Below the pieces are notes generated by a model that was given only the letters and a program-made list of their open reading frames with translations, searched no databases and was not told the origin of the DNA. Source: Chitinophaga pinensis (GTDB lineage Bacteria; Bacteroidota; Ignavibacteria; Kapaibacteriales; Kapaibacteriaceae). From it: DNA of 64,000 bases. The stretch spans positions 71,811 to 135,810 of the forward strand of contig CALRYC010000004.1 of assembly GCA_943372295.1 (NCBI GenBank). The letters are read 5' to 3'. Positions 1 through 64,000 of the stretch are shown in pieces; within the stretch, counting starts at the first letter, position 1, and every line of letters starts with the position of its first letter. The position numbers and the translations under genes are program-made.

Positions 1-6
1 GGCATC

Positions 7-1668
7 ATGGGAGGCACGAACTTCACGCAGCGTGAGACGCTCGTCTCGCCCGAGGGATATATCTTTCTCAACGGTTCGGCGATCCGCAACGAGGTAAGTG
101 ATCAGATCCCTCTGGTCGCGGTGCAGCAGATACATGCGATTGTGGGCATACGATATGATCTCGTTTCGAAGCGTTCCTATAGCATTTCACCCGAGCTGCG
201 ATATGCTCTGCCCCTTTCCTCCATCTCGGACGTCTCGTGGAGTGCACATCAGATCATGGCCGGCGTGAGCGTGCGCTTCGGCATCTTCCGTCCGGCCGAT
301 GCGATCATCGTGCGCGATACGATCTACCGTCGGGATACGACCACGATCGTACGTCGTGGAATCGATGAACCGCGGATCATCCTGTCGGACGATGACTCGC
401 GTGAAGATTCCCGTCGAGCAGGAGACACGCTCTACCAGACAACGCTGATCACCGAAAAGTATACCAAGGAGCTGCCGGCTCCGTTCGATCCGGGTCTGAG
501 CGTGCGTCTGACGGCAGGGGGCACATCGGAAACATCCGACCTGACGCGGATGCGCATCGAAGAACTTGACGTGATCGAAAACTATCCGATGCTTCCGCAG
601 CTGTTCTTTGCCGAGGGAAGCGCCGATCTGACCAAGACCAAACAGCGGCTGCTGACGCCGGCAGAGACGTCGGGCTTTACGTCGGCGTCGCTCACGCGCG
701 ACCAGATCGGGGTGTACTCCCATCTGCTGAATATCATCGGTCAGCGTCTTGCGCAGGATCCGACGGCGTCGATCTCCGTGACGGGTTATGGCAGCAATGC
801 CGGACCGGAGCAGGGTAATCGTGAGCTCTCGCGTGCCCGTGCCGAAGCGGTCAAAACCTATCTGACATCGACCTGGAACGTCGACCCTGCAAGAATCAAG
901 ACGCGGGGAGGTCTGCTGCCGGATCAGCCGGCCAACAGCTCCACCCCTGAAGGTCGCGCCGAGAACCAGCGAATTGAGATCGCTACGTCATCGCCGTCGG
1001 TCCTCGAGCCGGTGGAGTTCCGCGATAAGGACCTAATCGTCTCACCACCGGTCATTGCCGTCGGGGCTGCCCTTCGTCAGGGGGACGATGTCACGAGCTG
1101 GAATCTGGTGCTTGAGCAGGCCGGACGTCTGCTCTACTCTGCCAAAGGTGATGGGCCACCGGAGAACGTGTCATGGGATGCATCGAAGGCGGCAAACAAG
1201 CCCCGGAAGAGCGATCCGATCATTGCACGCATCCGTGTGCGCAATGACCGAGGCGAAAATGTGGAAGCGTCAGACACCGTGGCCGTCGACTACATTACCC
1301 TGCAGACCATGCGCGCCCGCCAAGAAGAGGGCAAACTTGTTGAGCGGTACTCGCTGATCGTGTTCGACTTCAACAGTGCACAGCTCAATCCGGCCAATCA
1401 GCGGACGATGGATCGCGTCAAGGCGCGCATTCAGCCCGAGTCGCGTGTGCGCATCGTGGGTTATGCCGATAAGTCGGGCAACCCGGAGTACAACCGCAAC
1501 CTTGCGCGCAAGCGCTGCCTCGAGGTGCAGAAGGTTCTTGGGCTGTCGGACGATCGTGTGACGCTCGAGCCGGTCGGTTCAGACCGGCTGATCTACGAGA
1601 ACGAAACTCCCGAGGGGCGTTCGTATTCGCGTACGGTTCAGATCGAACTCGTCACACCGATCCGCTGA
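7..1668 (+). CDS. OmpA-family outer membrane protein (5' end probably outside window)
   Basis: Two OmpA-like domains (LFFAEGSA...NRELSRARAEAV...GRAENQRIEI; FDFNSAQL...GYAD..G...YNRNLARKR...EGRSYSRTVQI); architecture parallels 58785-60728. Confidence 0.85.
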   Translation: MGGTNFTQRETLVSPEGYIFLNGSAIRNEVSDQIPLVAVQQIHAIVGIRYDLVSKRSYSISPELRYALPLSSISDVSWSAHQIMAGVSVRFGIFRPADAIIVRDTIYRRDTTTIVRRGIDEPRIILSDDDSREDSRRAGDTLYQTTLITEKYTKELPAPFDPGLSVRLTAGGTSETSDLTRMRIEELDVIENYPMLPQLFFAEGSADLTKTKQRLLTPAETSGFTSASLTRDQIGVYSHLLNIIGQRLAQDPTASISVTGYGSNAGPEQGNRELSRARAEAVKTYLTSTWNVDPARIKTRGGLLPDQPANSSTPEGRAENQRIEIATSSPSVLEPVEFRDKDLIVSPPVIAVGAALRQGDDVTSWNLVLEQAGRLLYSAKGDGPPENVSWDASKAANKPRKSDPIIARIRVRNDRGENVEASDTVAVDYITLQTMRARQEEGKLVERYSLIVFDFNSAQLNPANQRTMDRVKARIQPESRVRIVGYADKSGNPEYNRNLARKRCLEVQKVLGLSDDRVTLEPVGSDRLIYENETPEGRSYSRTVQIELVTPIR

Positions 1669-1669
1669 G

Positions 1670-3430
1670 TTGTTTATGCTGCAGGGTTCTGCGCGCCCCT
1701 TGCCACTGCTCGTCGCGGTGCTCCTTCTCGGAGTCATTGGCTGCACCAAACCCGGTGAGCCCGAAGGGACGCTGCGTGCTGCACGGGGCGGACTCTTCTA
1801 TGGCGGTATCTACCGTCAGAACGAGACAGGTGAGATCCGCACGCTGGATCCGGCGCAGATCAACGACATCACTTCTTCTCACGTGTCGATCAACGTCTAC
1901 GATCAGCTCGTGCACTTTGATGCAGACCTCAACATGGTGCCGGGCTTGGCCACGCGCTGGTCTGTCTCCGACGATGGTCTGATGTACACCTACATTTTGC
2001 GCTCGAACGCCGTGTTTCACGATGCCCCGTGTTTTCCCGGTGGCAAGGGGCGAGCAGTCACCGCACGAGACGTGCTGTACAGCTTCACGCGCATCTGCGA
2101 CGTGCGCGCCGGCACGCGCAGCGACGCGTACTTCCGTGACAAGGTGGTAGGAGCCAGCGAGTACTACCGCGCCACACAGGAAGCGTCGCGCAGCGCAACG
2201 GCGCCGCGTGTGCGGGGCGTGCGGGGCTTTGAAGCCCCTGACGACACAACATTCATCATTCGTCTCGAGAAGCCCTTCGCCCCTTTCGAGTATACCGTTA
2301 CGCAGACGTCCATGGGCATCGTCCCGCGCGAAGCGGTAGAGCATTACGGCAGGGACTTCTTCCAGCATCCCGTGGGGTCGGGGCCGTTTCGGTTTGTGTC
2401 GTGGACGCCTGATCGCGAGCTGATTCTTCAACGCAGTCCCAGCTACTGGGATACCGATGAGCACGGCAACCGTCTGCCGTACCTCGATGGCATCAGGTTT
2501 TCCTTCATCAAGGACGACAAGCTGCAGCTCCTGGAGTTTGCGGCCGGCAATCTTGAAGAGAGCTATCGCATTCCGAATGAGTTCTTTGCCGACATCGTTG
2601 ATGAGCACAAGAATCCCAAGGGTAAGTGGTCGCGCTTTCAGCTTCTGCACAAGACTGCGCTTGCAACACAGTTCTATGGCATGGTCACCAGCAAGGACGT
2701 CTTCCGTGATGTGCGTGTGCGTCGGGCGATCAACTATGCCGTCGATCGAAATCGTATCATTCGGTACGTTCTCAAGGGTCAGGCCGCAGGTCCGGCTCAT
2801 AACGGCCTTGTGCCACCTTCCATGCCAGACTACCGATCTGACAGCATCCGCGGTTACACCTTCAACCCTGCACGTGCCCGTGAGCTTCTGGCCCAGGCTG
2901 GCTACCCCAACGGAAAGGGGTTCCCGGAGGTCACGCTTCAGCTCAATGCAGGGGGCGGACGTAACGTCTCTATCGCCGAGGCCATTCAGGGCATGCTCAA
3001 GGAGCATCTCAACATCAGCATCAGGTTGCAGCAGGTGGAGTTTGCCCAGCATCTCACGGATATCGACAAGGGCAAAGCGCCGTTCTTCCGTCTCGGCTGG
3101 GTGGCAGATTATCCCGATCCGGAGTCGTTTCTCAATCTCTACTACGGAAAGCTTGTCCCGTCAGATGATGAAGACTCGCCGATCAACTCTACGCGTTTCC
3201 GCAGTGTCGAGTATGATCGGCTCTTTGAACAGGCCCTCTCGACAACCAACCGCGCCGAGCGCATGCGCCTGTATCGCATGGCCGAGCAGATCGCCATCGA
3301 CAATGCGCCGATGCTGCTGATCCTGAACGACGAAGACTACCGGTTTGTGCAGCCGTATGTGAGGAACCATCCGCACAATTCCATGGACCGTACCAATCAC
3401 CACCGCACGTCGATGGTACCCGTCCGTTAA
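1670..3430 (+). CDS. ABC transporter substrate-binding lipoprotein, family 5 (peptide/nickel)
   Basis: Lipobox VIGC, TLDPA, PGLATRWSVSDDGLMYTYILR, PVGSGPF, GWVADYPDPESFL motifs. Confidence 0.9.
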   Translation: MFMLQGSARPLPLLVAVLLLGVIGCTKPGEPEGTLRAARGGLFYGGIYRQNETGEIRTLDPAQINDITSSHVSINVYDQLVHFDADLNMVPGLATRWSVSDDGLMYTYILRSNAVFHDAPCFPGGKGRAVTARDVLYSFTRICDVRAGTRSDAYFRDKVVGASEYYRATQEASRSATAPRVRGVRGFEAPDDTTFIIRLEKPFAPFEYTVTQTSMGIVPREAVEHYGRDFFQHPVGSGPFRFVSWTPDRELILQRSPSYWDTDEHGNRLPYLDGIRFSFIKDDKLQLLEFAAGNLEESYRIPNEFFADIVDEHKNPKGKWSRFQLLHKTALATQFYGMVTSKDVFRDVRVRRAINYAVDRNRIIRYVLKGQAAGPAHNGLVPPSMPDYRSDSIRGYTFNPARARELLAQAGYPNGKGFPEVTLQLNAGGGRNVSIAEAIQGMLKEHLNISIRLQQVEFAQHLTDIDKGKAPFFRLGWVADYPDPESFLNLYYGKLVPSDDEDSPINSTRFRSVEYDRLFEQALSTTNRAERMRLYRMAEQIAIDNAPMLLILNDEDYRFVQPYVRNHPHNSMDRTNHHRTSMVPVR

Positions 3431-3465
3431 GCCCCCTGACACGTTCACGATAGCCGAGAGAAACA

Positions 3466-4242
3466 ATGTCTACAGCCCTCATCACCGGAGCATCCGGAGG
3501 AATCGGATACGAGCTTGCACTTGAGCATGTGCGCCGTGGTGGCCATGTGATCCTTGTGGCGCGCAGTGAAGCTAAACTTCGAGAGTATAAGGCGAAGTGG
3601 GAGTCGACTTACGGAGTAAATGTCCATGTCATTGGTATGGACCTGGCGCAGCGCGGAAGCGCCCACGAGCTCTACGATGCAGTCTCTACCAGGGGGCTGA
3701 CGGTGGACATTCTCATTAACAATGCCGGGTTCGGTCAGTACGGTCTGTTTGAAGAGAGCGATCTTGACCGTGCCATGCAGATGCTTGAACTAAACATCGT
3801 AACGCTCACGGCGCTTACAAGATTATTCGTCGTCGACATGGTGCGTCGTCGGTCCGGACGCATTATGAACGTTGCCTCAACGGCTTCGTTTCAGCCCGTA
3901 CCGCTCATGACACTATACGCTGCCACCAAGGCCTTTGTGCTCAGCTTTTCCGAAGCGCTCAACAACGAAGTGTCCGACAGGGGCGTCACCGTCACAGCGC
4001 TGTGTCCTGGGCCGACAACGTCTGGCTTCCAGGATGTTGCCGCCATGCACGAGGCCCGCATGGTTGATCGTCGTCTCATGGCCACCTCGGACGATGTGGC
4101 ACGCTTTGGTTATGACGCCATGATGCGCGGCAAACCAGTTGCTGTACATGGACTTCTGAACCGGCTGACGGCATTTCTCGTGCGCTTTACCCCGCGTAGC
4201 ATTATCGTCCGCATTGGACGCATGATCGCGGAGAAGAGGTAG
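3466..4242 (+). CDS. Short-chain dehydrogenase/reductase
   Basis: TGASGGIG, NNAG, YAATK, LCPG motifs. Confidence 0.93.
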   Translation: MSTALITGASGGIGYELALEHVRRGGHVILVARSEAKLREYKAKWESTYGVNVHVIGMDLAQRGSAHELYDAVSTRGLTVDILINNAGFGQYGLFEESDLDRAMQMLELNIVTLTALTRLFVVDMVRRRSGRIMNVASTASFQPVPLMTLYAATKAFVLSFSEALNNEVSDRGVTVTALCPGPTTSGFQDVAAMHEARMVDRRLMATSDDVARFGYDAMMRGKPVAVHGLLNRLTAFLVRFTPRSIIVRIGRMIAEKR

Positions 4243-4245
4243 GGG

Positions 4246-5466
4246 TTACTCATCATCATCCACCTCCGCATCCGGGATGTGGTTGAAAGCTATGCGCATC
4301 GGTGCGCTCGAGAGGGCGTTCCAGGCGGTACCAACGTAGAGCGTGTTCTTGCCATACTTCTTGTTGATGGCATCGATCGAGTTGTTCAGTGCCGAGCGAG
4401 CCGGGCCAACGTTTTCGAACATCGGCAGGGGAGTTGATTCAAGGGGGCTCACCTTGTTGAGGGCGATCGTGACCTTGAATGGTGTTCCAATCTCAGGCAT
4501 CGCATCGAGCATGCTGCTCATGATCGTTGTGAGTTGCAGCACATCCTGCGTCGGTGTGATGTCGCGTGCCTGCTTCCACTTGGTGCCATCGACGTAGCGT
4601 ACGCTGACGGTGATCTCGGCCGTGTGGAGTTCGTACTGACGCAGGCGCATGGCGGCCTTTTGCAGAAGACGGTGCACGACGGCCTTCGCCCCCTGAACAG
4701 AGCGGTGTTCGGGCTCGAGAACGTGGGAGTGTCCGACCGTGGACTTCTGAGTTTCGGCCATTGGTACATCCTGACCTCGCAGGCGGGCCCACATGCGTTC
4801 GCCCTCGATGCCGCCCCATACCTCGCGCAGCTGGTGCTTCGGTGCCGTGCAGAGCGTCTCCACGGTGAAGATGCCATGCTTGCGAAGCCGCGCGTGCATC
4901 TGCTTGCCGATGCCGCAGAGGTCGCGCAGCTCCAGCGCATAAAGCACATCGGGAAGTTCTTCTTCTTCAATGATCACCAGCCCATCGGGCTTCTGCATAT
5001 CCGATGCTGTCTTGGCCAGGTAGTCGTTCGGGCCGATGCCCACGCTGCAGGTCATTGTGTCACCCACGTTGGCCCTGATCGAAGCCTTCACTGCATGAGC
5101 GATCTCGATGGCTTTTTCGCGCTGCCGGTCAGAGCCCGTAAGCTCGCATACCATCTCGTCGATAGAGTTCACACTCTTGACGTGGATCGTCTGTTCAACA
5201 GCTTCCACAATGCGGTGATGGTACTCTACGTACAGGGAATGTCGGGCCTGCACCAGCACCAGCTCCGGACACTTCTGCTTGGCCTCGGCGATGATCGTGC
5301 CCGTCTTGACGCCGAATTTCTTCGCCTCGTACGACGCCGCAATCGCACACGTTGAATCTGCCATCACCGGCACTACCGCCACCGGACGTCCACGCAGCTC
5401 CGGCTGCTCCTGCTGCTCAACAGAAGCGAAGTATGAGTTCAGATCAACGTAAAGAGAGCGAAGCAT
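4246..5466 (-). CDS. Y-family DNA polymerase (DinB/UmuC-like)
   Basis: YVDLNSYFASVEQ, AASYEAKKFGVKTG, SIDE, AKTASDMQKPDG motifs. Confidence 0.93.
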   Translation of the reverse strand: MLRSLYVDLNSYFASVEQQEQPELRGRPVAVVPVMADSTCAIAASYEAKKFGVKTGTIIAEAKQKCPELVLVQARHSLYVEYHHRIVEAVEQTIHVKSVNSIDEMVCELTGSDRQREKAIEIAHAVKASIRANVGDTMTCSVGIGPNDYLAKTASDMQKPDGLVIIEEEELPDVLYALELRDLCGIGKQMHARLRKHGIFTVETLCTAPKHQLREVWGGIEGERMWARLRGQDVPMAETQKSTVGHSHVLEPEHRSVQGAKAVVHRLLQKAAMRLRQYELHTAEITVSVRYVDGTKWKQARDITPTQDVLQLTTIMSSMLDAMPEIGTPFKVTIALNKVSPLESTPLPMFENVGPARSALNNSIDAINKKYGKNTLYVGTAWNALSSAPMRIAFNHIPDAEVDDDE

Positions 5467-5486
5467 GAGGAAGAAGTTACGGACGA

Positions 5487-5556
5487 GTGACGAGTGACAA
5501 GTGACGAGTGACGAGTGACCAGTGACCAGTGACCAGTGACCAGTGACCAGTGACCA
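5487..5556. repeat. Heptamer tandem array (GTGACNA)x10
   Basis: GTGACGA/GTGACAA/GTGACCA units read directly; lies just upstream of the polymerase gene. Confidence 0.95.
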
Positions 5557-5656
5557 AAATCATCCTATAACGGCGTAGTTCGGTAACTGTGCGCAGCACG
5601 TACGGTCCCTCGTCGCTGCGCTCTTTGGGATGACGCCACAACTCTGCTTGAGAGTG

Positions 5657-6832
5657 TCAATAAGGTCCGGGAAGCTCTTTTGTTATGTACTCCGCAAGTG
5701 ACAAGGCTTGCACATTTTCTGCGAGAGGGAAGGATGTCCCACTCGGCGTAATGAAGTACCCTTGGGTTGCGCCGATCGTCGTCATGCTTTCGATGAAGGG
5801 TTGGCGAAGTTTCGGGCTGATGGTGCGCTTGATCTCAATTGCATGAATGCGCCCGTCGGTGAACTCGATCACGAGGTCGACCTCTGCACCAGCATGTGTG
5901 CGATAGTAGCTGTATGATGCTCCTTCTGGCAGCATCGAAATGATCTGTTCGCTGCAGAATGCCTCCCACGAGTGACCGCAGATGGGATGTCCGAGAACCT
6001 GATCAAGATTATGCAGGCCGAGCAGACTATGCACAAGGCCACTATCACGCCACTGTAACTTAGGGGCTTTGACGAGGCGCTTGCCAGCGTTGCGATTCCA
6101 TGACGGAATTCGCCTAAGGAGATAAAGTCCCTCCAGCAGGTCGATGTATGATCGAACGGTCTTCCCATCGATACCAAGTGAATTGCCGATGCTTGCAAGG
6201 TTGATCGAACAGGCCTGCTGATGGGCAAGCATGGTGCACAACCGTCGAAGCTGAACAGGTGTTGTCCGCAGAGCATACTCGGGTAGATACCGCTCTGCGT
6301 ATGACGTTAGGAAGTCACTACACCACTTCATCGCTGCTGAATCGCTTCTCGCCAGAAAACTCAATGGAAAGCCACCGCGCATCCAGCGCTTGCTGATCGT
6401 GTCGGCATCGTATCCAATCTCAGGCAGAACAAAAGGATCCAGCTCGATGTAGCTGATGCGTCCAGCCAACGTTTCCGACCCTTGCCTGAGTAACTGCGGC
6501 GAGGCCGACCCCAATAGGAGGAAGTGTCCTGCATTCTCACCAGCCTGTCTACGTTCATCCACCAGTGAGCGGAGTAACGGAAACAGCTCCGGTAGCCGCT
6601 GGATCTCATCTAGGATGACCAACGTCCCTTGCAGCCCGCCCAGATACAGTTCTGGATCGGACAGCCGAGTTAGATCGGATGGTCGCTCTAGGTCAAGGTA
6701 AATCGACGGTTTCTCGATTTTCAGTGACCGGGCCAGCATTGTCTTTCCAACCTGCCGAGCCCCCAATACAGCCACAACAGGGTAATCAGCAAGGCGAGAC
6801 GAGAGCGCTGAATGGATTAGACGATCAATCAT
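5657..6832 (-). CDS. AAA_14 ATPase with DUF4143-like C-terminal domain
   Basis: GARQVGKT Walker A, ILDEIQ Walker B, LLGSAS, LAGRI, RGGFP, EVDLV..AIEIK; start placed at ATG 6832. Confidence 0.9.
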   Translation of the reverse strand: MIDRLIHSALSSRLADYPVVAVLGARQVGKTMLARSLKIEKPSIYLDLERPSDLTRLSDPELYLGGLQGTLVILDEIQRLPELFPLLRSLVDERRQAGENAGHFLLLGSASPQLLRQGSETLAGRISYIELDPFVLPEIGYDADTISKRWMRGGFPLSFLARSDSAAMKWCSDFLTSYAERYLPEYALRTTPVQLRRLCTMLAHQQACSINLASIGNSLGIDGKTVRSYIDLLEGLYLLRRIPSWNRNAGKRLVKAPKLQWRDSGLVHSLLGLHNLDQVLGHPICGHSWEAFCSEQIISMLPEGASYSYYRTHAGAEVDLVIEFTDGRIHAIEIKRTISPKLRQPFIESMTTIGATQGYFITPSGTSFPLAENVQALSLAEYITKELPGPY

Positions 6833-6835
6833 CGC

Positions 6836-6869
6836 CTTGAAAATACGGAATATATTCCGCGAATTCAAG
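6836..6869. promoter_or_regulatory. Symmetric operator-like inverted repeat upstream of the AAA ATPase
   Basis: CTTGAA-N4-CGGAATATATTCCG-N4-TTCAAG, 3 bp from the ATG. Confidence 0.6.
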
Positions 6870-7019
6870 GTGATGCACACGTTTCCCCTCGGCTGAAGCC
6901 GTGTGCTTTTACGCAATCGTCTGAACGCAGATATTCCCGCGTTCTTGGGGGGATGACATCCTCATACGTCACACATGCGCGAAGTAAATGGCCCCGTGGC
7001 AAGCTAATTTGCCCCTTCC

Positions 7020-7319
7020 ATGACCAGTCCTATCGCTTACAACTTCACTGCTGAGCTCTGGCTGTCGCCTGGTAAAGGTGGCTGGTGGTTTGTTTCACTG
7101 CCGGCAGAGATGTCCGAAGAGATACGCTCAGCGATGCAGCACCTCGAAGGGGGCTGGGGAAGACTTCATGTCTCTGCGCAAGTGGGCGATACTACGTGGC
7201 GTACGGCCATCTGGTACGATACGAAACGTGGGACGTATCTGCTGCCTATAAAGGCCCACGTACGAAAACAGCAAGGTCTTGAAAGCGGGCAGTTTGTTCA
7301 CGTCATGTTCTGGATCTAG
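7020..7319 (+). CDS. DUF1905-family protein
   Basis: GGWWFVSLP...GWGRLHVSAQVG..WRTAIW...YLLPIKAHVRK pattern. Confidence 0.75.
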   Translation: MTSPIAYNFTAELWLSPGKGGWWFVSLPAEMSEEIRSAMQHLEGGWGRLHVSAQVGDTTWRTAIWYDTKRGTYLLPIKAHVRKQQGLESGQFVHVMFWI

Positions 7320-7323
7320 AGCC

Positions 7324-8364
7324 ATGTATCAACTCGCACTTGATAAACTTATCGACAACCGCAAGGTGCACGGAGCAGCGGTGTCTGTCTGCCGGCTGAC
7401 GTCTTCTGCACGTACGGTGCAGGATGAATGGATCGGCGCGTCGGGTAATCTCGAGCCAGGGTCTCAGTTCTTCATTGCCAGCACGACGAAGCTCATGATC
7501 ACGGCCCTGTTGCGTCAGCTCCGACACGAGGGACGCCTCGGATTCGACGATCCGATCGGTAAGTATCTTGGCGCTGAACTGTTACGAGATCTGTTGATCA
7601 TTGACGGGGTGCAAAAAGCCCCTTCGCTGACGATCAGGCAGCTGATGTCGCACACGAGCGGACTTCCGGATTACTTCCAACGAAAGGTACATGGTAGCAG
7701 CCTGCAGGATGAGCTGTTTGCCGGCGGCGACAGATCGTGGACGCTAGAGGATGTTCTAGAGCGCTCGCGAGGAATGCGTCCGGCATTCCGGCCCGGGCAG
7801 GCGGGTCGGGCCGAATACTCCGACACCAACTACCAGCTGTTGGGACGCATCATCGAGGTATTGGAGGGGGCTCCCATTGCCGAGGTTCTGCAGCAGCGAT
7901 TGTTCGTGCCACTCGGTATGACGTCGACGTATATGTACACCGACCCTTCAGATACACGGCCCATGGCGCTGTACTATAAGCAGAAGCCGCTGCCCATCCC
8001 CAAGGCCATGACGTCATTTGGTCCCGATGGCGGCGTCGTGTCGACGTCCTCCGACATGACGATCTTTCTACGTGCATTCTTCGGCGACACAATCGCCCCT
8101 TCGACAGATCTTGACGAGCTTACGCGCACATGGAACAGCATCTGGTTCCCATTTGCCTATGCAACAGGCATCATGCGCTTCCGGCTTCCGCGGATCTTCT
8201 CGCCCTTCAAAGCCCAGCCCGAACTCATAGGCCACTCAGGCTTGTCAGGCGCGTTCGCTTTCTACGCCCCATCAAAAGGCACATTCATCACCGGAACAGT
8301 TAACCAGCTTGCCTATCCTGATACGTCGTTTCGTCTGATGCTGAAGATGCTGGGTGACGAATGA
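7324..8364 (+). CDS. Serine hydrolase, beta-lactamase class C-like
   Basis: ASTTK (SxxK), LMSHTSGLPDY, YSDTNY, GHSG. Confidence 0.9.
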   Translation: MYQLALDKLIDNRKVHGAAVSVCRLTSSARTVQDEWIGASGNLEPGSQFFIASTTKLMITALLRQLRHEGRLGFDDPIGKYLGAELLRDLLIIDGVQKAPSLTIRQLMSHTSGLPDYFQRKVHGSSLQDELFAGGDRSWTLEDVLERSRGMRPAFRPGQAGRAEYSDTNYQLLGRIIEVLEGAPIAEVLQQRLFVPLGMTSTYMYTDPSDTRPMALYYKQKPLPIPKAMTSFGPDGGVVSTSSDMTIFLRAFFGDTIAPSTDLDELTRTWNSIWFPFAYATGIMRFRLPRIFSPFKAQPELIGHSGLSGAFAFYAPSKGTFITGTVNQLAYPDTSFRLMLKMLGDE

Positions 8365-8401
8365 CCTCCCACCTCAAACCTCACACCTCAAACCTCAAAC
8401 C
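8364..8401. repeat. Heptamer array (ACCTCAN)x5
   Basis: ACCTCCC ACCTCAA ACCTCAC ACCTCAA ACCTCAA between convergent stop codons. Confidence 0.9.
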
Positions 8402-8413
8402 AGTGCGAATCAC

Positions 8414-8686
8414 TCACGCTGCCTTTTGCAGACGCTGACGAGCCTCATAGAGATCCCAGGCAACTTGCAGGTTCATCCAGAACTCGGGTGTGGTGCCCAG
8501 TTCCTGTGAAAGAAGTATCGCCGTTTCTGCGCTGATGCCGCGCTTGCCTCGAATGATCGTATTGATTCGCTGAATAGGAATGGCGAGCCGCTCTGCTAGT
8601 TCAACCTGCGTCATGTTCATCGGCTCGAGGATCTCGGTGAGAAGGATCTCGCCGGGATGGATAGGGCGTCTGTTCTTCGGTGTCAT
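8414..8686 (-). CDS. higA: HigA-family antitoxin
   Basis: PIHPGEIL...INTIIRGKRGISAETAILL...GTTPEFWMNLQ..WDL. Confidence 0.92.
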   Translation of the reverse strand: MTPKNRRPIHPGEILLTEILEPMNMTQVELAERLAIPIQRINTIIRGKRGISAETAILLSQELGTTPEFWMNLQVAWDLYEARQRLQKAA

Positions 8687-8710
8687 TGAGGTGTTCTTCG
8701 TGCAGTCGTA

Positions 8711-8888
8711 TCAATGGTAGTCGGTGATCGTAACACCGTGCGCGTGACCATCGACCCATCGGAACACGATCCGATACTGGTCGTTGATGCGGATCGAGTG
8801 ATATCCTTCGTAGGATCAATCGGGCTTGCTTCGTCGACATTCCATGATAGACGTCCTCCGTGGATTGCGATCCAAAGCTACCGATCAT
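8711..8888 (-). pseudogene. higB: HigB (RelE-like) toxin with internal deletion and frameshift
   Basis: N-terminal MIGSFGSQSTEDVYHG..KQAR and, in another frame, YHSIRINDQYRIVFRWVDGHAHGVTITDYH*; central portion missing. Confidence 0.85.
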
Positions 8889-8955
8889 GTGACGAAATAA
8901 ATGCATTAACGGTAAGTGTGCAATGGCAATTGACGAGGACCGCATGAGGAGTGGC

Positions 8956-9052
8956 GCGTCGGTTACGGGTAACGTGTCGTGCGTCGGTTACGGGTAACGT
9001 GTCGTGCGTCGGTTGCGGATAACGTGTAGGGGCGAGACGCAGTCTCGCCCGT
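8956..9052. repeat. Three 25-bp tandem repeats running into a GTAG-type REP palindrome
   Basis: GCGTCGGTTACGGGTAACGTGTCGT x2 plus a variant, then GTAG-GGGCGAGAC-GCA-GTCTCGCCC. Confidence 0.85.
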
Positions 9053-9103
9053 GGTGCGTCAGTAACCATTTCCTTGGTGGTGGAATCTTATGCACAACGG
9101 TGA

Positions 9104-10159
9104 ATGTCTCATTCCTTACAGAAACAGTTAAGCCCCATGCGATACTCGATTATTCGGCAATTCATCACGGCTGTCGCGCTTTCAATACTTCAGATGTCCT
9201 ATTGCTTCATAGCTCATGGTCAGGTGACCGACCACACGTGTGGAACGCCTAGCGTTCACAATCCGGACGTGACGTATGGTCAGGTGACTGACATCGATGG
9301 CAACGTGTACAAGACAGTTGTCATCGATAGCCTGGTCTGGTTTGCCGAGAACCTCAAGGTTACCCGATTTCAAAGCGGCGATTCCATTCCCAACGTCAGT
9401 GATGCCGCCGAATGGACGGCACTGAAGAGTGCCGGCATGTGTTCGTATCAGAACGATCCGACCTATGACTGCCCTTATGGCAAGCTGTATAACCACTTTG
9501 TGGCCACCGATGAGCGTAACCCCTGTCCTGTAGGGTGGAGAGTGCCATCAATGGCAGATTTTGCCAAGCTGATTAACTTCTACGATGCCAATGCAAATGG
9601 CGGAATTAGCCTGCCCAACTCGGCAGGGGGCTTCCTGAAAAGCGTGGGGACGAGCATCTGGCGATCGCCCAATACGAACGCGACCAATCTATCCGGCTTC
9701 TCGGCCATCCCCAGCGGAGGTCGCAACAACTCGGGTGTCTTCTCAAACTCTACAAACGCCGCCGCTGCCTATTGGTCAACAACACTGGTAGGACCCCGTA
9801 TGGGCTTTTTTCTGGAGCTTGCCTATCCTCAGGATTACGCCGTCAGAAATGCATACTGGGCACAGTACGGTGCCTGCATTCGCTGTGTCAAGGACGCGAG
9901 CACCACATCGGTGAATGAAGAGAAGGCAGCCGGACCTCAGCTTGCACCAAATCCAGCTAACGAGTCGGTGCACCTCAGTGTGGAAGCACGGATGATTGGC
10001 CAGGAATACATTATCACGGATGTGACCGGAAGAGTAGCGCTCCATGGCAAGGTTGTTTCTGAAAGCATGATGATCTCGGTTACTGAACTCCCCAATGGCC
10101 TCTACGCCTTGAGGTTCCCGTCAATGGATGGTGTTACTGTGACATTCGTGAAGCAGTAG
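9104..10159 (+). CDS. FISUMP (Fibrobacter major paralogous) domain protein with T9SS C-terminal domain
   Basis: TDIDGNVYKTV..WFAENLKVT, YGKLYN, CPVGWRVPS, SGFSAIPSG, IRCVKD; CTD APNPA...TDVTGR...LPNGLY...FVKQ; true start may be ATG 9137. Confidence 0.88.
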   Translation: MSHSLQKQLSPMRYSIIRQFITAVALSILQMSYCFIAHGQVTDHTCGTPSVHNPDVTYGQVTDIDGNVYKTVVIDSLVWFAENLKVTRFQSGDSIPNVSDAAEWTALKSAGMCSYQNDPTYDCPYGKLYNHFVATDERNPCPVGWRVPSMADFAKLINFYDANANGGISLPNSAGGFLKSVGTSIWRSPNTNATNLSGFSAIPSGGRNNSGVFSNSTNAAAAYWSTTLVGPRMGFFLELAYPQDYAVRNAYWAQYGACIRCVKDASTTSVNEEKAAGPQLAPNPANESVHLSVEARMIGQEYIITDVTGRVALHGKVVSESMMISVTELPNGLYALRFPSMDGVTVTFVKQ

Positions 10160-10245
10160 TGCAAGACAGCCATGCATCTGAACCGACACAAAACCCGCGG
10201 GCTCTTCTCCAGCTGGGTTAAACCCCGCAGGATGATTGCACGTCT

Positions 10246-11415
10246 GTGCGCCCCATGAACAAGAGTCATGCTTTGAAGCTACTCTGTGCCGTAATGCTTG
10301 CGGCTGCGTCGCTACCTGTGTTTGGACAGGCCATTGATTCGCTCGTATGGCAGGGGATATCCCGGTCCTACCAGTTGCACCTGCCCAATGGATATGACAG
10401 GTCAAAGAGATACCCGCTGATCGTTGCATGCCATCCCGGACTCAGCAATGCTGCGCAACATGCAGAGTCGGCACGGTGGCATGTCCTTGGCGATACGGCC
10501 GGATTTATCACGGTGTATCCCAACGGTATGCCGTCGGCTTCAAACGCGAACAGCAGGTTATGGAATGCCTACGATCAGCCATCAACGGTGAGGGAATACG
10601 ACGACGTAGGATTTCTCAATGTTCTGCTTGATAGACTGATCAGTAACTATAGTGTGGACACATGTCGCGTGTACATGTCGGGTTTCTCCAATGGGGCAAT
10701 GATGACCTATCGAATGGCATGTGATCTTACGAATCGGTTTGCTGCCATGGCACCGCTCTCAGGGGGCTGGGGCTACGGGTCTGATGGATCCTGTGGTGAT
10801 GGAAACTGCAATGGCGACGTTGCTCCCGGCTGTTCCTGGAGAATGGCATACGTCAACTGCCGTCCGAAGAAGCCGATTCCGATGATCTTTATGAAGGGTA
10901 GCCTAGAGGGCGATAATCTTCCGACCTGCCGCGGTACCATTGATTCACTGAACCGATTCTACTGGTCGAACAACCTTAGCTGTGGTAACTCTGTCATCGA
11001 CACGGTACGCGTGGCTGGAGAGCTCGTGGTGCGGGAGCACTTTGTTGGTTGCGATGAAGATTTCCGCTTCTACACCGTGCTGGGCAACAGTCATCAATGG
11101 CACGCACCGGCTACGGAGATGTTCTGGAGTTTCCTGCGTCAGCAAACGAAGTGCGGCACGGTGTCGGTAAGATCCGACGAGCATAAGGCTGACGAAGTCC
11201 GTGTGTATCCGAACCCTGTGTCCGGTGGCAAGCTCACCATCGACGTTGCTGCTGACGAGGATTTCAATGTATCGCTGATCGATGTATTCGGACGTACGTA
11301 CCTGTGTGCTCGCAATGTGAATGAGATCGACGTTACCGGGCTTGCGCCAGGCACGTACATCGTTGTCATCGAACGCGGCCGTAACACGCTGCGTCGCAGT
11401 GTGATCGTGAACTAA
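10246..11415 (+). CDS. LpqC/PHB-depolymerase-family esterase with T9SS CTD
   Basis: GFITVYPNG, DDVGFL, SGFSNGAMM (GxSxG), VYPNP...LAPGTYIV. Confidence 0.85.
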   Translation: MRPMNKSHALKLLCAVMLAAASLPVFGQAIDSLVWQGISRSYQLHLPNGYDRSKRYPLIVACHPGLSNAAQHAESARWHVLGDTAGFITVYPNGMPSASNANSRLWNAYDQPSTVREYDDVGFLNVLLDRLISNYSVDTCRVYMSGFSNGAMMTYRMACDLTNRFAAMAPLSGGWGYGSDGSCGDGNCNGDVAPGCSWRMAYVNCRPKKPIPMIFMKGSLEGDNLPTCRGTIDSLNRFYWSNNLSCGNSVIDTVRVAGELVVREHFVGCDEDFRFYTVLGNSHQWHAPATEMFWSFLRQQTKCGTVSVRSDEHKADEVRVYPNPVSGGKLTIDVAADEDFNVSLIDVFGRTYLCARNVNEIDVTGLAPGTYIVVIERGRNTLRRSVIVN

Positions 11416-11440
11416 GCCGATTAATGATTCAGGTCCTGTC

Positions 11441-12607
11441 ATGAGATTCATCGCATCACTTCAACTCGGGTTGTTATTCGCATTTGCTGCATCTCACGCC
11501 CAGAACATCTACGACAGTGTTCTGGTGGGTACAACGCAGCGAACGTACATGACGCATCTGCCAACGGGGTACGACCCGGGAAAGCGGTATGCGGTGTTGC
11601 TGGCGTTTCATGGGGGACAGCAGGCGGGGCGGACTGAGATCGGATGGCAGGCGCTGGCACTGCAGGGACGTCTGTCGGAAAAGGCCGACAAAGAAGGCTT
11701 CATCGTTGTCTATCCGGAGGGTCAGGAGTTTACCACCGGCCGCTCGTGGAATGCCGGAGCATGCTGTCCTCCGTCAGCCAGTAAAGATGTGGATGATGTT
11801 GCATTCGTCGACGTGATGCTGGATGAGCTCTTTCGTGATTACAGGATCGACACGACTCGCGTGTATGCGACCGGTACATCGAATGGCGGAATGCTGTGCT
11901 ACCGCCTTGCCTGCGAGCTCAGTCACCGCATTGCGGCAATTGCTCCCAACGCATGCTCGCACATGATCCAGCCATGCAACCCGGTCAACAGAGTACCGAT
12001 CATCAGTTTTCACTCAAGGGTCGATCCGGTTGTTCGATACAATGGCGGGAACGGTCCGCAGGATGTGCCGTTCCTCAAGGACGTGTTCTTTCCGAGTCAG
12101 GACAGCAACCTGACTGTCTGGGCGCAGCGCAATGCATGCGCAAAGCGCGAGGTTGTTGTCGACGGGGGAACCACCGGCACCAGTTTCATCCGACTCAGTC
12201 AGTGCAGCTGCGACGTCGAGATTCACCACTACGCAACCGCCGACGGCGGCCACAGCTGGCCAGGGGGCGCGCCGAACAACGTCAGCCCTCCGTCGGCACA
12301 GATCAATGCCACCGACCTCCTGTGGGACTTTCTGCGCAAGTACACCCTTGGCTGCGGCGTGACATCGGTTTCCGATGAAGAAACAAGTAACTCACTCGTG
12401 GTCTATCCCAACCCCGCTGAATCTGTTCTGACCATCTCAGGACTCTCCGGTACGGCATCGTTCACTGTCACCGACGTCCTTGCTCGCCCCCTGCTAGCTG
12501 GAACTACATCAGGCAATATCGATATCACATCGCTAGCGCGTGGTAGCTACGTTCTTACCCTCATGCAAGGGGGCGAAGCACGCTCTGTACGGTTCGTGAA
12601 GGAGTAG
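11441..12607 (+). CDS. LpqC/PHB-depolymerase-family esterase with T9SS CTD
   Basis: LAFHGG, WNAGACC, DDVAFV, TGTSNGGM, GGHSWPG, VYPNPA...RFVKE. Confidence 0.88.
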   Translation: MRFIASLQLGLLFAFAASHAQNIYDSVLVGTTQRTYMTHLPTGYDPGKRYAVLLAFHGGQQAGRTEIGWQALALQGRLSEKADKEGFIVVYPEGQEFTTGRSWNAGACCPPSASKDVDDVAFVDVMLDELFRDYRIDTTRVYATGTSNGGMLCYRLACELSHRIAAIAPNACSHMIQPCNPVNRVPIISFHSRVDPVVRYNGGNGPQDVPFLKDVFFPSQDSNLTVWAQRNACAKREVVVDGGTTGTSFIRLSQCSCDVEIHHYATADGGHSWPGGAPNNVSPPSAQINATDLLWDFLRKYTLGCGVTSVSDEETSNSLVVYPNPAESVLTISGLSGTASFTVTDVLARPLLAGTTSGNIDITSLARGSYVLTLMQGGEARSVRFVKE

Positions 12608-12740
12608 GGGATGTGCGGATGCTGCGTTGAAGGTGATGTCGCCGCATTGGCTAGGAGATACGAATGAGGGGATGCGGCGGAATCCATAATGTATCGTATA
12701 TTGAACATAAATCGCTACAACGTGAGATATAAAGAGCATA

Positions 12741-13058
12741 ATGAACACCGAGGATATCATCCTACCGAAGCATCGACGCCTCCTCGAGGGGCTTGGCGCG
12801 GACATCCGCCTTGCGCGACTTCGTCGCTCGCTTACTGCTGAGCAGGTTGCTGAACGCGCAGGAATCAGCCGGCTGACGCTGATGCGTATCGAGGCGGGTA
12901 CGCCATCGGTTTCCATTGGGGCTTACCTCCAGGTCCTGGTGATTCTCGGGCTTGAAGCCGGACTCGGAGCGGCTGCCAGTAACGATGAGCTTGGTCGAAA
13001 ACTTCAGGACCTCGGGCTTGCAGCGCGCAAGCGAGTGTCGACGCGAAGAGGCGCTTGA
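12741..13058 (+). CDS. XRE-family HTH antitoxin (HipB-like)
   Basis: IRLARLRRSLTAEQVAERAGISRLTLMRIEAG; overlaps the hipA start. Confidence 0.88.
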   Translation: MNTEDIILPKHRRLLEGLGADIRLARLRRSLTAEQVAERAGISRLTLMRIEAGTPSVSIGAYLQVLVILGLEAGLGAAASNDELGRKLQDLGLAARKRVSTRRGA

Positions 13059-14320
13059 TCATCATGAGCGTGTCTCGGACGATACATGTCTATGCAGACT
13101 GGGTCGGACTCGGTGGGCCCCTTCGCGTAGGCGAAATGAATGTTCACGCAGCGCGGGGTAAGGAGACATTTGCCTTTGCGTATGACGCGTCGTGGCTGGG
13201 CAGCAAATCTGCCGTCGTGATCGATCCTGAGCTTCAGCTTTTCTCAGGTCCACAATACGCGTCGACTGGCAGAACGATGTTCGGTGCGTTCATGGACTCA
13301 GCGCCCGATCGCTGGGGAAGGACCATCATGCAACAGCGTGCTTCCTATCTGGCTAGGCAGCAGGGAGTAGAACCAGGAAGAATGCTCGACAGTGATTTTC
13401 TTCTTGGTGTCCATGATGCCGGACGCTTTGGTGGGCTTCGATTTCGACTCAGTCCAGACGGACCGTTCCTCGATGACAACGATGCGTTTGCTGCGCCTCC
13501 GCTGACATCTCTAAAGAAACTCCAGGAGGTGAGCCTCTCGTATGAGCGCGATGATGTGAACGAACATGAATTGGCTCGACTGCTACAGCTTCTTGCGCCC
13601 GGATCCTCTCTAGGAGGCGCTCGACCCAAGGCGAGTGTCGTTGATCCGGAGGGTGATCTATGGATTGCGAAGTTTCCGAGTCGATCAGATTCGTGGAATG
13701 TGGCGGCGTGGGAGTTCCTGGCAACGACATTGGCGAGGAAGTGCGGAATCACGACGCCTGTTGTGCGGCTCGAACGCTTTGGAACGGGACACAGCACACT
13801 ATTGAGTAAGCGCTTTGATCGCGTGGGTAATGGCGGACGAATTCATGCAGCTTCCGCGATGACTCTTCTGCGACGTCAGGATGGTGATGATCACACGACG
13901 GGGGTGAGCTACCTTGACCTTGCTGACTTCATCATCCGTCATTGTTCGAACGTACCACAGCAGCTTGAAGAACTATGGAAGCGCATTCTTTTTCATGTGC
14001 TGATTTCGAACACGGATGATCATCTTCGAAATCACAGCTTCCTGCTCGGACGCGACAGGACGTGGCTGCTTGCACCGGCATATGACATCAATCCGGTGCC
14101 CTTCGGAACGGGTCTGCGTTTGAATATCACCGAGACAGATAACCTCCTTGATGTCGAACTCGTCGAAGAAATAGCGCCGTCCTTTCGCGTATCCGCGCTC
14201 CGTGCAAAGGACCTGATCGCGCAGATGAAGTTGATCGTGTCCACGTGGGCTGACGAGGCAAAGAGGATCGGTATCTCGCGACAGGAGATCAATCTGATGC
14301 GTCAGGCGTTTAGACTCTGA
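13055..14320 (+). CDS. hipA: HipA-family kinase toxin
   Basis: DSAPDRWGR, GSSLGGARPKA, IAKFP, KRFDR, NTDDHLRNH, APAYDINP. Confidence 0.92.
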   Translation: MIIMSVSRTIHVYADWVGLGGPLRVGEMNVHAARGKETFAFAYDASWLGSKSAVVIDPELQLFSGPQYASTGRTMFGAFMDSAPDRWGRTIMQQRASYLARQQGVEPGRMLDSDFLLGVHDAGRFGGLRFRLSPDGPFLDDNDAFAAPPLTSLKKLQEVSLSYERDDVNEHELARLLQLLAPGSSLGGARPKASVVDPEGDLWIAKFPSRSDSWNVAAWEFLATTLARKCGITTPVVRLERFGTGHSTLLSKRFDRVGNGGRIHAASAMTLLRRQDGDDHTTGVSYLDLADFIIRHCSNVPQQLEELWKRILFHVLISNTDDHLRNHSFLLGRDRTWLLAPAYDINPVPFGTGLRLNITETDNLLDVELVEEIAPSFRVSALRAKDLIAQMKLIVSTWADEAKRIGISRQEINLMRQAFRL

Positions 14321-14352
14321 AGCATCGTGTTAAAAACGTCGCAACCATTGCC

Positions 14353-14455
14353 ACAACTGGAAGTATCAGCATCAGCCCCCTGCCGCCGGGCGCGTATATC
14401 CCTCACTCTGCAGATAGAGGGCGAAGCACGCTCAGTACGGTTTGTGAAGGAGTAA
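14353..14455 (+). pseudogene. Orphan 3' end of a T9SS cargo gene
   Basis: Reads TTGSISISPLPPGAYI/(frameshift)LTLQIEGEARSVRFVKE*, matching the end of 11441-12607 (GEARSVRFVKE*). Confidence 0.8.
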
Positions 14456-14499
14456 GGGGGCGGCGTTAGATTTGTTCGAAACAATTAGGGGAACAGCGC

Positions 14500-14913
14500 A
14501 TGAAGAAATCTGCACTCGTGATCATCGCCTGCGTCGTCATCAACATGGTGCTGGGAATGGCCTGGTATGGAGCATTCTCACAGCCATGGATGGACGCCAA
14601 TCTTCTCACAATGGAAAAGATACAAGCAACGGGGAATGCAACGCCGGGATACATCCTAAGTATGGCTGTTGCGGCCGTGAGCGCTGTGATCCTCACGCTC
14701 ATCCTTACGCGTATGAGGATTCGTGGCTGGAAGGAAGGACTCTATACCGGAGCCGGAATCGGACTCATCGCACTGCTGGGAACGATCGTCGGCAATTGGT
14801 ATGCTATGCGACCATTGGTCGTATCCCTTGTTGATGGTGGCTTTGCCTTTCTGCAGTATGCCGCCTTCTGTGCCGTCATCGGTGCCGTGCATGCAGCGGC
14901 TAACGAGGCCTGA
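14500..14913 (+). CDS. DUF1761-like membrane protein
   Basis: Four hydrophobic segments, LGMAWYG..F..PW, SLVDGGF pattern. Confidence 0.75.
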   Translation: MKKSALVIIACVVINMVLGMAWYGAFSQPWMDANLLTMEKIQATGNATPGYILSMAVAAVSAVILTLILTRMRIRGWKEGLYTGAGIGLIALLGTIVGNWYAMRPLVVSLVDGGFAFLQYAAFCAVIGAVHAAANEA

Positions 14914-15144
14914 TAGGTAGGCAGTATTGATCCGCAACGAAGCGGCAACAATCGGTCGGGCGAGTGTCTTCGCCTCAATGTGGCGTCTGCCTCGGAGCGC
15001 GCAAAAGGCCGACACCGATGATCACCACACTGACTACGAGACACGCCGCGCCGGCCCACAACAGTGCAGCGAAGGCCGGCACGAATGCGATGCCGAAGAA
15101 GCCCCCTGACACGAGTACGGCTGCCAACGGCGCGCTTACGCGGG
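14674..15144 (+). repeat. Left copy of ~470 bp diverged direct repeat bounding the island
   Basis: Aligns by eye to 25661-26135; contains the DUF1761 3' half and the 3' end of the convergent membrane gene. Confidence 0.92.
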
Positions 15145-15251
15145 TCGATGACCTCCATCGTACGGCCGGCTAAGTCGATGAACAGCACCTCGACTACGTT
15201 CGTACCCCGACTATGCTCGGCATGACTTTCTGTGTTCTGTTTTCGCTGTTC

Positions 15252-16682
15252 TCAGTTCACAAAGACTCTCCACCACTGCAGCGGCGATACCACGCCCTGC
15301 ACAGCCGTCACAATTGTATAGTTGGCAAGTTCCCTTTGATACCGTACAAAGCGACGGTCCAACACACAGTTCCGCAATGAGAGTTCGTTGCGGGCATAGA
15401 TACTCACCATCCGCGAGAGCAACCATAGTGGTCGATCTCGTCGAAGTTCACGGGTACGGTCGATGTGACTCTTCATCGATTCTAGTGATTTGATGGTCTC
15501 AGGTTGTCTACCTTGACGACGGTATACCATGGCGGAGAGCATGAGAACGTCTAGAGGTTGCTTGCTGTTCGACTTCACATTTCTGATCGTGATTGATGTA
15601 TCATGACTCAAGACCCGCGCATACACCATGCCAAGCTTCAACTTTGCGATCAGATCGGCTGACTGCCGTTTCAACGTCTTTTGCGCATCAATGAGATCGG
15701 CTGTATCAGCCGCTTGACGATAATCACCGTTCTTGAGTTGAAAACGTAGTAGGACGTTGATCGCATTGAACCAAACCGTTGAATCCGGATCACAGGATTC
15801 AACCACCTTGCGAGCAGAAAGTACCCCTCGTTTGAAGTCGTTAGCCGTATTGAAGATAAATGCCCGTTGGGCATGATACTCCCGAAGTGCAACGGTATCA
15901 TATCGACCCTCCGTCGTCAGCGCCTTTCGTGAGCGGTCCAACCAATAGAGACCAAGATCTGTGCCGCCCATTAACTGAGCAAGCGTTGTGGCAAGTCTTG
16001 CCGCCGCCATCGCAACTACGCTGGAAGTGTTGCTTTTGGACAGTTCGGCGAGAAGTGCTCGTGCCTTCTCGATAAAGGGCTTGCGGCGTTCCTTGTCTGC
16101 CTTCCTGTACAATGGGATCGAGATATGGATCCACAGTTCGAGTAGGTCGTGGACGTGCATCGCTTCCTTTGCCGCATCTCTCCCGCGTTGGAGCTCAAGA
16201 CGTGCACTACGACCACGTCCATTGAAGCCATCATAATAGGCCAGAGCAAAGTGAATAGGTGGCGCATACCACATAAGCTCAGGATAGACTATCGCCCTGC
16301 GGGCTGCTAACAAATGCCAGCGATTCGTATACGTACCATCTGCACGCAAGAGTGTTTGACCGATGAGGAGGTTGCGCAGACAGGCTATTGATGTCAAACG
16401 CCGAGCCCCTAATGATGGCGATAGGGGGCATGATAATACGATCTCGGCCAGTCGGTTTTCGAATCGCGCAACTCGCCTGCGGTATCTCCCATCTACGGAT
16501 GCAGTGGGACCGTAGAGCAACTGAGCGTATGCGAGGTCATTCTTAGGTTGTCTCGATAATAGCACTTGTAGCATTGTCTGATTAGAAGTCGACAAAGAAG
16601 CAACAACTGGATCTTCACGGTACCAGCTCTTACCACAAAGGATATCTAGACATTCCACGTATTCAAGTATTTGTATGAACAT
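15252..16682 (-). CDS. Helical hypothetical protein, putative HTH/TPR-like regulator
   Basis: 476 aa, no signal peptide; N-terminal DLAYAQLLYG..RYRRRVARFENRL, amphipathic helical repeats (GDYRQAADTA); divergent from the module operon. Confidence 0.6.
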   Translation of the reverse strand: MFIQILEYVECLDILCGKSWYREDPVVASLSTSNQTMLQVLLSRQPKNDLAYAQLLYGPTASVDGRYRRRVARFENRLAEIVLSCPLSPSLGARRLTSIACLRNLLIGQTLLRADGTYTNRWHLLAARRAIVYPELMWYAPPIHFALAYYDGFNGRGRSARLELQRGRDAAKEAMHVHDLLELWIHISIPLYRKADKERRKPFIEKARALLAELSKSNTSSVVAMAAARLATTLAQLMGGTDLGLYWLDRSRKALTTEGRYDTVALREYHAQRAFIFNTANDFKRGVLSARKVVESCDPDSTVWFNAINVLLRFQLKNGDYRQAADTADLIDAQKTLKRQSADLIAKLKLGMVYARVLSHDTSITIRNVKSNSKQPLDVLMLSAMVYRRQGRQPETIKSLESMKSHIDRTRELRRDRPLWLLSRMVSIYARNELSLRNCVLDRRFVRYQRELANYTIVTAVQGVVSPLQWWRVFVN

Positions 16683-16808
16683 GGTGAACGTGTATTGAAA
16701 TACTGAATAATTGATGTCTCAAAATACGAAATCGCGATACGGTTAAGGTCAGGATATCCCAATACGTTGTGAGTGAAGATCATTCACACATAATCGTTGA
16801 GGGACGCT

Positions 16809-17012
16809 ATGGAAATGTTGTTGGCAATTCTGCTTTGGCTGGGCTGTATAACAGCACCAAACACCTACTACCAACCGGAGATCGACTCCTATGCAAATCA
16901 GAATCAGGAAGTGATCAATGGTGTAATGGCAAGCCCTTCGCAGCAAGCATATATCTGGAGCCAATATGGGGCGGCTACCGAGAACGTTCAAGTCATTGAT
17001 CCATACAAGTGA
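16809..17012 (+). CDS. Small secreted or membrane-targeted peptide (67 aa)
   Basis: GAGGGA RBS, hydrophobic N-terminus LLAILLWLGC; paralog at 21541 differs mostly at synonymous sites. Confidence 0.8.
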   Translation: MEMLLAILLWLGCITAPNTYYQPEIDSYANQNQEVINGVMASPSQQAYIWSQYGAATENVQVIDPYK

Positions 17013-17089
17013 GGATGCGTAGAAATCAACAGTCATGGTCTAGGGGGCTCATCGGCTCATTTTCATTAACTCACTCCAAAGGAGTTGTC

Positions 17090-17713
17090 GTGCTGCAATC
17101 CATCACCTTTCGGCGAAGTTATCTATACATTGCAACGTTGTTGGCAATTCTGCTTCAGTCTGTGTCTCTTAAAGCGGACAGTCCATGTGATTGTTCAAAT
17201 CCGATAGCACTTAAAACACGGAACATTTGTATCGATAACGTTACATTCAATGTAACTGTATACGGTTGTAACTCCGTAAGAACATCTGCTCCCCTTCTAG
17301 CTGGAATTTGCAGCCCTAGCCTAGCACAGAATCAATACACAGTGATAACCAAGGTCTGCTTTAACGGTACAAAGCCAGCTATCATCGACGCTCAAAAGAC
17401 TCTATCTGCAGTTTTGTGCGCGATGAGCCCTACAACCGCAGATAGTGCTTACTCGGGCTTCTTGCCACCAGATGTCGGGTCTATTTGGTGCTGGACTGTT
17501 TTGACTCCGAAGTGTGTCGTAGTAAACCAGGCAACAGGGTGCATCGAACGGTGCGGGACAAAGTGTTGCCTCTATGAAATGCGATGGACCCGAACTGCAA
17601 CAGGCTCCACTTACATAAAAACTGGTGAATGTACTCTCACAGGCCAATGTTACCAGGCACCATGTGAAGAAATCGAGTGTCCTAACAAGAACAATTGTTG
17701 CACTGCAAGTTGA
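17090..17713 (+). CDS. Cys-rich secreted protein, copy 1 (19 Cys in mature part)
   Basis: AAGGAG RBS before GTG 17090, signal peptide ...SVSLKA/D, Cys spacing shared with 21733-22374. Confidence 0.8.
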   Translation: MLQSITFRRSYLYIATLLAILLQSVSLKADSPCDCSNPIALKTRNICIDNVTFNVTVYGCNSVRTSAPLLAGICSPSLAQNQYTVITKVCFNGTKPAIIDAQKTLSAVLCAMSPTTADSAYSGFLPPDVGSIWCWTVLTPKCVVVNQATGCIERCGTKCCLYEMRWTRTATGSTYIKTGECTLTGQCYQAPCEEIECPNKNNCCTAS

Positions 17714-17727
17714 TATTGTGTAAGATG

Positions 17728-17773
17728 TTGCATGCACGGGCGGCACTCCGCTTAGTGACGCCCCGCATTGCAA
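17728..17773 (+). terminator. Intergenic stem-loop (mRNA stabiliser or attenuator)
   Basis: TTGCATGC..GGGCG.CACT / AGTG.CGCCC..GCATTGCAA; no U-tract. Confidence 0.5.
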
Positions 17774-17809
17774 TTCATGTTTCATGGAAGATGTATGTCC
17801 ATTGCCAGT

Positions 17810-20320
17810 ATGAAACACCCAGTCAGTAGACTCGGATTGATATTGAATGTGTCGATTCTATGCGTCTTCTGTGTGCCGAGTCTCTGTGCACAGCAAGCAC
17901 AGCGTATATATGTAGATCGCAGGACAACAGGAGCAGCATTAGTGTCTCATGGAGAGACGGGAGACAAGTACATTATGTTAGGCAGATTAGGCGTATATCC
18001 GGTTACCGATAGCTGGTTGTTAGGTAACGTAGTCGAGGAGACCTCTGCCGGTGTTCCTGCGTATGAAGCGCATGAAGCCGTCTTATGTGAAAATGGAGAC
18101 ATTGCGCTATTGCAGTATGGATTTGGTGGCGGAAGGATGTTCCGAATTGACAAAAGTGGAGCTATTAGAACGATACCCACACGTCCACAATTCATGCTCG
18201 AAGATCTTGGTGTCCGAACTTTTAAATGGCCAAATAGCGATGGATTATTCTGTTTGATGCTAATTGACACTGCATGGGTGTCAGCAAACGCAGGAGAACG
18301 TTGGTATCAAGTGAATATTGGCTCGTATGAAGGGGGGAGGATTTCGGTACATCATTCACAACCTTTTCGCTTTGCTGTTATTGGTACTAAACAAGGTTCA
18401 GGGTTCTGGCATGTAGCCAGAGGATACCAAGACACAGCGGGATTTGCTGTTACGCCAATTCCGCAAAGTCACAACCTTGCTTCAATATCAAGCCATCTCG
18501 CATTTGGTGAAGATAGTCTTGTTGTATGGATCAAACCTGCTCGAAACGCAGGTGTGGATAGTATATGTTATGGAACAGTTGGTGACTCAACATCTGCGAG
18601 GTGTACTGCGGGGATGGAGGTCCCGGGTTATGACACTCTATCGTCTATACGTACACTGCAGATCTTCGGCAAGAAGGGAGGAATAGTAATCGCTCTAGCG
18701 GCAGATGGCAAGTACTATAAATATTCGAACGGAACGTGGAAGTATTCTGCAACATTGCCACAGCCTCAAAGTATACCTCCAGCATCTCAGGCATACGCTC
18801 AAGCGGGCGGCTATGTGTCGTACTTGGCGAAAAACCTAAGTCGAGACTCACTGATAATCGTATCCCTGGATCTCACTGATACTGTTCAAAGTTCGGTCCA
18901 TAAGTTCCCTCTAACACGTTACTCGGATCTCCCAACCTTGATGGCACCATATAACGGAAGTACCGGCATTCTTAGCTACGATCAAGGTCGAACGTCGTTT
19001 ATTGTAGACGCGAATCTGAACGTCATCGCGGTCAACTCCATGGTACCTGATAACGAAGGGCTGAAGGTGTTACCGATCATTTGTGGTTTTGCTCAAGACT
19101 CCTCTCGTGTGCTCGTAGCCTCCTGGGATGACTATCTTGTAGAGCCACAAGGGTCCTCGGTTGGGCATGTTAAAAGTCTATTCAGTAGAGGAGTCACCTA
19201 TGCTCCAACAGAGCCTATTTCCTATCGGAACTCTACTACTGGCCTACGAACGCCTTATGTAGGAAAAGACGAGGTGATCTTTCCCGGTGTTCGAACGAAT
19301 CGGTTTGATAGAAATGGGCACCTATTAGAAGTGCTTGATTCGCATCCGTCCACAGCTGCAACTCGCCTGCAAGATGGTCGCATTGCAATTGCGAATAGCA
19401 TGGTCATACGCTTCTGGAGCAATGGTTCCATCTTAGACAGTCTTGATCTACGTGCATTGCTTTGTGATAGCGATAGCTTACTGTCTGGGTATATCAGTTC
19501 AATTCAAACTATTGGTGATTCTCTTGTTATAGCCCTTGTTAATGGTCTGCGCATCGAAGATGCCAATACACTAGAAGTGCACCCCCTTGCCTGCGGTGGA
19601 GTTATCACCAGCACCAATATTGGTAAGACGTGGACCATGTCGAACACACCGTTCAATGAGCCGTATTTCATCGGAATGGTCAGTGCAAGTGATGGCTCAA
19701 TCTCCGCTTCATATACAACACTCATTAAGGATACTCTAGAACCAGCGCCAGACATTGGACAGCGAGATGAAGCACTCACGCACCGCATGGTGGACCGTGT
19801 TGTTGTGCGTTCGACGGACGATGGTGTTACATGGACGGACGTATACAGAACGCCAAGCAGCCGTGGCTTCCGACAACTTGGAGGTAATGGCATCCGATTG
19901 CGCGACGGGCGGCTGTTGCTAATCACCACCGATGATATTCTTGAGAGTAAAGATGACGGTCGCTCTTGGGACTTTCACATGAGCGGTATTCAAGAATCGG
20001 TGAATACTATATCATTGTTCACTGATGATGCTGGCTCTGTTATCTACTATTGTACTGATAAGGGGCTCTACAAGAGCACGACAATCACGTCTGTAATTGA
20101 ACATCAGCCGCTCGCACAAGCTGTGCGAATTGCAAGTACTTGGACAAACTATCAAAGCCTATGGGCGTCATCTTCGAGACGCTGTGTGTCGCTCACCAAC
20201 CTGGTGGGCGGGGTTGTAAATTGCGATGCAACCATTGCCCCGTTACCCGGACTCTACGTAGCAGAAATTGAATCACATAACACTCGGAGCCGCACACCGA
20301 TTATAGTAATGGGTGACTAG
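17810..20320 (+). CDS. Secreted Asp-box (BNR) beta-propeller protein with T9SS-like tail, copy 1
   Basis: Signal peptide, SANAGERW, STNIGKTW, STDDGVTW, SKDDGRSW; tail TSV...PGLYVAE...IIV. Confidence 0.75.
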   Translation: MKHPVSRLGLILNVSILCVFCVPSLCAQQAQRIYVDRRTTGAALVSHGETGDKYIMLGRLGVYPVTDSWLLGNVVEETSAGVPAYEAHEAVLCENGDIALLQYGFGGGRMFRIDKSGAIRTIPTRPQFMLEDLGVRTFKWPNSDGLFCLMLIDTAWVSANAGERWYQVNIGSYEGGRISVHHSQPFRFAVIGTKQGSGFWHVARGYQDTAGFAVTPIPQSHNLASISSHLAFGEDSLVVWIKPARNAGVDSICYGTVGDSTSARCTAGMEVPGYDTLSSIRTLQIFGKKGGIVIALAADGKYYKYSNGTWKYSATLPQPQSIPPASQAYAQAGGYVSYLAKNLSRDSLIIVSLDLTDTVQSSVHKFPLTRYSDLPTLMAPYNGSTGILSYDQGRTSFIVDANLNVIAVNSMVPDNEGLKVLPIICGFAQDSSRVLVASWDDYLVEPQGSSVGHVKSLFSRGVTYAPTEPISYRNSTTGLRTPYVGKDEVIFPGVRTNRFDRNGHLLEVLDSHPSTAATRLQDGRIAIANSMVIRFWSNGSILDSLDLRALLCDSDSLLSGYISSIQTIGDSLVIALVNGLRIEDANTLEVHPLACGGVITSTNIGKTWTMSNTPFNEPYFIGMVSASDGSISASYTTLIKDTLEPAPDIGQRDEALTHRMVDRVVVRSTDDGVTWTDVYRTPSSRGFRQLGGNGIRLRDGRLLLITTDDILESKDDGRSWDFHMSGIQESVNTISLFTDDAGSVIYYCTDKGLYKSTTITSVIEHQPLAQAVRIASTWTNYQSLWASSSRRCVSLTNLVGGVVNCDATIAPLPGLYVAEIESHNTRSRTPIIVMGD

Positions 20321-20607
20321 TGATACGGCTGAACATCACTGGATTAATTATGATCCTAGGTATAACAACCGCAAACACCTACATGAAGTATGGCTTTGTG
20401 TTTGACGCGGGCGAGCAGATAATCGCCGTCGACGCATCACTATGGGGTAAGGGGATGTTCCTCGTGACAGCTACAGATGGAGTGAATAGTGGAATCATCA
20501 AGCCTTTATTCAGTATGAAGGCGTCGATCAGTACCTTTGGTGAGAGGGCTAGTGGTAAGGTCTATTGTGCTGTGAGCAGTCCAATGTTTCGCCTGTGGTA
20601 CTCATGA
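20320..20607 (+). pseudogene. Internally deleted copy of the stand-alone CTD-like gene
   Basis: GFVFDA joins directly to EQIIAVDASLWGKGMFLVTATDGVNSGIIK; paralog 24933 has ~45 extra aa between these blocks. Confidence 0.55.
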
Positions 20608-21414
20608 GTAGGAATCAACAATGGTTTTAAAAACCTGTTGGGCAGAAATCACACTCTGATTTGTCGGAGTAAGAGACTGCGTATTCAGCTCGTTGTGATA
20701 CCGCGTGAACTCACGGTCCAACACACTGTTCCGCAATGAGAGTTCGTTACGTGCATAGATACTCACAATTCGAGAGAGTAACCATAGTGGTCGATCTCGT
20801 CGAAGTTCACGGGTACGGTCGATGTGACTCTTCATCGATTCTAGTGATTTGATGGTCTCGGGTTGTCTGCCTTGACGACGGTATACTAATGCGGAGAGCA
20901 TGTGAATGTCCAGAGGTTGCTTGCTGTTCGACCTCACATTTCTGATCGTGATTGATGTATCATGACTCAAGACTCGCGCATACCCGTCGTTTGAAGTCGT
21001 TAGCCGTATTGAAGATAAATGCCCGTTGGGCATGATACTCCCGAAGAGCAACGGTATCATATCGACCCTCCGTCGTCAGCACGTTTCGTGATCGGTCCAA
21101 CCAATAGAGACCAAGATCTGTGTCGCCCACTAACTGAGCAAGTGTTGTGGCAAGTCTTGCCGCAGCCATCGCAAGTACGCCAGTCGGTTTTCGAATCGCG
21201 CAATTCGCCTGCGGTATTTCCCATCTACCGATGAAGCGGAGCCGTAGAGTGCGTGGGCGAATGCAAGATCATTCTACGCTTGTCTCGAAAATAGCAATTG
21301 GAGCATTATCAGATCAGAAGTAGACAATGAAGCCATGATTGATTTATCGTCCATTCACCCCTTACTACAAAGGATATCTAGACATTCCACGTATTCAGTT
21401 ACTTGTATGTGCAT
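20602..21414 (-). pseudogene. Degraded second copy of the 476-aa regulator
   Basis: Homologous to 15252-16682 with two premature stops and two large internal deletions (junctions near 20984 and 21180). Confidence 0.9.
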
Positions 21415-21540
21415 AGTGAACGTGTATTGAAATACTGAATAACTGATGTCTCAATATCCGAATACGCGATACAGTTAAGGTCAGGATATCCCAATACGTT
21501 GTGAGTGAAGATCATTCACACATAATCGTTGAGGGACGCT

Positions 21541-21633
21541 ATGGAAATGTTGTTGGCGATTCTGCAAGCATACGTCTGGAGCCAATATGGGGCAGCCACA
21601 GAGAATGTCCAGGTCATTGATCCATACCGATAG
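21541..21633 (+). CDS. Shortened copy of the small peptide (30 aa, in-frame deletion of 37 aa); may be a pseudogene
   Basis: MEMLLAILQAYVWSQYGAATENVQVIDPYR*; same RBS and upstream region as 16809. Confidence 0.7.
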   Translation: MEMLLAILQAYVWSQYGAATENVQVIDPYR

Positions 21634-21732
21634 TGATCTCACCAATGTCTATAGAATCCGGATTAAAAAGACTCCGACTTGTCATTGTGCCGAGCCGGAG
21701 CAATGTTCACCATTATTCTCGTGAGGGTACAA

Positions 21733-22374
21733 ATGACACCCGTTTCTCTGAAGCAATCGCTTCATACCACCGTCGGCAAATACATTTTCGCATGTATTGC
21801 TGCACTGCTCCTTGCTTGCTCGACCGTCCCAATGAGGGCTGACGTTACTGATTGTACATGCAATGCGGACAGCTTGATTTCTGATAATCTAGCAATCTGT
21901 ATTGACGGAACGAACTATGTGGTTGACGTGTATGGTTGCAGACGGGTTGCTTATTCGGCTCCGTGGATTGCAGCAGTTTGTTTAGGTACAGGTGGACAAA
22001 ACCAGGTCACGAACATTACACGCGTCTGTTTCGTAGGGGCAAAGCCCGTTCCAATTGATCCGGTTGCAACATTCGGAGCAATTCTATGTGCTCTTGATCC
22101 CTGTAAGACTCCCGGCATAATGGGTGCTATTGTACCCCCGACATCCGGAAGCGTCTATTGCTGGACTGTGATCTTCCCAAAATGCCTTTCTGTCGACAAT
22201 GTACTCGGCTGTATCTATAAATGCGGAGATGGTTGCTGTAGAGTAGCACGTCGTTGGAGCAGGGGACTAACTGGTTCATGCGATATTGACTTTGAGATTC
22301 CTTGCCATACTCCCACGACGTGCCCAGGTGCTTGTCTCCAGATAGAATGCCCAAGGTCCACTTGTTGTAGATAG
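21733..22374 (+). CDS. Cys-rich secreted protein, copy 2 (21 Cys in mature part)
   Basis: Signal peptide ...VPMRA/D; shared ICID, VYGC, QNQ, CWTV..PKC, IECP..CC motifs. Confidence 0.8.
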   Translation: MTPVSLKQSLHTTVGKYIFACIAALLLACSTVPMRADVTDCTCNADSLISDNLAICIDGTNYVVDVYGCRRVAYSAPWIAAVCLGTGGQNQVTNITRVCFVGAKPVPIDPVATFGAILCALDPCKTPGIMGAIVPPTSGSVYCWTVIFPKCLSVDNVLGCIYKCGDGCCRVARRWSRGLTGSCDIDFEIPCHTPTTCPGACLQIECPRSTCCR

Positions 22375-22392
22375 CTCGTGGAATTTTTGATT

Positions 22393-22444
22393 GCCAATGT
22401 CCCCCAGTATGCTCGCCTCAAGAACGACATACGGGGGTGTTGGC
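22393..22444 (+). terminator. Intergenic stem-loop at the equivalent position in module 2
   Basis: GCCAAT..CCCCC.GTATG / CATAC GGGGG..TTGGC. Confidence 0.5.
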
Positions 22445-22476
22445 TATGTTAGCACATCGAATCATTTGGAATAGTA

Positions 22477-24933
22477 ATGTTTAGATCCTTTGAATGTGCA
22501 ATTCTCTTTGCGCATTTCCTATGTGTCTGTTCTCTTTCGCTATCTCAGGATGTTGAGCTAGTCTATCGTGAGCGTAAACTAACGCTTGGACAATCCCCAT
22601 TACTATTCATGCACGGCCAGAGCTCCACGATCTACCTAGCCGTTAGCCGTGTTGGTGTTTTTACGTTGAACGGACAAACACTATCGCCGACGTTGGTTGA
22701 AGGAACAGCTAATGCTGATGGATATGAATATCAGTATCTCGGTGAATGCGAAAACGGGGACTACCTGTTGCATCAACGTGGTTTCCTCGGTGACAGAATC
22801 TTCCGTATTGACGGAATGGGGAGGGCCCATCAGGTACACATTGCCGACGGTAGAATATATTCTGTCTACTTACAAGGCAATGGATCGGCAATAGCCATTG
22901 TCGAAACCTCAACGGATGTCTATCAGACATTTATCTCGGTTGATTGCGGACAAACATGGTTCGCTGATAGCGGCGGCAGGCGTGTTCAATCAATGGGCGG
23001 TGCGATCCTCCTTGAGCAAAATGAACCATTTAGGCATGATATGGCCAGATCGGGATTGGGCAACCGAACGTTCCCGAGTGCTATAAAGTCCAAGGAAACC
23101 TCCGGTCTAAGGAGCGCTACATTGCTAGGCAGTGACAGCGTTGTATGGTTATCTGCGCGTAAACGAGCAAATATGCCTGACACGTTGTGGTATGCAGACA
23201 TACGAGATAGCTCACGTAAGAGGTATGACACAACTCTACGTATCGATGGTCTGGCAGATACTGTAAAGCTTTCTGATTTGCAACTCTTGGGTACCCAAAC
23301 CGGTTTGGTGGTTCTGGGGCACCGGTCCGGTTGGTATGCCCGGTATGGCAATGGCGCTTGGAGTGTTGTTGACACTCTTCCGGGAATATCAAGTTTCAGC
23401 ACGAGTTCGGGTGTATCGATTAGGAATAATCTGTTTCAATACATCAGTAGTTACGCAACGGGTCAACGGCTTGTTACCGTATTTCTTGATTCAACTACCA
23501 ATTCGTTTCGAACAATCGATCTTGATCCCGCTCCCAGTGATCTCGGGAAGCTATCAGTACTATCCGCAGAATGCTCTTCATTGGCATGGAGCAGAACTGT
23601 AGACCCTCTATGCCTGTATTCAGAGGCGGGGGGGATGCAGCTTATCAACAGTGTGGTGGGCGAGATTGATGTGCTCAAGGCGACGCCCATCCAATATGGT
23701 TTCACGAATGAACATTCTGAACCGATAGTGGTTCCATATAGTGATTGTGTAGTCCTAGTTCCTGAGGGTGGCGTGGGTATTTTGAAGGCGTTAGACGCGC
23801 GTGGAGAGAAATGGCGGAGCCCGACCCGATATGGACCGCGGATTCAGTCGACTCAAGGACTGCGAACTCCATACATAGGCAATAATGAAGTACTCTCTCC
23901 TGGCGACAGAGTGCGTCAATTCACACGCTCAGGCAGTTTTGTGAAGACGCTTTTCACCAAACCGGCGACGTCGGTGTTGCGGCATTCGGACAGCACAGTG
24001 ATCATCGCAAGTGGCCCAACGATCACGTGCATGCGACCCAACAACAGCATCGATTCATTAGACATCACGTCGGCATTTTGCACTAACATTGACACTGCCG
24101 GCTATATCAATTCATTTTTAGAAAATGAAGATGGATCAATCCTGGCTTTTGTTAATGGTGTTCGGCTCCTCGACCTTGAAACGTTTGAATCGAGCCCACT
24201 CAGATGCGGAGGCGTACTTCGTTCATTGGATACTGGGAGAACGTGGACTCGCTGTGCCGTACCTGTTGAATCACCATACTTCCTAGGTAGTGTTCGTACT
24301 TCTACCGGCGCATTGGTCGCATCGGTGTCGACCTTAGTACGAGACACAACTCTTCAGACGTCGGAAGACGAAGCTCCTCCTTTAGAATCCAAGAATCACT
24401 CATTCTCTGATCGCGTAGTGATTCGTTCCACAGACAACGGCGCTACATGGACTCAGGTCTATCACTCACCTGCTAATAGAGGGTATAGACTTGTTGGGGG
24501 TGACGGCGTGATCACCAAGGACGGAACTCTCCTGCTCATGACAATCGACGGAGTTCTGAAGAGCACCAACGACGGACTCGAATGGGATTTCCACGACCCT
24601 GTTGGTATGGACGCCGGCGCGCAGATCATCTCCATGTTCCAAGACACCGTTGGGTCGCCCGTTTATTACTGCACAACGGTTGGTCTCTACAAAGAACAAC
24701 CCGTTACAGACGTGCACGATGATCAACAACGATCAAGACCACAGCTTCATGCAGCACGGACATGGAATGATCATGTCTCCTACTGGAAACGGAATGGGAT
24801 GGAATTCAAGCGACTCTTCTCTGTGCTCGGTGTGGAGATGCCCCTTACCGACCCGCCACCCGGATTGTATGTAGCTGAGTGTGTGATGGACTCGGGCGTT
24901 CGTGTTGAGCCGATACTTGTTGTATCAGAATAG
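22477..24933 (+). CDS. Secreted Asp-box beta-propeller protein with T9SS-like tail, copy 2
   Basis: SVDCGQTW, SLDTGRTW, STDNGATW, STNDGLEW; GLRTPYIG shared with copy 1; tail PPGLYVAE. Confidence 0.78.
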   Translation: MFRSFECAILFAHFLCVCSLSLSQDVELVYRERKLTLGQSPLLFMHGQSSTIYLAVSRVGVFTLNGQTLSPTLVEGTANADGYEYQYLGECENGDYLLHQRGFLGDRIFRIDGMGRAHQVHIADGRIYSVYLQGNGSAIAIVETSTDVYQTFISVDCGQTWFADSGGRRVQSMGGAILLEQNEPFRHDMARSGLGNRTFPSAIKSKETSGLRSATLLGSDSVVWLSARKRANMPDTLWYADIRDSSRKRYDTTLRIDGLADTVKLSDLQLLGTQTGLVVLGHRSGWYARYGNGAWSVVDTLPGISSFSTSSGVSIRNNLFQYISSYATGQRLVTVFLDSTTNSFRTIDLDPAPSDLGKLSVLSAECSSLAWSRTVDPLCLYSEAGGMQLINSVVGEIDVLKATPIQYGFTNEHSEPIVVPYSDCVVLVPEGGVGILKALDARGEKWRSPTRYGPRIQSTQGLRTPYIGNNEVLSPGDRVRQFTRSGSFVKTLFTKPATSVLRHSDSTVIIASGPTITCMRPNNSIDSLDITSAFCTNIDTAGYINSFLENEDGSILAFVNGVRLLDLETFESSPLRCGGVLRSLDTGRTWTRCAVPVESPYFLGSVRTSTGALVASVSTLVRDTTLQTSEDEAPPLESKNHSFSDRVVIRSTDNGATWTQVYHSPANRGYRLVGGDGVITKDGTLLLMTIDGVLKSTNDGLEWDFHDPVGMDAGAQIISMFQDTVGSPVYYCTTVGLYKEQPVTDVHDDQQRSRPQLHAARTWNDHVSYWKRNGMEFKRLFSVLGVEMPLTDPPPGLYVAECVMDSGVRVEPILVVSE

Positions 24934-25301
24934 TGAGGTCCACTATGCCTCAGTTGACAAAACAACTACTCACGCTGCTGTTCATGTTGATGTACACGGT
25001 GGTTATAGGATCAAGCACACCGCCGGTGCCTGGCTTTGGTGTAGATGCACAACCGCGTATTGTTAGCGTCGAGGTCAAGGTTTCGATCGCAAACTCCGAT
25101 CTCGCCATCGGTGGTGTGCAAACCCTTGCCATTGTGAGTGCAACAGGAGTCCTCATCGAGGACATCAAACCGCGATTAGTGCCGGGCACTGCACTGCAAG
25201 AAATACAGATTCAAACAAAAGACTGGGCAAGGGGCATGTACATCCTTGTTGTAGCGGATGGGTCTAACCGCGGCATCATTAAGATCCTCAAGCTCGACTG
25301 A
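24933..25301 (+). CDS. Small secreted protein consisting mainly of a T9SS-CTD-like domain
   Basis: Hydrophobic N-terminus, IVSATGVLI, IQTKDWARGMYILVV, IIKILKLD. Confidence 0.65.
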   Translation: MRSTMPQLTKQLLTLLFMLMYTVVIGSSTPPVPGFGVDAQPRIVSVEVKVSIANSDLAIGGVQTLAIVSATGVLIEDIKPRLVPGTALQEIQIQTKDWARGMYILVVADGSNRGIIKILKLD

Positions 25302-25379
25302 TCGTCTTCCCGGAGCGTAGCCTGACCTGCCGAAGGGAGGATCGAGGGGCCATGACTAGACTACGCTCTGAATACCCTC

Positions 25380-25660
25380 TGATCTTCCCCCCAGTTAGTT
25401 GACAGTAAGTCGATCTCTAATCACTTGTTTGCGTTGGAGGAACCGATGGGAAATGACAACCGTGGTCGTCGATATCACGACGCATTTAGAGCTGAAGTGG
25501 TTGCACTGGTGGTAGACAAGAAGTTGCCAGTGAGCCGGGCAGCAGAACACGCTAGTATAGCATACGAGACATTACGAAGCAGGATAGAAGCTTCCGGTAG
25601 ACGTCAAGAGGAGACATCAGAGAAGTCGGACAAGCGGCGAATACGAGAGCTAGATCGAGA
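25380..25660 (+). mobile_element. Truncated IS3-family element (left IR and partial orfA)
   Basis: TGATCTTCCCCCAGTTAGTTGACA end; orfA RRYHDAFRAEVVALV...RAAEHASIAYETLRS...IRELDRE. Confidence 0.8.
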
Positions 25661-26135
25661 GCCGTGAGCGCTGTGATCCTCACGCTCATCCTTAAGCGTA
25701 TGAGGATTCGTGGCTGGAAGGAAGGTCTTTATACCGGAGCCGGTATTGGACTCATCGCACTGCTGGGAACGATCGTCGGCAACTGGTATGCCATGCGTCC
25801 GTTCGTTGTTTCACTGGTAGACGGAGGCTTTGCCTTTCTGCAGTATGCCGCCTACTGCGCTGTCATTGGTGCAGTGCATGCAGCGGCAGAGGAGGCCTGA
25901 CGGTTAGGCAGTCAGAATTGATCCGCAACGAAGCGGCACCAATCGGTCGGGCGAGTGTCTTCGCCTCAGCGCGGCGTCTGACGCGGGGTGCGCAAAAGGC
26001 CGACCCCGGTGACGACCACACTGGTCACGAGACACGCTGCGCCAACCCACAACAGTGCAGCGAAGGCTGGCTCGAAAGCGATGCCGAAAAAGCCCCCTGA
26101 CACGAGTACGGCTGCCAACGGCGCGCTTACGCGGG
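25661..26135 (+). repeat. Right copy of direct repeat (5'-truncated DUF1761 copy at 25661-25900)
   Basis: Matches 14674-15144. Confidence 0.92.
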
Positions 26136-26394
26136 CGAGCCAGCTGACGGAACGCGATAACTCGGCGGCGTCGATCAACATTTGCAGAACCAACGACAGA
26201 ATCACGAGCGCACCGGCGTGCGCGTGCCCGGCGCGAAAAAGTGTCGTCTGGAGCGGGGTGAGCTCCAGCCCGCCCGCGAGGCCGTGGACGCCGGCGGTCA
26301 CCACCGACAGCACGGTCAGACCTCCGTAGACGATGGTGGGGACGCTGATCAGGGTGATGCCCGCCATCAGGCGAGCAGGACGGCTGAGTTTCAT
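25966..26394 (-). CDS. Hypothetical four-TM membrane protein
   Basis: FRAGHAHAG motif, hydrophobic helices, GAGGAG RBS before ATG 26394. Confidence 0.75.
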   Translation of the reverse strand: MKLSRPARLMAGITLISVPTIVYGGLTVLSVVTAGVHGLAGGLELTPLQTTLFRAGHAHAGALVILSLVLQMLIDAAELSRSVSWLARVSAPLAAVLVSGGFFGIAFEPAFAALLWVGAACLVTSVVVTGVGLLRTPRQTPR

Positions 26395-26410
26395 GATTTT
26401 TCTCCTCGGT

Positions 26411-26515
26411 TCATTGACGAATGGAAAGTACTTGCCTCGGCCATCCTTGCTCAAGTGCTTTGGCACGGACGTGTCCACCCGTTAGGCCGGTAGCGCCGAA
26501 GATGGCGAGCTTCAT
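26411..26515 (-). pseudogene. NAD(P)H-binding protein remnant (34 aa)
   Basis: MKLAIFGATGLTGGHVRAKALEQG Rossmann start, ATGA-coupled to the upstream gene, stop after 34 codons. Confidence 0.75.
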
Positions 26516-27495
26516 GGGCTCACCTCCGAGTTGTTCACGCCACCAGCCACAAGCGTATGACCCAGAAACGTCAGGTGCTCGGCAAGGCCCTGTCGCATCG
26601 GCGTGGCGGTGATGCCGTAGGCCCGAGCAATCTTCGAGCTGTCGAATCGGTAGTCTTGCTCGAACTGGTACGACATCTCAAGCAGGCCGCGTACGGTGCC
26701 ATTAAACAGTCCCACAGTCTTGAGCAGGAGCTTCGGCAGCACAGTGTATTGGGCATCCTTGCCCAGCAGCGCACCTATCAAAGCGACCAGTTGCGCGCCC
26801 GTCAAGGCATTCGGGTCGGTAGGCATATGCCAGATGGTGTCGAAGGCATCGGCCCGCTGACCAAGTGCCGCGACGGCACGTCCGGCGTCCGGGATATAGG
26901 TTAGGGAATGAACCTTATCGGCGCTGAGCAAAAGTTGCGCCTTGCGGCCTTTGTCCAGCCGTTCGGCGATGTTCTTGATCTGATCGAAGGGGCGGTAATT
27001 GCCGTAGAAGTCTGCACTCCTGGCGATCAGGCCGTGGATCGTGCCCTTCTCGACCGCGTCCATCAGCACACGCGCGGCGCGGGCACGGGCCAGGCCCTTC
27101 TGTGTGGTGGGGTTGTCCGGAGTTTCCTCCGTCATCACTCCCCGCACCGGCCCGTACATGTACACATTGTCGAAATAGACCAGCCGCGCCCCGACCCGCC
27201 GCGCGGCCTCGACAGCATTGGAGACTGCCTTTGGAAACCCTTCAAGCCAGGTCTTCGCGTCATAGGGCAGGCCGAGGATAAGATAGATCACCTCGGACCC
27301 TTCGACCGCCCGTGTTAGCCCATCCAGGTCGAAGACATCGGCGGTCGCGGTGGCATCCGCACCAGCGATCAGTCGGGGGTTCCGCTGGATGATGCGCACC
27401 TGGCGGCCTGTGGTTGCGAGATGGCGCACCGTCTCCTCTCCGATGGTCCCGTTGCCTCCAATGATGCTGTGGACACTCATGTGATGATCCTCCAT
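26512..27495 (-). CDS. NAD-dependent epimerase/dehydratase
   Basis: IIGGNGTIG, FDNVYMYG, RSADFYG, HSLTYIPDAGRA. Confidence 0.88.
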   Translation of the reverse strand: MEDHHMSVHSIIGGNGTIGEETVRHLATTGRQVRIIQRNPRLIAGADATATADVFDLDGLTRAVEGSEVIYLILGLPYDAKTWLEGFPKAVSNAVEAARRVGARLVYFDNVYMYGPVRGVMTEETPDNPTTQKGLARARAARVLMDAVEKGTIHGLIARSADFYGNYRPFDQIKNIAERLDKGRKAQLLLSADKVHSLTYIPDAGRAVAALGQRADAFDTIWHMPTDPNALTGAQLVALIGALLGKDAQYTVLPKLLLKTVGLFNGTVRGLLEMSYQFEQDYRFDSSKIARAYGITATPMRQGLAEHLTFLGHTLVAGGVNNSEVSP

Positions 27496-27593
27496 GTTAG
27501 CCCCCTGCCGTCAGGAGCGTATGTACGCGCTCTCCAGATAGGGGGCAGGGTGTGCTTGGTGTGGTTTGTTAGGGGGTGAAGCGTCATCCTGAT

Positions 27594-28190
27594 CTACGCT
27601 TTCGATTCGAGCTTCATGAGATAGATCGTCAATGACGTCGCACTGTCGAGCACGATACTGTGGTACAGGCTGAACCCCTTTCGCTCGTAGTACTTCACGT
27701 TTGCTTCGCTTGACGTTTCCAGATACAGCGGAATCTTATTGAGTTCCTGTTCTCTGATGGCTTTAGTGAGAATTGCCGATCCGTAGCCTTTGCCCTGCTG
27801 CTGTGGATCGGTGCCGAGGATCCAGAGGTAGTTGAACGATACATTGTCGGGATAAAACGCCGCAATACGCTTCTCCATAGCGGAGATTCGTTGAAGTCCA
27901 CTTGGTCCGTATGTGAGAAGAAACAGAATACTCTCAACAAGCAGATGAACTGACATCGTACCGGAATGACGGTTCTTCCAGATCGCTGCAGCATTTCCAT
28001 CGTCACTGATTTCAACGTTGCCTTTGACCATACCGTACTCGAAGGCATATGCCATGAGTCGCTTGAGTTTCGTGGCCCTGTTGCCGGCACTACCGAGAAT
28101 GTAGTTGGTCTGCGGATCGTTCGGGAAGGACTCACAAAGAACCTTGACGATCCTCGCCTTGTCTGCCCGCTGTGCTCTGACGATGTTCAT
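27594..28190 (-). CDS. GNAT N-acetyltransferase
   Basis: YLWILGTDPQQQGKGYGS, LYLETS..NVKYYERKGF. Confidence 0.88.
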   Translation of the reverse strand: MNIVRAQRADKARIVKVLCESFPNDPQTNYILGSAGNRATKLKRLMAYAFEYGMVKGNVEISDDGNAAAIWKNRHSGTMSVHLLVESILFLLTYGPSGLQRISAMEKRIAAFYPDNVSFNYLWILGTDPQQQGKGYGSAILTKAIREQELNKIPLYLETSSEANVKYYERKGFSLYHSIVLDSATSLTIYLMKLESKA

Positions 28191-28318
28191 GATCTTACAT
28201 CGATGATGATGGAATGTGTCGTGCCTCAAACTTCATCGTTCAGAATCAGAACATCCTTGACATGTGGTAAGAAAACTGCGAGGCGTAGTTTTGAATCACA
28301 TCAACAACGAGACCAAAC

Positions 28319-28654
28319 ATGCTTTTCCTTCTGGGCCTGGCGCTGATCCTTCTGCATGAAATGGATGCAATGCGGTGCCACGAGTGGAGAATCTTTCCGG
28401 GTCTATCTCGGCTGAGCGAACGCGTCGGTTTCTATCTGTTCATGGTGCTGCACATTCCGCTGTTTGTTCTTGTCTTCAGCTATCTCGACAACGTTGAGTT
28501 CCGGAAGGGATTCGACGTGTTTCTGATCGTCCATTTGGGTCTGCACCTGCTGTACCTTCGTCATCCGAAGAATGAGTTCAGGGACTGGCTCTCGTGGTCG
28601 ATCATATCCGGTGCTGCAATGTTCGGAGCGGCAGACTACGTATCGCTGATGTGA
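28319..28654 (+). CDS. Small membrane protein (DUF6713-like)
   Basis: HEMDAMRCHEWRIFP, HIPLF, HLGLH motifs. Confidence 0.65.
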   Translation: MLFLLGLALILLHEMDAMRCHEWRIFPGLSRLSERVGFYLFMVLHIPLFVLVFSYLDNVEFRKGFDVFLIVHLGLHLLYLRHPKNEFRDWLSWSIISGAAMFGAADYVSLM

Positions 28655-28689
28655 GCAGGACTTGATATTGGAATCTTCTACGGAATGGG

Positions 28690-29259
28690 ATGATGCAGCG
28701 ACTTATTGACGAGATCAAATCTATCGTGGATGTCTCCGACACTGAGGTGGCAGCGTTCACAGATTCGATGGAAACGGTGATCGTTCCCAAGGGTGACTAC
28801 TTTCTGAAGGAGGGTCAGGTAAGCCGCCGTATGGGTTACATTGGAAGGGGGCTGATGATGCACTATCAGATACACGACGGGAACGAGTGCCCAACAGGTT
28901 TCACCAAGGAGTATGAGTGGGTGGCATACCTGAAGAGTTTCACGACGGGCAGCCCGTCTGACACGTCGATACGAGCGCTGGAGGACACGGAGTTGCTTGT
29001 CTTGACAAGCGAAACGATGGCGAGGGTGTTCGAGCTTCAGCCGAAGTTCATGGCCGTCAGAAGCTTCTATACGGAGCAGTTCCTTGTGAGAACCGTCGAG
29101 TATCTCTCAGACCTCGCCAACATGAAGGCGCGAGATCGATATCATAAGTTCGTCGAGCAGAATCCTGATTTGCTGAATCGTATACCACAGTACCTGATCG
29201 CGGCGTACCTGGGAATGAAGCCGCAGTCATTGAGCCGACTGCGCAGCCCAAAACGCTAA
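28690..29259 (+). CDS. Crp/Fnr-family regulator
   Basis: cNMP-like domain; PQYLIAAYLGMKPQSLSRLR HTH. Confidence 0.9.
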   Translation: MMQRLIDEIKSIVDVSDTEVAAFTDSMETVIVPKGDYFLKEGQVSRRMGYIGRGLMMHYQIHDGNECPTGFTKEYEWVAYLKSFTTGSPSDTSIRALEDTELLVLTSETMARVFELQPKFMAVRSFYTEQFLVRTVEYLSDLANMKARDRYHKFVEQNPDLLNRIPQYLIAAYLGMKPQSLSRLRSPKR

Positions 29260-29367
29260 TTCCAATACACGGGCGGACCGTTCCATTTCTTACCATTTGT
29301 GAATCATTCCTGCTTTCAGCCCTACGATTTTTGCTCGAGCGTTATCAACGAACAAAAAGGGTGAAAC

Positions 29368-30030
29368 ATGATTCGTCAAACACGGACTTCATTCAGTACT
29401 ATGATCATCGTTGGGATGATTCTGCTTTCTCTGGCAATGCGTGCTCAGGATTGGACGGAAGATCGAAAGATCAATGTTGTCTTCGGACTTACCCAGCCGG
29501 TGTTCGCGAAGGGTTTCAACATCGAAGGCAACTATATTCACGATCAGTTCATATTCGGATACTCCCATGGTGTATCTCTTGATCTATCGGGCCCCACCAC
29601 GACGGAGGCATTGAGGAATCAGGGCGTAGCGGTTCACATGCCATACACGACTGGGTTCGGAATTGGATACCGGCTTGCCGAGTGGATCAATGTGCGAGTC
29701 GAGCCCAAGTGGCATCGATTTGAGTTCTATTACGACGGAGACGAGCAAACGAGCAGCAGCCAGATTGCTTCATACAATACCTTTACGCTTGGCCTTGGAT
29801 TGTACGGTCACTATCAGCCCTTTAAGGACGCAACGTCATTCTTGAAAGGCATCATGATCGCTCCGAGCGTACGATTCTGGCCGACCATATCGTCAACGCT
29901 TGAAGGTGATCGGTTCACGTATCTCAACAGGAATACAGGCACGAATGAAGAGTTGTCAACGTTGGACCCGGGATTTGGCTTCACTCCTGTCATCATCAAT
30001 GTGAGTGTCGGCTATTGCTTCGATCTCTGA
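29368..30030 (+). CDS. Secreted protein, probable small outer membrane beta-barrel
   Basis: Signal peptide, alternating strands, C-terminal VSVGYCF. Confidence 0.65.
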   Translation: MIRQTRTSFSTMIIVGMILLSLAMRAQDWTEDRKINVVFGLTQPVFAKGFNIEGNYIHDQFIFGYSHGVSLDLSGPTTTEALRNQGVAVHMPYTTGFGIGYRLAEWINVRVEPKWHRFEFYYDGDEQTSSSQIASYNTFTLGLGLYGHYQPFKDATSFLKGIMIAPSVRFWPTISSTLEGDRFTYLNRNTGTNEELSTLDPGFGFTPVIINVSVGYCFDL

Positions 30031-30043
30031 TGAGGGGGCGGAA

Positions 30044-31177
30044 TCACTTCAGCATCGCCAGCTGATCCTCTGTTAGCTTGGCTTCACCTGCATCCGCGGA
30101 CTTTGGCAGCGCTTTGATAGCAAGCAGGCGGTCACGTTCGCAGTCTTGATCGCGCCCTTCGAGCTTGGCCAGAGCAGCCTGCGCGAGAAGTCTTCGGGAC
30201 TCCTCAACGATGCCACCCTTGGCATTGTCCAAATGTCGGCGAACAGCGTCGGCATCTCCGGCTAACCATGCACAGACAGCAAGCTCAACATGGACTGGCT
30301 GTTTGAACCCCGATGAGAATTGGTCGATGTCGTTCTCCAGCTGCGACCGGTAGAGCGCAACTTCTTCCTGATGATCGAGATCCATTGCCCGGGAAAGGAG
30401 ATACAACGCGACGCTGGCATACCGCTTCGGGTCCTCCGAATAGAGCGCCGACAACTGATCGATCGCCGCAGAGTCCCAGTCGCGCGGACGAACGCCATTG
30501 AGCGTCTGCGAGAAGATCTGCATGATCACGCTTCGTTCAAGCGCAGCATTGCCACCTCGCAGCAGTTCAATGATCTGCATACCATCACTCATGAAGCCAC
30601 CCGTTCGATTTGGGATGAGAGTGACCAACGAGATCCCGAACGACAGGACAGCAGTGTACATGCTGTACACCGTCAGGCGTCCGTCTGCCAGCGATGCCAG
30701 TTCGACCCCACACACCGCAAGCAGAAGGCTCGTTATCGGCCCACCGGCGGTCATCACCAGCAACTGTCGACGAAGTGCATCTCCCTTCTTTGTCGGCGCG
30801 GTAGCAGCCAGGCCACCCATGAATTCAACGCGGGTGTTCCAGTTGAATTGAGTACCGGAGGCCGACGCATGCCACCCGAACGGTCCAACGATCAGCATCA
30901 GGAAACGCATGCCCTGCGAGGTTCCCGCCAGAACATGTCCGACTTCGTGTATTCCAAGGACAAGCATGCTTAGCGCGGGTAGCGCAAACAGGTCCCACGC
31001 CGTCAGGATCTTCTTGGCCTCATTGAGTTTCTGCAGCAGGTGCGACCCCGACAGCATGAACCAATCAATATGGCCCGCCACTGCTACGATCAAAACTCCG
31101 ACACTGACACCGGTGAGTACACCGAGGAGCATGCGGATGAGGGGAGAGCGCGCTGAAGGGTTAGTGTTAGTGTCCAT
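30044..31177 (-). CDS. M50-family membrane metallopeptidase
   Basis: HEVGH, AGGP, LIP..SDG motifs. Confidence 0.8.
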   Translation of the reverse strand: MDTNTNPSARSPLIRMLLGVLTGVSVGVLIVAVAGHIDWFMLSGSHLLQKLNEAKKILTAWDLFALPALSMLVLGIHEVGHVLAGTSQGMRFLMLIVGPFGWHASASGTQFNWNTRVEFMGGLAATAPTKKGDALRRQLLVMTAGGPITSLLLAVCGVELASLADGRLTVYSMYTAVLSFGISLVTLIPNRTGGFMSDGMQIIELLRGGNAALERSVIMQIFSQTLNGVRPRDWDSAAIDQLSALYSEDPKRYASVALYLLSRAMDLDHQEEVALYRSQLENDIDQFSSGFKQPVHVELAVCAWLAGDADAVRRHLDNAKGGIVEESRRLLAQAALAKLEGRDQDCERDRLLAIKALPKSADAGEAKLTEDQLAMLK

Positions 31178-31229
31178 CTTGGTGCAGAACCTCGTGTTAG
31201 GGGTACTGCGAAGATCAAGACGAAGAGGA

Positions 31230-31883
31230 CTAAAACACAAGTCCGAGCTGGACTCCAAAGTTGCTGTTCTGAAACGTCACATCACCGATGCCCTGAACTT
31301 CACCTCGGCGTGAGGCCCAATCGTATTCGACTGTCGCAACCAGTGCGTAACGATTCGACAGCTGATACTGATACCCAAGTCCGAGAGTCAATGCACTGCC
31401 AATAGCAAACTGGTGATCAAACTCCTTTACCTCGGTCCGGCGGTACTTCTGTGTGAACTGTGTCGTGAAGAAGTAGTCGCCCTGAAGGTACAGACCATCG
31501 CTGCCCGTGGCCGAAAACGGAAAGTACTTCGTCGAGATGCCCGCACCCCAGAAGTTGAAGAACATCTCCTGGTTGTTGTCACCATTTGACGGCATCGCTC
31601 CGTGGGCTTTGAACTTCAAACCGAAATGAAAATGGTCGATTGGGTCGAACTTTCGATAAGCCGCAATAGATGAGAGTATTCCGCCACTGGTGCTGAAGTT
31701 CCCGGCCTCATATCGATCGCTCAGTCCATCGCCAAACTGGGTCACTCCGTATCCCACTTTCAATTCGCCGTACGTGAAACCATTGCCGGAGCCTTCGGCA
31801 GTTGATGTGGTGCTGCTCTGGCCAAAGGCACAGACTGCAGCCATTAGAGCTGAAGAAACCAGCAGAAGAAGAAAGCGTCCCAT
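31230..31883 (-). CDS. Outer membrane beta-barrel protein
   Basis: Signal peptide, C-terminal VQLGLVF. Confidence 0.7.
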   Translation of the reverse strand: MGRFLLLLVSSALMAAVCAFGQSSTTSTAEGSGNGFTYGELKVGYGVTQFGDGLSDRYEAGNFSTSGGILSSIAAYRKFDPIDHFHFGLKFKAHGAMPSNGDNNQEMFFNFWGAGISTKYFPFSATGSDGLYLQGDYFFTTQFTQKYRRTEVKEFDHQFAIGSALTLGLGYQYQLSNRYALVATVEYDWASRRGEVQGIGDVTFQNSNFGVQLGLVF

Positions 31884-32048
31884 CGTATGCTCCATCATGA
31901 ATGTAGGTGATGGCGCAAAAGTGGATGAAACCACCGCCATACTGATTGATGTCGGTTAAGAACGACTCACGCCGGCTTTGTCTGTACTTCTTCGATATGG
32001 AGTTACTGCCACCGATATCATACGCATGGCGCATTCGTAGTTTTGAGG

Positions 32049-32651
32049 ATGAACTCATCCGAACAAATTGCCAGAGATCATGCGCTCGTTCGGGCCGTGC
32101 ACGAGGCCTTCATGCCGGTGGATGACGAGACGTTTCAAGTGATCGCCGATCATGTGACGTACGTCGAAGTGGCCAAGGGGCAGGAGTTCATTTCGCAGGG
32201 TGGCCTCAACGACCGATTAGGTGTGATGGTCGATGGACTGATGCGCGGCGTCGAGATCATCGGCGGTGATGACCATTCACAGATGTTCTTTGATGGCCCT
32301 TGCTTTGTTACCGAATACGTCGGTTTTCTCCAAAGGAAGCCGGCAAGCTTCAGCATTGTAGCTCTCGAAGATTGTCGGCTGTATGTATTGACATATGACG
32401 ATCTGCAGAAGATGTACTCAATGTCGAAGACTGGAGAACGCCTCGGGCGTATGATCGCCGAGGGCGTCATCGCAACTGTGATTCAAGAAGTGCGTTCGTT
32501 TCGCTTCGACTCAGCCACGGAACGCTATGAAAAACTTGTAGCGACGTTCCCCCGACTTATTCAGCGTGTTCCGCAGTACATGGTTGCGTCATACTTAGGC
32601 GTAACACCCGAGTCACTCTCGCGAATCCGCACCAAGCTGGCCAAGAGCTGA
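32049..32651 (+). CDS. Crp/Fnr-family regulator
   Basis: PQYMVASYLGVTPESLSRIR; TAGTTTTG directly upstream. Confidence 0.9.
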   Translation: MNSSEQIARDHALVRAVHEAFMPVDDETFQVIADHVTYVEVAKGQEFISQGGLNDRLGVMVDGLMRGVEIIGGDDHSQMFFDGPCFVTEYVGFLQRKPASFSIVALEDCRLYVLTYDDLQKMYSMSKTGERLGRMIAEGVIATVIQEVRSFRFDSATERYEKLVATFPRLIQRVPQYMVASYLGVTPESLSRIRTKLAKS

Positions 32652-32683
32652 GCTGATTGATCTATGGTAAGAAACCACGCTAA

Positions 32684-32697
32684 TTGACGTACGTCAA
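32684..32697. promoter_or_regulatory. Fnr/Crp-type palindrome TTGAC-GTAC-GTCAA
   Basis: Perfect palindrome between the regulator and the TonB receptor; related boxes at 28257, 29290, 31946, 32657. Confidence 0.7.
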
Positions 32698-32771
32698 TGA
32701 ACGAAGCACTTCTATTGTGCGAAGTTGCGCCCGCAATCAACACATCTCCATCGTCAATCTGCACTCCGGCC

Positions 32772-35174
32772 ATGCATATACATCAATCGTCATCACGCAT
32801 CGCTGCGCTGATCATCCTCATTGTTCTGACGCAGTGCACTATCACCATCGGGCTGAACGCACAGCCCGATACGCTCCGTCAGACCGTACGCGGCACCGTC
32901 GTCGATGGCGTCACCTCAGCCCCCTTACCGGGGATCACGGTACGACTGATGGGGGCCGACTCTGCCGTGCGCGGCTCATACAGTGATGGAAAGGGGCGCT
33001 TTCGGATCCAAAGGCTTCCGGTCGGACGCTACACGGTGATGGCTCAAGGAGTCGGACGCGAGCCGGTGAAGATCGATAACGTGCTGGTAACGTCCGGCAA
33101 AGAGCTGGTCTTGAACATCTCCATGAACGAGACGTTTGTTGTCGCAAACGAAGTCACGGTTACCTCCGGGCGTGAAGAAGATGTGATGATCACCAATTCG
33201 GATATGGCCGTCGTCTCGGCGCGAGCGTTCAACGTCGAAGACACCAAAAGATATGCCGGCGCGCTCGGCGATCCTTCGCGCATGGCGGCGAACTTTGCCG
33301 GCGTTGTTGGTGCGAACGACTCCCGCAACGACATCGTCGTCAGAGGGAACTCTCCGGCCGGTATGCTCTGGCAAGTGGAAGGGATGAACATTCCCAATCC
33401 AAACCACTTCGGTGCAACGGGCACCACCGGTGGTCCGGTAAGCATGCTCAACTTCAACGTCCTCGGCAAGAGCGACTTCTTTACAAGCGCTTTCCCGGCC
33501 AACTATGGTAATGCGATCTCGGGTGCCTTTGACCTGCGAATGCGCGATGGTAACAACGAGAAGTGGGAGTACACGGCGATGATGGGCTTCAACGGCCTTG
33601 AGGCCGGCATTGAAGGTCCACTTGGTGAAGGGGGCTCGGTAATGGTCAACTATCGCTACTCAACACTCGCACTCTTTAGCCTCATCGGTGTCGATGCCGG
33701 CACCGGAGGCGCTGTGCCACAGTACGAAGACATCAATGCTCGGATCGTTCTTCCACTGAGCGACAAAGCTAAGCTGACGTTCTTTGCAACCGCCGGTAGG
33801 AGCAATATTGACTTCCTTGCCAAAGACATCGATACCACGAAGAAGAACTTCTATGGTGATCCTAACTCGGATCTCATGGTAAAGTATGGGACGTTCTGGA
33901 GTGGACTGCGATATGATCAGGTCCTGAGTGATGCAACGGCAGCTTCACTAACCATCGGTGCAAGCGGCTCGCGCGAAGGTGTCATTATCGATACGCTCGA
34001 CTGGATCTCACGAAATGCATTCCGAAACACGGATGTCACCTCCAGTACCGTTACGATTTCCTCTATCGGTCAGATGCGGCATAAGTTCTCATCGGCGACA
34101 ACACTGATCGGCGGCTTCCTTGTTGATGTGCAGAATCATGATATCTCGGTCAGAACCTTCATCGGAACACCACGAGAGCAGGATCGGCGTCAGTTCGACA
34201 GCTCCGCTGTGCTCTCGCAGGCCTACGTATCGCTCCGTCATCGCTTCACGGATCGCTTCACGTCAACACTGGGCGTGCACGCCCAGCACTATACCCTGGG
34301 CGATGCCTTTGCCGTCGGCCCCCGACTCGGCCTGCAATACAATCTCACCGACGAGCTATCACTAACAGCCGGCTATGGACTGCATGCGCAGACTCAGCCG
34401 ATCACAACGTACAGTCTTCTGACCTATGAGAATGGTGCTGCTGCAGCCACCAACGGCAATCTCGGTTTTACGCAGGCACACCACGCAGTTGCCGGTATCG
34501 ACTGGATTCCTACAAGCAACGTACGCTTCAAGCTCGAAGCGTATCAGCAAGGTCTGTTTGATGTACCGGTTACGATCGCCCCCTCCTCGTATAGCGGGCT
34601 GAACGGCGGCAACAACTTCGGGCCCGACAATCAGGACAGTCTTGTAAACAAGGGTACTGGTCGCAATGTGGGTATCGAGTTTACGGGGGAACGGTTCTTT
34701 TCCGATGGCTGGTATGCTCTTGCAACTGTGTCGGTATTCGACTCGAAGTACGAGGGAAGCGACGGCGTAGAGCGCAATACGGCGTTTAACACGGGCTATG
34801 CAGCGAATATGCTCTTTGGTAAAGAATGGCAACTGGGGCAATCCTTCACGCTGATCTCCAGCATCCGTGCCAGCTTCCTCGGTGGACGCTACCTGACGCC
34901 CCTCGATCAGCAAGCCTCGCAGGCAGCCGGTCAGGCCGTGTTCTTCGAAGACCAAGCCTTCTCCGAACGCCAGACCCCGTACTTCCGCGCCGATGTCCGC
35001 GTTGGCTTCCGCTGGGAGCTCGGATCATCAACAATGGAGTTTACCTTCGACATCCAGAACGTCACGGATAACCAGAATATCTTCCTTCAACAGTACAACC
35101 CTCGCACGAACACCATCTCAACGGAGTACCAGCAGGGATTCTTTTTGGTGCCTACGTTCCGCTGGACGCTGTAG
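32772..35174 (+). CDS. TonB-dependent receptor with carboxypeptidase-like N-terminal domain
   Basis: VRGTVVD, DPSRMAANFAGV, RNDIVVRGNSP, IPNPNHF; start uncertain (ORF from 32697). Confidence 0.9.
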   Translation: MHIHQSSSRIAALIILIVLTQCTITIGLNAQPDTLRQTVRGTVVDGVTSAPLPGITVRLMGADSAVRGSYSDGKGRFRIQRLPVGRYTVMAQGVGREPVKIDNVLVTSGKELVLNISMNETFVVANEVTVTSGREEDVMITNSDMAVVSARAFNVEDTKRYAGALGDPSRMAANFAGVVGANDSRNDIVVRGNSPAGMLWQVEGMNIPNPNHFGATGTTGGPVSMLNFNVLGKSDFFTSAFPANYGNAISGAFDLRMRDGNNEKWEYTAMMGFNGLEAGIEGPLGEGGSVMVNYRYSTLALFSLIGVDAGTGGAVPQYEDINARIVLPLSDKAKLTFFATAGRSNIDFLAKDIDTTKKNFYGDPNSDLMVKYGTFWSGLRYDQVLSDATAASLTIGASGSREGVIIDTLDWISRNAFRNTDVTSSTVTISSIGQMRHKFSSATTLIGGFLVDVQNHDISVRTFIGTPREQDRRQFDSSAVLSQAYVSLRHRFTDRFTSTLGVHAQHYTLGDAFAVGPRLGLQYNLTDELSLTAGYGLHAQTQPITTYSLLTYENGAAAATNGNLGFTQAHHAVAGIDWIPTSNVRFKLEAYQQGLFDVPVTIAPSSYSGLNGGNNFGPDNQDSLVNKGTGRNVGIEFTGERFFSDGWYALATVSVFDSKYEGSDGVERNTAFNTGYAANMLFGKEWQLGQSFTLISSIRASFLGGRYLTPLDQQASQAAGQAVFFEDQAFSERQTPYFRADVRVGFRWELGSSTMEFTFDIQNVTDNQNIFLQQYNPRTNTISTEYQQGFFLVPTFRWTL

Positions 35175-35290
35175 CGCCGAAGCGGAGGGAAGCCGAAGCG
35201 GAGGGAAACCTGCGGAGGGAAGCGCGCTTCGCGCGAGGGAAGCCGAAACGGAGGGAAACCTGCGGAGGGAAACGCGCTTCGCGCGAGCGA
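35175..35290. repeat. Composite mini-hairpin repeat (50 bp x2 plus partial)
   Basis: 35191-35240 and 35241-35290 near-identical; units CCGAAGCGG and CGCGCTTCGCGCG separated by GAGGGA. Confidence 0.88.
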
Positions 35291-35297
35291 TACTTTG

Positions 35298-35339
35298 TGA
35301 AACCTGAAACCTGAAACCTGAAACCTGAAACCTGAAACC
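35298..35339. repeat. Heptamer array (TGAAACC)x6
   Basis: Perfect units ending 3 bp before ATG 35343. Confidence 0.95.
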
Positions 35340-35342
35340 TTT

Positions 35343-36212
35343 ATGCCTACCATCGCCATCATCGGAGCAACCGGAATGCTCGGACAGCCTGTTACGTGGG
35401 CCTTCGTCGAAGCCGGATGGGACGTCAGTGTGCTTGCGCGTAATGAAGCCAAGGCACGGCATATGTTCGGAGCGTCTGTCAACATTATTGTGGGCGACGT
35501 TCAAGACGCCCCTTCCCTGAGAGCTCTGCTCAAGGGGCAGCAGGCAGTGTACATGAATCTGTCGGTGGATCAGAACAGTTCGCCGGGGGACTTTCAGCCG
35601 GAGCGCGAGGGCCTGCAGAACGTGCTTGCCGTTGCGCGAGAGCTGGGCGTGCAACGCGTGGGATACCTATCGTCGCTGGTGAAGGACTACGTTGGATTTG
35701 ACTGGTGGTCGTTTGACATCAAGCGAGCAGCCGTTGAAACCATCAGGAAGTCAGGTCTGGCGTACTCTATCTTCTGTCCGTCAACCTTCATGGAGACGTT
35801 CGATACTCTGAGTGCCGGATCGTATCGGCAGGGTAATCGCATCAACCTTGCCGGCGTGTCGAAGCATAAAATGTATCTGATCGCTGGTGCTGACTACGGT
35901 CGAATGGTTGTGCGGGCCTTCGAGCTCAACAATGGCAGTTATGAGTATGTGGTGCAGGGACGCGAGGGCTACACAGCAGACGAAGCTGCGAAGCTGTTCG
36001 CAGAGCATTACAAGGGGGCGAAGCTGTCCGTTGCTACACTACCCTTCGGTATCCTGAAGTTTCTGGGTCGCCTATCCAAGCGCTTCAACTACGTGGCCCA
36101 TATCGTCGAGGCCCTGAATAACTACCCGGAAAAGTTCGCCGGCAAGCGCGCATGGCAGGAGCTGGGCGAGCCGCAGATCAGTCTCATGGACTACATCAGA
36201 CGCATTGAGTGA
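35343..36212 (+). CDS. NmrA-like NAD(P)H-binding protein
   Basis: IIGATGMLG, atypical SDR fold. Confidence 0.85.
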   Translation: MPTIAIIGATGMLGQPVTWAFVEAGWDVSVLARNEAKARHMFGASVNIIVGDVQDAPSLRALLKGQQAVYMNLSVDQNSSPGDFQPEREGLQNVLAVARELGVQRVGYLSSLVKDYVGFDWWSFDIKRAAVETIRKSGLAYSIFCPSTFMETFDTLSAGSYRQGNRINLAGVSKHKMYLIAGADYGRMVVRAFELNNGSYEYVVQGREGYTADEAAKLFAEHYKGAKLSVATLPFGILKFLGRLSKRFNYVAHIVEALNNYPEKFAGKRAWQELGEPQISLMDYIRRIE

Positions 36213-36221
36213 CAAGTGACG

Positions 36222-36884
36222 TCAGATCTGGTCGACAAACAAGCGCTGGACGATCGCGTTCGGAAGGCGAACGGTCTTGTGCGTAGAGGACACGTCGATC
36301 ATGATGTAGGATGATGCGGTCTTTAGCACTGTGCAGGTTGTACCGATCGTGATACCTTTCGACGAGAGAAAGACCAAGGCGTCGCGCTGTGAACTGTCCA
36401 CTCGACGGATCGTGACGGTGGCTGGGGCAGGAACGTCCAGCAGGCACGGCCAAGGGGTGGGCGGCAGAACGCCATCCCGACCCGGAATCGGGTCGCCATG
36501 CGGATCATACAGAGGGTTTCCCAGCAGCGATGCTATACGGTCCTCGAACTCTTCGCTGATGTAATGCTCGAGCCGATCGGCCTCCTCATGCACATCTGCC
36601 CAGTCGTATCCGAGTGCCGTTGAAAGGTAGGTCTCAAGAAGTCGATGATGACGGATCATTTCAAGTGCCGCAGTGCGCCCGCTTTCTGTCAGGGCAACGC
36701 CATGGTAGGACTGATGATCTACCAGTTGACAGTCGGCGAGCTTCTTGATCATGGATGTCACGGAAGCCGGCTGAACATTGAGCGTCTGCGCGATCCGGGT
36801 TGTTGGTACACGCGTATGATCAGCCGTAAGCATGAAGATGGTCTTCAGGTAGTCTTGCATTGAATGTGTCAGGTTCACTGCCAT
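36222..36884 (-). CDS. DtxR/MntR-family metal-dependent repressor
   Basis: QDYLKTI, SVTSMIKKL, RHHRLLETYL, VHEEADRLEH, DPHGDPIP. Confidence 0.93.
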   Translation of the reverse strand: MAVNLTHSMQDYLKTIFMLTADHTRVPTTRIAQTLNVQPASVTSMIKKLADCQLVDHQSYHGVALTESGRTAALEMIRHHRLLETYLSTALGYDWADVHEEADRLEHYISEEFEDRIASLLGNPLYDPHGDPIPGRDGVLPPTPWPCLLDVPAPATVTIRRVDSSQRDALVFLSSKGITIGTTCTVLKTASSYIMIDVSSTHKTVRLPNAIVQRLFVDQI

Positions 36885-39190
36885 GTCACCCCCATTGAGC
36901 AGGAAACGGTGCGTGGACGCAGGGGACCGTAGAAGTACGCGGCATCGCGCTGCGACCCGCGCTCGAGATCAAGCTGGTAAGCGTTAAGGATATTTACGAT
37001 GCCCAGCCCCAATCTCACGCCCACGTTGCCGAGTCGAGTAGCATAGGTTCCCTGTATTCCAAGGTCGGCAAACCAGGGCGTACGTATACGTTCGATCAGA
37101 CGCTCGTTGACCACCCACATGGGGCCCGTCAGTACGCACGAAGCATCGAAGGTTAGGGCACTTGTCGGCGTCCACGTGGCAATTGCGGATGCGTACACGT
37201 CCGGTGTGCGAAGAATGCTCTGCGTTGTTACCACAGCTCCCTGGTCTGATTCAGCCATAACCTGTGCGGTTGCATACCTGGCGTATTGCAGGGTGAGCGA
37301 TGTTGTGAGCTCAAAGGTCCGAGCAAGCGCATAGCGCAATTCCAGATTTGTGCCCGCCACGTATGATGCGTCGCCATTGGTCTTGCGAGCGATCGAGGCA
37401 TTGCTGCCCGGCAGAGAGTCCGACGTCAGAGCGGTGACGAATGGCGACGTCAGCATCGTTGCAAACAGGTCCGCTGTGATACCCAATGCCGTCGTTGGTG
37501 TGGCCATCGTTCCATCCATTGACAGTGTGATGCTGTGCGATAGTTCTGGCCGAAGGCCGGGATCAAGGCGGATAAGTCTGGCAGCCCCCTGCAAGGTGGA
37601 GATATGCAGATCTTCATCAAATGCCTGCGGTCCGCGAAAGCCCGAAGCATAGGTCGTGCGTAGCTGCCAGTCATCATTGATACGTCCGATGACGGAGATC
37701 CGGGGATTCAGAACGAAGAACGACGTGTTGACCGATTCACTGCTGAGACTGTCGAACCTGTACCGACCGTCGATGCGAAGAGCATCGGCTCGCAGCCCCA
37801 GTGCAACGGAAATGCTCGAGCCGGGTGCGATCTGAACCTGCGCATAGGATCCGACGTCGTTGATACGCTGTTCGATGCGCCGCGCGTACCCGGGCATGGC
37901 GTCATCAACATCCGCATGGTGGACCTCAATGCCTCCGATGACGAGAAGGGGAATCGTGCCGAGGGACCATGACCGGGTGGTTACCTGCACGCCGGCTACG
38001 CCGATCTCATCGTCGGTGGTGCCAAAGAAGCGTGCTGCCTCGGATGCCATTGCGGGATCTCCACCGGTGCCACCGTAGTAGCTTGCACGCCGGGTCGATC
38101 GGGCCGACACATACAGATGAAGTCGCGACGCCCGATCGTCGAATGCATGTTCATAGGAGACGGCACCACCGGCGATTGCATGATCGATCTGCTCTGCGAT
38201 GTCGGCCTCATAGGGAGGTCTGTCAAAGAGATTCCCACCTCTGCGGAACTCGCGGATCCAGTGCGCATCAAGCGTCAACCGATCACGCTCGGAGAACTCG
38301 TGTACAGCACGCATTCCGCCGGATGTTGTCCTGGTCAGCGGCACCTCACTATAGGTGTCCCCATTGTGATCGTACGCCGAGCGGCTACGAGTAACGCCGA
38401 AGACTGAGACGCCGGTACTCAGATCGGCCGATGCCCAGGTGCCACGCAGCGACGTCATCGCGTCGGGAGTCCGACCGTTCAGCCACGAGCCGGTGGATGA
38501 GGCAGATAGCGACGTGGTCGTCGGATCACGCGGAATCACATTGACGGTTCCGGCCACAGCTCCTGCGCCATACAGTGCACTGCCCGCGCCACGCACCACC
38601 TCGATCCGGTCGATCATTTCAATCGGGATGTGCTCAAGACCATACACGCCGGCAAGCGACGAGAATACCGGTCGCGAGTCGATGAGGATCTGTGTGTACG
38701 GACCTTGCAGACCGTTGAGGCGCACCTGCGTGAAGCCGCAGTTCTGACAGTTGTTCTCCAGACGCAGGCCCGGCTGGAAGGACAGACCCTCGGCCATGGA
38801 CAGCGCCTGGACGGCGCGAAGTGCGTCACGATCGGTCAGCGACACCAGTATCGGTGATTCGTCACGGGGCTGGGCAGTTCGCGCTCCCGTGACCGTGATC
38901 TGCGCCGCATCGAACGAACGCGGTTCAAGGTACAGCGTCAGCGTGTCACCAATGCTCCCGATGACAACGGTGTCCACACGAGGATCGTACCCCGCCATTG
39001 TGGTTCTAACAACAACGGTATCAGTGCATTCTCTCAAGAGTGCCACACCACGGAAATCCGTGATCGCACCGCTCGTGACATTTCGCACGGTTGCGCCTCG
39101 AATGGTACGGCGCGTCTCGGCGTCTCGAACCGTTATCGGAAGGTCTGTCAGCAAGCCCACATACATAAGGCCAATGATGATCATGTGCAT
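36875..39190 (-). CDS. TonB-dependent receptor (metal uptake type)
   Basis: ENNCQNCGFTQVRLNGL, IDRIEVVRGAGSALYG, FRGPQAFDEDLH. Confidence 0.92.
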   Translation of the reverse strand: MHMIIIGLMYVGLLTDLPITVRDAETRRTIRGATVRNVTSGAITDFRGVALLRECTDTVVVRTTMAGYDPRVDTVVIGSIGDTLTLYLEPRSFDAAQITVTGARTAQPRDESPILVSLTDRDALRAVQALSMAEGLSFQPGLRLENNCQNCGFTQVRLNGLQGPYTQILIDSRPVFSSLAGVYGLEHIPIEMIDRIEVVRGAGSALYGAGAVAGTVNVIPRDPTTTSLSASSTGSWLNGRTPDAMTSLRGTWASADLSTGVSVFGVTRSRSAYDHNGDTYSEVPLTRTTSGGMRAVHEFSERDRLTLDAHWIREFRRGGNLFDRPPYEADIAEQIDHAIAGGAVSYEHAFDDRASRLHLYVSARSTRRASYYGGTGGDPAMASEAARFFGTTDDEIGVAGVQVTTRSWSLGTIPLLVIGGIEVHHADVDDAMPGYARRIEQRINDVGSYAQVQIAPGSSISVALGLRADALRIDGRYRFDSLSSESVNTSFFVLNPRISVIGRINDDWQLRTTYASGFRGPQAFDEDLHISTLQGAARLIRLDPGLRPELSHSITLSMDGTMATPTTALGITADLFATMLTSPFVTALTSDSLPGSNASIARKTNGDASYVAGTNLELRYALARTFELTTSLTLQYARYATAQVMAESDQGAVVTTQSILRTPDVYASAIATWTPTSALTFDASCVLTGPMWVVNERLIERIRTPWFADLGIQGTYATRLGNVGVRLGLGIVNILNAYQLDLERGSQRDAAYFYGPLRPRTVSCSMGVTWQ

Positions 39191-39197
39191 GCACAAA

Positions 39198-39213
39198 TTT
39201 AGGTATCTCTAAA
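39198..39213. promoter_or_regulatory. Putative DtxR/MntR operator overlapping a TAAATTTG -7 box
   Basis: TTTAG-GTATCT-CTAAA immediately upstream of the receptor-regulator operon. Confidence 0.7.
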
Positions 39214-39245
39214 ACTATGCCGCCGGCCACACTTCACACCTCACA

Positions 39246-40244
39246 TCAACGCACAACATAGATGAAGCGCTCCATGCTGCCATCCTTTCGGGTGATACGC
39301 ACGTCGTACGTTGCAGTGCGTACATTGCTGATCCGCAGTTCGGTTGTGCCGTCCTGATGCGATACCCATTGTCTAGCTGCATCGATAGGTGTACCATCAG
39401 CCGTGTGAATGGAAACGTTCTGCCATGGACTGTTACCGGTGGAAAGGTCGACGACAGCCGTTCTGTCCGGCTGCAGCCACGAGGACTGAACGGGGAGGAT
39501 GGTTGACGGATACGCATCAACCGTAAGCTTCTGGAGGAGGATACTGTCGGCATCGTACCAGAGCAGTATGTTGCCCCGACTTGAGCTAACGCGGATTGCA
39601 ATCAAAGCGTTGCTTGGCCTTCGGCCATCGACGCGCTCAACGTCGTACAGTAGCTCACCGTCAGCCTTTGTAACGCGAACAGGCGAAGGTGAAGGGGCGG
39701 TGCAGACAATATTGCGCAGGTCCCCGCCAGCACACGTGATCGATAGGCATGTCTCGGTTTTACCGGCACTATTGGCTGACACCACGCGATCACCCGAGCC
39801 GATGATCGAAAGAATGGTTTCAATGGTACTTATGTCGATTGCGAGTCGCTGCTGCACCTCCCGACTAGCAATGATGACCGGAAGCGGCATGAAGGAGGAC
39901 GGCATGCTGGCAGTGAAGCGTCGTGTGATCGCTGACGCGGCGACGGTCCGATGCGGCGTGGCGAGTTTGGCCACGGTTACAGACGCGTGGGCATCGGCCA
40001 GCCGGGCATTCGCAGATGTAGACGGCACATACGAGTGATCATGCGACGGCGGTTCGGTATGCTCGTACATGCGGACCAGTATCGCAATGGTCATGGCCGA
40101 CAACAGACCCAGCGCAAGCATCGTGCGGCGTGCTTTGCTCTTGCGCGTTTCGAGCGCATCTGCTCGAAGCAGAGACTGTTCCAGCGAAATGTCGACCTTT
40201 TCATTGCGTAATGAACGAAGTGAATCAAAGTGCTCGCTACTCAT
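39246..40244 (-). CDS. Single-TM protein, putative anti-sigma factor
   Basis: Coupled to the ECF sigma; short cytoplasmic N-terminus followed by a TM helix. Confidence 0.55.
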   Translation of the reverse strand: MSSEHFDSLRSLRNEKVDISLEQSLLRADALETRKSKARRTMLALGLLSAMTIAILVRMYEHTEPPSHDHSYVPSTSANARLADAHASVTVAKLATPHRTVAASAITRRFTASMPSSFMPLPVIIASREVQQRLAIDISTIETILSIIGSGDRVVSANSAGKTETCLSITCAGGDLRNIVCTAPSPSPVRVTKADGELLYDVERVDGRRPSNALIAIRVSSSRGNILLWYDADSILLQKLTVDAYPSTILPVQSSWLQPDRTAVVDLSTGNSPWQNVSIHTADGTPIDAARQWVSHQDGTTELRISNVRTATYDVRITRKDGSMERFIYVVR

Positions 40245-40740
40245 GTTGACCTCGCATTGCTTCTTTGCGTAGCGCCTCTCTGGCGCGCAGTAGACGGGCT
40301 TTCAGGCCGCCAACGGTTCCCCCGTGAATCTCAACAACCTCGGCAGGTGTCCACCCCAGCACGTCAATCATGACAAGGCACTCACGGTATTGCGCCGGTA
40401 GCCGCTGCAGCATAGCCCGCACCAGAGATGCATCCGTATGCACATCGGGCTGTGGATCCGATGCTACAATGTCCAAATCCTTTGGCCACGGATGGAAGAG
40501 TCGTCGGCGCAGCTGCTGGCGCATATACACTCGGTGTGCGGTACGGAACAGGTACGTACGGAATGCCTGGGGATCACGCACCGAGTTCCATGACTCGAGA
40601 GTCTTCAAGATGGTCTCCGCGACGAGGTCCTGAGCATCGTCACGTGATCGCGTAAGCGATCGCGCAAAGCGAGCAAGGTCGTCGTGGTACAGCGACAGTG
40701 CTTCGAGAAACGCCGGGTCATCGCGGAGACCGATCTTCAT
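40237..40740 (-). CDS. ECF RNA polymerase sigma-70 factor
   Basis: DAQDLVAETILK, FRTYLFRTA, LPAQYRE..G.LKARLLRAR. Confidence 0.9.
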   Translation of the reverse strand: MKIGLRDDPAFLEALSLYHDDLARFARSLTRSRDDAQDLVAETILKTLESWNSVRDPQAFRTYLFRTAHRVYMRQQLRRRLFHPWPKDLDIVASDPQPDVHTDASLVRAMLQRLPAQYRECLVMIDVLGWTPAEVVEIHGGTVGGLKARLLRAREALRKEAMRGQHE

Positions 40741-40747
40741 TGATACG

Positions 40748-41461
40748 TCAGTTTAGAGCTGTGCCGTAGGTTGGAATCTCAATATCATCAGATTCCTTAC
40801 CATCGCTTGAAGTGAATCGCAACATACTCTGAAAGCGCCCGGATTTCGTTGGAGTATAGACAAGCGTTACCTGGCGCTGCTCCTTCGGTGCAAGGACGAT
40901 CGCCTCGGGGATATCCACCGTCATGCCATCGTCCGCACGAACATTCGAAACGGCTACCGGCACCGTACCCGGGTTCACAATCGTAATGGTGGTCTTGGCC
41001 GGCGATCCAACCCTGGCGTCGTTGATCGCAGCAAAACCGGCAGGCGCGATCGACACCAGGCGCTGAATGTCAACCTTGAGCGTAACGCTCTGCTGGGATG
41101 TATCCGAACCATGCACGCTGCGCACGGCAACATTGCGCTGCAACGGTCCATTCTGGGAAGCGTTGATGTTTAGCTTCACACGAACCACAGTTTCCTCACC
41201 GGGAGCAAGAACCTTCTGTCCGAGTTCGGCCGTCGTGCAGCCGCATCCGGGCTTGACATCCAAGATCTCCAGTGGGCCCTGCTCAGCCCCATTCCTGAAT
41301 CGTATCTCGGCCGTGAGATAGCCGCTTTTCGGTGCACGAACCGTGCCCCAGTCATACACTTCCGTTACCTCAAGGGCAGGACGCGTCCCACCCGTCGTCA
41401 TCGCCGGAGACTGCAGTGCCAGCCCCGTTATCAGAATGCTTGCGCAGATGAATCGAATCAT
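40748..41461 (-). CDS. DUF1573 Ig-like secreted protein
   Basis: YDWGTV, VKPGCGCT, LAPGE. Confidence 0.8.
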   Translation of the reverse strand: MIRFICASILITGLALQSPAMTTGGTRPALEVTEVYDWGTVRAPKSGYLTAEIRFRNGAEQGPLEILDVKPGCGCTTAELGQKVLAPGEETVVRVKLNINASQNGPLQRNVAVRSVHGSDTSQQSVTLKVDIQRLVSIAPAGFAAINDARVGSPAKTTITIVNPGTVPVAVSNVRADDGMTVDIPEAIVLAPKEQRQVTLVYTPTKSGRFQSMLRFTSSDGKESDDIEIPTYGTALN

Positions 41462-41570
41462 TGTTGCGCCTTTCTCGTTGGTGAAAAAACTGGCTCATTA
41501 GCGCCCATGGGAGAAAGGAGACACAAGGCCGAAAAAAGATACGGTAGGAAGCTAGGAGGGATGACAGCAC

Positions 41571-41633
41571 CACACCTCACACCCCACACCCCACACCTCA
41601 CACCTCACACCTCAAACCTCAAACCTCACACCC
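41571..41633. repeat. Heptamer array (CA[C/A]ACC[T/C])x9
   Basis: Ends 7 bp before TATCTTTG of the feoA promoter. Confidence 0.92.
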
Positions 41634-41640
41634 AATTTCG

Positions 41641-41661
41641 TATCTTTGGATTCAGTCCAAA
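41641..41661 (+). promoter_or_regulatory. feoAB -7 box with overlapping inverted repeat
   Basis: TATCTTTG overlapped by TTTGGA-TTCAG-TCCAAA. Confidence 0.6.
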
Positions 41662-41668
41662 TAAGCAT

Positions 41669-41950
41669 ATGACGCCACTTCACACATGTCCGGTTGGGAC
41701 GCGATGCAGGATCCTTGCGGTTGCAGGGGAAGAGTCGTGTGTGCGGCGTGCCAGGGAGTTGGGACTGGTCGAAGGGGTGTGCTGCTCGGTGGAGCGGAAA
41801 GCCCCTTTCCATGGGCCTGTGGAGATCTCTACCGGACAATCGCGGCTGGGTGTGCGGCTTGGCAAAGAGCTGTCGATCATCGTCGAGGTGATCGATGCGG
41901 CGCAACAGCACCTCATGGGGCGGACGCCAAACGGTGCACATGCCGGCTGA
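41669..41950 (+). CDS. feoA: Ferrous iron transport protein A
   Basis: RRARELGLVEG..RKAPFHGPVEI; directly precedes feoB. Confidence 0.85.
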   Translation: MTPLHTCPVGTRCRILAVAGEESCVRRARELGLVEGVCCSVERKAPFHGPVEISTGQSRLGVRLGKELSIIVEVIDAAQQHLMGRTPNGAHAG

Positions 41951-43790
41951 GGCAGCATTGCGCGTAGCCGTCGTCGGCACTCCAAACGTCGGCAAGTCGA
42001 CGCTGTTCAATGAGCTCACCGGGCTGGACCAGCGCGTGGGCAATTTTCCGGGGGTGACAGTTGAGCCCCTTCTAGGACGCATAACCAACGGCACCATAAC
42101 CGTCGAACTGATCGATCTGCCGGGCATCTATGGCATGTCTGCAGCATCAGAAGATGAGCGCATGACGATCGATGTGCTGGCCGGACGTCATCCGTCGATC
42201 CCCGCGCCGGATGCAATTCTGCTGGTGATCAATGCCTCGGCACCAGACAAATGCCTGGTGCTGTTTAGTCAACTGGCCGAACTCGGACGGCCAATGCTGA
42301 TCGCAGCAACCATGGTCGACTCGGTAAAGGGGCGAGGTGGGGTCTTCGACGACATTACCCTTGGCCATACGCTTGGCGTTCCCGTGCACGGCGTGGTCGG
42401 ACGCAAGGGCATTGGCATTGGAGACCTGCGAGACGGGCTGATGATGGCCGAATGGCAGGTGCCCAAGGCCGCGGTTGATGCTACCGCCGACATCGGCGCG
42501 CGCTTTGCGTGGTCGCGGTCGGTGTCCGAGTCTGTTCTTACCGAGGGCGCTGCCGATGTTGTCAGTACCCGCCTTGATGCGGTGCTTTTGCACCCGGTAT
42601 GGGGTACGCTGACGTTTCTGATCGTGATGGGACTCTTCTTCCAGGCCATCTTTTCGTGGGCTCAGCCCCTTATGGATCTCATCGACGTGGGAGTGGGCGC
42701 TCTGCAGGCAGTGGCCGAGCAGTGGATCACGAATCCGCTACTGGCCTCGTTCGTAACAAAGGGTATTATCGGTGGTGTTGGGTCGGTGGTGGTCTTTCTT
42801 CCGCAGATCCTACTTCTGAACCTGCTGGTGACGTTTCTTGAAGAGTGTGGGTACCTAGCCAGGGCGGCGTTTCTTGTGGATCGTGCCATGGGACTGTTCG
42901 GTTTGCAGGGACGCTCCTTTATCCCACTGCTTGGGTCGTTCGCCTGCGCCATCCCGGGCATCATGTCGGCGCGCATCATTCCGTCGTACCGCGATCGGAT
43001 GGCAACCATCATGGCCACGCCCCTCATGACCTGCTCGGCGCGTCTGCCGGTGTATTTGCTGCTGATCGGTGCAATGATCCCCGCCACATCGGTGCTTGGA
43101 GTGTTCTCGCTCCAGGCCATCGTCATGGCCGGTCTGTATGCCGCCGGTGCACTTAGTGGACTGCTGATCGCGCTGCTTCTCAAGAAGACCATGTTCCGTG
43201 GTGGTGTTGTACCGTTTCTTATCGAGTTCCCGCCGTACCGTCTGCCGTCGGCGAAGAGTCTGGGCGTGACGATGATCAACCGCAGTAAGGACTTTCTCAC
43301 GACGGCCGGAACGGTCATCCTTGGCTTCAGTATTGCACTCTGGATCCTTACCGAACTGCCGCGCGCCGACGTCTCCGGCGCTTCATCAACCGTCGAGGCC
43401 TCGCGCATGCAGATCGAACAGTCCTATGCGGCAGATCTTGGGCGCACCATTCAGCCCGTGTTTGAGCCCCTTGACTTTGACTGGCGTGTTACACTTGGCA
43501 TCATCAGCTCCTACGCGGCACGTGAGACATTTGTTGCCGCAATGGGACAGATCTACGCCGCAGATGTGCAGGAGAGTGACACCCAACTGCGCGATGTGCT
43601 CAGTCAGCGCTATCCGCTCTCGGTCGGACTTTCCCTGCTGGCATTCTACGTCTTTGCACTGCAGTGCATCAGCACCATGGCCATCATGAAGCGCGAGACC
43701 GGGTCTTGGAAGTGGCCCACTCTTGCGTTTGTCATCACGTTCGTTTTGGCCTATATGTCGGCCTGGATCGTTGGGATCATTTGTCGATAA
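41940..43790 (+). CDS. feoB: Ferrous iron transport protein B
   Basis: GTPNVGKS, VGNFPGVTVE, DLPGIY, GYLARAAF, CSARLPVY, ALQCIST. Confidence 0.95.
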   Translation: MPAEAALRVAVVGTPNVGKSTLFNELTGLDQRVGNFPGVTVEPLLGRITNGTITVELIDLPGIYGMSAASEDERMTIDVLAGRHPSIPAPDAILLVINASAPDKCLVLFSQLAELGRPMLIAATMVDSVKGRGGVFDDITLGHTLGVPVHGVVGRKGIGIGDLRDGLMMAEWQVPKAAVDATADIGARFAWSRSVSESVLTEGAADVVSTRLDAVLLHPVWGTLTFLIVMGLFFQAIFSWAQPLMDLIDVGVGALQAVAEQWITNPLLASFVTKGIIGGVGSVVVFLPQILLLNLLVTFLEECGYLARAAFLVDRAMGLFGLQGRSFIPLLGSFACAIPGIMSARIIPSYRDRMATIMATPLMTCSARLPVYLLLIGAMIPATSVLGVFSLQAIVMAGLYAAGALSGLLIALLLKKTMFRGGVVPFLIEFPPYRLPSAKSLGVTMINRSKDFLTTAGTVILGFSIALWILTELPRADVSGASSTVEASRMQIEQSYAADLGRTIQPVFEPLDFDWRVTLGIISSYAARETFVAAMGQIYAADVQESDTQLRDVLSQRYPLSVGLSLLAFYVFALQCISTMAIMKRETGSWKWPTLAFVITFVLAYMSAWIVGIICR

Positions 43791-43799
43791 AGGGTTCGT

Positions 43800-45179
43800 T
43801 TAAAGCAGAACCCCTCGAAGCAGCAGCGTGGCAATCGTAAAGTAAATGATGATCCCCGTTACGTCGCTGAATGTGGCCACAAACGGTGCACTTGATGCTG
43901 CAGGGTCGAATCCCAGACGCTTCATCAGCAGAGGTAGCATCGAGCCGGCAAGGGTTCCTGCCATGACGATGCCCACGAGTGAGATGGCGATCACCGTGGC
44001 GATCAGTGGCGTGGTCGACGGGTCATATGCGCCCTCCATGGACTGACCGATCATGATCCGGGCAAAGCCCAGAACTCCAAGGATCAAACCGAGCACGAAG
44101 CCGGCTGCAAGCTCACGTCGCATGATCTGCCACCAGTCAGAGAGCGTCACCTCGCCCAGCGCCAGAGCGCGCACGATCAGCGTTGCGGCCTGTGAACCGG
44201 AATTGCCGCCAGAGGAGATGATAAGGGGCAAAAACAGCGCGAGGATCACGGCACTGTCGATGGTCGACTCAAAGGCCGACATCGCTGTTGCCGTTAAGAA
44301 GCCCCCTACGAAAAGCACCACGAGCCATGTGGCGCGCTTGCGAATGAGCTCCATGAGCGGCACATCGATGTAGGTATCGTTAAGTGCCTGAACGGCACCG
44401 AACTTCTGCATCTCCTCGGTGGCCTGCTCTTCGGCGATATCGAGAACATCGTCGAGCGTTACAATACCCAGGAGCTTGTTGTCGATGTCTACCACCGGGA
44501 GCGCAAACCGGTCGGTTCGTTTGAATTCCGTGACGGCAGACTCCTGATCATCGGTGGCCAGCAGCGACTCGAAGCGATGGTCCATGATCTCGGCGATCTT
44601 TCTGTCGGCCGGAGCCAGCAGCACTTCACGGATGTGAATGTCATCGAGCAGCGTTCCGTGCTCGGTCACATAAACGTAGTTCAGCGTCTCGGAATCCTTG
44701 CCGTAGTTGCGGATGTGATCGAGCGCCTGCTGCACAGACCAGTGCTTCTTTACGATCACGTAATCCGGCGTCATCAGACGTCCAACCGAATCTTCCGGCC
44801 AGTTCAGTAGCGCAAGTGCTATGGCACGTTCTTCTACGCTGAGCGAGTTGATGAGCTCTGACACGACGTTGCCCGGCAGGTCTTCGAAGAGCTGCGTTCG
44901 GTCGTCGGGCGACATTTCATTGAGCAGAGCGCCGACTTCTTCGCGCGCCATATCGTGCAGAAGTTCCTGCTGCGTATCGAAGTCGCAGTAGGAGAATGTC
45001 TCGGCTGCTACGTGCTTTGGCAGCAGGCGGAACACCACCACCCGACTCTCCTCGCGCAGCCCGGCTACAAGGTCAGCAAGCTCTACCGCATCCCATTCAA
45101 TGCATACCTCACGGATGGTCGCGAAGTCGCGCGCGGCCACCAGCTGCTCGATCTCTGGTGCAAGGAGTTTACCAACCAT
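43800..45179 (-). CDS. mgtE: Magnesium transporter
   Basis: CBS pair, SGGNSGSQ, DPAASSAPFVATFSD. Confidence 0.95.
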   Translation of the reverse strand: MVGKLLAPEIEQLVAARDFATIREVCIEWDAVELADLVAGLREESRVVVFRLLPKHVAAETFSYCDFDTQQELLHDMAREEVGALLNEMSPDDRTQLFEDLPGNVVSELINSLSVEERAIALALLNWPEDSVGRLMTPDYVIVKKHWSVQQALDHIRNYGKDSETLNYVYVTEHGTLLDDIHIREVLLAPADRKIAEIMDHRFESLLATDDQESAVTEFKRTDRFALPVVDIDNKLLGIVTLDDVLDIAEEQATEEMQKFGAVQALNDTYIDVPLMELIRKRATWLVVLFVGGFLTATAMSAFESTIDSAVILALFLPLIISSGGNSGSQAATLIVRALALGEVTLSDWWQIMRRELAAGFVLGLILGVLGFARIMIGQSMEGAYDPSTTPLIATVIAISLVGIVMAGTLAGSMLPLLMKRLGFDPAASSAPFVATFSDVTGIIIYFTIATLLLRGVLL

Positions 45180-45203
45180 GCGGCAAGTTACGAGTGCCGT
45201 CTC

Positions 45204-46448
45204 TTACTCGTACCGCAGTGCTTCGATAGGGTCGAGATTTGCTGCACGCCATGCCGGATAGGTACCAAAGGCTAGTCCGATGACGGTGCATATCACGACG
45301 CTAAAGATCACCGTCGTGGTGGGGAAGACGTATGCGATCGCCGGAGAGCTTGCGCGTAGCAGCTCGGTCACGCCCCAAGATGCGACAAGACCACCAAGCA
45401 CGCCGATGATGCCACCGAGCTGACAGAGCGTAATGCTCTCGATCAGGAATTGCCGAATGATCCAGCGCCGACGTGCACCGAGTGCCTTACGCACGCCGAT
45501 CTCGCGGGTCCGCTCCTTGACGCTCACAAGCATCATATTCATGATGCCGATGCCGGCGGCGACCAGTGCTCCAAGACCACTGATCCATGCCACCACAAGA
45601 AGGGCCGTGGAGAATCCCGAAAACTGTCCGGTGAGTGCATCGTTGGCATCGATCTCGAAGTTATCCTCTTCCCACGGCTTGACCCCGCGTAAGGAGCGCA
45701 TTATGCCGGTGGCCTCGTCCATTGTTTCGGCCAGCATCGGTTTATTGATGGCTTTGACCGAGATGTCTACGCTGGCATCCCACTCCCACGTGTAGTACTT
45801 GTTGAAGACACTTATCGGGATCAATACGCGGTTGTCCTGACTCTGTCCCATCACGCCCCCTTTGCGCGTCAGGACCCCAATAATCACGAAGGACTGATTC
45901 TTAAGAGTGATCATCATGCCGAGGGGATTACCTCTCGGGAAGAGCGAACCAACGACATCCTCGCCGACGATCGCCACGGCGCGGGAAGTTGCAACCTCCG
46001 ACTCCGTGATTGGACGTCCGGAGGAGACCGAGACGGCATTGACGGTGAAGTACATGTCATCGATGCCAATGAGCGTCACATCGGGATTTGTCGACAGTTC
46101 GCCGGACTTCACTGTAAAGCCGGGGTTCTCGTTGCTGATGGCGATGAGATTCGTTGTGGCCATGCGACCCCGAAACTCCCTGGCCTGCACGTACGTGATG
46201 TTCTTGCGGCGACGCATCTTCGCCCAATTGTTACCGAAGTTTATCGACGGAGTTCGCTGAATAAGCAATGAGTTCTCTCCAAGGTCAGCCAGCTGACTTG
46301 TCACAGCCCGCTCAAGCGTCTGCATGATCGAGGTCGCCGCGATGATAGCAAACACCCCGATCGAGATGCTCAGCAGCGTTAGCCCCGAGCGCAGCTTCTG
46401 CGAGCGCACGGCATCGATGGCAATGGTGACAGACTCAAGGGCGTTCAT
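45204..46448 (-). CDS. MacB/FtsX-like ABC permease
   Basis: GIGIMNMMLVSVKERTREIGVRKALGA, LDPIEALRYE. Confidence 0.93.
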   Translation of the reverse strand: MNALESVTIAIDAVRSQKLRSGLTLLSISIGVFAIIAATSIMQTLERAVTSQLADLGENSLLIQRTPSINFGNNWAKMRRRKNITYVQAREFRGRMATTNLIAISNENPGFTVKSGELSTNPDVTLIGIDDMYFTVNAVSVSSGRPITESEVATSRAVAIVGEDVVGSLFPRGNPLGMMITLKNQSFVIIGVLTRKGGVMGQSQDNRVLIPISVFNKYYTWEWDASVDISVKAINKPMLAETMDEATGIMRSLRGVKPWEEDNFEIDANDALTGQFSGFSTALLVVAWISGLGALVAAGIGIMNMMLVSVKERTREIGVRKALGARRRWIIRQFLIESITLCQLGGIIGVLGGLVASWGVTELLRASSPAIAYVFPTTTVIFSVVICTVIGLAFGTYPAWRAANLDPIEALRYE

Positions 46449-47707
46449 TGCTCATACCTCAGTGCTTCGACAGGGTCGAGCCGCGAGGCCTTGATCGCCG
46501 GCAGCAGGCCGGCCAAAAGTCCCACAATGATCGATACGCCGACGGCGATCATCAGCAGATCGAGCGGGATCACGGGGCTGACCACCGATGCCCAGTCCTG
46601 CTTAAGAAGGTCAACGGCAACGAATCGGGCAGAGCCGACGATTAGCTGCGCAAAGGGGAAGGCGATCAACGCGCCGATGACACATAACAGTGACGATTCA
46701 ATAAGAAACTGCAGCAGGATCGAGCTGCGTCGAGCACCGATGGCCTTGCGCACGCCGATCTCCTTTGTGCGCTCGGTCACCGAAACATACATGATGTTCA
46801 TGATACCGATCGAGCCCACAACGAAGGCCAGAATTGTCAGCCCCATCCCAACGATCCAGATGCCGATGCGGATGTTCTTAACCTGCTCATCGAACGCCTG
46901 CGTTTCGTTAATGGAGAAATCATCAATAGCCCCGGGGGGTACGTTGCGGATGGCGCGCATGTGACCGATCGCCTCTGTGCGCACAATGTCAAGCATTCGT
47001 TCGCTGCCAGACTTGATGCCCACTGATACGCTGCGCTCGAACAAGCCCACGGTAGAGCGAAATGACTCGAGCGGGATGACCACCTGGTTGTCAACGAAAT
47101 CCATGAACAGAAACCCGCGCTTTGCGATCACCCCAATGATGCGGTAGGGTTCGGAGATGATCTTTATGGTCTGACCGATGGGGTCTTCACCGGGGAAAAG
47201 CCCTTTTGCAACACCTTCGCCGAGGACGACAACCTTGGATCCGTGAACGTCTTCCATTGATGAGAAAAAGCGTCCACTACTGAGCTCCGCCGAAGATGTC
47301 CGACTGTATTCGTTGGTGGTGCCGAGAATGCCGCAGCGCAGGCTGGTATTGCCGCGCACCACGGAGCCGCTCCAAAGGCGCACAACTGGCATAACGCACT
47401 CGGCCGATTCCATACGCGAGGACAGCTGCTGTGCCTGCTGCAGGGTGATATCCTTGCGGGCCTCCATCAGGCGCCAGTTGCCGCCGCCGCTCCAGCTCCA
47501 CTTGTCGATGTAGAGCATGTCCTTTCCCATGATCGAGATCGCCTGCTCCCACACGGCATCAAGTCCGCCTATGGTCCACCCCATCACTACCACCAGCACT
47601 ACGCCCACAACAACACCGGCCGTGGTCAGGATTGATCGCAGCAGGTTCATGCGCAGCGACTCAACCGCGATGCGGATCGATTCGGCGATCTCGGAAGATC
47701 TATGCAT
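46445..47707 (-). CDS. MacB/FtsX-like ABC permease
   Basis: [36 protein letters not shown]. Confidence 0.93.
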
Positions 47708-48395
47708 CTGGGTTCACCGTGTCGGATTCTATGCGACCGTCTCGTAATCGGATGATGCGCCGTGCGTGGCGTGCAACATCCTCTTCGTGTGTAACGAGGA
47801 TCACCGTATTGCCGGCCTCCCAAAGGTGCCGGAACAGTGCCATGATATCTTGTCCGGTCTTCGTATCCAGATTACCCGTCGGCTCATCAGCAAGAATGAT
47901 GGAAGGGGCTGTGACGATCGCCCGAGCAATGGCCACGCGCTGACGCTGTCCGCCCGAGAGCTCGTTGGGCCTGTGCGTCATGCGATCGGTTAGGCTTACC
48001 TGTTCGAGAGCGCGTTTCGCACGGTCGAAACGATCTGCTTTGCTGACACCGCTATAGACAAGTGGCAGTTCCACATTCTGCAGAGCCGTTGCCCGGGGCA
48101 GGAGATTGAATGTCTGAAACACAAATCCGATCTCCCGATTGCGAATCTCGGCCAGATCATCATCGGTCATTTCGCGCACGTCTTCGCCGTTGAAGTAGTA
48201 TGTGCCGGTGGTGGGCGTATCAAGGCACCCCAGCATGTTCATCAACGTCGACTTTCCGGAACCACTTGGCCCCATGATCGCTACGTACTCGTTCGACCCG
48301 ATCGTCAGCGACACGTCACGAAGAGCATAGACCTCCTCACCGCCCATTTCATAGAGCTTTACAAGGTTCGAGATCTCGATGATGGGGCGACTCAT
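47700..48395 (-). CDS. ABC ATP-binding protein (LolD/MacB type)
   Basis: [27 protein letters not shown]. Confidence 0.95.
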
Positions 48396-49690
48396 TGACC
48401 CTGCCTCATCGTGCGGTAGCGCTCACGTCGTGCCGCGGGATCTTCCACGGTGACCTTGGAACCCGGCGTCAGGAGCTTGCTGATGGCCTCGTATGGGCTG
48501 CTCACGACGCGATCACCGACTTTCAGTCCGTTGGTGACCTCAATGTATCCTTCGTCGCTTATGCCGGTGGTGACAGGGCGCGCAGCGACCGTACCTCCAC
48601 TGACCACCCAGACGATGCTCTGCGGTCGCTTGGACTTTACTGCGGCCGACTTACGATCTGTCTTCCGGAAGTTGTCTTCTGCCGGAGCCGCCGTCGTGGC
48701 ATCCTGCTGCATGGTTACCGATTGAATCGGTACGGCCATTACGTTCGTCTTTGTCTCCGTTTCGATGTCAACCGAGCAGGACATCCCCGGACGCATGCGA
48801 TGCTCCGGGTCGATGATGCGGATGCGTACCTGGAAGTTCACGACTTCTTCCTGTGTGCCCTGAGCCGAGACAAGGGGCGAGTGGGAGATCTCATATACTA
48901 GGCCGCGAAGCTCGACGTTCGGGAGTGCGTCGACCTTGATGCGCGCCGTATCGCCGATATGGATCTGCGCAACGTCATTCTCGTCAACCTGCACCCAGGC
49001 GTTCATCGTCGACAAATCGGCAATGCGCAGGATCTCTGTACCCTGCATCTGGGCCGTGCCGACAACCTTTTCGCCGAGTTCGACGCCGAGGTACGTGACA
49101 ATGCCGGACATCGGTGCGGTGATGGTCGTGCGTTCTACGTTCACCTGAGTTTCTCGCAACGCCCCCTTGGCACGCTCAAAATCGGCCTGCGTCTGCGCAA
49201 GTCGTCCGGCAGCCGTCTGAAACGCCGCGCTTGTGCGGTCAAAATCCTCCCGCGACGAGAACTGCTTCTTGTACAGCTCGGTGATGCGCTTGAGGTCGGC
49301 CTCCGAACGGTCATATTCCGCCTTTGCCATGGTAATTGCCATGCGGGAGGCCTCGGCCGCCGCACGCGTCTGCACGAGCATCGATTGCATCATGTCAGGC
49401 CGAATCCGGATAAGAACCTGGCCATTCCTGACGGTATCGCCGTCACGAACGCCGAGGTAGACGATCTCGCCGCTGGCCTCGGAAGACATCTTGACCATGA
49501 CCTCAGGCTGCAGCTTGCCGATGGCGCTGACGCTCTGCGTGATCGTGCGCGTGGCAACCGGTTCGACACTGACAAGCATCGGCGCTTCTGCGCGGTTGGA
49601 GATCACCCACATCATCGTGCCGATAAAGGCCAGCAGAACGATGATGATCACGATAAGTAGACGTCTGCGGGATTTCTTGGCCATAGTCAT
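48392..49690 (-). CDS. Efflux periplasmic adaptor (MacA-like)
   Basis: [20 protein letters not shown]. Confidence 0.92.
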
Positions 49691-51054
49691 TTACCTCCTG
49701 ACGTGCCGGTTGCAAACTCGACGGCTGCAACGGCGGAATGATAGGCGTACACGGATGTTACGCGGTTGATCTGTGCCGTGATGAGCTGGTTGTTAGCGTT
49801 CTGCGTTTCGATGAGTGTTGCCGCACCCGCATTGAACCGGTCGCGGGCGGCATTGGCGTTGTTGGTCGCGAACTTTACGGCCCGCGCAGAGATCTCAACG
49901 CCTCGCTCTGCGAGCTCCAGCTGCGCAAATGCATTGCGCAAATCGGTGCGGATCTGGTTTCGCACGCGCTCGGTCTCGAGCTCGTTCTGCGCGCGGGCAA
50001 GCTCGGCATCAGCCACGCGCGCCTGCGTCACAAATCGGTCGAAGAGGGGAACCTGAATGAAGAGTCCGGCATAGACCTGACCCTGACGATCGAAGTCGGC
50101 GATCACGAAGTTTCTCCAAGTATAACCACCCGATGCCGAGATCGTTGGATAGTATCCCGAGCGAGCGCCAATGATCCCTTCGGCTGCGGCACGCGTGCGC
50201 TCGATGGCTGACTGAAGATCGGCGCGGCGTGGCATGGCGGCCTCAGCCAGGTCCGACTCAGAGCCCAGCTTCCGGCGGAAGCCGGCAATCTCCGACTCCG
50301 TCACATCTGATGGGACGGACGATTCGTCAATGTCGATCTCCTGCATAGCATCAACATTCATCACGTTCAGAAGCTGCGCGCGTCCGGCGATGACGTCGTT
50401 CTCGGCCTGCACGAGGGCAACATCAATGTTGCCGAGCTCCGTCTCCTGCGAGGAAACGTCCTGCGAGCGTCCAACACCCACGTCAAAGAGGGCCGTGACA
50501 CGTTCGAGTGTGACGGCTGCCATCGCCCTGCTCTCTCGTCGAGCCATGAGAATCTGCTTCCGTCGCAGCAGCTCGATATATGCCCGCGTGATGTTGAACC
50601 GTGATGTGATCCGGCCGAACGTGATATCACTGGCGGTTGCATTCATCGTCAGCTTTGCCGCGTCGAAGTCCGCCTCCCTCTGAAAGCCGTTGAACAGTGT
50701 CATGTTCATCTGCCCATTCAGACCATAGGTGTTGGGAAGGGGCTGGCCGGTGATCGGCACACCGTTTACGATGGAGAACTGCGGACGGAGGTTTGTCAGC
50801 TGACGATTGTAGTTGGCATTAACGTCAACGGAAGGTAGATAAGCGCCGAAGGCGGCCGTTAGACGCGAGGCAGCTTGACTTGCCGATGCCTGGGCGCGGC
50901 GCACATCGATGCTTCGCTCAAGGCCGATGGCGATGCATTCTTCAAGCGTCAGCCGACGACCAGTGAGCATTTCCTGACCTGCGCCCCGCACTGCAAGTGA
51001 CAGCAAGGATGCGGCTAAAAAGAGAATTCGAACGGCAGAATGGGAATGTTTCAT
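49687..51054 (-). CDS. TolC-family outer membrane factor
   Basis: LTLEECI, YLPSV, YYPTIS, RFNAGAAT; heads the exporter operon. Confidence 0.9.
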   Translation of the reverse strand: MKHSHSAVRILFLAASLLSLAVRGAGQEMLTGRRLTLEECIAIGLERSIDVRRAQASASQAASRLTAAFGAYLPSVDVNANYNRQLTNLRPQFSIVNGVPITGQPLPNTYGLNGQMNMTLFNGFQREADFDAAKLTMNATASDITFGRITSRFNITRAYIELLRRKQILMARRESRAMAAVTLERVTALFDVGVGRSQDVSSQETELGNIDVALVQAENDVIAGRAQLLNVMNVDAMQEIDIDESSVPSDVTESEIAGFRRKLGSESDLAEAAMPRRADLQSAIERTRAAAEGIIGARSGYYPTISASGGYTWRNFVIADFDRQGQVYAGLFIQVPLFDRFVTQARVADAELARAQNELETERVRNQIRTDLRNAFAQLELAERGVEISARAVKFATNNANAARDRFNAGAATLIETQNANNQLITAQINRVTSVYAYHSAVAAVEFATGTSGGK

Positions 51055-51126
51055 GGGCAGACCAATGTGATCAAGGCGAACACGACGGTTTTGACACGGG
51101 AAAGGGATTAGGGTTTCGTCTCCCGG

Positions 51127-52089
51127 TCAGCGATTGCTTGGTCGCGCGCTCTTTTTCTTCTTGAGTGCGGGCGTGCCTGCCGGATGGGTGCTCGTGGCAA
51201 GGCGCCAGCGCCGCGCAGGATCCGGCGAGCGGAGCTCCAGCAGACTCATCGTCGAGGTGACGTGATGACGTCCTTCGGTGTTGCGGGACTGACCCGATTG
51301 GAGCTTGAAACGCACTTGTTGGACTACCGAACTCGAAAGTGGTATTCCCAGCCCCCTGTCCATCACAAGCCGACCATATTCGGCGATCGAGCCGCTTGTG
51401 GTAACGTTCAGGGAGGTATCGGGCACGTCCACGCCGCCGAATGCGGTTAGTGTGTAATGGATCCATGATGCCTTGCGTCCGAGCGTGTCAAGCAGATCAC
51501 CTACGCGCCACAACGCCTGCTGGCGGATCTCGGGAACCGGAATGCCGTTCTCCGGAACGATGATCGTATCGGTCGAGATCCAGCTCTGTTGCTGGCGTCC
51601 GCACGACGTGTCGATGATCGGCAATCGAAGCGCCTGGAAGAGGCCGCCCGGACCGGCCATGGCCCGCGAAGCGTCATCGATGCGTGCCGAGAGACGCCTG
51701 CCGAGACTATCGATGCTCAGCCGCATGACCCTGCGCATCCATGGGTGCGATGTCCGCTCTGATGAGTCGGATCCACTTCGCTGACGTTCACGGAATGCTT
51801 CGATGCGAAGCGTCAGGTGATAGACTTCGTCGCTAACCGAGTCACAGACGATGCGAAGACCTTCAATGCGCCATTTCTCAATTGGATCAAAACCAGGAAC
51901 AGTGATGCTGTCGCGCGATTCGATCCGGTACAGCAGCGTATCTGCAGCGGCAAAACGGTAGCGGTAGCAGATCGTGTCCTTACCCAGGATGATCGGCTTG
52001 CCACCCGGGCGAATCTGCATCTGCCCCTTAAGGCCGATGAGCGCGCTCACCAGCAGGATCAGCACAAGAACGAAGCGTTGGATGGTCAT
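51127..52089 (-). CDS. Hypothetical secreted protein
   Basis: Signal-like N-terminus, 320 aa, coupled to its neighbour. Confidence 0.65.
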   Translation of the reverse strand: MTIQRFVLVLILLVSALIGLKGQMQIRPGGKPIILGKDTICYRYRFAAADTLLYRIESRDSITVPGFDPIEKWRIEGLRIVCDSVSDEVYHLTLRIEAFRERQRSGSDSSERTSHPWMRRVMRLSIDSLGRRLSARIDDASRAMAGPGGLFQALRLPIIDTSCGRQQQSWISTDTIIVPENGIPVPEIRQQALWRVGDLLDTLGRKASWIHYTLTAFGGVDVPDTSLNVTTSGSIAEYGRLVMDRGLGIPLSSSVVQQVRFKLQSGQSRNTEGRHHVTSTMSLLELRSPDPARRWRLATSTHPAGTPALKKKKSARPSNR

Positions 52090-52964
52090 CAGCGCCTTGG
52101 CCGTTGCATTACAACAACACGCATGCGGGCATTGCTCGGCACAGCCAGTTCTTCGGGGCCTCCGGATGCTCTGAGAGTCATCGAGTTGTGGAGCTCCACT
52201 TCGCTGCGCACCGGTAGGCCGGTACGCGAATCGATCAGCGCTCGGGTCTTCATGGTTCCATCGCCGGAGACATCGATGTCCATTCCGGAGACGGCCAGTG
52301 CACCCCGAATCCTCATGGAAGAAGATTCGCCCTCGATCACCCAGCAGATGAAGCCAAGAGAGTCGATGATCGACAAAAAGCGTTCTTCGAGCTCAATCGT
52401 TGTAACAATCGAACCTTCACCCTGCGGGGCCGGCATCGTGTCGATCATCTCCGAGATCCACCGGTCACCGGGTCGCACACGCTCCTTCGGAAACTGCATC
52501 ACAATGCGGTCGAACACGCGCATGCCATTTAGAATGGCAAGGTCTCCTTCGTCATTTCTATCCGAGAAGTTCAGCACCCTACCGGTTGGATCGCAGGTGA
52601 CGGTGACGGACAGCTCCTTGCCATCGTTGCTGCGCAGCGCTGAATCCATGATCGGCATGCGCTCATCCCGACGGGTACTGGTGCGAAGGCCGCCATTCTC
52701 AGAGGCAAACCGTAAGGTGCTGCGTCCGAGGGTGACGTCGGTGACCGAGATCGACAGATCGATCTCACTGCGAACGGCATTTGTTGCCGACCCACCACCG
52801 GCCTCTACGTCCTGCTCAAGCGTTGAACTGATCGAATATCGGTAGGTGGAATTCGGCTTCAACGACAGGCGCATCAGTACATCATCGTCCTGCACCCTGG
52901 CCTGGAAGGCAAGCAGAGGGCCTGCGCAGACGAGGGAAAGGATGGTGGGGATGAGTACTGGCAC
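52089..52964 (-). CDS. Hypothetical secreted protein
   Basis: Signal-like N-terminus, FPKERVRPGDRW motif. Confidence 0.65.
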   Translation of the reverse strand: MPVLIPTILSLVCAGPLLAFQARVQDDDVLMRLSLKPNSTYRYSISSTLEQDVEAGGGSATNAVRSEIDLSISVTDVTLGRSTLRFASENGGLRTSTRRDERMPIMDSALRSNDGKELSVTVTCDPTGRVLNFSDRNDEGDLAILNGMRVFDRIVMQFPKERVRPGDRWISEMIDTMPAPQGEGSIVTTIELEERFLSIIDSLGFICWVIEGESSSMRIRGALAVSGMDIDVSGDGTMKTRALIDSRTGLPVRSEVELHNSMTLRASGGPEELAVPSNARMRVVVMQRPRR

Positions 52965-52976
52965 AGATGATCGCTC

Positions 52977-54809
52977 CTAAGATGCGGCTTCGCGTTTCTT
53001 CGCTCGTTGACGCATCGTGGTGTCGAGAATTTTCTTTCTCAGTCGAACCGATACCGGTGTGCACTCCAGAAGCTCGTCATCCTCAAGGAACTCAATGCAC
53101 TGCTCCAGGGAGAGCTGGCGCGGGGCTTCCAGGCGGACAAGTCCGTCGGAACCGCTCGAGCGCATGTTGGTCAGATGCTTCATGCGGCATGCGTTAACGC
53201 TGAGGTCTTCTTCACGGGCGTTCTCGCCGATGATCATGCCTTCATAGACCGGCTGTCCGGGTTCGATAAAGAGCACGCCGCGCTCCTGCACCATTTCCAG
53301 GGCATAGGCCGTTGACTGTCCGGTCTCCATCGACACCAGAGCGCCACGAAGACGTCCGGCAATAGCTCCCTTGTAGTGCTGGTAAGAGTCAAACGTATGG
53401 TGGATGATGCCCTGCCCGCGAGTTGACGTCAGAAACTCCGTTCGGAAGCCGATAAGCCCCCTGGCAGGAACCAGAAACTCGCAACGCACGCTGTCGTTGC
53501 TTGGCGTCATGGCGGTCATTTCACCTTTCCGTCGACCCAGACTTTCGATCACCGTGCCGACGTGATCCTGCGGAACATCGACGGTGACGTGTTCGATCGG
53601 CTCGAGCATTTTGCCGTCCGCATCGCGGCGGAAGAGTACCTCAGGACGCGATGCAGCAAACTCAAAACCTTCTCGGCGCATGGTCTCGATGAGAATGGCC
53701 AGCTGGAGTTCGCCCCGACCCGATACCTTGAAGACGTCCGGCGAGTCAGTGTCTTCCACACGCAGAGAAACGTTGTTGCGCAGCTCCCGGTAGAGACGTT
53801 CACGGATCTTTGGCGTAGTGACGAACTTTCCTTCGCGTCCGGCAAGGGGCGAGGTGTTGACCATGAAATACATGGCAATGGTCGGCTCTTCGATATTCAC
53901 ATACGACAGCGGCTCCGTGCGGGAGCTGTGCGCGATCGTCTCGCCGATATAGACGTTCTCAAAGCCCGAGAGCGCGATGATCTCTCCGGCCGCAGCTGTT
54001 GGCGTTTCGTTGCGAGCAATTCCCTCATGGACATACATCTTCGTGATGCGTGAAGACTCACGTGCGCCATCAGGCTTGATGAGGTTTACATTGTCGCCAA
54101 CGCTCACGGAGCCTTCGATGATCCGCCCGATGGCGATCCGACCAACGTAATCGGACCAGTCAAGGGCTGAGATGACCATGGCAAAGGCCGTATCGACATC
54201 AACCGCCGGAGGCGGGATGTGCTTGATGACAGCGTCAAAGAGTGCCTCGAGTGAATCTGCCTCTTCTGCTAGAGAGTTCTTGGCAATACCCAGCTTGCCG
54301 ATCGCATACACGATCGGGAAATCCAGCTGGTCATAGGTTGCACCGAGATTGATGAACAGCTCCATCACCTCATCAAGCACTTCCTTTGGGCGTGCATCGC
54401 CGCGGTCGATCTTATTGATCACCACAATCGGCTTGATGCCCATGTCGAGAGCTTTGCGAAGCACGAAGCGCGTCTGCGGCAGGGGGCCCTCGGCTGCATC
54501 CACAAGGAGCAGAACACCATCAACCATCGACAGAACGCGTTCAACCTCGCCACCAAAATCGGAGTGGCCCGGCGTGTCGACGATGTTGATCTTGACGTCC
54601 TTCCACCGCACGGCGGCGTTCTTGGCCATGATCGTGATGCCGCGCTCGCGCTCAAGGTCGTTTGAATCCATCACCCGGTCGGCTACGACCTGGTTCTCCC
54701 GGAACATCCCGCTTTGCCGCAGCATGTGGTCTACCAGGGTGGTTTTGCCATGGTCAACGTGGGCAATGATGGCGATGTTGCGGAAATCTGAGCGCTGCTG
54801 AAGGGCCAT
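52977..54809 (-). CDS. typA: Translational GTPase TypA/BipA
   Basis: [40 protein letters not shown]. Confidence 0.97.
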
Positions 54810-54857
54810 GAAGCGGTTTCTTGGATTTTGGATAGCTACAAAGCTACGCAGTAATCG

Positions 54858-55020
54858 GGTTTGAGGTGTGCGGTGTGAGGTGTGAGGTTGGATCCGTAAG
54901 GGCGTGCCGATGTGCTCGTACCGGACGGTCAATCCTGCGAAAGCTGGAATTCAGATTCTATCCCTGCTTTCACGGGATTGACGTTCACACCTCACACCTC
55001 ACACCTCACACCTGAAACCT
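54858..55020. repeat. REP/MITE-like palindrome enclosed by inverted heptamer arrays
   Basis: (GGTGTGA)n - GTCAATCCTGCGAAAGC...GCTTTCACGGGATTGAC (54928-54982) - (TCACACC)n. Confidence 0.85.
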
Positions 55021-55555
55021 AGAAATAATTCGATTCATCTCTCCAGCGCACGATCTTCCAGGGGTCGGAGATGGTGGGGCGTTCGACGAGGAGGTTCACA
55101 CGACCCTGTGCGCGGAGGATATCGGCGGGGTTGAACGTGATGGTGAGGTTGAAGCCTCGGGAGATATTCTTCGTAAGGCTGTCTCCGTCGGCAACGACGA
55201 CGTCGTTCCAAACAAGGTCGAGCTGCTGGGCGGCCATGAAAAGACCGTTGGTGGCAAGCATGTCTTCGTCTCGGCCCCAAGTGACATCGACGCCCTGGTC
55301 GTAGTTGCGGTAGACGAAGGTGAAGTTGCGTGCCAGCAGTCTTCCGTACGTAAGTGTATCGCGGAACAGATATGCATAGCGAAAGTTCTGGAACAGCCCT
55401 TCGATCGTGCGCTGGTCTCCCAGAACGTTATCGCCCCCTGACTCGTCGAGAGAGGGGGCGAAGGGATTTACGCAGGATGAACCGACGACGATCAGCCCCG
55501 TCATCACGATGGCCACGATCGCCGACCGTGACGTGGATGAAAGACGCCGCATCAT
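55019..55555 (-). CDS. Lipoprotein of unknown function
   Basis: GSSC lipobox, CVNPFAP, WKIVRWRDE. Confidence 0.75.
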   Translation of the reverse strand: MMRRLSSTSRSAIVAIVMTGLIVVGSSCVNPFAPSLDESGGDNVLGDQRTIEGLFQNFRYAYLFRDTLTYGRLLARNFTFVYRNYDQGVDVTWGRDEDMLATNGLFMAAQQLDLVWNDVVVADGDSLTKNISRGFNLTITFNPADILRAQGRVNLLVERPTISDPWKIVRWRDESNYF

Positions 55556-55579
55556 TGGTGTACGGACTTGATGGCCGAA

Positions 55580-55918
55580 TTAGAACAGTCGCAGGCCGAG
55601 GAACATCAGGATGCTGGTGAAGAAGGCGATGCCACCAGCCCAGCCGAGGATCGCGGCTCCCGAAGGACGGCGCACGCTTGTGCCAAGTGCGCCGAAGAAC
55701 ATGCCGAGCAATCCCGTGATGATCCCGCCCACCACATCGTGCCATCCCATGGCGCGCTGCAGGCTGACGGCAACGAGCACCACAAGCACGCCAACGGCAA
55801 TGCCCATGAGTCGCGTTGGAAGCGTGTCGTTCACATGATCAGGCTCGTGTCCGTGATCGTGTCCGTGATCGTGTCCGTGTGTTGCGTCGTGTGACATGGT
55901 CGTACTCCGATAGGTCAT
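55580..55918 (-). CDS. Small membrane protein with His-rich N-terminus
   Basis: HDATHGHDHGHDHGHEPDH followed by three TM segments. Confidence 0.7.
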   Translation of the reverse strand: MTYRSTTMSHDATHGHDHGHDHGHEPDHVNDTLPTRLMGIAVGVLVVLVAVSLQRAMGWHDVVGGIITGLLGMFFGALGTSVRRPSGAAILGWAGGIAFFTSILMFLGLRLF

Positions 55919-56048
55919 CTTAACCGTGTAGTACTGCGAAGATAGTCACCAGAAATGCAATTCATGTGACTCTTGCCGAAGACATCTCGCGTCAGGACAC
56001 GCATGGTAGATAGCGCATCGAAAGGGGCACATCTTCATAGCCGTTGGG

Positions 56049-56636
56049 TCAGTTAGAGAGCTGACCTTTCAGGAGCGACCAGGTTGACTCGACGGTATCA
56101 CCTGGTCGCTTGGCGTCGCGCCAGCGTGAGATGCTCCAAAGCCCGCTCTTCTCCGGTGTCACCGTCAGTGCCATTGTCCCGGTGAGCAGCGAAGGCAGTA
56201 CCGTGATGTTCAGGCGCACCGTCAGCTCATAGTCGCTTACCCATACGAGTGAGTCGGGCGATGAAAAGGCAACCTGAGCATTGGAAAAGACCAACGTCGG
56301 ACGCTGGTCGACAGGCAGCCGGCTGATCATGCTCAGAAAGTTCTGCCGTTCCCGGTCGATGCTCCAGGACGCGAACACGGCCTGATAGCGCGCGCCGACC
56401 TCGGCGGAGGGCTCAAAGGCATAGGTAGCACTGCTGCGTGAAGGATCGGAAAGACAGAGCGTGAAGTTCTGAGTGTTCTTTTCGATGACCGCATTACGAA
56501 GATTGTCGACAACGATCAAGGGGCTGGTCGGCGGCTCATACGTGCCACGATCGCCCGAGGGTTCTTCCGGTGTGCGTGTTGCGCAGCCCCCTAGCACGAC
56601 GAGCATCAGCGTGAGCAGCAACGTCGTGCGTTTCAT
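56049..56636 (-). CDS. Lipoprotein, distant paralog of 55019-55555
   Basis: LGGC lipobox, WSISRWRD. Confidence 0.75.
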   Translation of the reverse strand: MKRTTLLLTLMLVVLGGCATRTPEEPSGDRGTYEPPTSPLIVVDNLRNAVIEKNTQNFTLCLSDPSRSSATYAFEPSAEVGARYQAVFASWSIDRERQNFLSMISRLPVDQRPTLVFSNAQVAFSSPDSLVWVSDYELTVRLNITVLPSLLTGTMALTVTPEKSGLWSISRWRDAKRPGDTVESTWSLLKGQLSN

Positions 56637-57397
56637 GAAGAGACCTTCTCGGCGATGAGGATCACCCGTTCGGACTTGTCCGGCTCGAACGGCTCACCCT
56701 GATACGAACCAAAGGCCCGCACAACGCGCAGTCCGCTCTCATGCATCATGCTGCGCAGGTCTTCCGGTGAGTACATCCACACGCGCTCTTCGAACGTATA
56801 CTCGGCCGAGCACGGATCGTTGATGGTGATCCTCTTATGCACGTAGGGTTCTTCGATCCAACGCTCCTGGATGACGCTGGTCTGCCCGATCATGGTCATC
56901 GACTCGGGAACGAGCGTTCGACGCAGCCTGTCGGCGTTAAAGAAGTCTATCACAAAACGCCCATCAGACGCCAGGTGATCATGCACGGCCCTGAGCGCGG
57001 CCAGATGTTCTTCGTGCCGGTCGAAGTATCCGAAACTCGTAAACAGGTTGGCAATCAGAGCATATGATGCTGACGGGTATGGGCCGCGGATATCGCCCAC
57101 GACGTAACGTGCGTTCTCATGCGCATTGTAGGTGCGGGCATGTTCGATCAGATAGGTCGAATAGTCGAGTCCGGTGGTCATGTAGCCCCGTTCGGCAAGG
57201 GCAACCGTATGGCGTCCAAAGCCGCAGCACAGGTCTAGGATCTGAGAGCCGTGCGGAATGTGCAGGGTGTGGTCGATCAGTTGCACCACCAGACGCGCTT
57301 CCTCATCTCCGCGATGACGGTACAGTTCCATGTACCATGGTGATTCGAACCATGTGGCATACCACGGGGTTGCGGAAGTTCCTGCTGGTGAGGTCAT
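56633..57397 (-). CDS. Class I SAM-dependent methyltransferase
   Basis: ILDLCCGFGRH, NLFTSFGYF. Confidence 0.92.
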   Translation of the reverse strand: MTSPAGTSATPWYATWFESPWYMELYRHRGDEEARLVVQLIDHTLHIPHGSQILDLCCGFGRHTVALAERGYMTTGLDYSTYLIEHARTYNAHENARYVVGDIRGPYPSASYALIANLFTSFGYFDRHEEHLAALRAVHDHLASDGRFVIDFFNADRLRRTLVPESMTMIGQTSVIQERWIEEPYVHKRITINDPCSAEYTFEERVWMYSPEDLRSMMHESGLRVVRAFGSYQGEPFEPDKSERVILIAEKVSS

Positions 57398-57987
57398 ACC
57401 GGCGTGCGCCCTTCGAATGCACGGGCCAGCGTGGCGTCATCGGCAAACTCAAGGTCCGATCCCATCGGCACGCCACGTGCAATGCGCGTGACGCGAATGG
57501 AAAGGGGCGATGCAAGCTTGGCAATGTACTGAGTTGTGACTTCGCCTTCGATGGTCGGGTTCAATGCGAGAATGACCTCCTCGACCGCGGCGCCGAGGCG
57601 GGCAATGAGCTCCTTCAGGCGCAGGTCCTCCGGACCTATTCCGTCGAGTGGGCTCAGCGTCCCGTGCAACACATGATAGCGTCCACGAAAGTCTCCCGTG
57701 CGCTCGATAGCCATAACGTCCGAGGGCTGCTCGACGACGCAGATGACCGACGGCGAGCGCTTTTCTGAGGCGCAGATGCCGCACAGCTCCGTGTCGGTGA
57801 ACGTGTGGCACTGCGCACACTCGCGCACGCGTGAGCGCATTTCCACAAGGGCAGCGGCGAAATTCTCGACGTCGTTCGCAGACTGGCGCAGAAGATGAAA
57901 GGCCAGCCGGCGGGCCGTCTTCTTACCGATGGTGGGGAGGGAGGCGAAGAGTTCGACGACGCGTTCGATCGATTCTGACGGGAGCAT
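57394..57987 (-). CDS. recR: Recombination mediator RecR
   Basis: LPTIGKKTARRLAF, C4 zinc finger, YHVLHG, GSDLEFAD. Confidence 0.96.
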   Translation of the reverse strand: MLPSESIERVVELFASLPTIGKKTARRLAFHLLRQSANDVENFAAALVEMRSRVRECAQCHTFTDTELCGICASEKRSPSVICVVEQPSDVMAIERTGDFRGRYHVLHGTLSPLDGIGPEDLRLKELIARLGAAVEEVILALNPTIEGEVTTQYIAKLASPLSIRVTRIARGVPMGSDLEFADDATLARAFEGRTPV

Positions 57988-58100
57988 AACGCAAAAATAC
58001 CAACGGGTCAGCCCCCTGACTGCCGTAATTTCGCGAAACAAAACGCGGCGTCGACCGTCCGAACGCCCCGAACAACAGCTGACTCACGCTAGGACTTCTC

Positions 58101-58784
58101 ATGGGAATCTTTTCTCGTATCGCCGACCTGTTCCGTGCAGGTGCAAATGACGCTCTGGACCGTGCCGAGGATCCGGAGAAGATGCTCAAGCAGGCCGTGC
58201 TGGACATGGAGGAATCGGTCAACAAGACGACGCTCGCCGTTGCCAATGCGATCGCCAATGAGCGCAGCCTCGAAAAGCGTATAACCGCGCAAAAGGCTGA
58301 AAGCGCAAGCTGGCAGGAGAAGGCCATGCAGGCGCTCAATGCCGGACGTGAAGATCTGGCCCGCGCGGCGCTGGAGAAGAAGGCAATAGCCGACAAAAAC
58401 GTGGCCGAACTGATGCCGACGCATGAGCAGGCGCGGGTAACCACGGCCAAGATCCGCGAGCAGCTCGACGGCATCAAACGTAAGCTCGATGAAGCGCGCT
58501 CACGTCAGAGCACGCTCATTGCCCGCTCCCAGGCAGCCAAGGCCCAGGCGCAGATCGCCAAGTCCGCAGCAGGAATCGGACAGGATGCGTTCGGTAAGTT
58601 CGACAAGTACGAGGCCAAGATCGAGAAGCTCGAAGCAGAAGCATCGGCCTTTGAGCAGCTTGCCGGTGAGAACACGCAGCTCGATGAAGAATTCCGCAAA
58701 CTCTCATCTTCGGGCAAGGTTGATCAGGATCTGCTCGAGCTCAAGCGTCAGATGGGACTTCTGGAGCCCCCGAAAGAGGGTTGA
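58101..58784 (+). CDS. pspA: PspA/IM30 family protein
   Basis: MGIFSRI..AEDPEKML..GREDLARAAL coiled coil. Confidence 0.9.
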   Translation: MGIFSRIADLFRAGANDALDRAEDPEKMLKQAVLDMEESVNKTTLAVANAIANERSLEKRITAQKAESASWQEKAMQALNAGREDLARAALEKKAIADKNVAELMPTHEQARVTTAKIREQLDGIKRKLDEARSRQSTLIARSQAAKAQAQIAKSAAGIGQDAFGKFDKYEAKIEKLEAEASAFEQLAGENTQLDEEFRKLSSSGKVDQDLLELKRQMGLLEPPKEG

Positions 58785-60728
58785 TCACTTCACGCGAATA
58801 CGGATGCTCCGGTTCAGGAAGCGTCCGTGCGGAGTGTCATCGCTAAAGGGCGACGCCAGCGACGTGGTCGCAAACGTGAACTTCTTGGCCGACACCGAGC
58901 GGATGTAGGATTCTGTGTTGGCCGCGCGGTTGCTCGAGAGCTGCCGGTTGCGTTCCTGTGAGCCGAGTATGTCGGCGCTGCCTTCGATCACAATGGTCGC
59001 ACCCTCCGGAAGCTGTTCGGTAAGCTGACGTAGGAGTGTCTTCACGTCATCGAGAAGCTCGGCACTATTGTAATCAAACCGGAGCACGGCCTCAAATCCG
59101 TCGGTGCTCAGGGCGATGCGCCGACGTGTGAGCTTCTCCGTCGGGACCGTGAGCTTCATCTCTGCATACTGGCCACCGGCCGAAGAAGACGTTGCTATGC
59201 TGGCAGGGGGCTGACCGGAGTTATCGAGCCGCACTGTGACCGGTAACGTGACGGTCGCATCAAGTGAGGCAATGACCGTGTCGCGTCCATTGATCGTGAT
59301 GGTCTGATCTGCCGGTTGCGACTCAGGCGGACCACCCTGAAAGAGCGATCTGACCGAGGCAAGGCCACGCAGCTCGGCAAACTCCTCCGTCAGCACAAAC
59401 CTCTGCAGCGTAGCATTCTGAAGCACGATGTCCACGCGGCGGTTCTCGGCACGCCCACCCGGCAGGTCGGCATTCGAGGCAATTCGCGGCGTGACCAACG
59501 GATTGATCCCGATCGACGATGACGGCACACCCAGGCCTACAAGAGCGCTGCGCACAGCCTCGGCGCGGCGCCTGGCAAGTGCCGTTCCTTCCGGTTCCGT
59601 GGACGGGCCACTGGTAGCCCCTTCGAGAACGATACGTGCCGACGGGTTAGCCGCAACGATCGCCGCAATTCGTGGCAGAATCCAGTAATGAGAAGCAACG
59701 GCGTCACTGCTCATCGTGGCAAGATCGGCCGCCCGTTGGTACGATGCCGGCACGTCGGCCCGCGCACTGTCGAAGAACACGGCGTTCACGATCGGCGTGA
59801 GCGCACGAAGCACATTGCCCGTGACGATCTCGCCGCTGAACGATCGCGGTTGAAGCTCGAGACGCGGCGGAGCATACGTCGGCTGAGGCATGGGCTGTTC
59901 GACGACGATCGCCGGAGGTGGGGGCGGAGCGAACTGCGGCGCACGTGTCAGCGAGAGTCGCAGTGCCACATCAAGCCGTATGGTAAGGGGCTTCCAGGGC
60001 GCATCGGTAAGCACGTCATTCAGTGCGTAGTCGAGGCTGACGCGGGGCACAAGGCTGAGGCGCTCCGACAATGGGATAAAGGACTCAAGGGCCGACGAAA
60101 ACATCACAAGCAGCGATGAACGGGTCTGCAGAGCCCCCTGCCGGATAACGCGTTCCTGAACGGCCGTGCCGTTCTCGAGAAAAACGGCCGACTCGGGGCT
60201 GACCACCGATTCACGCTGAACATACGAGGCGGTCATCGGAAGGGCAAGGCGCGGACCAATGCTGAGTCCAAGAGTGCGCTTAGTGAGTGTTCCAATGAGC
60301 GGCAGTTGCAGCTGCGCTGAAACATCCAGATTCGACAGCGTGGTACTGAGCACATAGTCGGTGGTCATCGTCACCTCAGCGCCCGTGGCACTGTCACGCA
60401 GAGGATAGGTGTTTGTGCGCGAGAAGTCACCGCTGCGATTGCTCAGGCCCACTTCAAGACCGAATGCGCCCCATGAGGTCATGGGAATCTCCATGGCAAG
60501 GTAGCCGCCCGGCCCCATCCCGCTGCCAGAGGTGAGCAGTCCACAGTCGACGATGCCGCCGGCATTGCTCAGATTTGCTGAGTGTGTCGTGCTGGCAAGG
60601 CCTCCGCCGAGACGTACGGCAAGGGTTTCAATGCGCTGATACTGCGCATGCAGAGCGGACGTTCCGATCAGAAGCGCGGCGGCGATTAGGCGAAGCATCG
60701 GCAAAGATAGGAGGCGGTGTTTTACCAT
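58785..60728 (-). CDS. OmpA-family outer membrane protein
   Basis: N-terminal barrel, Pro linker, GRAENRRVDI and FDYNSAEL...GRFLNRSI. Confidence 0.85.
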   Translation of the reverse strand: MVKHRLLSLPMLRLIAAALLIGTSALHAQYQRIETLAVRLGGGLASTTHSANLSNAGGIVDCGLLTSGSGMGPGGYLAMEIPMTSWGAFGLEVGLSNRSGDFSRTNTYPLRDSATGAEVTMTTDYVLSTTLSNLDVSAQLQLPLIGTLTKRTLGLSIGPRLALPMTASYVQRESVVSPESAVFLENGTAVQERVIRQGALQTRSSLLVMFSSALESFIPLSERLSLVPRVSLDYALNDVLTDAPWKPLTIRLDVALRLSLTRAPQFAPPPPPAIVVEQPMPQPTYAPPRLELQPRSFSGEIVTGNVLRALTPIVNAVFFDSARADVPASYQRAADLATMSSDAVASHYWILPRIAAIVAANPSARIVLEGATSGPSTEPEGTALARRRAEAVRSALVGLGVPSSSIGINPLVTPRIASNADLPGGRAENRRVDIVLQNATLQRFVLTEEFAELRGLASVRSLFQGGPPESQPADQTITINGRDTVIASLDATVTLPVTVRLDNSGQPPASIATSSSAGGQYAEMKLTVPTEKLTRRRIALSTDGFEAVLRFDYNSAELLDDVKTLLRQLTEQLPEGATIVIEGSADILGSQERNRQLSSNRAANTESYIRSVSAKKFTFATTSLASPFSDDTPHGRFLNRSIRIRVK

Positions 60729-61249
60729 GTCATTGTGAGCCCAAGGGCCAGCTGCTGCGTGCGTGTTGGACCCAGATTCAAGCTCAGTTTTTCGCCGGTA
60801 TCGAATGAGTAGAGCTCAGCGCCGACGTACGCATCGACCGCCGCAAGTGCGTAGGTGATCAGAAACACCACGGCCGACAGATCGCGGTTATCGCGAAACA
60901 CTTCACGTCGCCTCAGTAGCAGGTTCACCGTGGCGGCGCTTGATCCGTCTGTCAGCGCCTTATCATAAGCACCCGAGGCGGTTGAGAACTCAGCATTGTT
61001 GCGAAAGAACATCACGGCCGAAACAGCCGCGGTGCCGGCAAAGAGCGGCACCTTCCAGTAGTTCTCGGTGTAGACCTGACCTACTCCCGGGAAGATCAGC
61101 GAGTACATGATGGCCGTCGATGTGGTCTTCTCAACACGTGGAGCAAGCGTGTCGTCGCTTTTCAACGAATCAAGGTTCGTGCCGGCCGACGCAGCGGTCG
61201 CTGCAGCCATGACGAGAAGGAATACTGTGCTGCGCGTCAGGGAACGCAT
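60722..61249 (-). CDS. DUF5683-like protein
   Basis: SLIFPGVGQVY..YWKVP, VDAYVGAEL. Confidence 0.75.
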   Translation of the reverse strand: MRSLTRSTVFLLVMAAATAASAGTNLDSLKSDDTLAPRVEKTTSTAIMYSLIFPGVGQVYTENYWKVPLFAGTAAVSAVMFFRNNAEFSTASGAYDKALTDGSSAATVNLLLRRREVFRDNRDLSAVVFLITYALAAVDAYVGAELYSFDTGEKLSLNLGPTRTQQLALGLTMTW

Positions 61250-61707
61250 GCAATGACCTCGATCTCCACACGGGCGTCTTTCGGAAGACGTGCAACTTCC
61301 ACAGCAGAGCGTGCCGGACGGTGCTGGCCCATCTGCTCGGCATACACAGCGTTCATCTCGGCAAAGTCACCCATGTTCTTCAGGAACACCGTCGTCTTGA
61401 CGATCGACGAAACATCAGCCCCTTGAGAGGCAAGGATGGTGCGAATGTTCTCAAAGACCTGATGTGTCTCTTCGGTGATCGTGCCGGAGACCATGCTGCC
61501 ATCGGCGCGAAGCGGAATCTGCCCGCTGAGAAAAAGCATCCTGCCCTGGCACTCAACGCCGTGTGAGTAGGGTCCGATAGGAGGGGCTGCCTGCGCAGCG
61601 CTAAAGGGGCGAACAGTTGACGTCTTCATGGTGGTACAGGATGTGATGAAACATGTGCTCATGACGGCGAGCATCAGCATCGCTAGCAGGCGAGTGTGAC
61701 GCATCAT
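61237..61707 (-). CDS. RidA/YjgF family enamine deaminase with N-terminal extension
   Basis: IGPYSH, LSGQIP, VKTTVFL, PARSAVEVARLPK..VEIE. Confidence 0.92.
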   Translation of the reverse strand: MMRHTRLLAMLMLAVMSTCFITSCTTMKTSTVRPFSAAQAAPPIGPYSHGVECQGRMLFLSGQIPLRADGSMVSGTITEETHQVFENIRTILASQGADVSSIVKTTVFLKNMGDFAEMNAVYAEQMGQHRPARSAVEVARLPKDARVEIEVIACVP

Positions 61708-62057
61708 GGCGTTGCCGAATCGCGATTAATGATGAACACTTCTTCGTTCGGACGGATGTAGCCGTAGCGTTCGCGGGCAAGACGTTCGATCTCGGTGCTG
61801 TCGGTCTCCAGAGTGCGGATCTGCCGACGCAGGCTATCGGATGTGGCGCGCAGCTGGCCAAGGTGACCCTCCAGCTGCTGTGTCTCGGAAATCAGCGTGA
61901 GCCGCGTCAGCAGGCCGTAGTTGGAGAACAGGGCAAATGCCAACACGCCCGCAGAAAGGAGGATGATCGTGATCAGACGCTTGCGCGTCATCAGACTCTT
62001 TTGCAACGTGTTTGCCGTCGTTCTTGGCGTGGCCTTTGCCGTTGTCTTTGCCATCAT
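61704..62057 (-). CDS. Septum formation initiator (FtsB/DivIC family)
   Basis: TM helix, coiled coil, IERLARERYGYIRPNE. Confidence 0.85.
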   Translation of the reverse strand: MMAKTTAKATPRTTANTLQKSLMTRKRLITIILLSAGVLAFALFSNYGLLTRLTLISETQQLEGHLGQLRATSDSLRRQIRTLETDSTEIERLARERYGYIRPNEEVFIINRDSATP

Positions 62058-62075
62058 GATCTTAACCGTTGATCA

Positions 62076-63344
62076 TCAGCGAAGGATCAGACGGCGCGTC
62101 ACGGTAGCATCGGAACGATGTCCGACCAGCACGTAGAGTCCGGATGGGAATCCGGACATATCAAGTTCAAGGGGGCGAGCCTGAGCGTCGTTGATGCTCA
62201 TAACCCGACGTCCGTGCGCATCGAAGAGCTCCGCGCCGATGATGTCACGTCCGAGGTCGATGCGTGCGCCGTCTCCGGAGATGAACAGTCCACCGCGCTG
62301 GTCGTCACCCGATGAAGATTCATCCACTGCGGTCAGATCGTTCAGGTCGAACGCATAGATACCCGACGTATCCTTCTTACCCTGCGTGATGTTCAGCGCC
62401 ACAACTGCCCATCCCGACTCAATGGCCATGATGGAGTTGCTGGCCGATGCCTGCTGACAGGGCAGTGGCAGACCCCAGCGTACCCAGGTGTTATCTGTTC
62501 GATCAAGGCGGAACATGCGGTACGATGAGTCGGCCGTGACGGCATAGAGCTGACCTAGGTGCGAGTCCACGTCGAGTGTTGCTGGTGTCTGACCTGAGGG
62601 AAGCTCCCAGATGCCGACTTGCTCGAGCTTGCCGGCGGAGACATCCAGTGTGACGATACCCTTGCCGGTAGATGCATAGAGCTTGTCGTTCATCACATGC
62701 AGCTGTCCGAGACCTTCAGCAGCGAGTGTGGACCATGAAGCCCCCTTATCCGTTGAGAAGGCCATAGCACGTCCGGCAACGTTCGCCACCATGGCAGTTG
62801 TGGTGAGCACAAGCTGGCGGATCGGTTCGTTGGATGGTCCCTTGATGGTAGAGGTGGTCTCTCCTATGCGGTGGATCATGGATCCGTTCTCGCTCGTCAT
62901 GTACCAGTCGAACCCCGAGGCCACGCCTGATGTCGGACGGGCAACGTCAAGAATAGAGTCGACCTTGGACCAAGAACTGCCCCCTTGCGAGAAGAATACC
63001 TTGGCCTTGCGTTCTTTTGCCTCGTATGTAATGGCAAAACTGATGCCCTGCGAAAAATCGAAGAAGTCGCACGGCTCGCCCTCAAGGTCGCGGATGGAGT
63101 CAAGCGTCGCTCCATGATCGATAGATCTCCATGCGACTTCGTCGAAGATCACCAGAGCGCCGGCAGCGGCAGTGACCTTCGGTGTGCTGCCGGGAAGTCG
63201 CGAATTGCGATAGCTCCACGGCCGGTTCTGCGCAACGGCACAGAATGAGCTGGCCAGCAGCATTATCGTCACGACGCAGACCCACAAGCCAGTCTGGCCA
63301 TTCCGTGATGTTCGACGAGGTGTACGTGCGGCGCTAATCATCAT
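62076..63344 (-). CDS. Secreted Asp-box protein with T9SS CTD
   Basis: SIDHGAT, STDKGASW; LFDAHGR...PSGLYVL tail. Confidence 0.75.
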   Translation of the reverse strand: MMISAARTPRRTSRNGQTGLWVCVVTIMLLASSFCAVAQNRPWSYRNSRLPGSTPKVTAAAGALVIFDEVAWRSIDHGATLDSIRDLEGEPCDFFDFSQGISFAITYEAKERKAKVFFSQGGSSWSKVDSILDVARPTSGVASGFDWYMTSENGSMIHRIGETTSTIKGPSNEPIRQLVLTTTAMVANVAGRAMAFSTDKGASWSTLAAEGLGQLHVMNDKLYASTGKGIVTLDVSAGKLEQVGIWELPSGQTPATLDVDSHLGQLYAVTADSSYRMFRLDRTDNTWVRWGLPLPCQQASASNSIMAIESGWAVVALNITQGKKDTSGIYAFDLNDLTAVDESSSGDDQRGGLFISGDGARIDLGRDIIGAELFDAHGRRVMSINDAQARPLELDMSGFPSGLYVLVGHRSDATVTRRLILR

Positions 63345-63398
63345 ATCCTAAGGTCCTCAGTAGCCATTTGCAGGGCGAGCAATCTACGGACTTGCGCA

Positions 63399-64000
63399 TT
63401 AAGGATTTTCGGGCCAATCGTGCTTTGGATAGCGCCCCTTCATCTCTTTTCGTACCGCTTGGTATGATCCACTCCAGAATCCGGCTAGGTCGCGGGTCTT
63501 TTGAATGGGCCTGTCGGCCGGGGAGAGCAGCTCGATGGTCAGCGGCACGTTCCCATTGGCCACCGTAGGCGTGCGCTTTACGCCCAGCATAAACTGCAGG
63601 CGCACGGCGGCAAGGGGCTGATCAGGCTTCGAATAATCAATGGCCACTTCGCGTCCTTTGGGTGGCTTGTAGTACTCCGGGGCGCAGCGGTCAATGAGGG
63701 TCTTCTGTTCCCGTGAGAGCATCTCCCTTAGGGGACGCGTCAAGTCCAGCTTCTGCAGGTCGGCCAGCGAGCGCATGCCCACGAGCTGTGGCGCAAGCCA
63801 ATTGTCGATGCTTGCTGCGAGGGCCTCATCGGACATCTCCGTCAGTTCGGCTCCGGTATGCTGACGCGTAAACGCAACTCGATCTCGCAGGCGCTCAGCC
63901 CCCTCACTCCAAGGTAGGTTCTCAATGCCACGACGGGCAAGCTCCCTGGCAAAGGCCCTGGCAAGCTCCTGTGCATCAGTCTTGGCATTGGCCCTCGTCT
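63399..64000 (-). CDS. hrpB: ATP-dependent helicase HrpB, C-terminal part
   Basis: ELLSPADRPIQKTRDLAGFWSGSY..VRKEMKGRYPKHDWPENP. Confidence 0.92.
   Translation of the reverse strand, partial: TRANAKTDAQELARAFARELARRGIENLPWSEGAERLRDRVAFTRQHTGAELTEMSDEALAASIDNWLAPQLVGMRSLADLQKLDLTRPLREMLSREQKTLIDRCAPEYYKPPKGREVAIDYSKPDQPLAAVRLQFMLGVKRTPTVANGNVPLTIELLSPADRPIQKTRDLAGFWSGSYQAVRKEMKGRYPKHDWPENP

Follow-up and report, generated by a model that had tools for sequence, protein, structure and literature searches.

A possible peptide-ligand/TPR-receptor cassette in Kapabacteria and other Bacteroidota

A divergent gene pair in the 64,000-nt stretch of Kapabacteria DNA analysed here (the window) looks like a two-gene signalling cassette of an independent family, present in Kapabacteria and other Bacteroidota and of a type reported to date from Gram-positive bacteria alone. 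In Firmicutes and their phages, RRNPP systems consist of HTH+TPR regulators beside short exported peptides. We propose, as a reading that falls a little short of evenly balanced, that the pair is a peptide ligand with its TPR receptor, RRNPP-like in its working but not a homologous member of that group. As described in the initial annotation, a 476-aa ORF (15252..16682, minus strand), encoding a cytoplasmic protein that is the candidate receptor and regulator, lies divergent from a 67-aa ORF (16809..17012, plus strand). The latter encodes an acidic pre-peptide in which the leader MEMLLAILLWLGC is followed by a conserved middle section and by the motif VQVIDPYK at the C-terminus.

The 476-aa protein, with 26 representatives among 1.84 billion proteins, was assigned to no family by Pfam or NCBIfam, and an Atlas search with it returned unnamed Bacteroidota clusters and nothing else. 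Neither a signal peptide nor a membrane segment is evident in its sequence, and Pfam, NCBIfam and a PDB profile search detected no sequence homology with the RRNPP families. In a relaxed Pfam scan of 19 members of the receptor family, whose lengths range from 476 to 540 aa, only scattered weak matches to TPR_2, TPR_19 and TPR_10 were found. The all-helical protein with a basic N-terminal segment that had been expected from the sequence is also what AF2 predicts (19 sequences; mean pLDDT 92.1): a five-helix N-terminal domain (approximately residues 1–85), whose basic helix (65–84) carries the stretch RYRRRVARFENR at residues 66–77, is followed by a TPR superhelix of roughly 380 residues (approximately 90–476). 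The protein has the generic hallmarks of a TPR protein, namely a superhelix of tandem helix-turn-helix repeats and TPR profile matches; when the receptor profile was compared with the PDB, residues 279–333 matched consensus TPR proteins (E 1.4e-15), and only designed TPR proteins and CHIP were returned. Six positions of the TPR region (R229, L230, A231, W304, A324 and Y354) are invariant across the family. Foldseek and VIA-align on the receptor model likewise gave TPR proteins, Rap, NprR and PlcR among them. At the top of the wide VIA-align search stands the Rap protein of pLS20 (Z 14.3, 280 residues aligned, rmsd 6.4), with RapI (14.0), NprR–NprX (11.9), the phage phi105 Rap with its peptide (11.9), MalT domain III (11.3) and PlcR–PapR (11.1) in further rows, but the Rap matches are tied with LGN/Pins (14.2) and other generic TPR proteins, and their Z values lie near the level that helical repeats attain by arrangement alone.

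The N-terminal domain, modelled by itself (pLDDT 85.8), gave a best VIA-align Z of 5.0 and many sigma-70 region 4 and LuxR-type HTH rows at Z 4.0–4.5, several of the weak sigma-70 region 4 matches coming from sigma/anti-sigma complexes; the lasso-peptide leader-binding protein 5v1u and AfsR (both Z 3.9) are among the weak rows. For the same model, Foldseek returned nothing at E<=0.001, and a PDB sequence search with the profile of the domain returned nothing meaningful. In hhalign comparisons with the genome's own nine Sigma70_r4_2 and two GerE domains, this profile reached probabilities of 0.7% and 2.1%, respectively, similar to a TPR-segment control. RRNPP(A) receptors carry at the N-terminus either an XRE/Cro-type HTH (PlcR, NprR, PrgX, Rgg, AimR) or the three-helix bundle of Rap; an HTH of the XRE type is absent among the listed matches of the domain. 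Furthermore, Pfam finds no STAND/P-loop ATPase, BTAD or GerE domain in the 19 receptor members, and neither sigma region 2 nor any other Pfam sigma match occurs in the receptor family. Of the HTH+TPR fold that the initial annotation proposed to look for, the TPR part stands, with the profile match and with Rap at the top of the VIA-align search, whereas the HTH part has Z values of 4–5 and no sequence or profile match behind it, leaving the HTH character of the modelled N-terminal domain weakly supported.

The small gene starts either at the ATG at 16809 (67 aa) or at a TTG at 16797 (71 aa), in both cases ending at 17012, and its product was placed in no Pfam or NCBIfam family. A database search recovered 14 relatives, and a profile 33 clusters. 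Part of the gene is repeated further along the window (21541..21633, plus strand), where 30 codons are left after an in-frame 111-nt deletion, so that the product reads MEMLLAIL followed, across the deletion, by QAYVWSQYGAATENVQVIDPYR. Synonymous changes between the two copies number 9.5 over the 30 shared codons and non-synonymous ones 2.5 (pS 0.52 versus pN 0.035), and the initial observation that the C-terminus is retained through mostly synonymous changes is therefore correct. The pattern goes beyond chance: the ORF recurs in other genomes with a dN/dS of 0.07–0.13 in the six unsaturated of the 15 pairs compared; judged by this substitution pattern, the small ORF is a real gene under selection.

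The peptide leader is conserved and hydrophobic, starts with Met-Asp/Glu and contains neither Lys nor Arg; with only about ten hydrophobic residues in addition, Sec export is doubtful. SHP and ComS, for comparison, also lack classical Sec export, their exporter being the ABC transporter PptAB according to the portions of the two sources available to us (PMC5167397, PMC7564271). In the window family, residues 11–13 read LGC and resemble a lipobox, and an LspA gene is present in the genome; we rejected the lipoprotein reading, as neither the Cys, replaced by Val, Leu, Ile, Met or Ala in the wider family, nor a basic n-region is a family feature. Across 20 peptide sequences, mean column identity is 0.70 in the leader, 0.39–0.52 in the stretch that follows and 0.49 in the C-terminal IDP tail, a pattern that fits a pro-peptide, while synonymous sites in the leader codons vary between sequences. 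The C-terminus ends in two hydrophobic residues followed by Asp-Pro/Arg, represented by VIDPYK in the window peptide. Conservation extends over the entire peptide and exceeds that of the receptor (72% versus 53–54% at L007, 61% versus 34% at L012). Contigs from four freshwater RNA libraries cover the peptide gene from 16742, 16783, 16789 or 16818 to 17006, which is no proof of transcription, and in three of the four runs 17027–17800 is uncovered; contig word depths cannot rank genes, and we therefore draw no inference on expression or operon structure from them. Co-folding of receptor and peptide scored 0.00 in two runs made with no controls, a result that speaks neither for nor against binding.

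The initial annotation was to be given up if no DNA-binding or TPR fold was predicted, or if homologs lacked an adjacent peptide ORF; a TPR fold is predicted, and regulator homologs do have a small ORF beside them. At L006, L007, L010, L011 and L012/L013, the peptide ORF and the regulator gene likewise diverge, and the regulators are 53–54% (L007) and 34% (L012/L013) identical to the window protein. In a 401-genome sample of the phylum, we found 22 further places with a regulator homolog, and a related small ORF adjoins the homolog at 11 of these (peptide HMM, E<0.01). Candidates based on the peptide pattern alone occur at five more; two of these are tandem repeats, in which the leader is followed by 6–7 copies of IDPAGNK (G283:C1) or four of TDPNGKN (G079:C2). 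Versions of 21–23 aa also occur. We saw no small ORF at four of the 22 places (G067:C30, G205:C1, G373:C166 and the fragment G205:C4), and at L005 a transposase fragment sits in place of the peptide gene. The HMM missed G079:C1, where two small ORFs end in IITDDGAGRNDSE; these were left out of the counts. A motif defined post hoc from these same loci is found in 20 of the 214 small ORFs that lie within the divergent zone versus 9 of 2651 elsewhere, an enrichment that moreover rests on related genomes. Several peptide genes may accompany a single receptor: three tandem paralogs stand beside one at L059/L045, and contig C2 of the window genome carries a second system with two tandem peptide genes.

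What follows the pair varies. In the window, the peptide gene is followed by three plus-strand ORFs. The first (17009..17713; 234 aa) encodes a secreted Cys-rich protein for which Pfam and NCBIfam gave no family and an Atlas search gave an uninformative best score of 0.82; its likely start is the GTG at 17090, which is preceded by AGGAG and gives a signal peptide. The second (17768..20320) encodes a BNR/Sortilin-like beta-propeller protein of 850 aa that bears a signal peptide, and the third (20320..20607), of 95 aa, weakly matches a T9SS-tail-like ORF of a second module. That module comprises a decayed regulator (20617..21414, minus strand), broken by two internal deletions of 197 and 425 nt into three fragments in different frames with stop codons, its own intergenic region (21415..21540), the shortened peptide gene and plus-strand cargo (21679..25301) made up of a Cys-rich protein (231 aa), a BNR-like protein (818 aa) and a third ORF, 122 aa long, in which a weak T9SS sorting tail is discernible. 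The cargo proteins of the two modules are 41% (Cys-rich) and 32% (BNR-like) identical. Cargo genes of varying kinds follow the pair in the window and at L006, L007, L010, L012, L040, L044, L046 and L058, and the pair occurs without cargo at L042, L045/L059, L047, L050 and on contig C2. Since the genes for secreted Cys-rich and BNR/T9SS proteins differ between loci or are missing, it is the pair that forms the conserved unit. On a sister contig, an intact regulator stands beside a frameshifted peptide gene (L009) and an intact peptide gene beside a decayed regulator (L011), and the genes appear to act in trans.

The 126-nt divergent intergenic region (16683..16808) is identical at 119 of 126 positions in the second copy, while adjacent synonymous sites differ at a pS of 0.52, and on this comparison it is a cis region under selection. 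Within it, a near-perfect 21-nt palindrome (16768..16788), TGTGAGTGA-aga-TCATTCACA, stands some 41 nt ahead of the ATG of the peptide gene; the second copy carries this palindrome unchanged, and it is a candidate operator or 5′-UTR hairpin. Genome-wide, the palindrome with its adjoining conserved block occurs at the two modules only, and a shorter 15-nt box gave chance-level matches only. Inverted repeats of other sequences lie approximately 35–41 nt upstream of the peptide ATG at L007, L012, L042, L044, L050, L053 and L054; as RNA folds, the palindromes have z values of −2.3 in the window, −2.9 at L007 and −0.7 at L012. A sigma-70 promoter and terminator scan of 16500–17300 gave one match each, neither above shuffled controls; the weak sigma-70-like match overlaps the window palindrome. 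Rfam had no match at E<=1 in 15000–22000, and no tRNA was found within 12000–28000.

RRNPP(A) pro-peptides leave the cell by Sec or PptAB, are trimmed to a short mature form and come back in through Opp to occupy the TPR groove and switch the receptor. Taken as a peptide ligand and its receptor, the pair might work as follows. The uncharged hydrophobic leader would bring the pre-peptide to or through the inner membrane by means of host machinery, and the C-terminal part (VIDPYK in the window) would be sensed either directly or after release and re-uptake. Uptake is feasible on the gene content of the genome, which includes four OppA-type SBP_bac_5 genes (one in the window at 1670–3430), and one remote receptor homolog adjoins an SBP_bac_5 gene and two permeases, with a small leader-type ORF in between. 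The peptide may then bind the concave face of the TPR superhelix and switch what the N-terminal helical domain does, which would most likely be to bind DNA at the divergent intergenic region, with the palindrome as the candidate site. Under such a switch would come the peptide gene and, at loci that have it, the operon of secreted Cys-rich and BNR/T9SS proteins downstream; a single intact regulator and a single intact peptide gene in a genome might be enough for several tandem modules, acting in trans. Possible, though doubtful as a whole, is the larger claim that the cassette represents the first quorum-sensing family with a ribosomal-peptide pheromone and an intracellular TPR receptor in a Gram-negative phylum, independent of Firmicute RRNPP and extending from Kapabacteria to other Bacteroidota. 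The pre-peptides of this family would have a new type of uncharged, hydrophobic Met-Asp/Glu leader, the pheromone would be the C-terminal [IV][IVT]D[PDR], repeated in tandem in some cases, and the system would switch on interchangeable modules of T9SS-secreted surface proteins in Kapabacteria.

The foremost alternative, in our view unlikely, is that the small protein is a non-diffusible partner, either anchored in the inner membrane by its hydrophobic N-terminal helix or cytoplasmic, that as an anti-activator or adaptor sequesters or modulates the TPR protein, much as an anti-sigma factor holds a sigma-4-like domain, with no export, processing or cell-to-cell signalling. It accords with a leader that, lacking Lys and Arg, is not a canonical signal peptide, with conservation of all 67 aa beyond that of the receptor, and with the sigma-70 region 4-like matches to sigma/anti-sigma complexes; moreover, we found no exporter or processing protease linked to the locus. 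However, the repeated IDPAGNK and TDPNGKN cores and the 21–23-aa versions are easier to reconcile with released peptides than with a folded anchor, several tandem peptide paralogs per receptor are not what it would lead one to expect, and the C-terminal tail has no positive charges to hold it at the cytoplasmic face.

We consider it improbable that the small ORF does no more than open an operon of secreted proteins, encoding, for example, a small exported or lipid-anchored structural protein or chaperone, with the TPR protein as an ordinary neighbouring regulator that senses something else. The ORF does head such an operon in the window and at eight other loci, and LGC in the window family looks like a lipobox, but the pair persists at the loci that have no cargo at all, and the wider family does not keep the Cys. 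In a variant of this explanation, the ORF encodes a RiPP-like precursor whose leader is recognized by the TPR protein; RiPP precursors, too, combine a conserved leader with a core that varies or is repeated, and the weak match of the N-terminal domain to 5v1u points the same way, yet the pair has no conserved neighbour that is a modifying enzyme, a protease or a transporter at the loci examined.

Least probable of all is that the TPR protein, like Rap, senses a peptide and acts through its N-terminal bundle on a partner protein such as a response regulator, with no DNA binding: Rap proteins are the top structural matches, HTH support is weak and a LytTR response regulator lies within approximately 1–2 kb of three remote homologs from three families (G335:C2, G067:C30 and G309:C5), two of these loci also having a PF06580 histidine kinase, but LytTR systems are common in Bacteroidota and the adjacency may therefore be due to chance, no two-component genes lie near the window cassette or most other loci, and a local DNA target is suggested by the intergenic region, which is strongly conserved and contains the palindrome.

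Intracellular TPR-receptor peptide signalling is treated as Gram-positive in the literature: the accessible part of a 2026 review (PMC13419125) presents peptide signals as a Gram-positive trait, and the survey of the RRNPP_detector paper (PMC10075063) is, in the part available to us, limited to Firmicutes. A conserved and hitherto unannotated peptide–receptor cassette in Bacteroidota would extend this logic to diderms, raise the question of how a peptide with an uncharged leader crosses two membranes, and provide a handle on the regulation of variable secreted surface proteins in uncultured freshwater Kapabacteria. Since the peptide (67 aa), the control region (126 nt) and the single receptor are all defined, the hypothesis can be tested directly. 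Even with a non-diffusible peptide, the pair would amount to two new protein families whose genes are clearly linked.

Among known systems, the N-acyl-cyclolysine pathway of cell–cell signalling was recently reported in the same phylum (PMC13419125); its signal is a small acylated molecule rather than a ribosomal peptide, and no component in common with the cassette is evident. ECF sigma/anti-sigma pairs resemble the cassette in the weak sigma-70 region 4 matches and in a small partner with one hydrophobic segment, whereas here sigma region 2 is missing, the genes are divergent rather than co-transcribed, the larger protein is mostly a TPR superhelix, and hhalign against the genome's own sigma-4 domains was not significant. 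With MalT/LAL and SARP/AfsR regulators (MalT domain III, Z 11.3; AfsR, Z 3.9), the cassette shares a long TPR-like sensor joined to what is here a candidate HTH-like domain, but it lacks a STAND/P-loop ATPase or BTAD by Pfam and has its helical output domain at the N-terminus, the LuxR-type HTH of MalT/LAL being C-terminal; to our knowledge, and unlike the pair here, these families have no dedicated adjacent small peptide gene. The mature peptide of RRNPP systems usually diversifies, whereas the peptide here is conserved from end to end. Compared with the RRNPP(A) systems of Bacillota, phages and plasmids (Rap/Phr, NprR/NprX, PlcR/PapR, PrgX/cCF10, Rgg/SHP, ComR/ComS and AimR/AimP), the cassette further differs in showing no detectable homology and no evident XRE-type HTH, in its larger receptor (476–540 aa), in a Met-Asp/Glu leader free of basic residues, and in a diderm host of the Bacteroidota (Kapabacteria) in which any genes under the putative control of the cassette code for T9SS-type secreted proteins. 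The RRNPP-like character proposed at the outset holds for the TPR fold and the adjacent small ORF, and not for sequence homology, a canonical leader or peptide diversification, while an N-terminal DNA-binding domain is weakly indicated. The likenesses are those of architecture: the gene of a cytoplasmic TPR-type receptor adjoins a small peptide gene, the motif proposed to be sensed lies at the extreme C-terminus, the best fold matches include Rap, NprR and PlcR, and pro-peptides are repeated or duplicated in tandem, as is known for RRNPPA pheromones from the portion of PMC11343458 available to us.

The pairing of the regulator, a 476-aa TPR protein (15252-16682, minus strand), with a divergently oriented small ORF of 67 aa (16809-17012, plus strand) is conserved by sequence comparison, and this is the strongest result of our analysis. 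The same divergent arrangement is present in the related loci L006, L007, L010, L011 and L012/L013, with a regulator that is 54% (L007) or 34% (L012/L013) identical to that of the window. Regulator homologs occur in 16 genomes of 7 genera among the 401 genomes sampled across the phylum. At the 22 regulator places counted with the window's own genome left out (G079:C1, given as genome:contig, is not counted as peptide-bearing), the peptide HMM detects a divergent small ORF in 11 cases (E 1e-24 to 8e-3), and five further places have a small divergent ORF showing the pattern only: a leader followed by six to seven IDPAGNK repeats (G283:C1) or by four TDPNGKN repeats (G079:C2), conserved ORFs of 21-23 aa ending in SIIDDIGSF or SIVDDSGGF (G143:C61 and G327:C13), and an ORF of 50 aa (G335:C2). 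G373:C18 retains only a C-terminal remnant ending in IQIVDPNLF, and no small ORF was seen at four of the 22 places (G067:C30, G205:C1, G373:C166 and the fragment G205:C4). The expectation of the initial annotation that regulator homologs adjoin a peptide ORF is borne out at L006, L007, L010, L011 and L012/L013 and at half of the counted places by HMM. In genus g3, one receptor stands beside three tandem paralogous peptide genes (ends [IV]DR[RT]ED), and contig C2 of the window's own genome carries a second, diverged system (147136-149438, outside the window), which lacks an adjoining cargo operon and in which a 540-aa receptor homolog accompanies two tandem near-identical 66-aa peptide genes (MELLISILMWLGLITGGNTY...MDLVIIGLH). 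The peptide motif is present in 20 of 214 small ORFs of the divergent zone versus 9 of 2651 elsewhere at the same 20 loci, a post-hoc and purely descriptive count, as these very loci served to define the motif and come from related genomes.

The conserved unit is the pair, not the operon. In the window and in L006, L007, L010, L012, L040, L044, L046 and L058, the genes after that of the peptide encode secreted Cys-rich and BNR/T9SS-type cargo, varying in kind and number, and the pair lies amid unrelated or oppositely oriented genes in L042, L045/L059, L047, L050 and on contig C2. The remote receptor homologs of L051, L052 and L048 (G335:C2, G067:C30 and G309:C5; three families) have LytTR response regulators within 1-2 kb, accompanied at two of the three by PF06580 histidine kinases; one remote homolog also adjoins an SBP_bac_5 gene and two ABC permeases (Opp-like). 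The window's own genome encodes four OppA-type binding proteins (one at 1670-3430 of the window) and signal peptidase II.

Judged by its codons, the small ORF is a real gene. Comparison of the intact copy with the decayed copy 2 gives 9.5 synonymous and 2.5 non-synonymous changes in its codons (pS 0.52, pN 0.035), in keeping with the initial annotation, whose statements on the regulator, the divergent small ORF and copy 2 were all confirmed; dN/dS is 0.07-0.13 in the 6 unsaturated pairs among 15 compared. Sequence features support ATG 16809 as the start: the window, L007 and L012 all show a GAGG/AGGA box 5-7 nt ahead of this codon and, in the same frame, a stop codon 4-6 codons upstream of it. 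In the window's peptide family, the N-terminus is nearly invariant (MEMLLAILLW[LIM]GC[IV][ST]APN[ST]Y) and the synonymous sites of the leader vary, which places the selection on the peptide rather than on the DNA; the middle is moderately conserved, and the C-terminal end reads W.QYG....[VI].[VI][IV]DP[YF]x. The first 27 nt of the gene (16809-16835) are 89% identical to 17129-17155 in the signal-peptide stretch of the next gene (MEMLLAILL versus IATLLAILL), a likeness that may reflect an old duplication or chance. The lipobox-like LGC was rejected as a family feature because, in the wider family, Val, Leu, Ile, Met or Ala takes the place of its Cys; common to this wider family are a Met-Asp/Glu-hydrophobic leader with a terminal Gly and, at the C-terminus, a hydrophobic-hydrophobic-Asp-Pro/Arg/Asp motif. 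The leader is devoid of Lys and Arg, and the peptide is acidic throughout, its sole basic residue lying at the C-terminus. Given such a leader, the product might be a non-diffusible membrane or cytoplasmic partner of the TPR protein, which we consider rather unlikely; the short tandem repeats and tandem gene copies argue rather for released peptides. Single-sequence search finds 14 relatives and profile search 33 clusters, none of which bears a name other than 'hypothetical' or has a Pfam domain. That the gene instead makes an unrelated small secreted or RiPP-like product, as its place ahead of secreted cargo might suggest, we regard as improbable, since the pair also occurs without such cargo.

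The window belongs to contig C4 of a 2.47-Mb genome (99% complete), whose close protein relatives are labelled as Candidatus Kapabacteria, Ignavibacteria or Kapaibacteriota MAGs. G+C content dips at ~15.1-25.6 kb (46-53% versus 54-62% in the surroundings), and this stretch contains two tandem modules. Direct repeats of 470 nt (14674-15144 and 25661-26135; 89% identical) frame it, the left one taking in a DUF1761 gene's 3′ end. In module 1, the regulator and the small ORF are separated by 126 nt and followed by a Cys-rich secreted protein (17009-17713), an 850-aa BNR/Sortilin-like protein and a 95-aa ORF. Module 2 (~20617-25301) repeats this order with a decayed regulator, reduced to three fragments by 197- and 425-nt deletions and stop codons, and a small ORF left with 30 codons by a 111-nt in-frame deletion. 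Between the modules, identity is just 41% and 32% for the cargo proteins and 83-95% for the DNA that remains of the regulator gene, the intergenic region and the peptide gene. Since the repeats frame the stretch, and since an HTH_Tnp_1 transposase fragment (80 aa, 25425-25667) lies at its end and displaces the peptide gene beside the regulator in L005, the sequence suggests that the modules were inserted or rearranged through recombination. Directly upstream of the DUF1761 gene lies a toxin-antitoxin-type pair (12741-14320) of a HipB-like HTH protein (105 aa, HTH_31/HTH_3) and a HipA kinase (421 aa, HipA_C E 3e-47). Three successive genes at 9104-12607, encoding a Fib_succ_major protein and two PHB-depolymerase-type esterases, carry T9SS C-terminal sorting domains, so type IX secretion cargo is present near the cassette. 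Each of 14 DNA runs, which belong to 8 coded studies of lake, freshwater, estuary, wastewater and marine plankton metagenomes, contains at least half of the sampled words of 15200-17800, and the run with the most of them may be the source sample.

The intergenic region is identical at 119 of 126 positions between the copies, far better kept than neighbouring synonymous sites, which indicates that the control region itself is under selection, even where the regulator is dead. It contains a 21-nt near-perfect palindrome (16768-16788), ~41 nt before the peptide ATG and found in the own genome at the two modules only; several diverged loci have, ~35-41 nt ahead of the ATG, inverted repeats that differ from it in sequence. 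The palindrome could be an operator or a 5′-UTR hairpin. RNA fold z-scores are -2.3 for the window, -2.9 for L007 and -0.7 for L012; an Rfam search gave no match, and one RNA-library contig starts at 16742, upstream of the palindrome. Four freshwater RNA libraries, from four coded studies, yielded contigs of 220-296 nt over the peptide gene, which run from 16742, 16783, 16789 or 16818 to 17006 and go on into a flank resembling the one at L011. They give a hint of transcription and nothing firmer, because DNA may be among the library material and neither ends nor levels can be read off contigs. RNA-library contigs also show a regulator form skipping 15293-16029. On one 121-kb metagenome contig of a close relative, which has three tandem modules, L009 keeps an intact regulator beside a frameshifted peptide gene and L011 an intact peptide gene beside a decayed regulator; this fits two trans-acting products that would serve several modules via conserved control regions. 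The modules of this sister contig lose the regulator or the peptide gene by internal deletions at similar places, with one intact copy of each kept; the peptide deletions are 109 nt and out of frame (L009) versus 111 nt and in frame (copy 2 of the window).

Searches of Pfam and NCBIfam assigned the regulator to no family, and its own family has few members: 9 clusters in the 5.8-billion set and, in the 1.84-billion library, 26 representatives. The initial annotation had proposed an HTH+TPR fold, of which the TPR part stood. A confident all-helical AlphaFold2 model (19-sequence alignment, pLDDT 92.1, pTM 0.81), a family-profile match to designed consensus TPR proteins at residues 279-333 (E 1.4e-15), and Foldseek and VIA-align matches to TPR proteins together establish, at the level of modelling, a TPR superhelix. 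Foldseek returned TPR proteins only (E ~1e-3; NprR at rank 42). In the exhaustive VIA-align search, pLS20 Rap came top (Z 14.3, 280 residues aligned, rmsd 6.4), followed by Pins/LGN (14.2 and 14.1), RapI (14.0), NprR-NprX and phi105 Rap with peptide (both 11.9), MalT domain III (11.3) and PlcR-PapR (11.1). The Rap lead is a tie, at the level that VIA-align warns of for helical repeats, and a Rap-like, protein-directed output, against which the conserved palindrome-bearing control region speaks, is the least probable reading. The HTH part fared less well. Modelled alone, the N-terminal 95 residues (pLDDT 85.8) reach a best Z of just 5.0; ~18 of the 50 VIA-align matches listed are sigma-70 region 4 or LuxR-type HTH domains (CnrH, SigW, SigD4, SigR, FliA, EsrB and DesR among them), and none listed is an XRE-type HTH as in PlcR, NprR, Rgg and AimR. 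Because of the low Z and the lack of a significant match by Foldseek, by PDB profile search or by hhalign against the own genome's sigma-4 and GerE domains, an HTH-like output domain is plausible but unproven.

The most economical reading, which we hold tentatively, is a receptor-ligand cassette working like the RRNPP systems, the peptide-sensing regulators of Firmicutes. A TPR receptor would be paired with a cognate small peptide carrying a C-terminal recognition motif, the peptides occasionally forming tandem repeats or gene duplications, and the divergent promoters would be autoregulated; we infer export, processing, uptake, binding and DNA binding. Of the RRNPP-like pair initially proposed, the TPR receptor with its cognate peptide is retained, and RRNPP membership by homology is not.

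In the openly accessible literature, searches combining RRNPP with Bacteroidetes, Bacteroidota or Gram-negative turned up no such system in the phylum, and neither did a search for 'peptide pheromone', tetratricopeptide and Flavobacterium in combination. The RRNPP_detector survey covered Firmicutes only (PMC10075063), and a 2026 review names N-acyl-cyclolysines as the signal of Bacteroidota and assigns peptide signals to Gram-positive bacteria (PMC13419125); as precedents, tandem pro-peptides are described in RRNPP-type systems (PMC11343458) and hydrophobic non-Sec peptides are exported by PptAB (PMC5167397, PMC7564271). The cassette resembles RRNPP systems in its TPR receptor, its cognate small peptide with a C-terminal motif and the occasional repeats or duplications. 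However, it is no family member by homology, the output domain of its receptor is not evidently XRE-type, the leader of its peptide is uncharged and its host is a diderm; moreover, its peptide is conserved over the whole length and evolves more slowly than its receptor.
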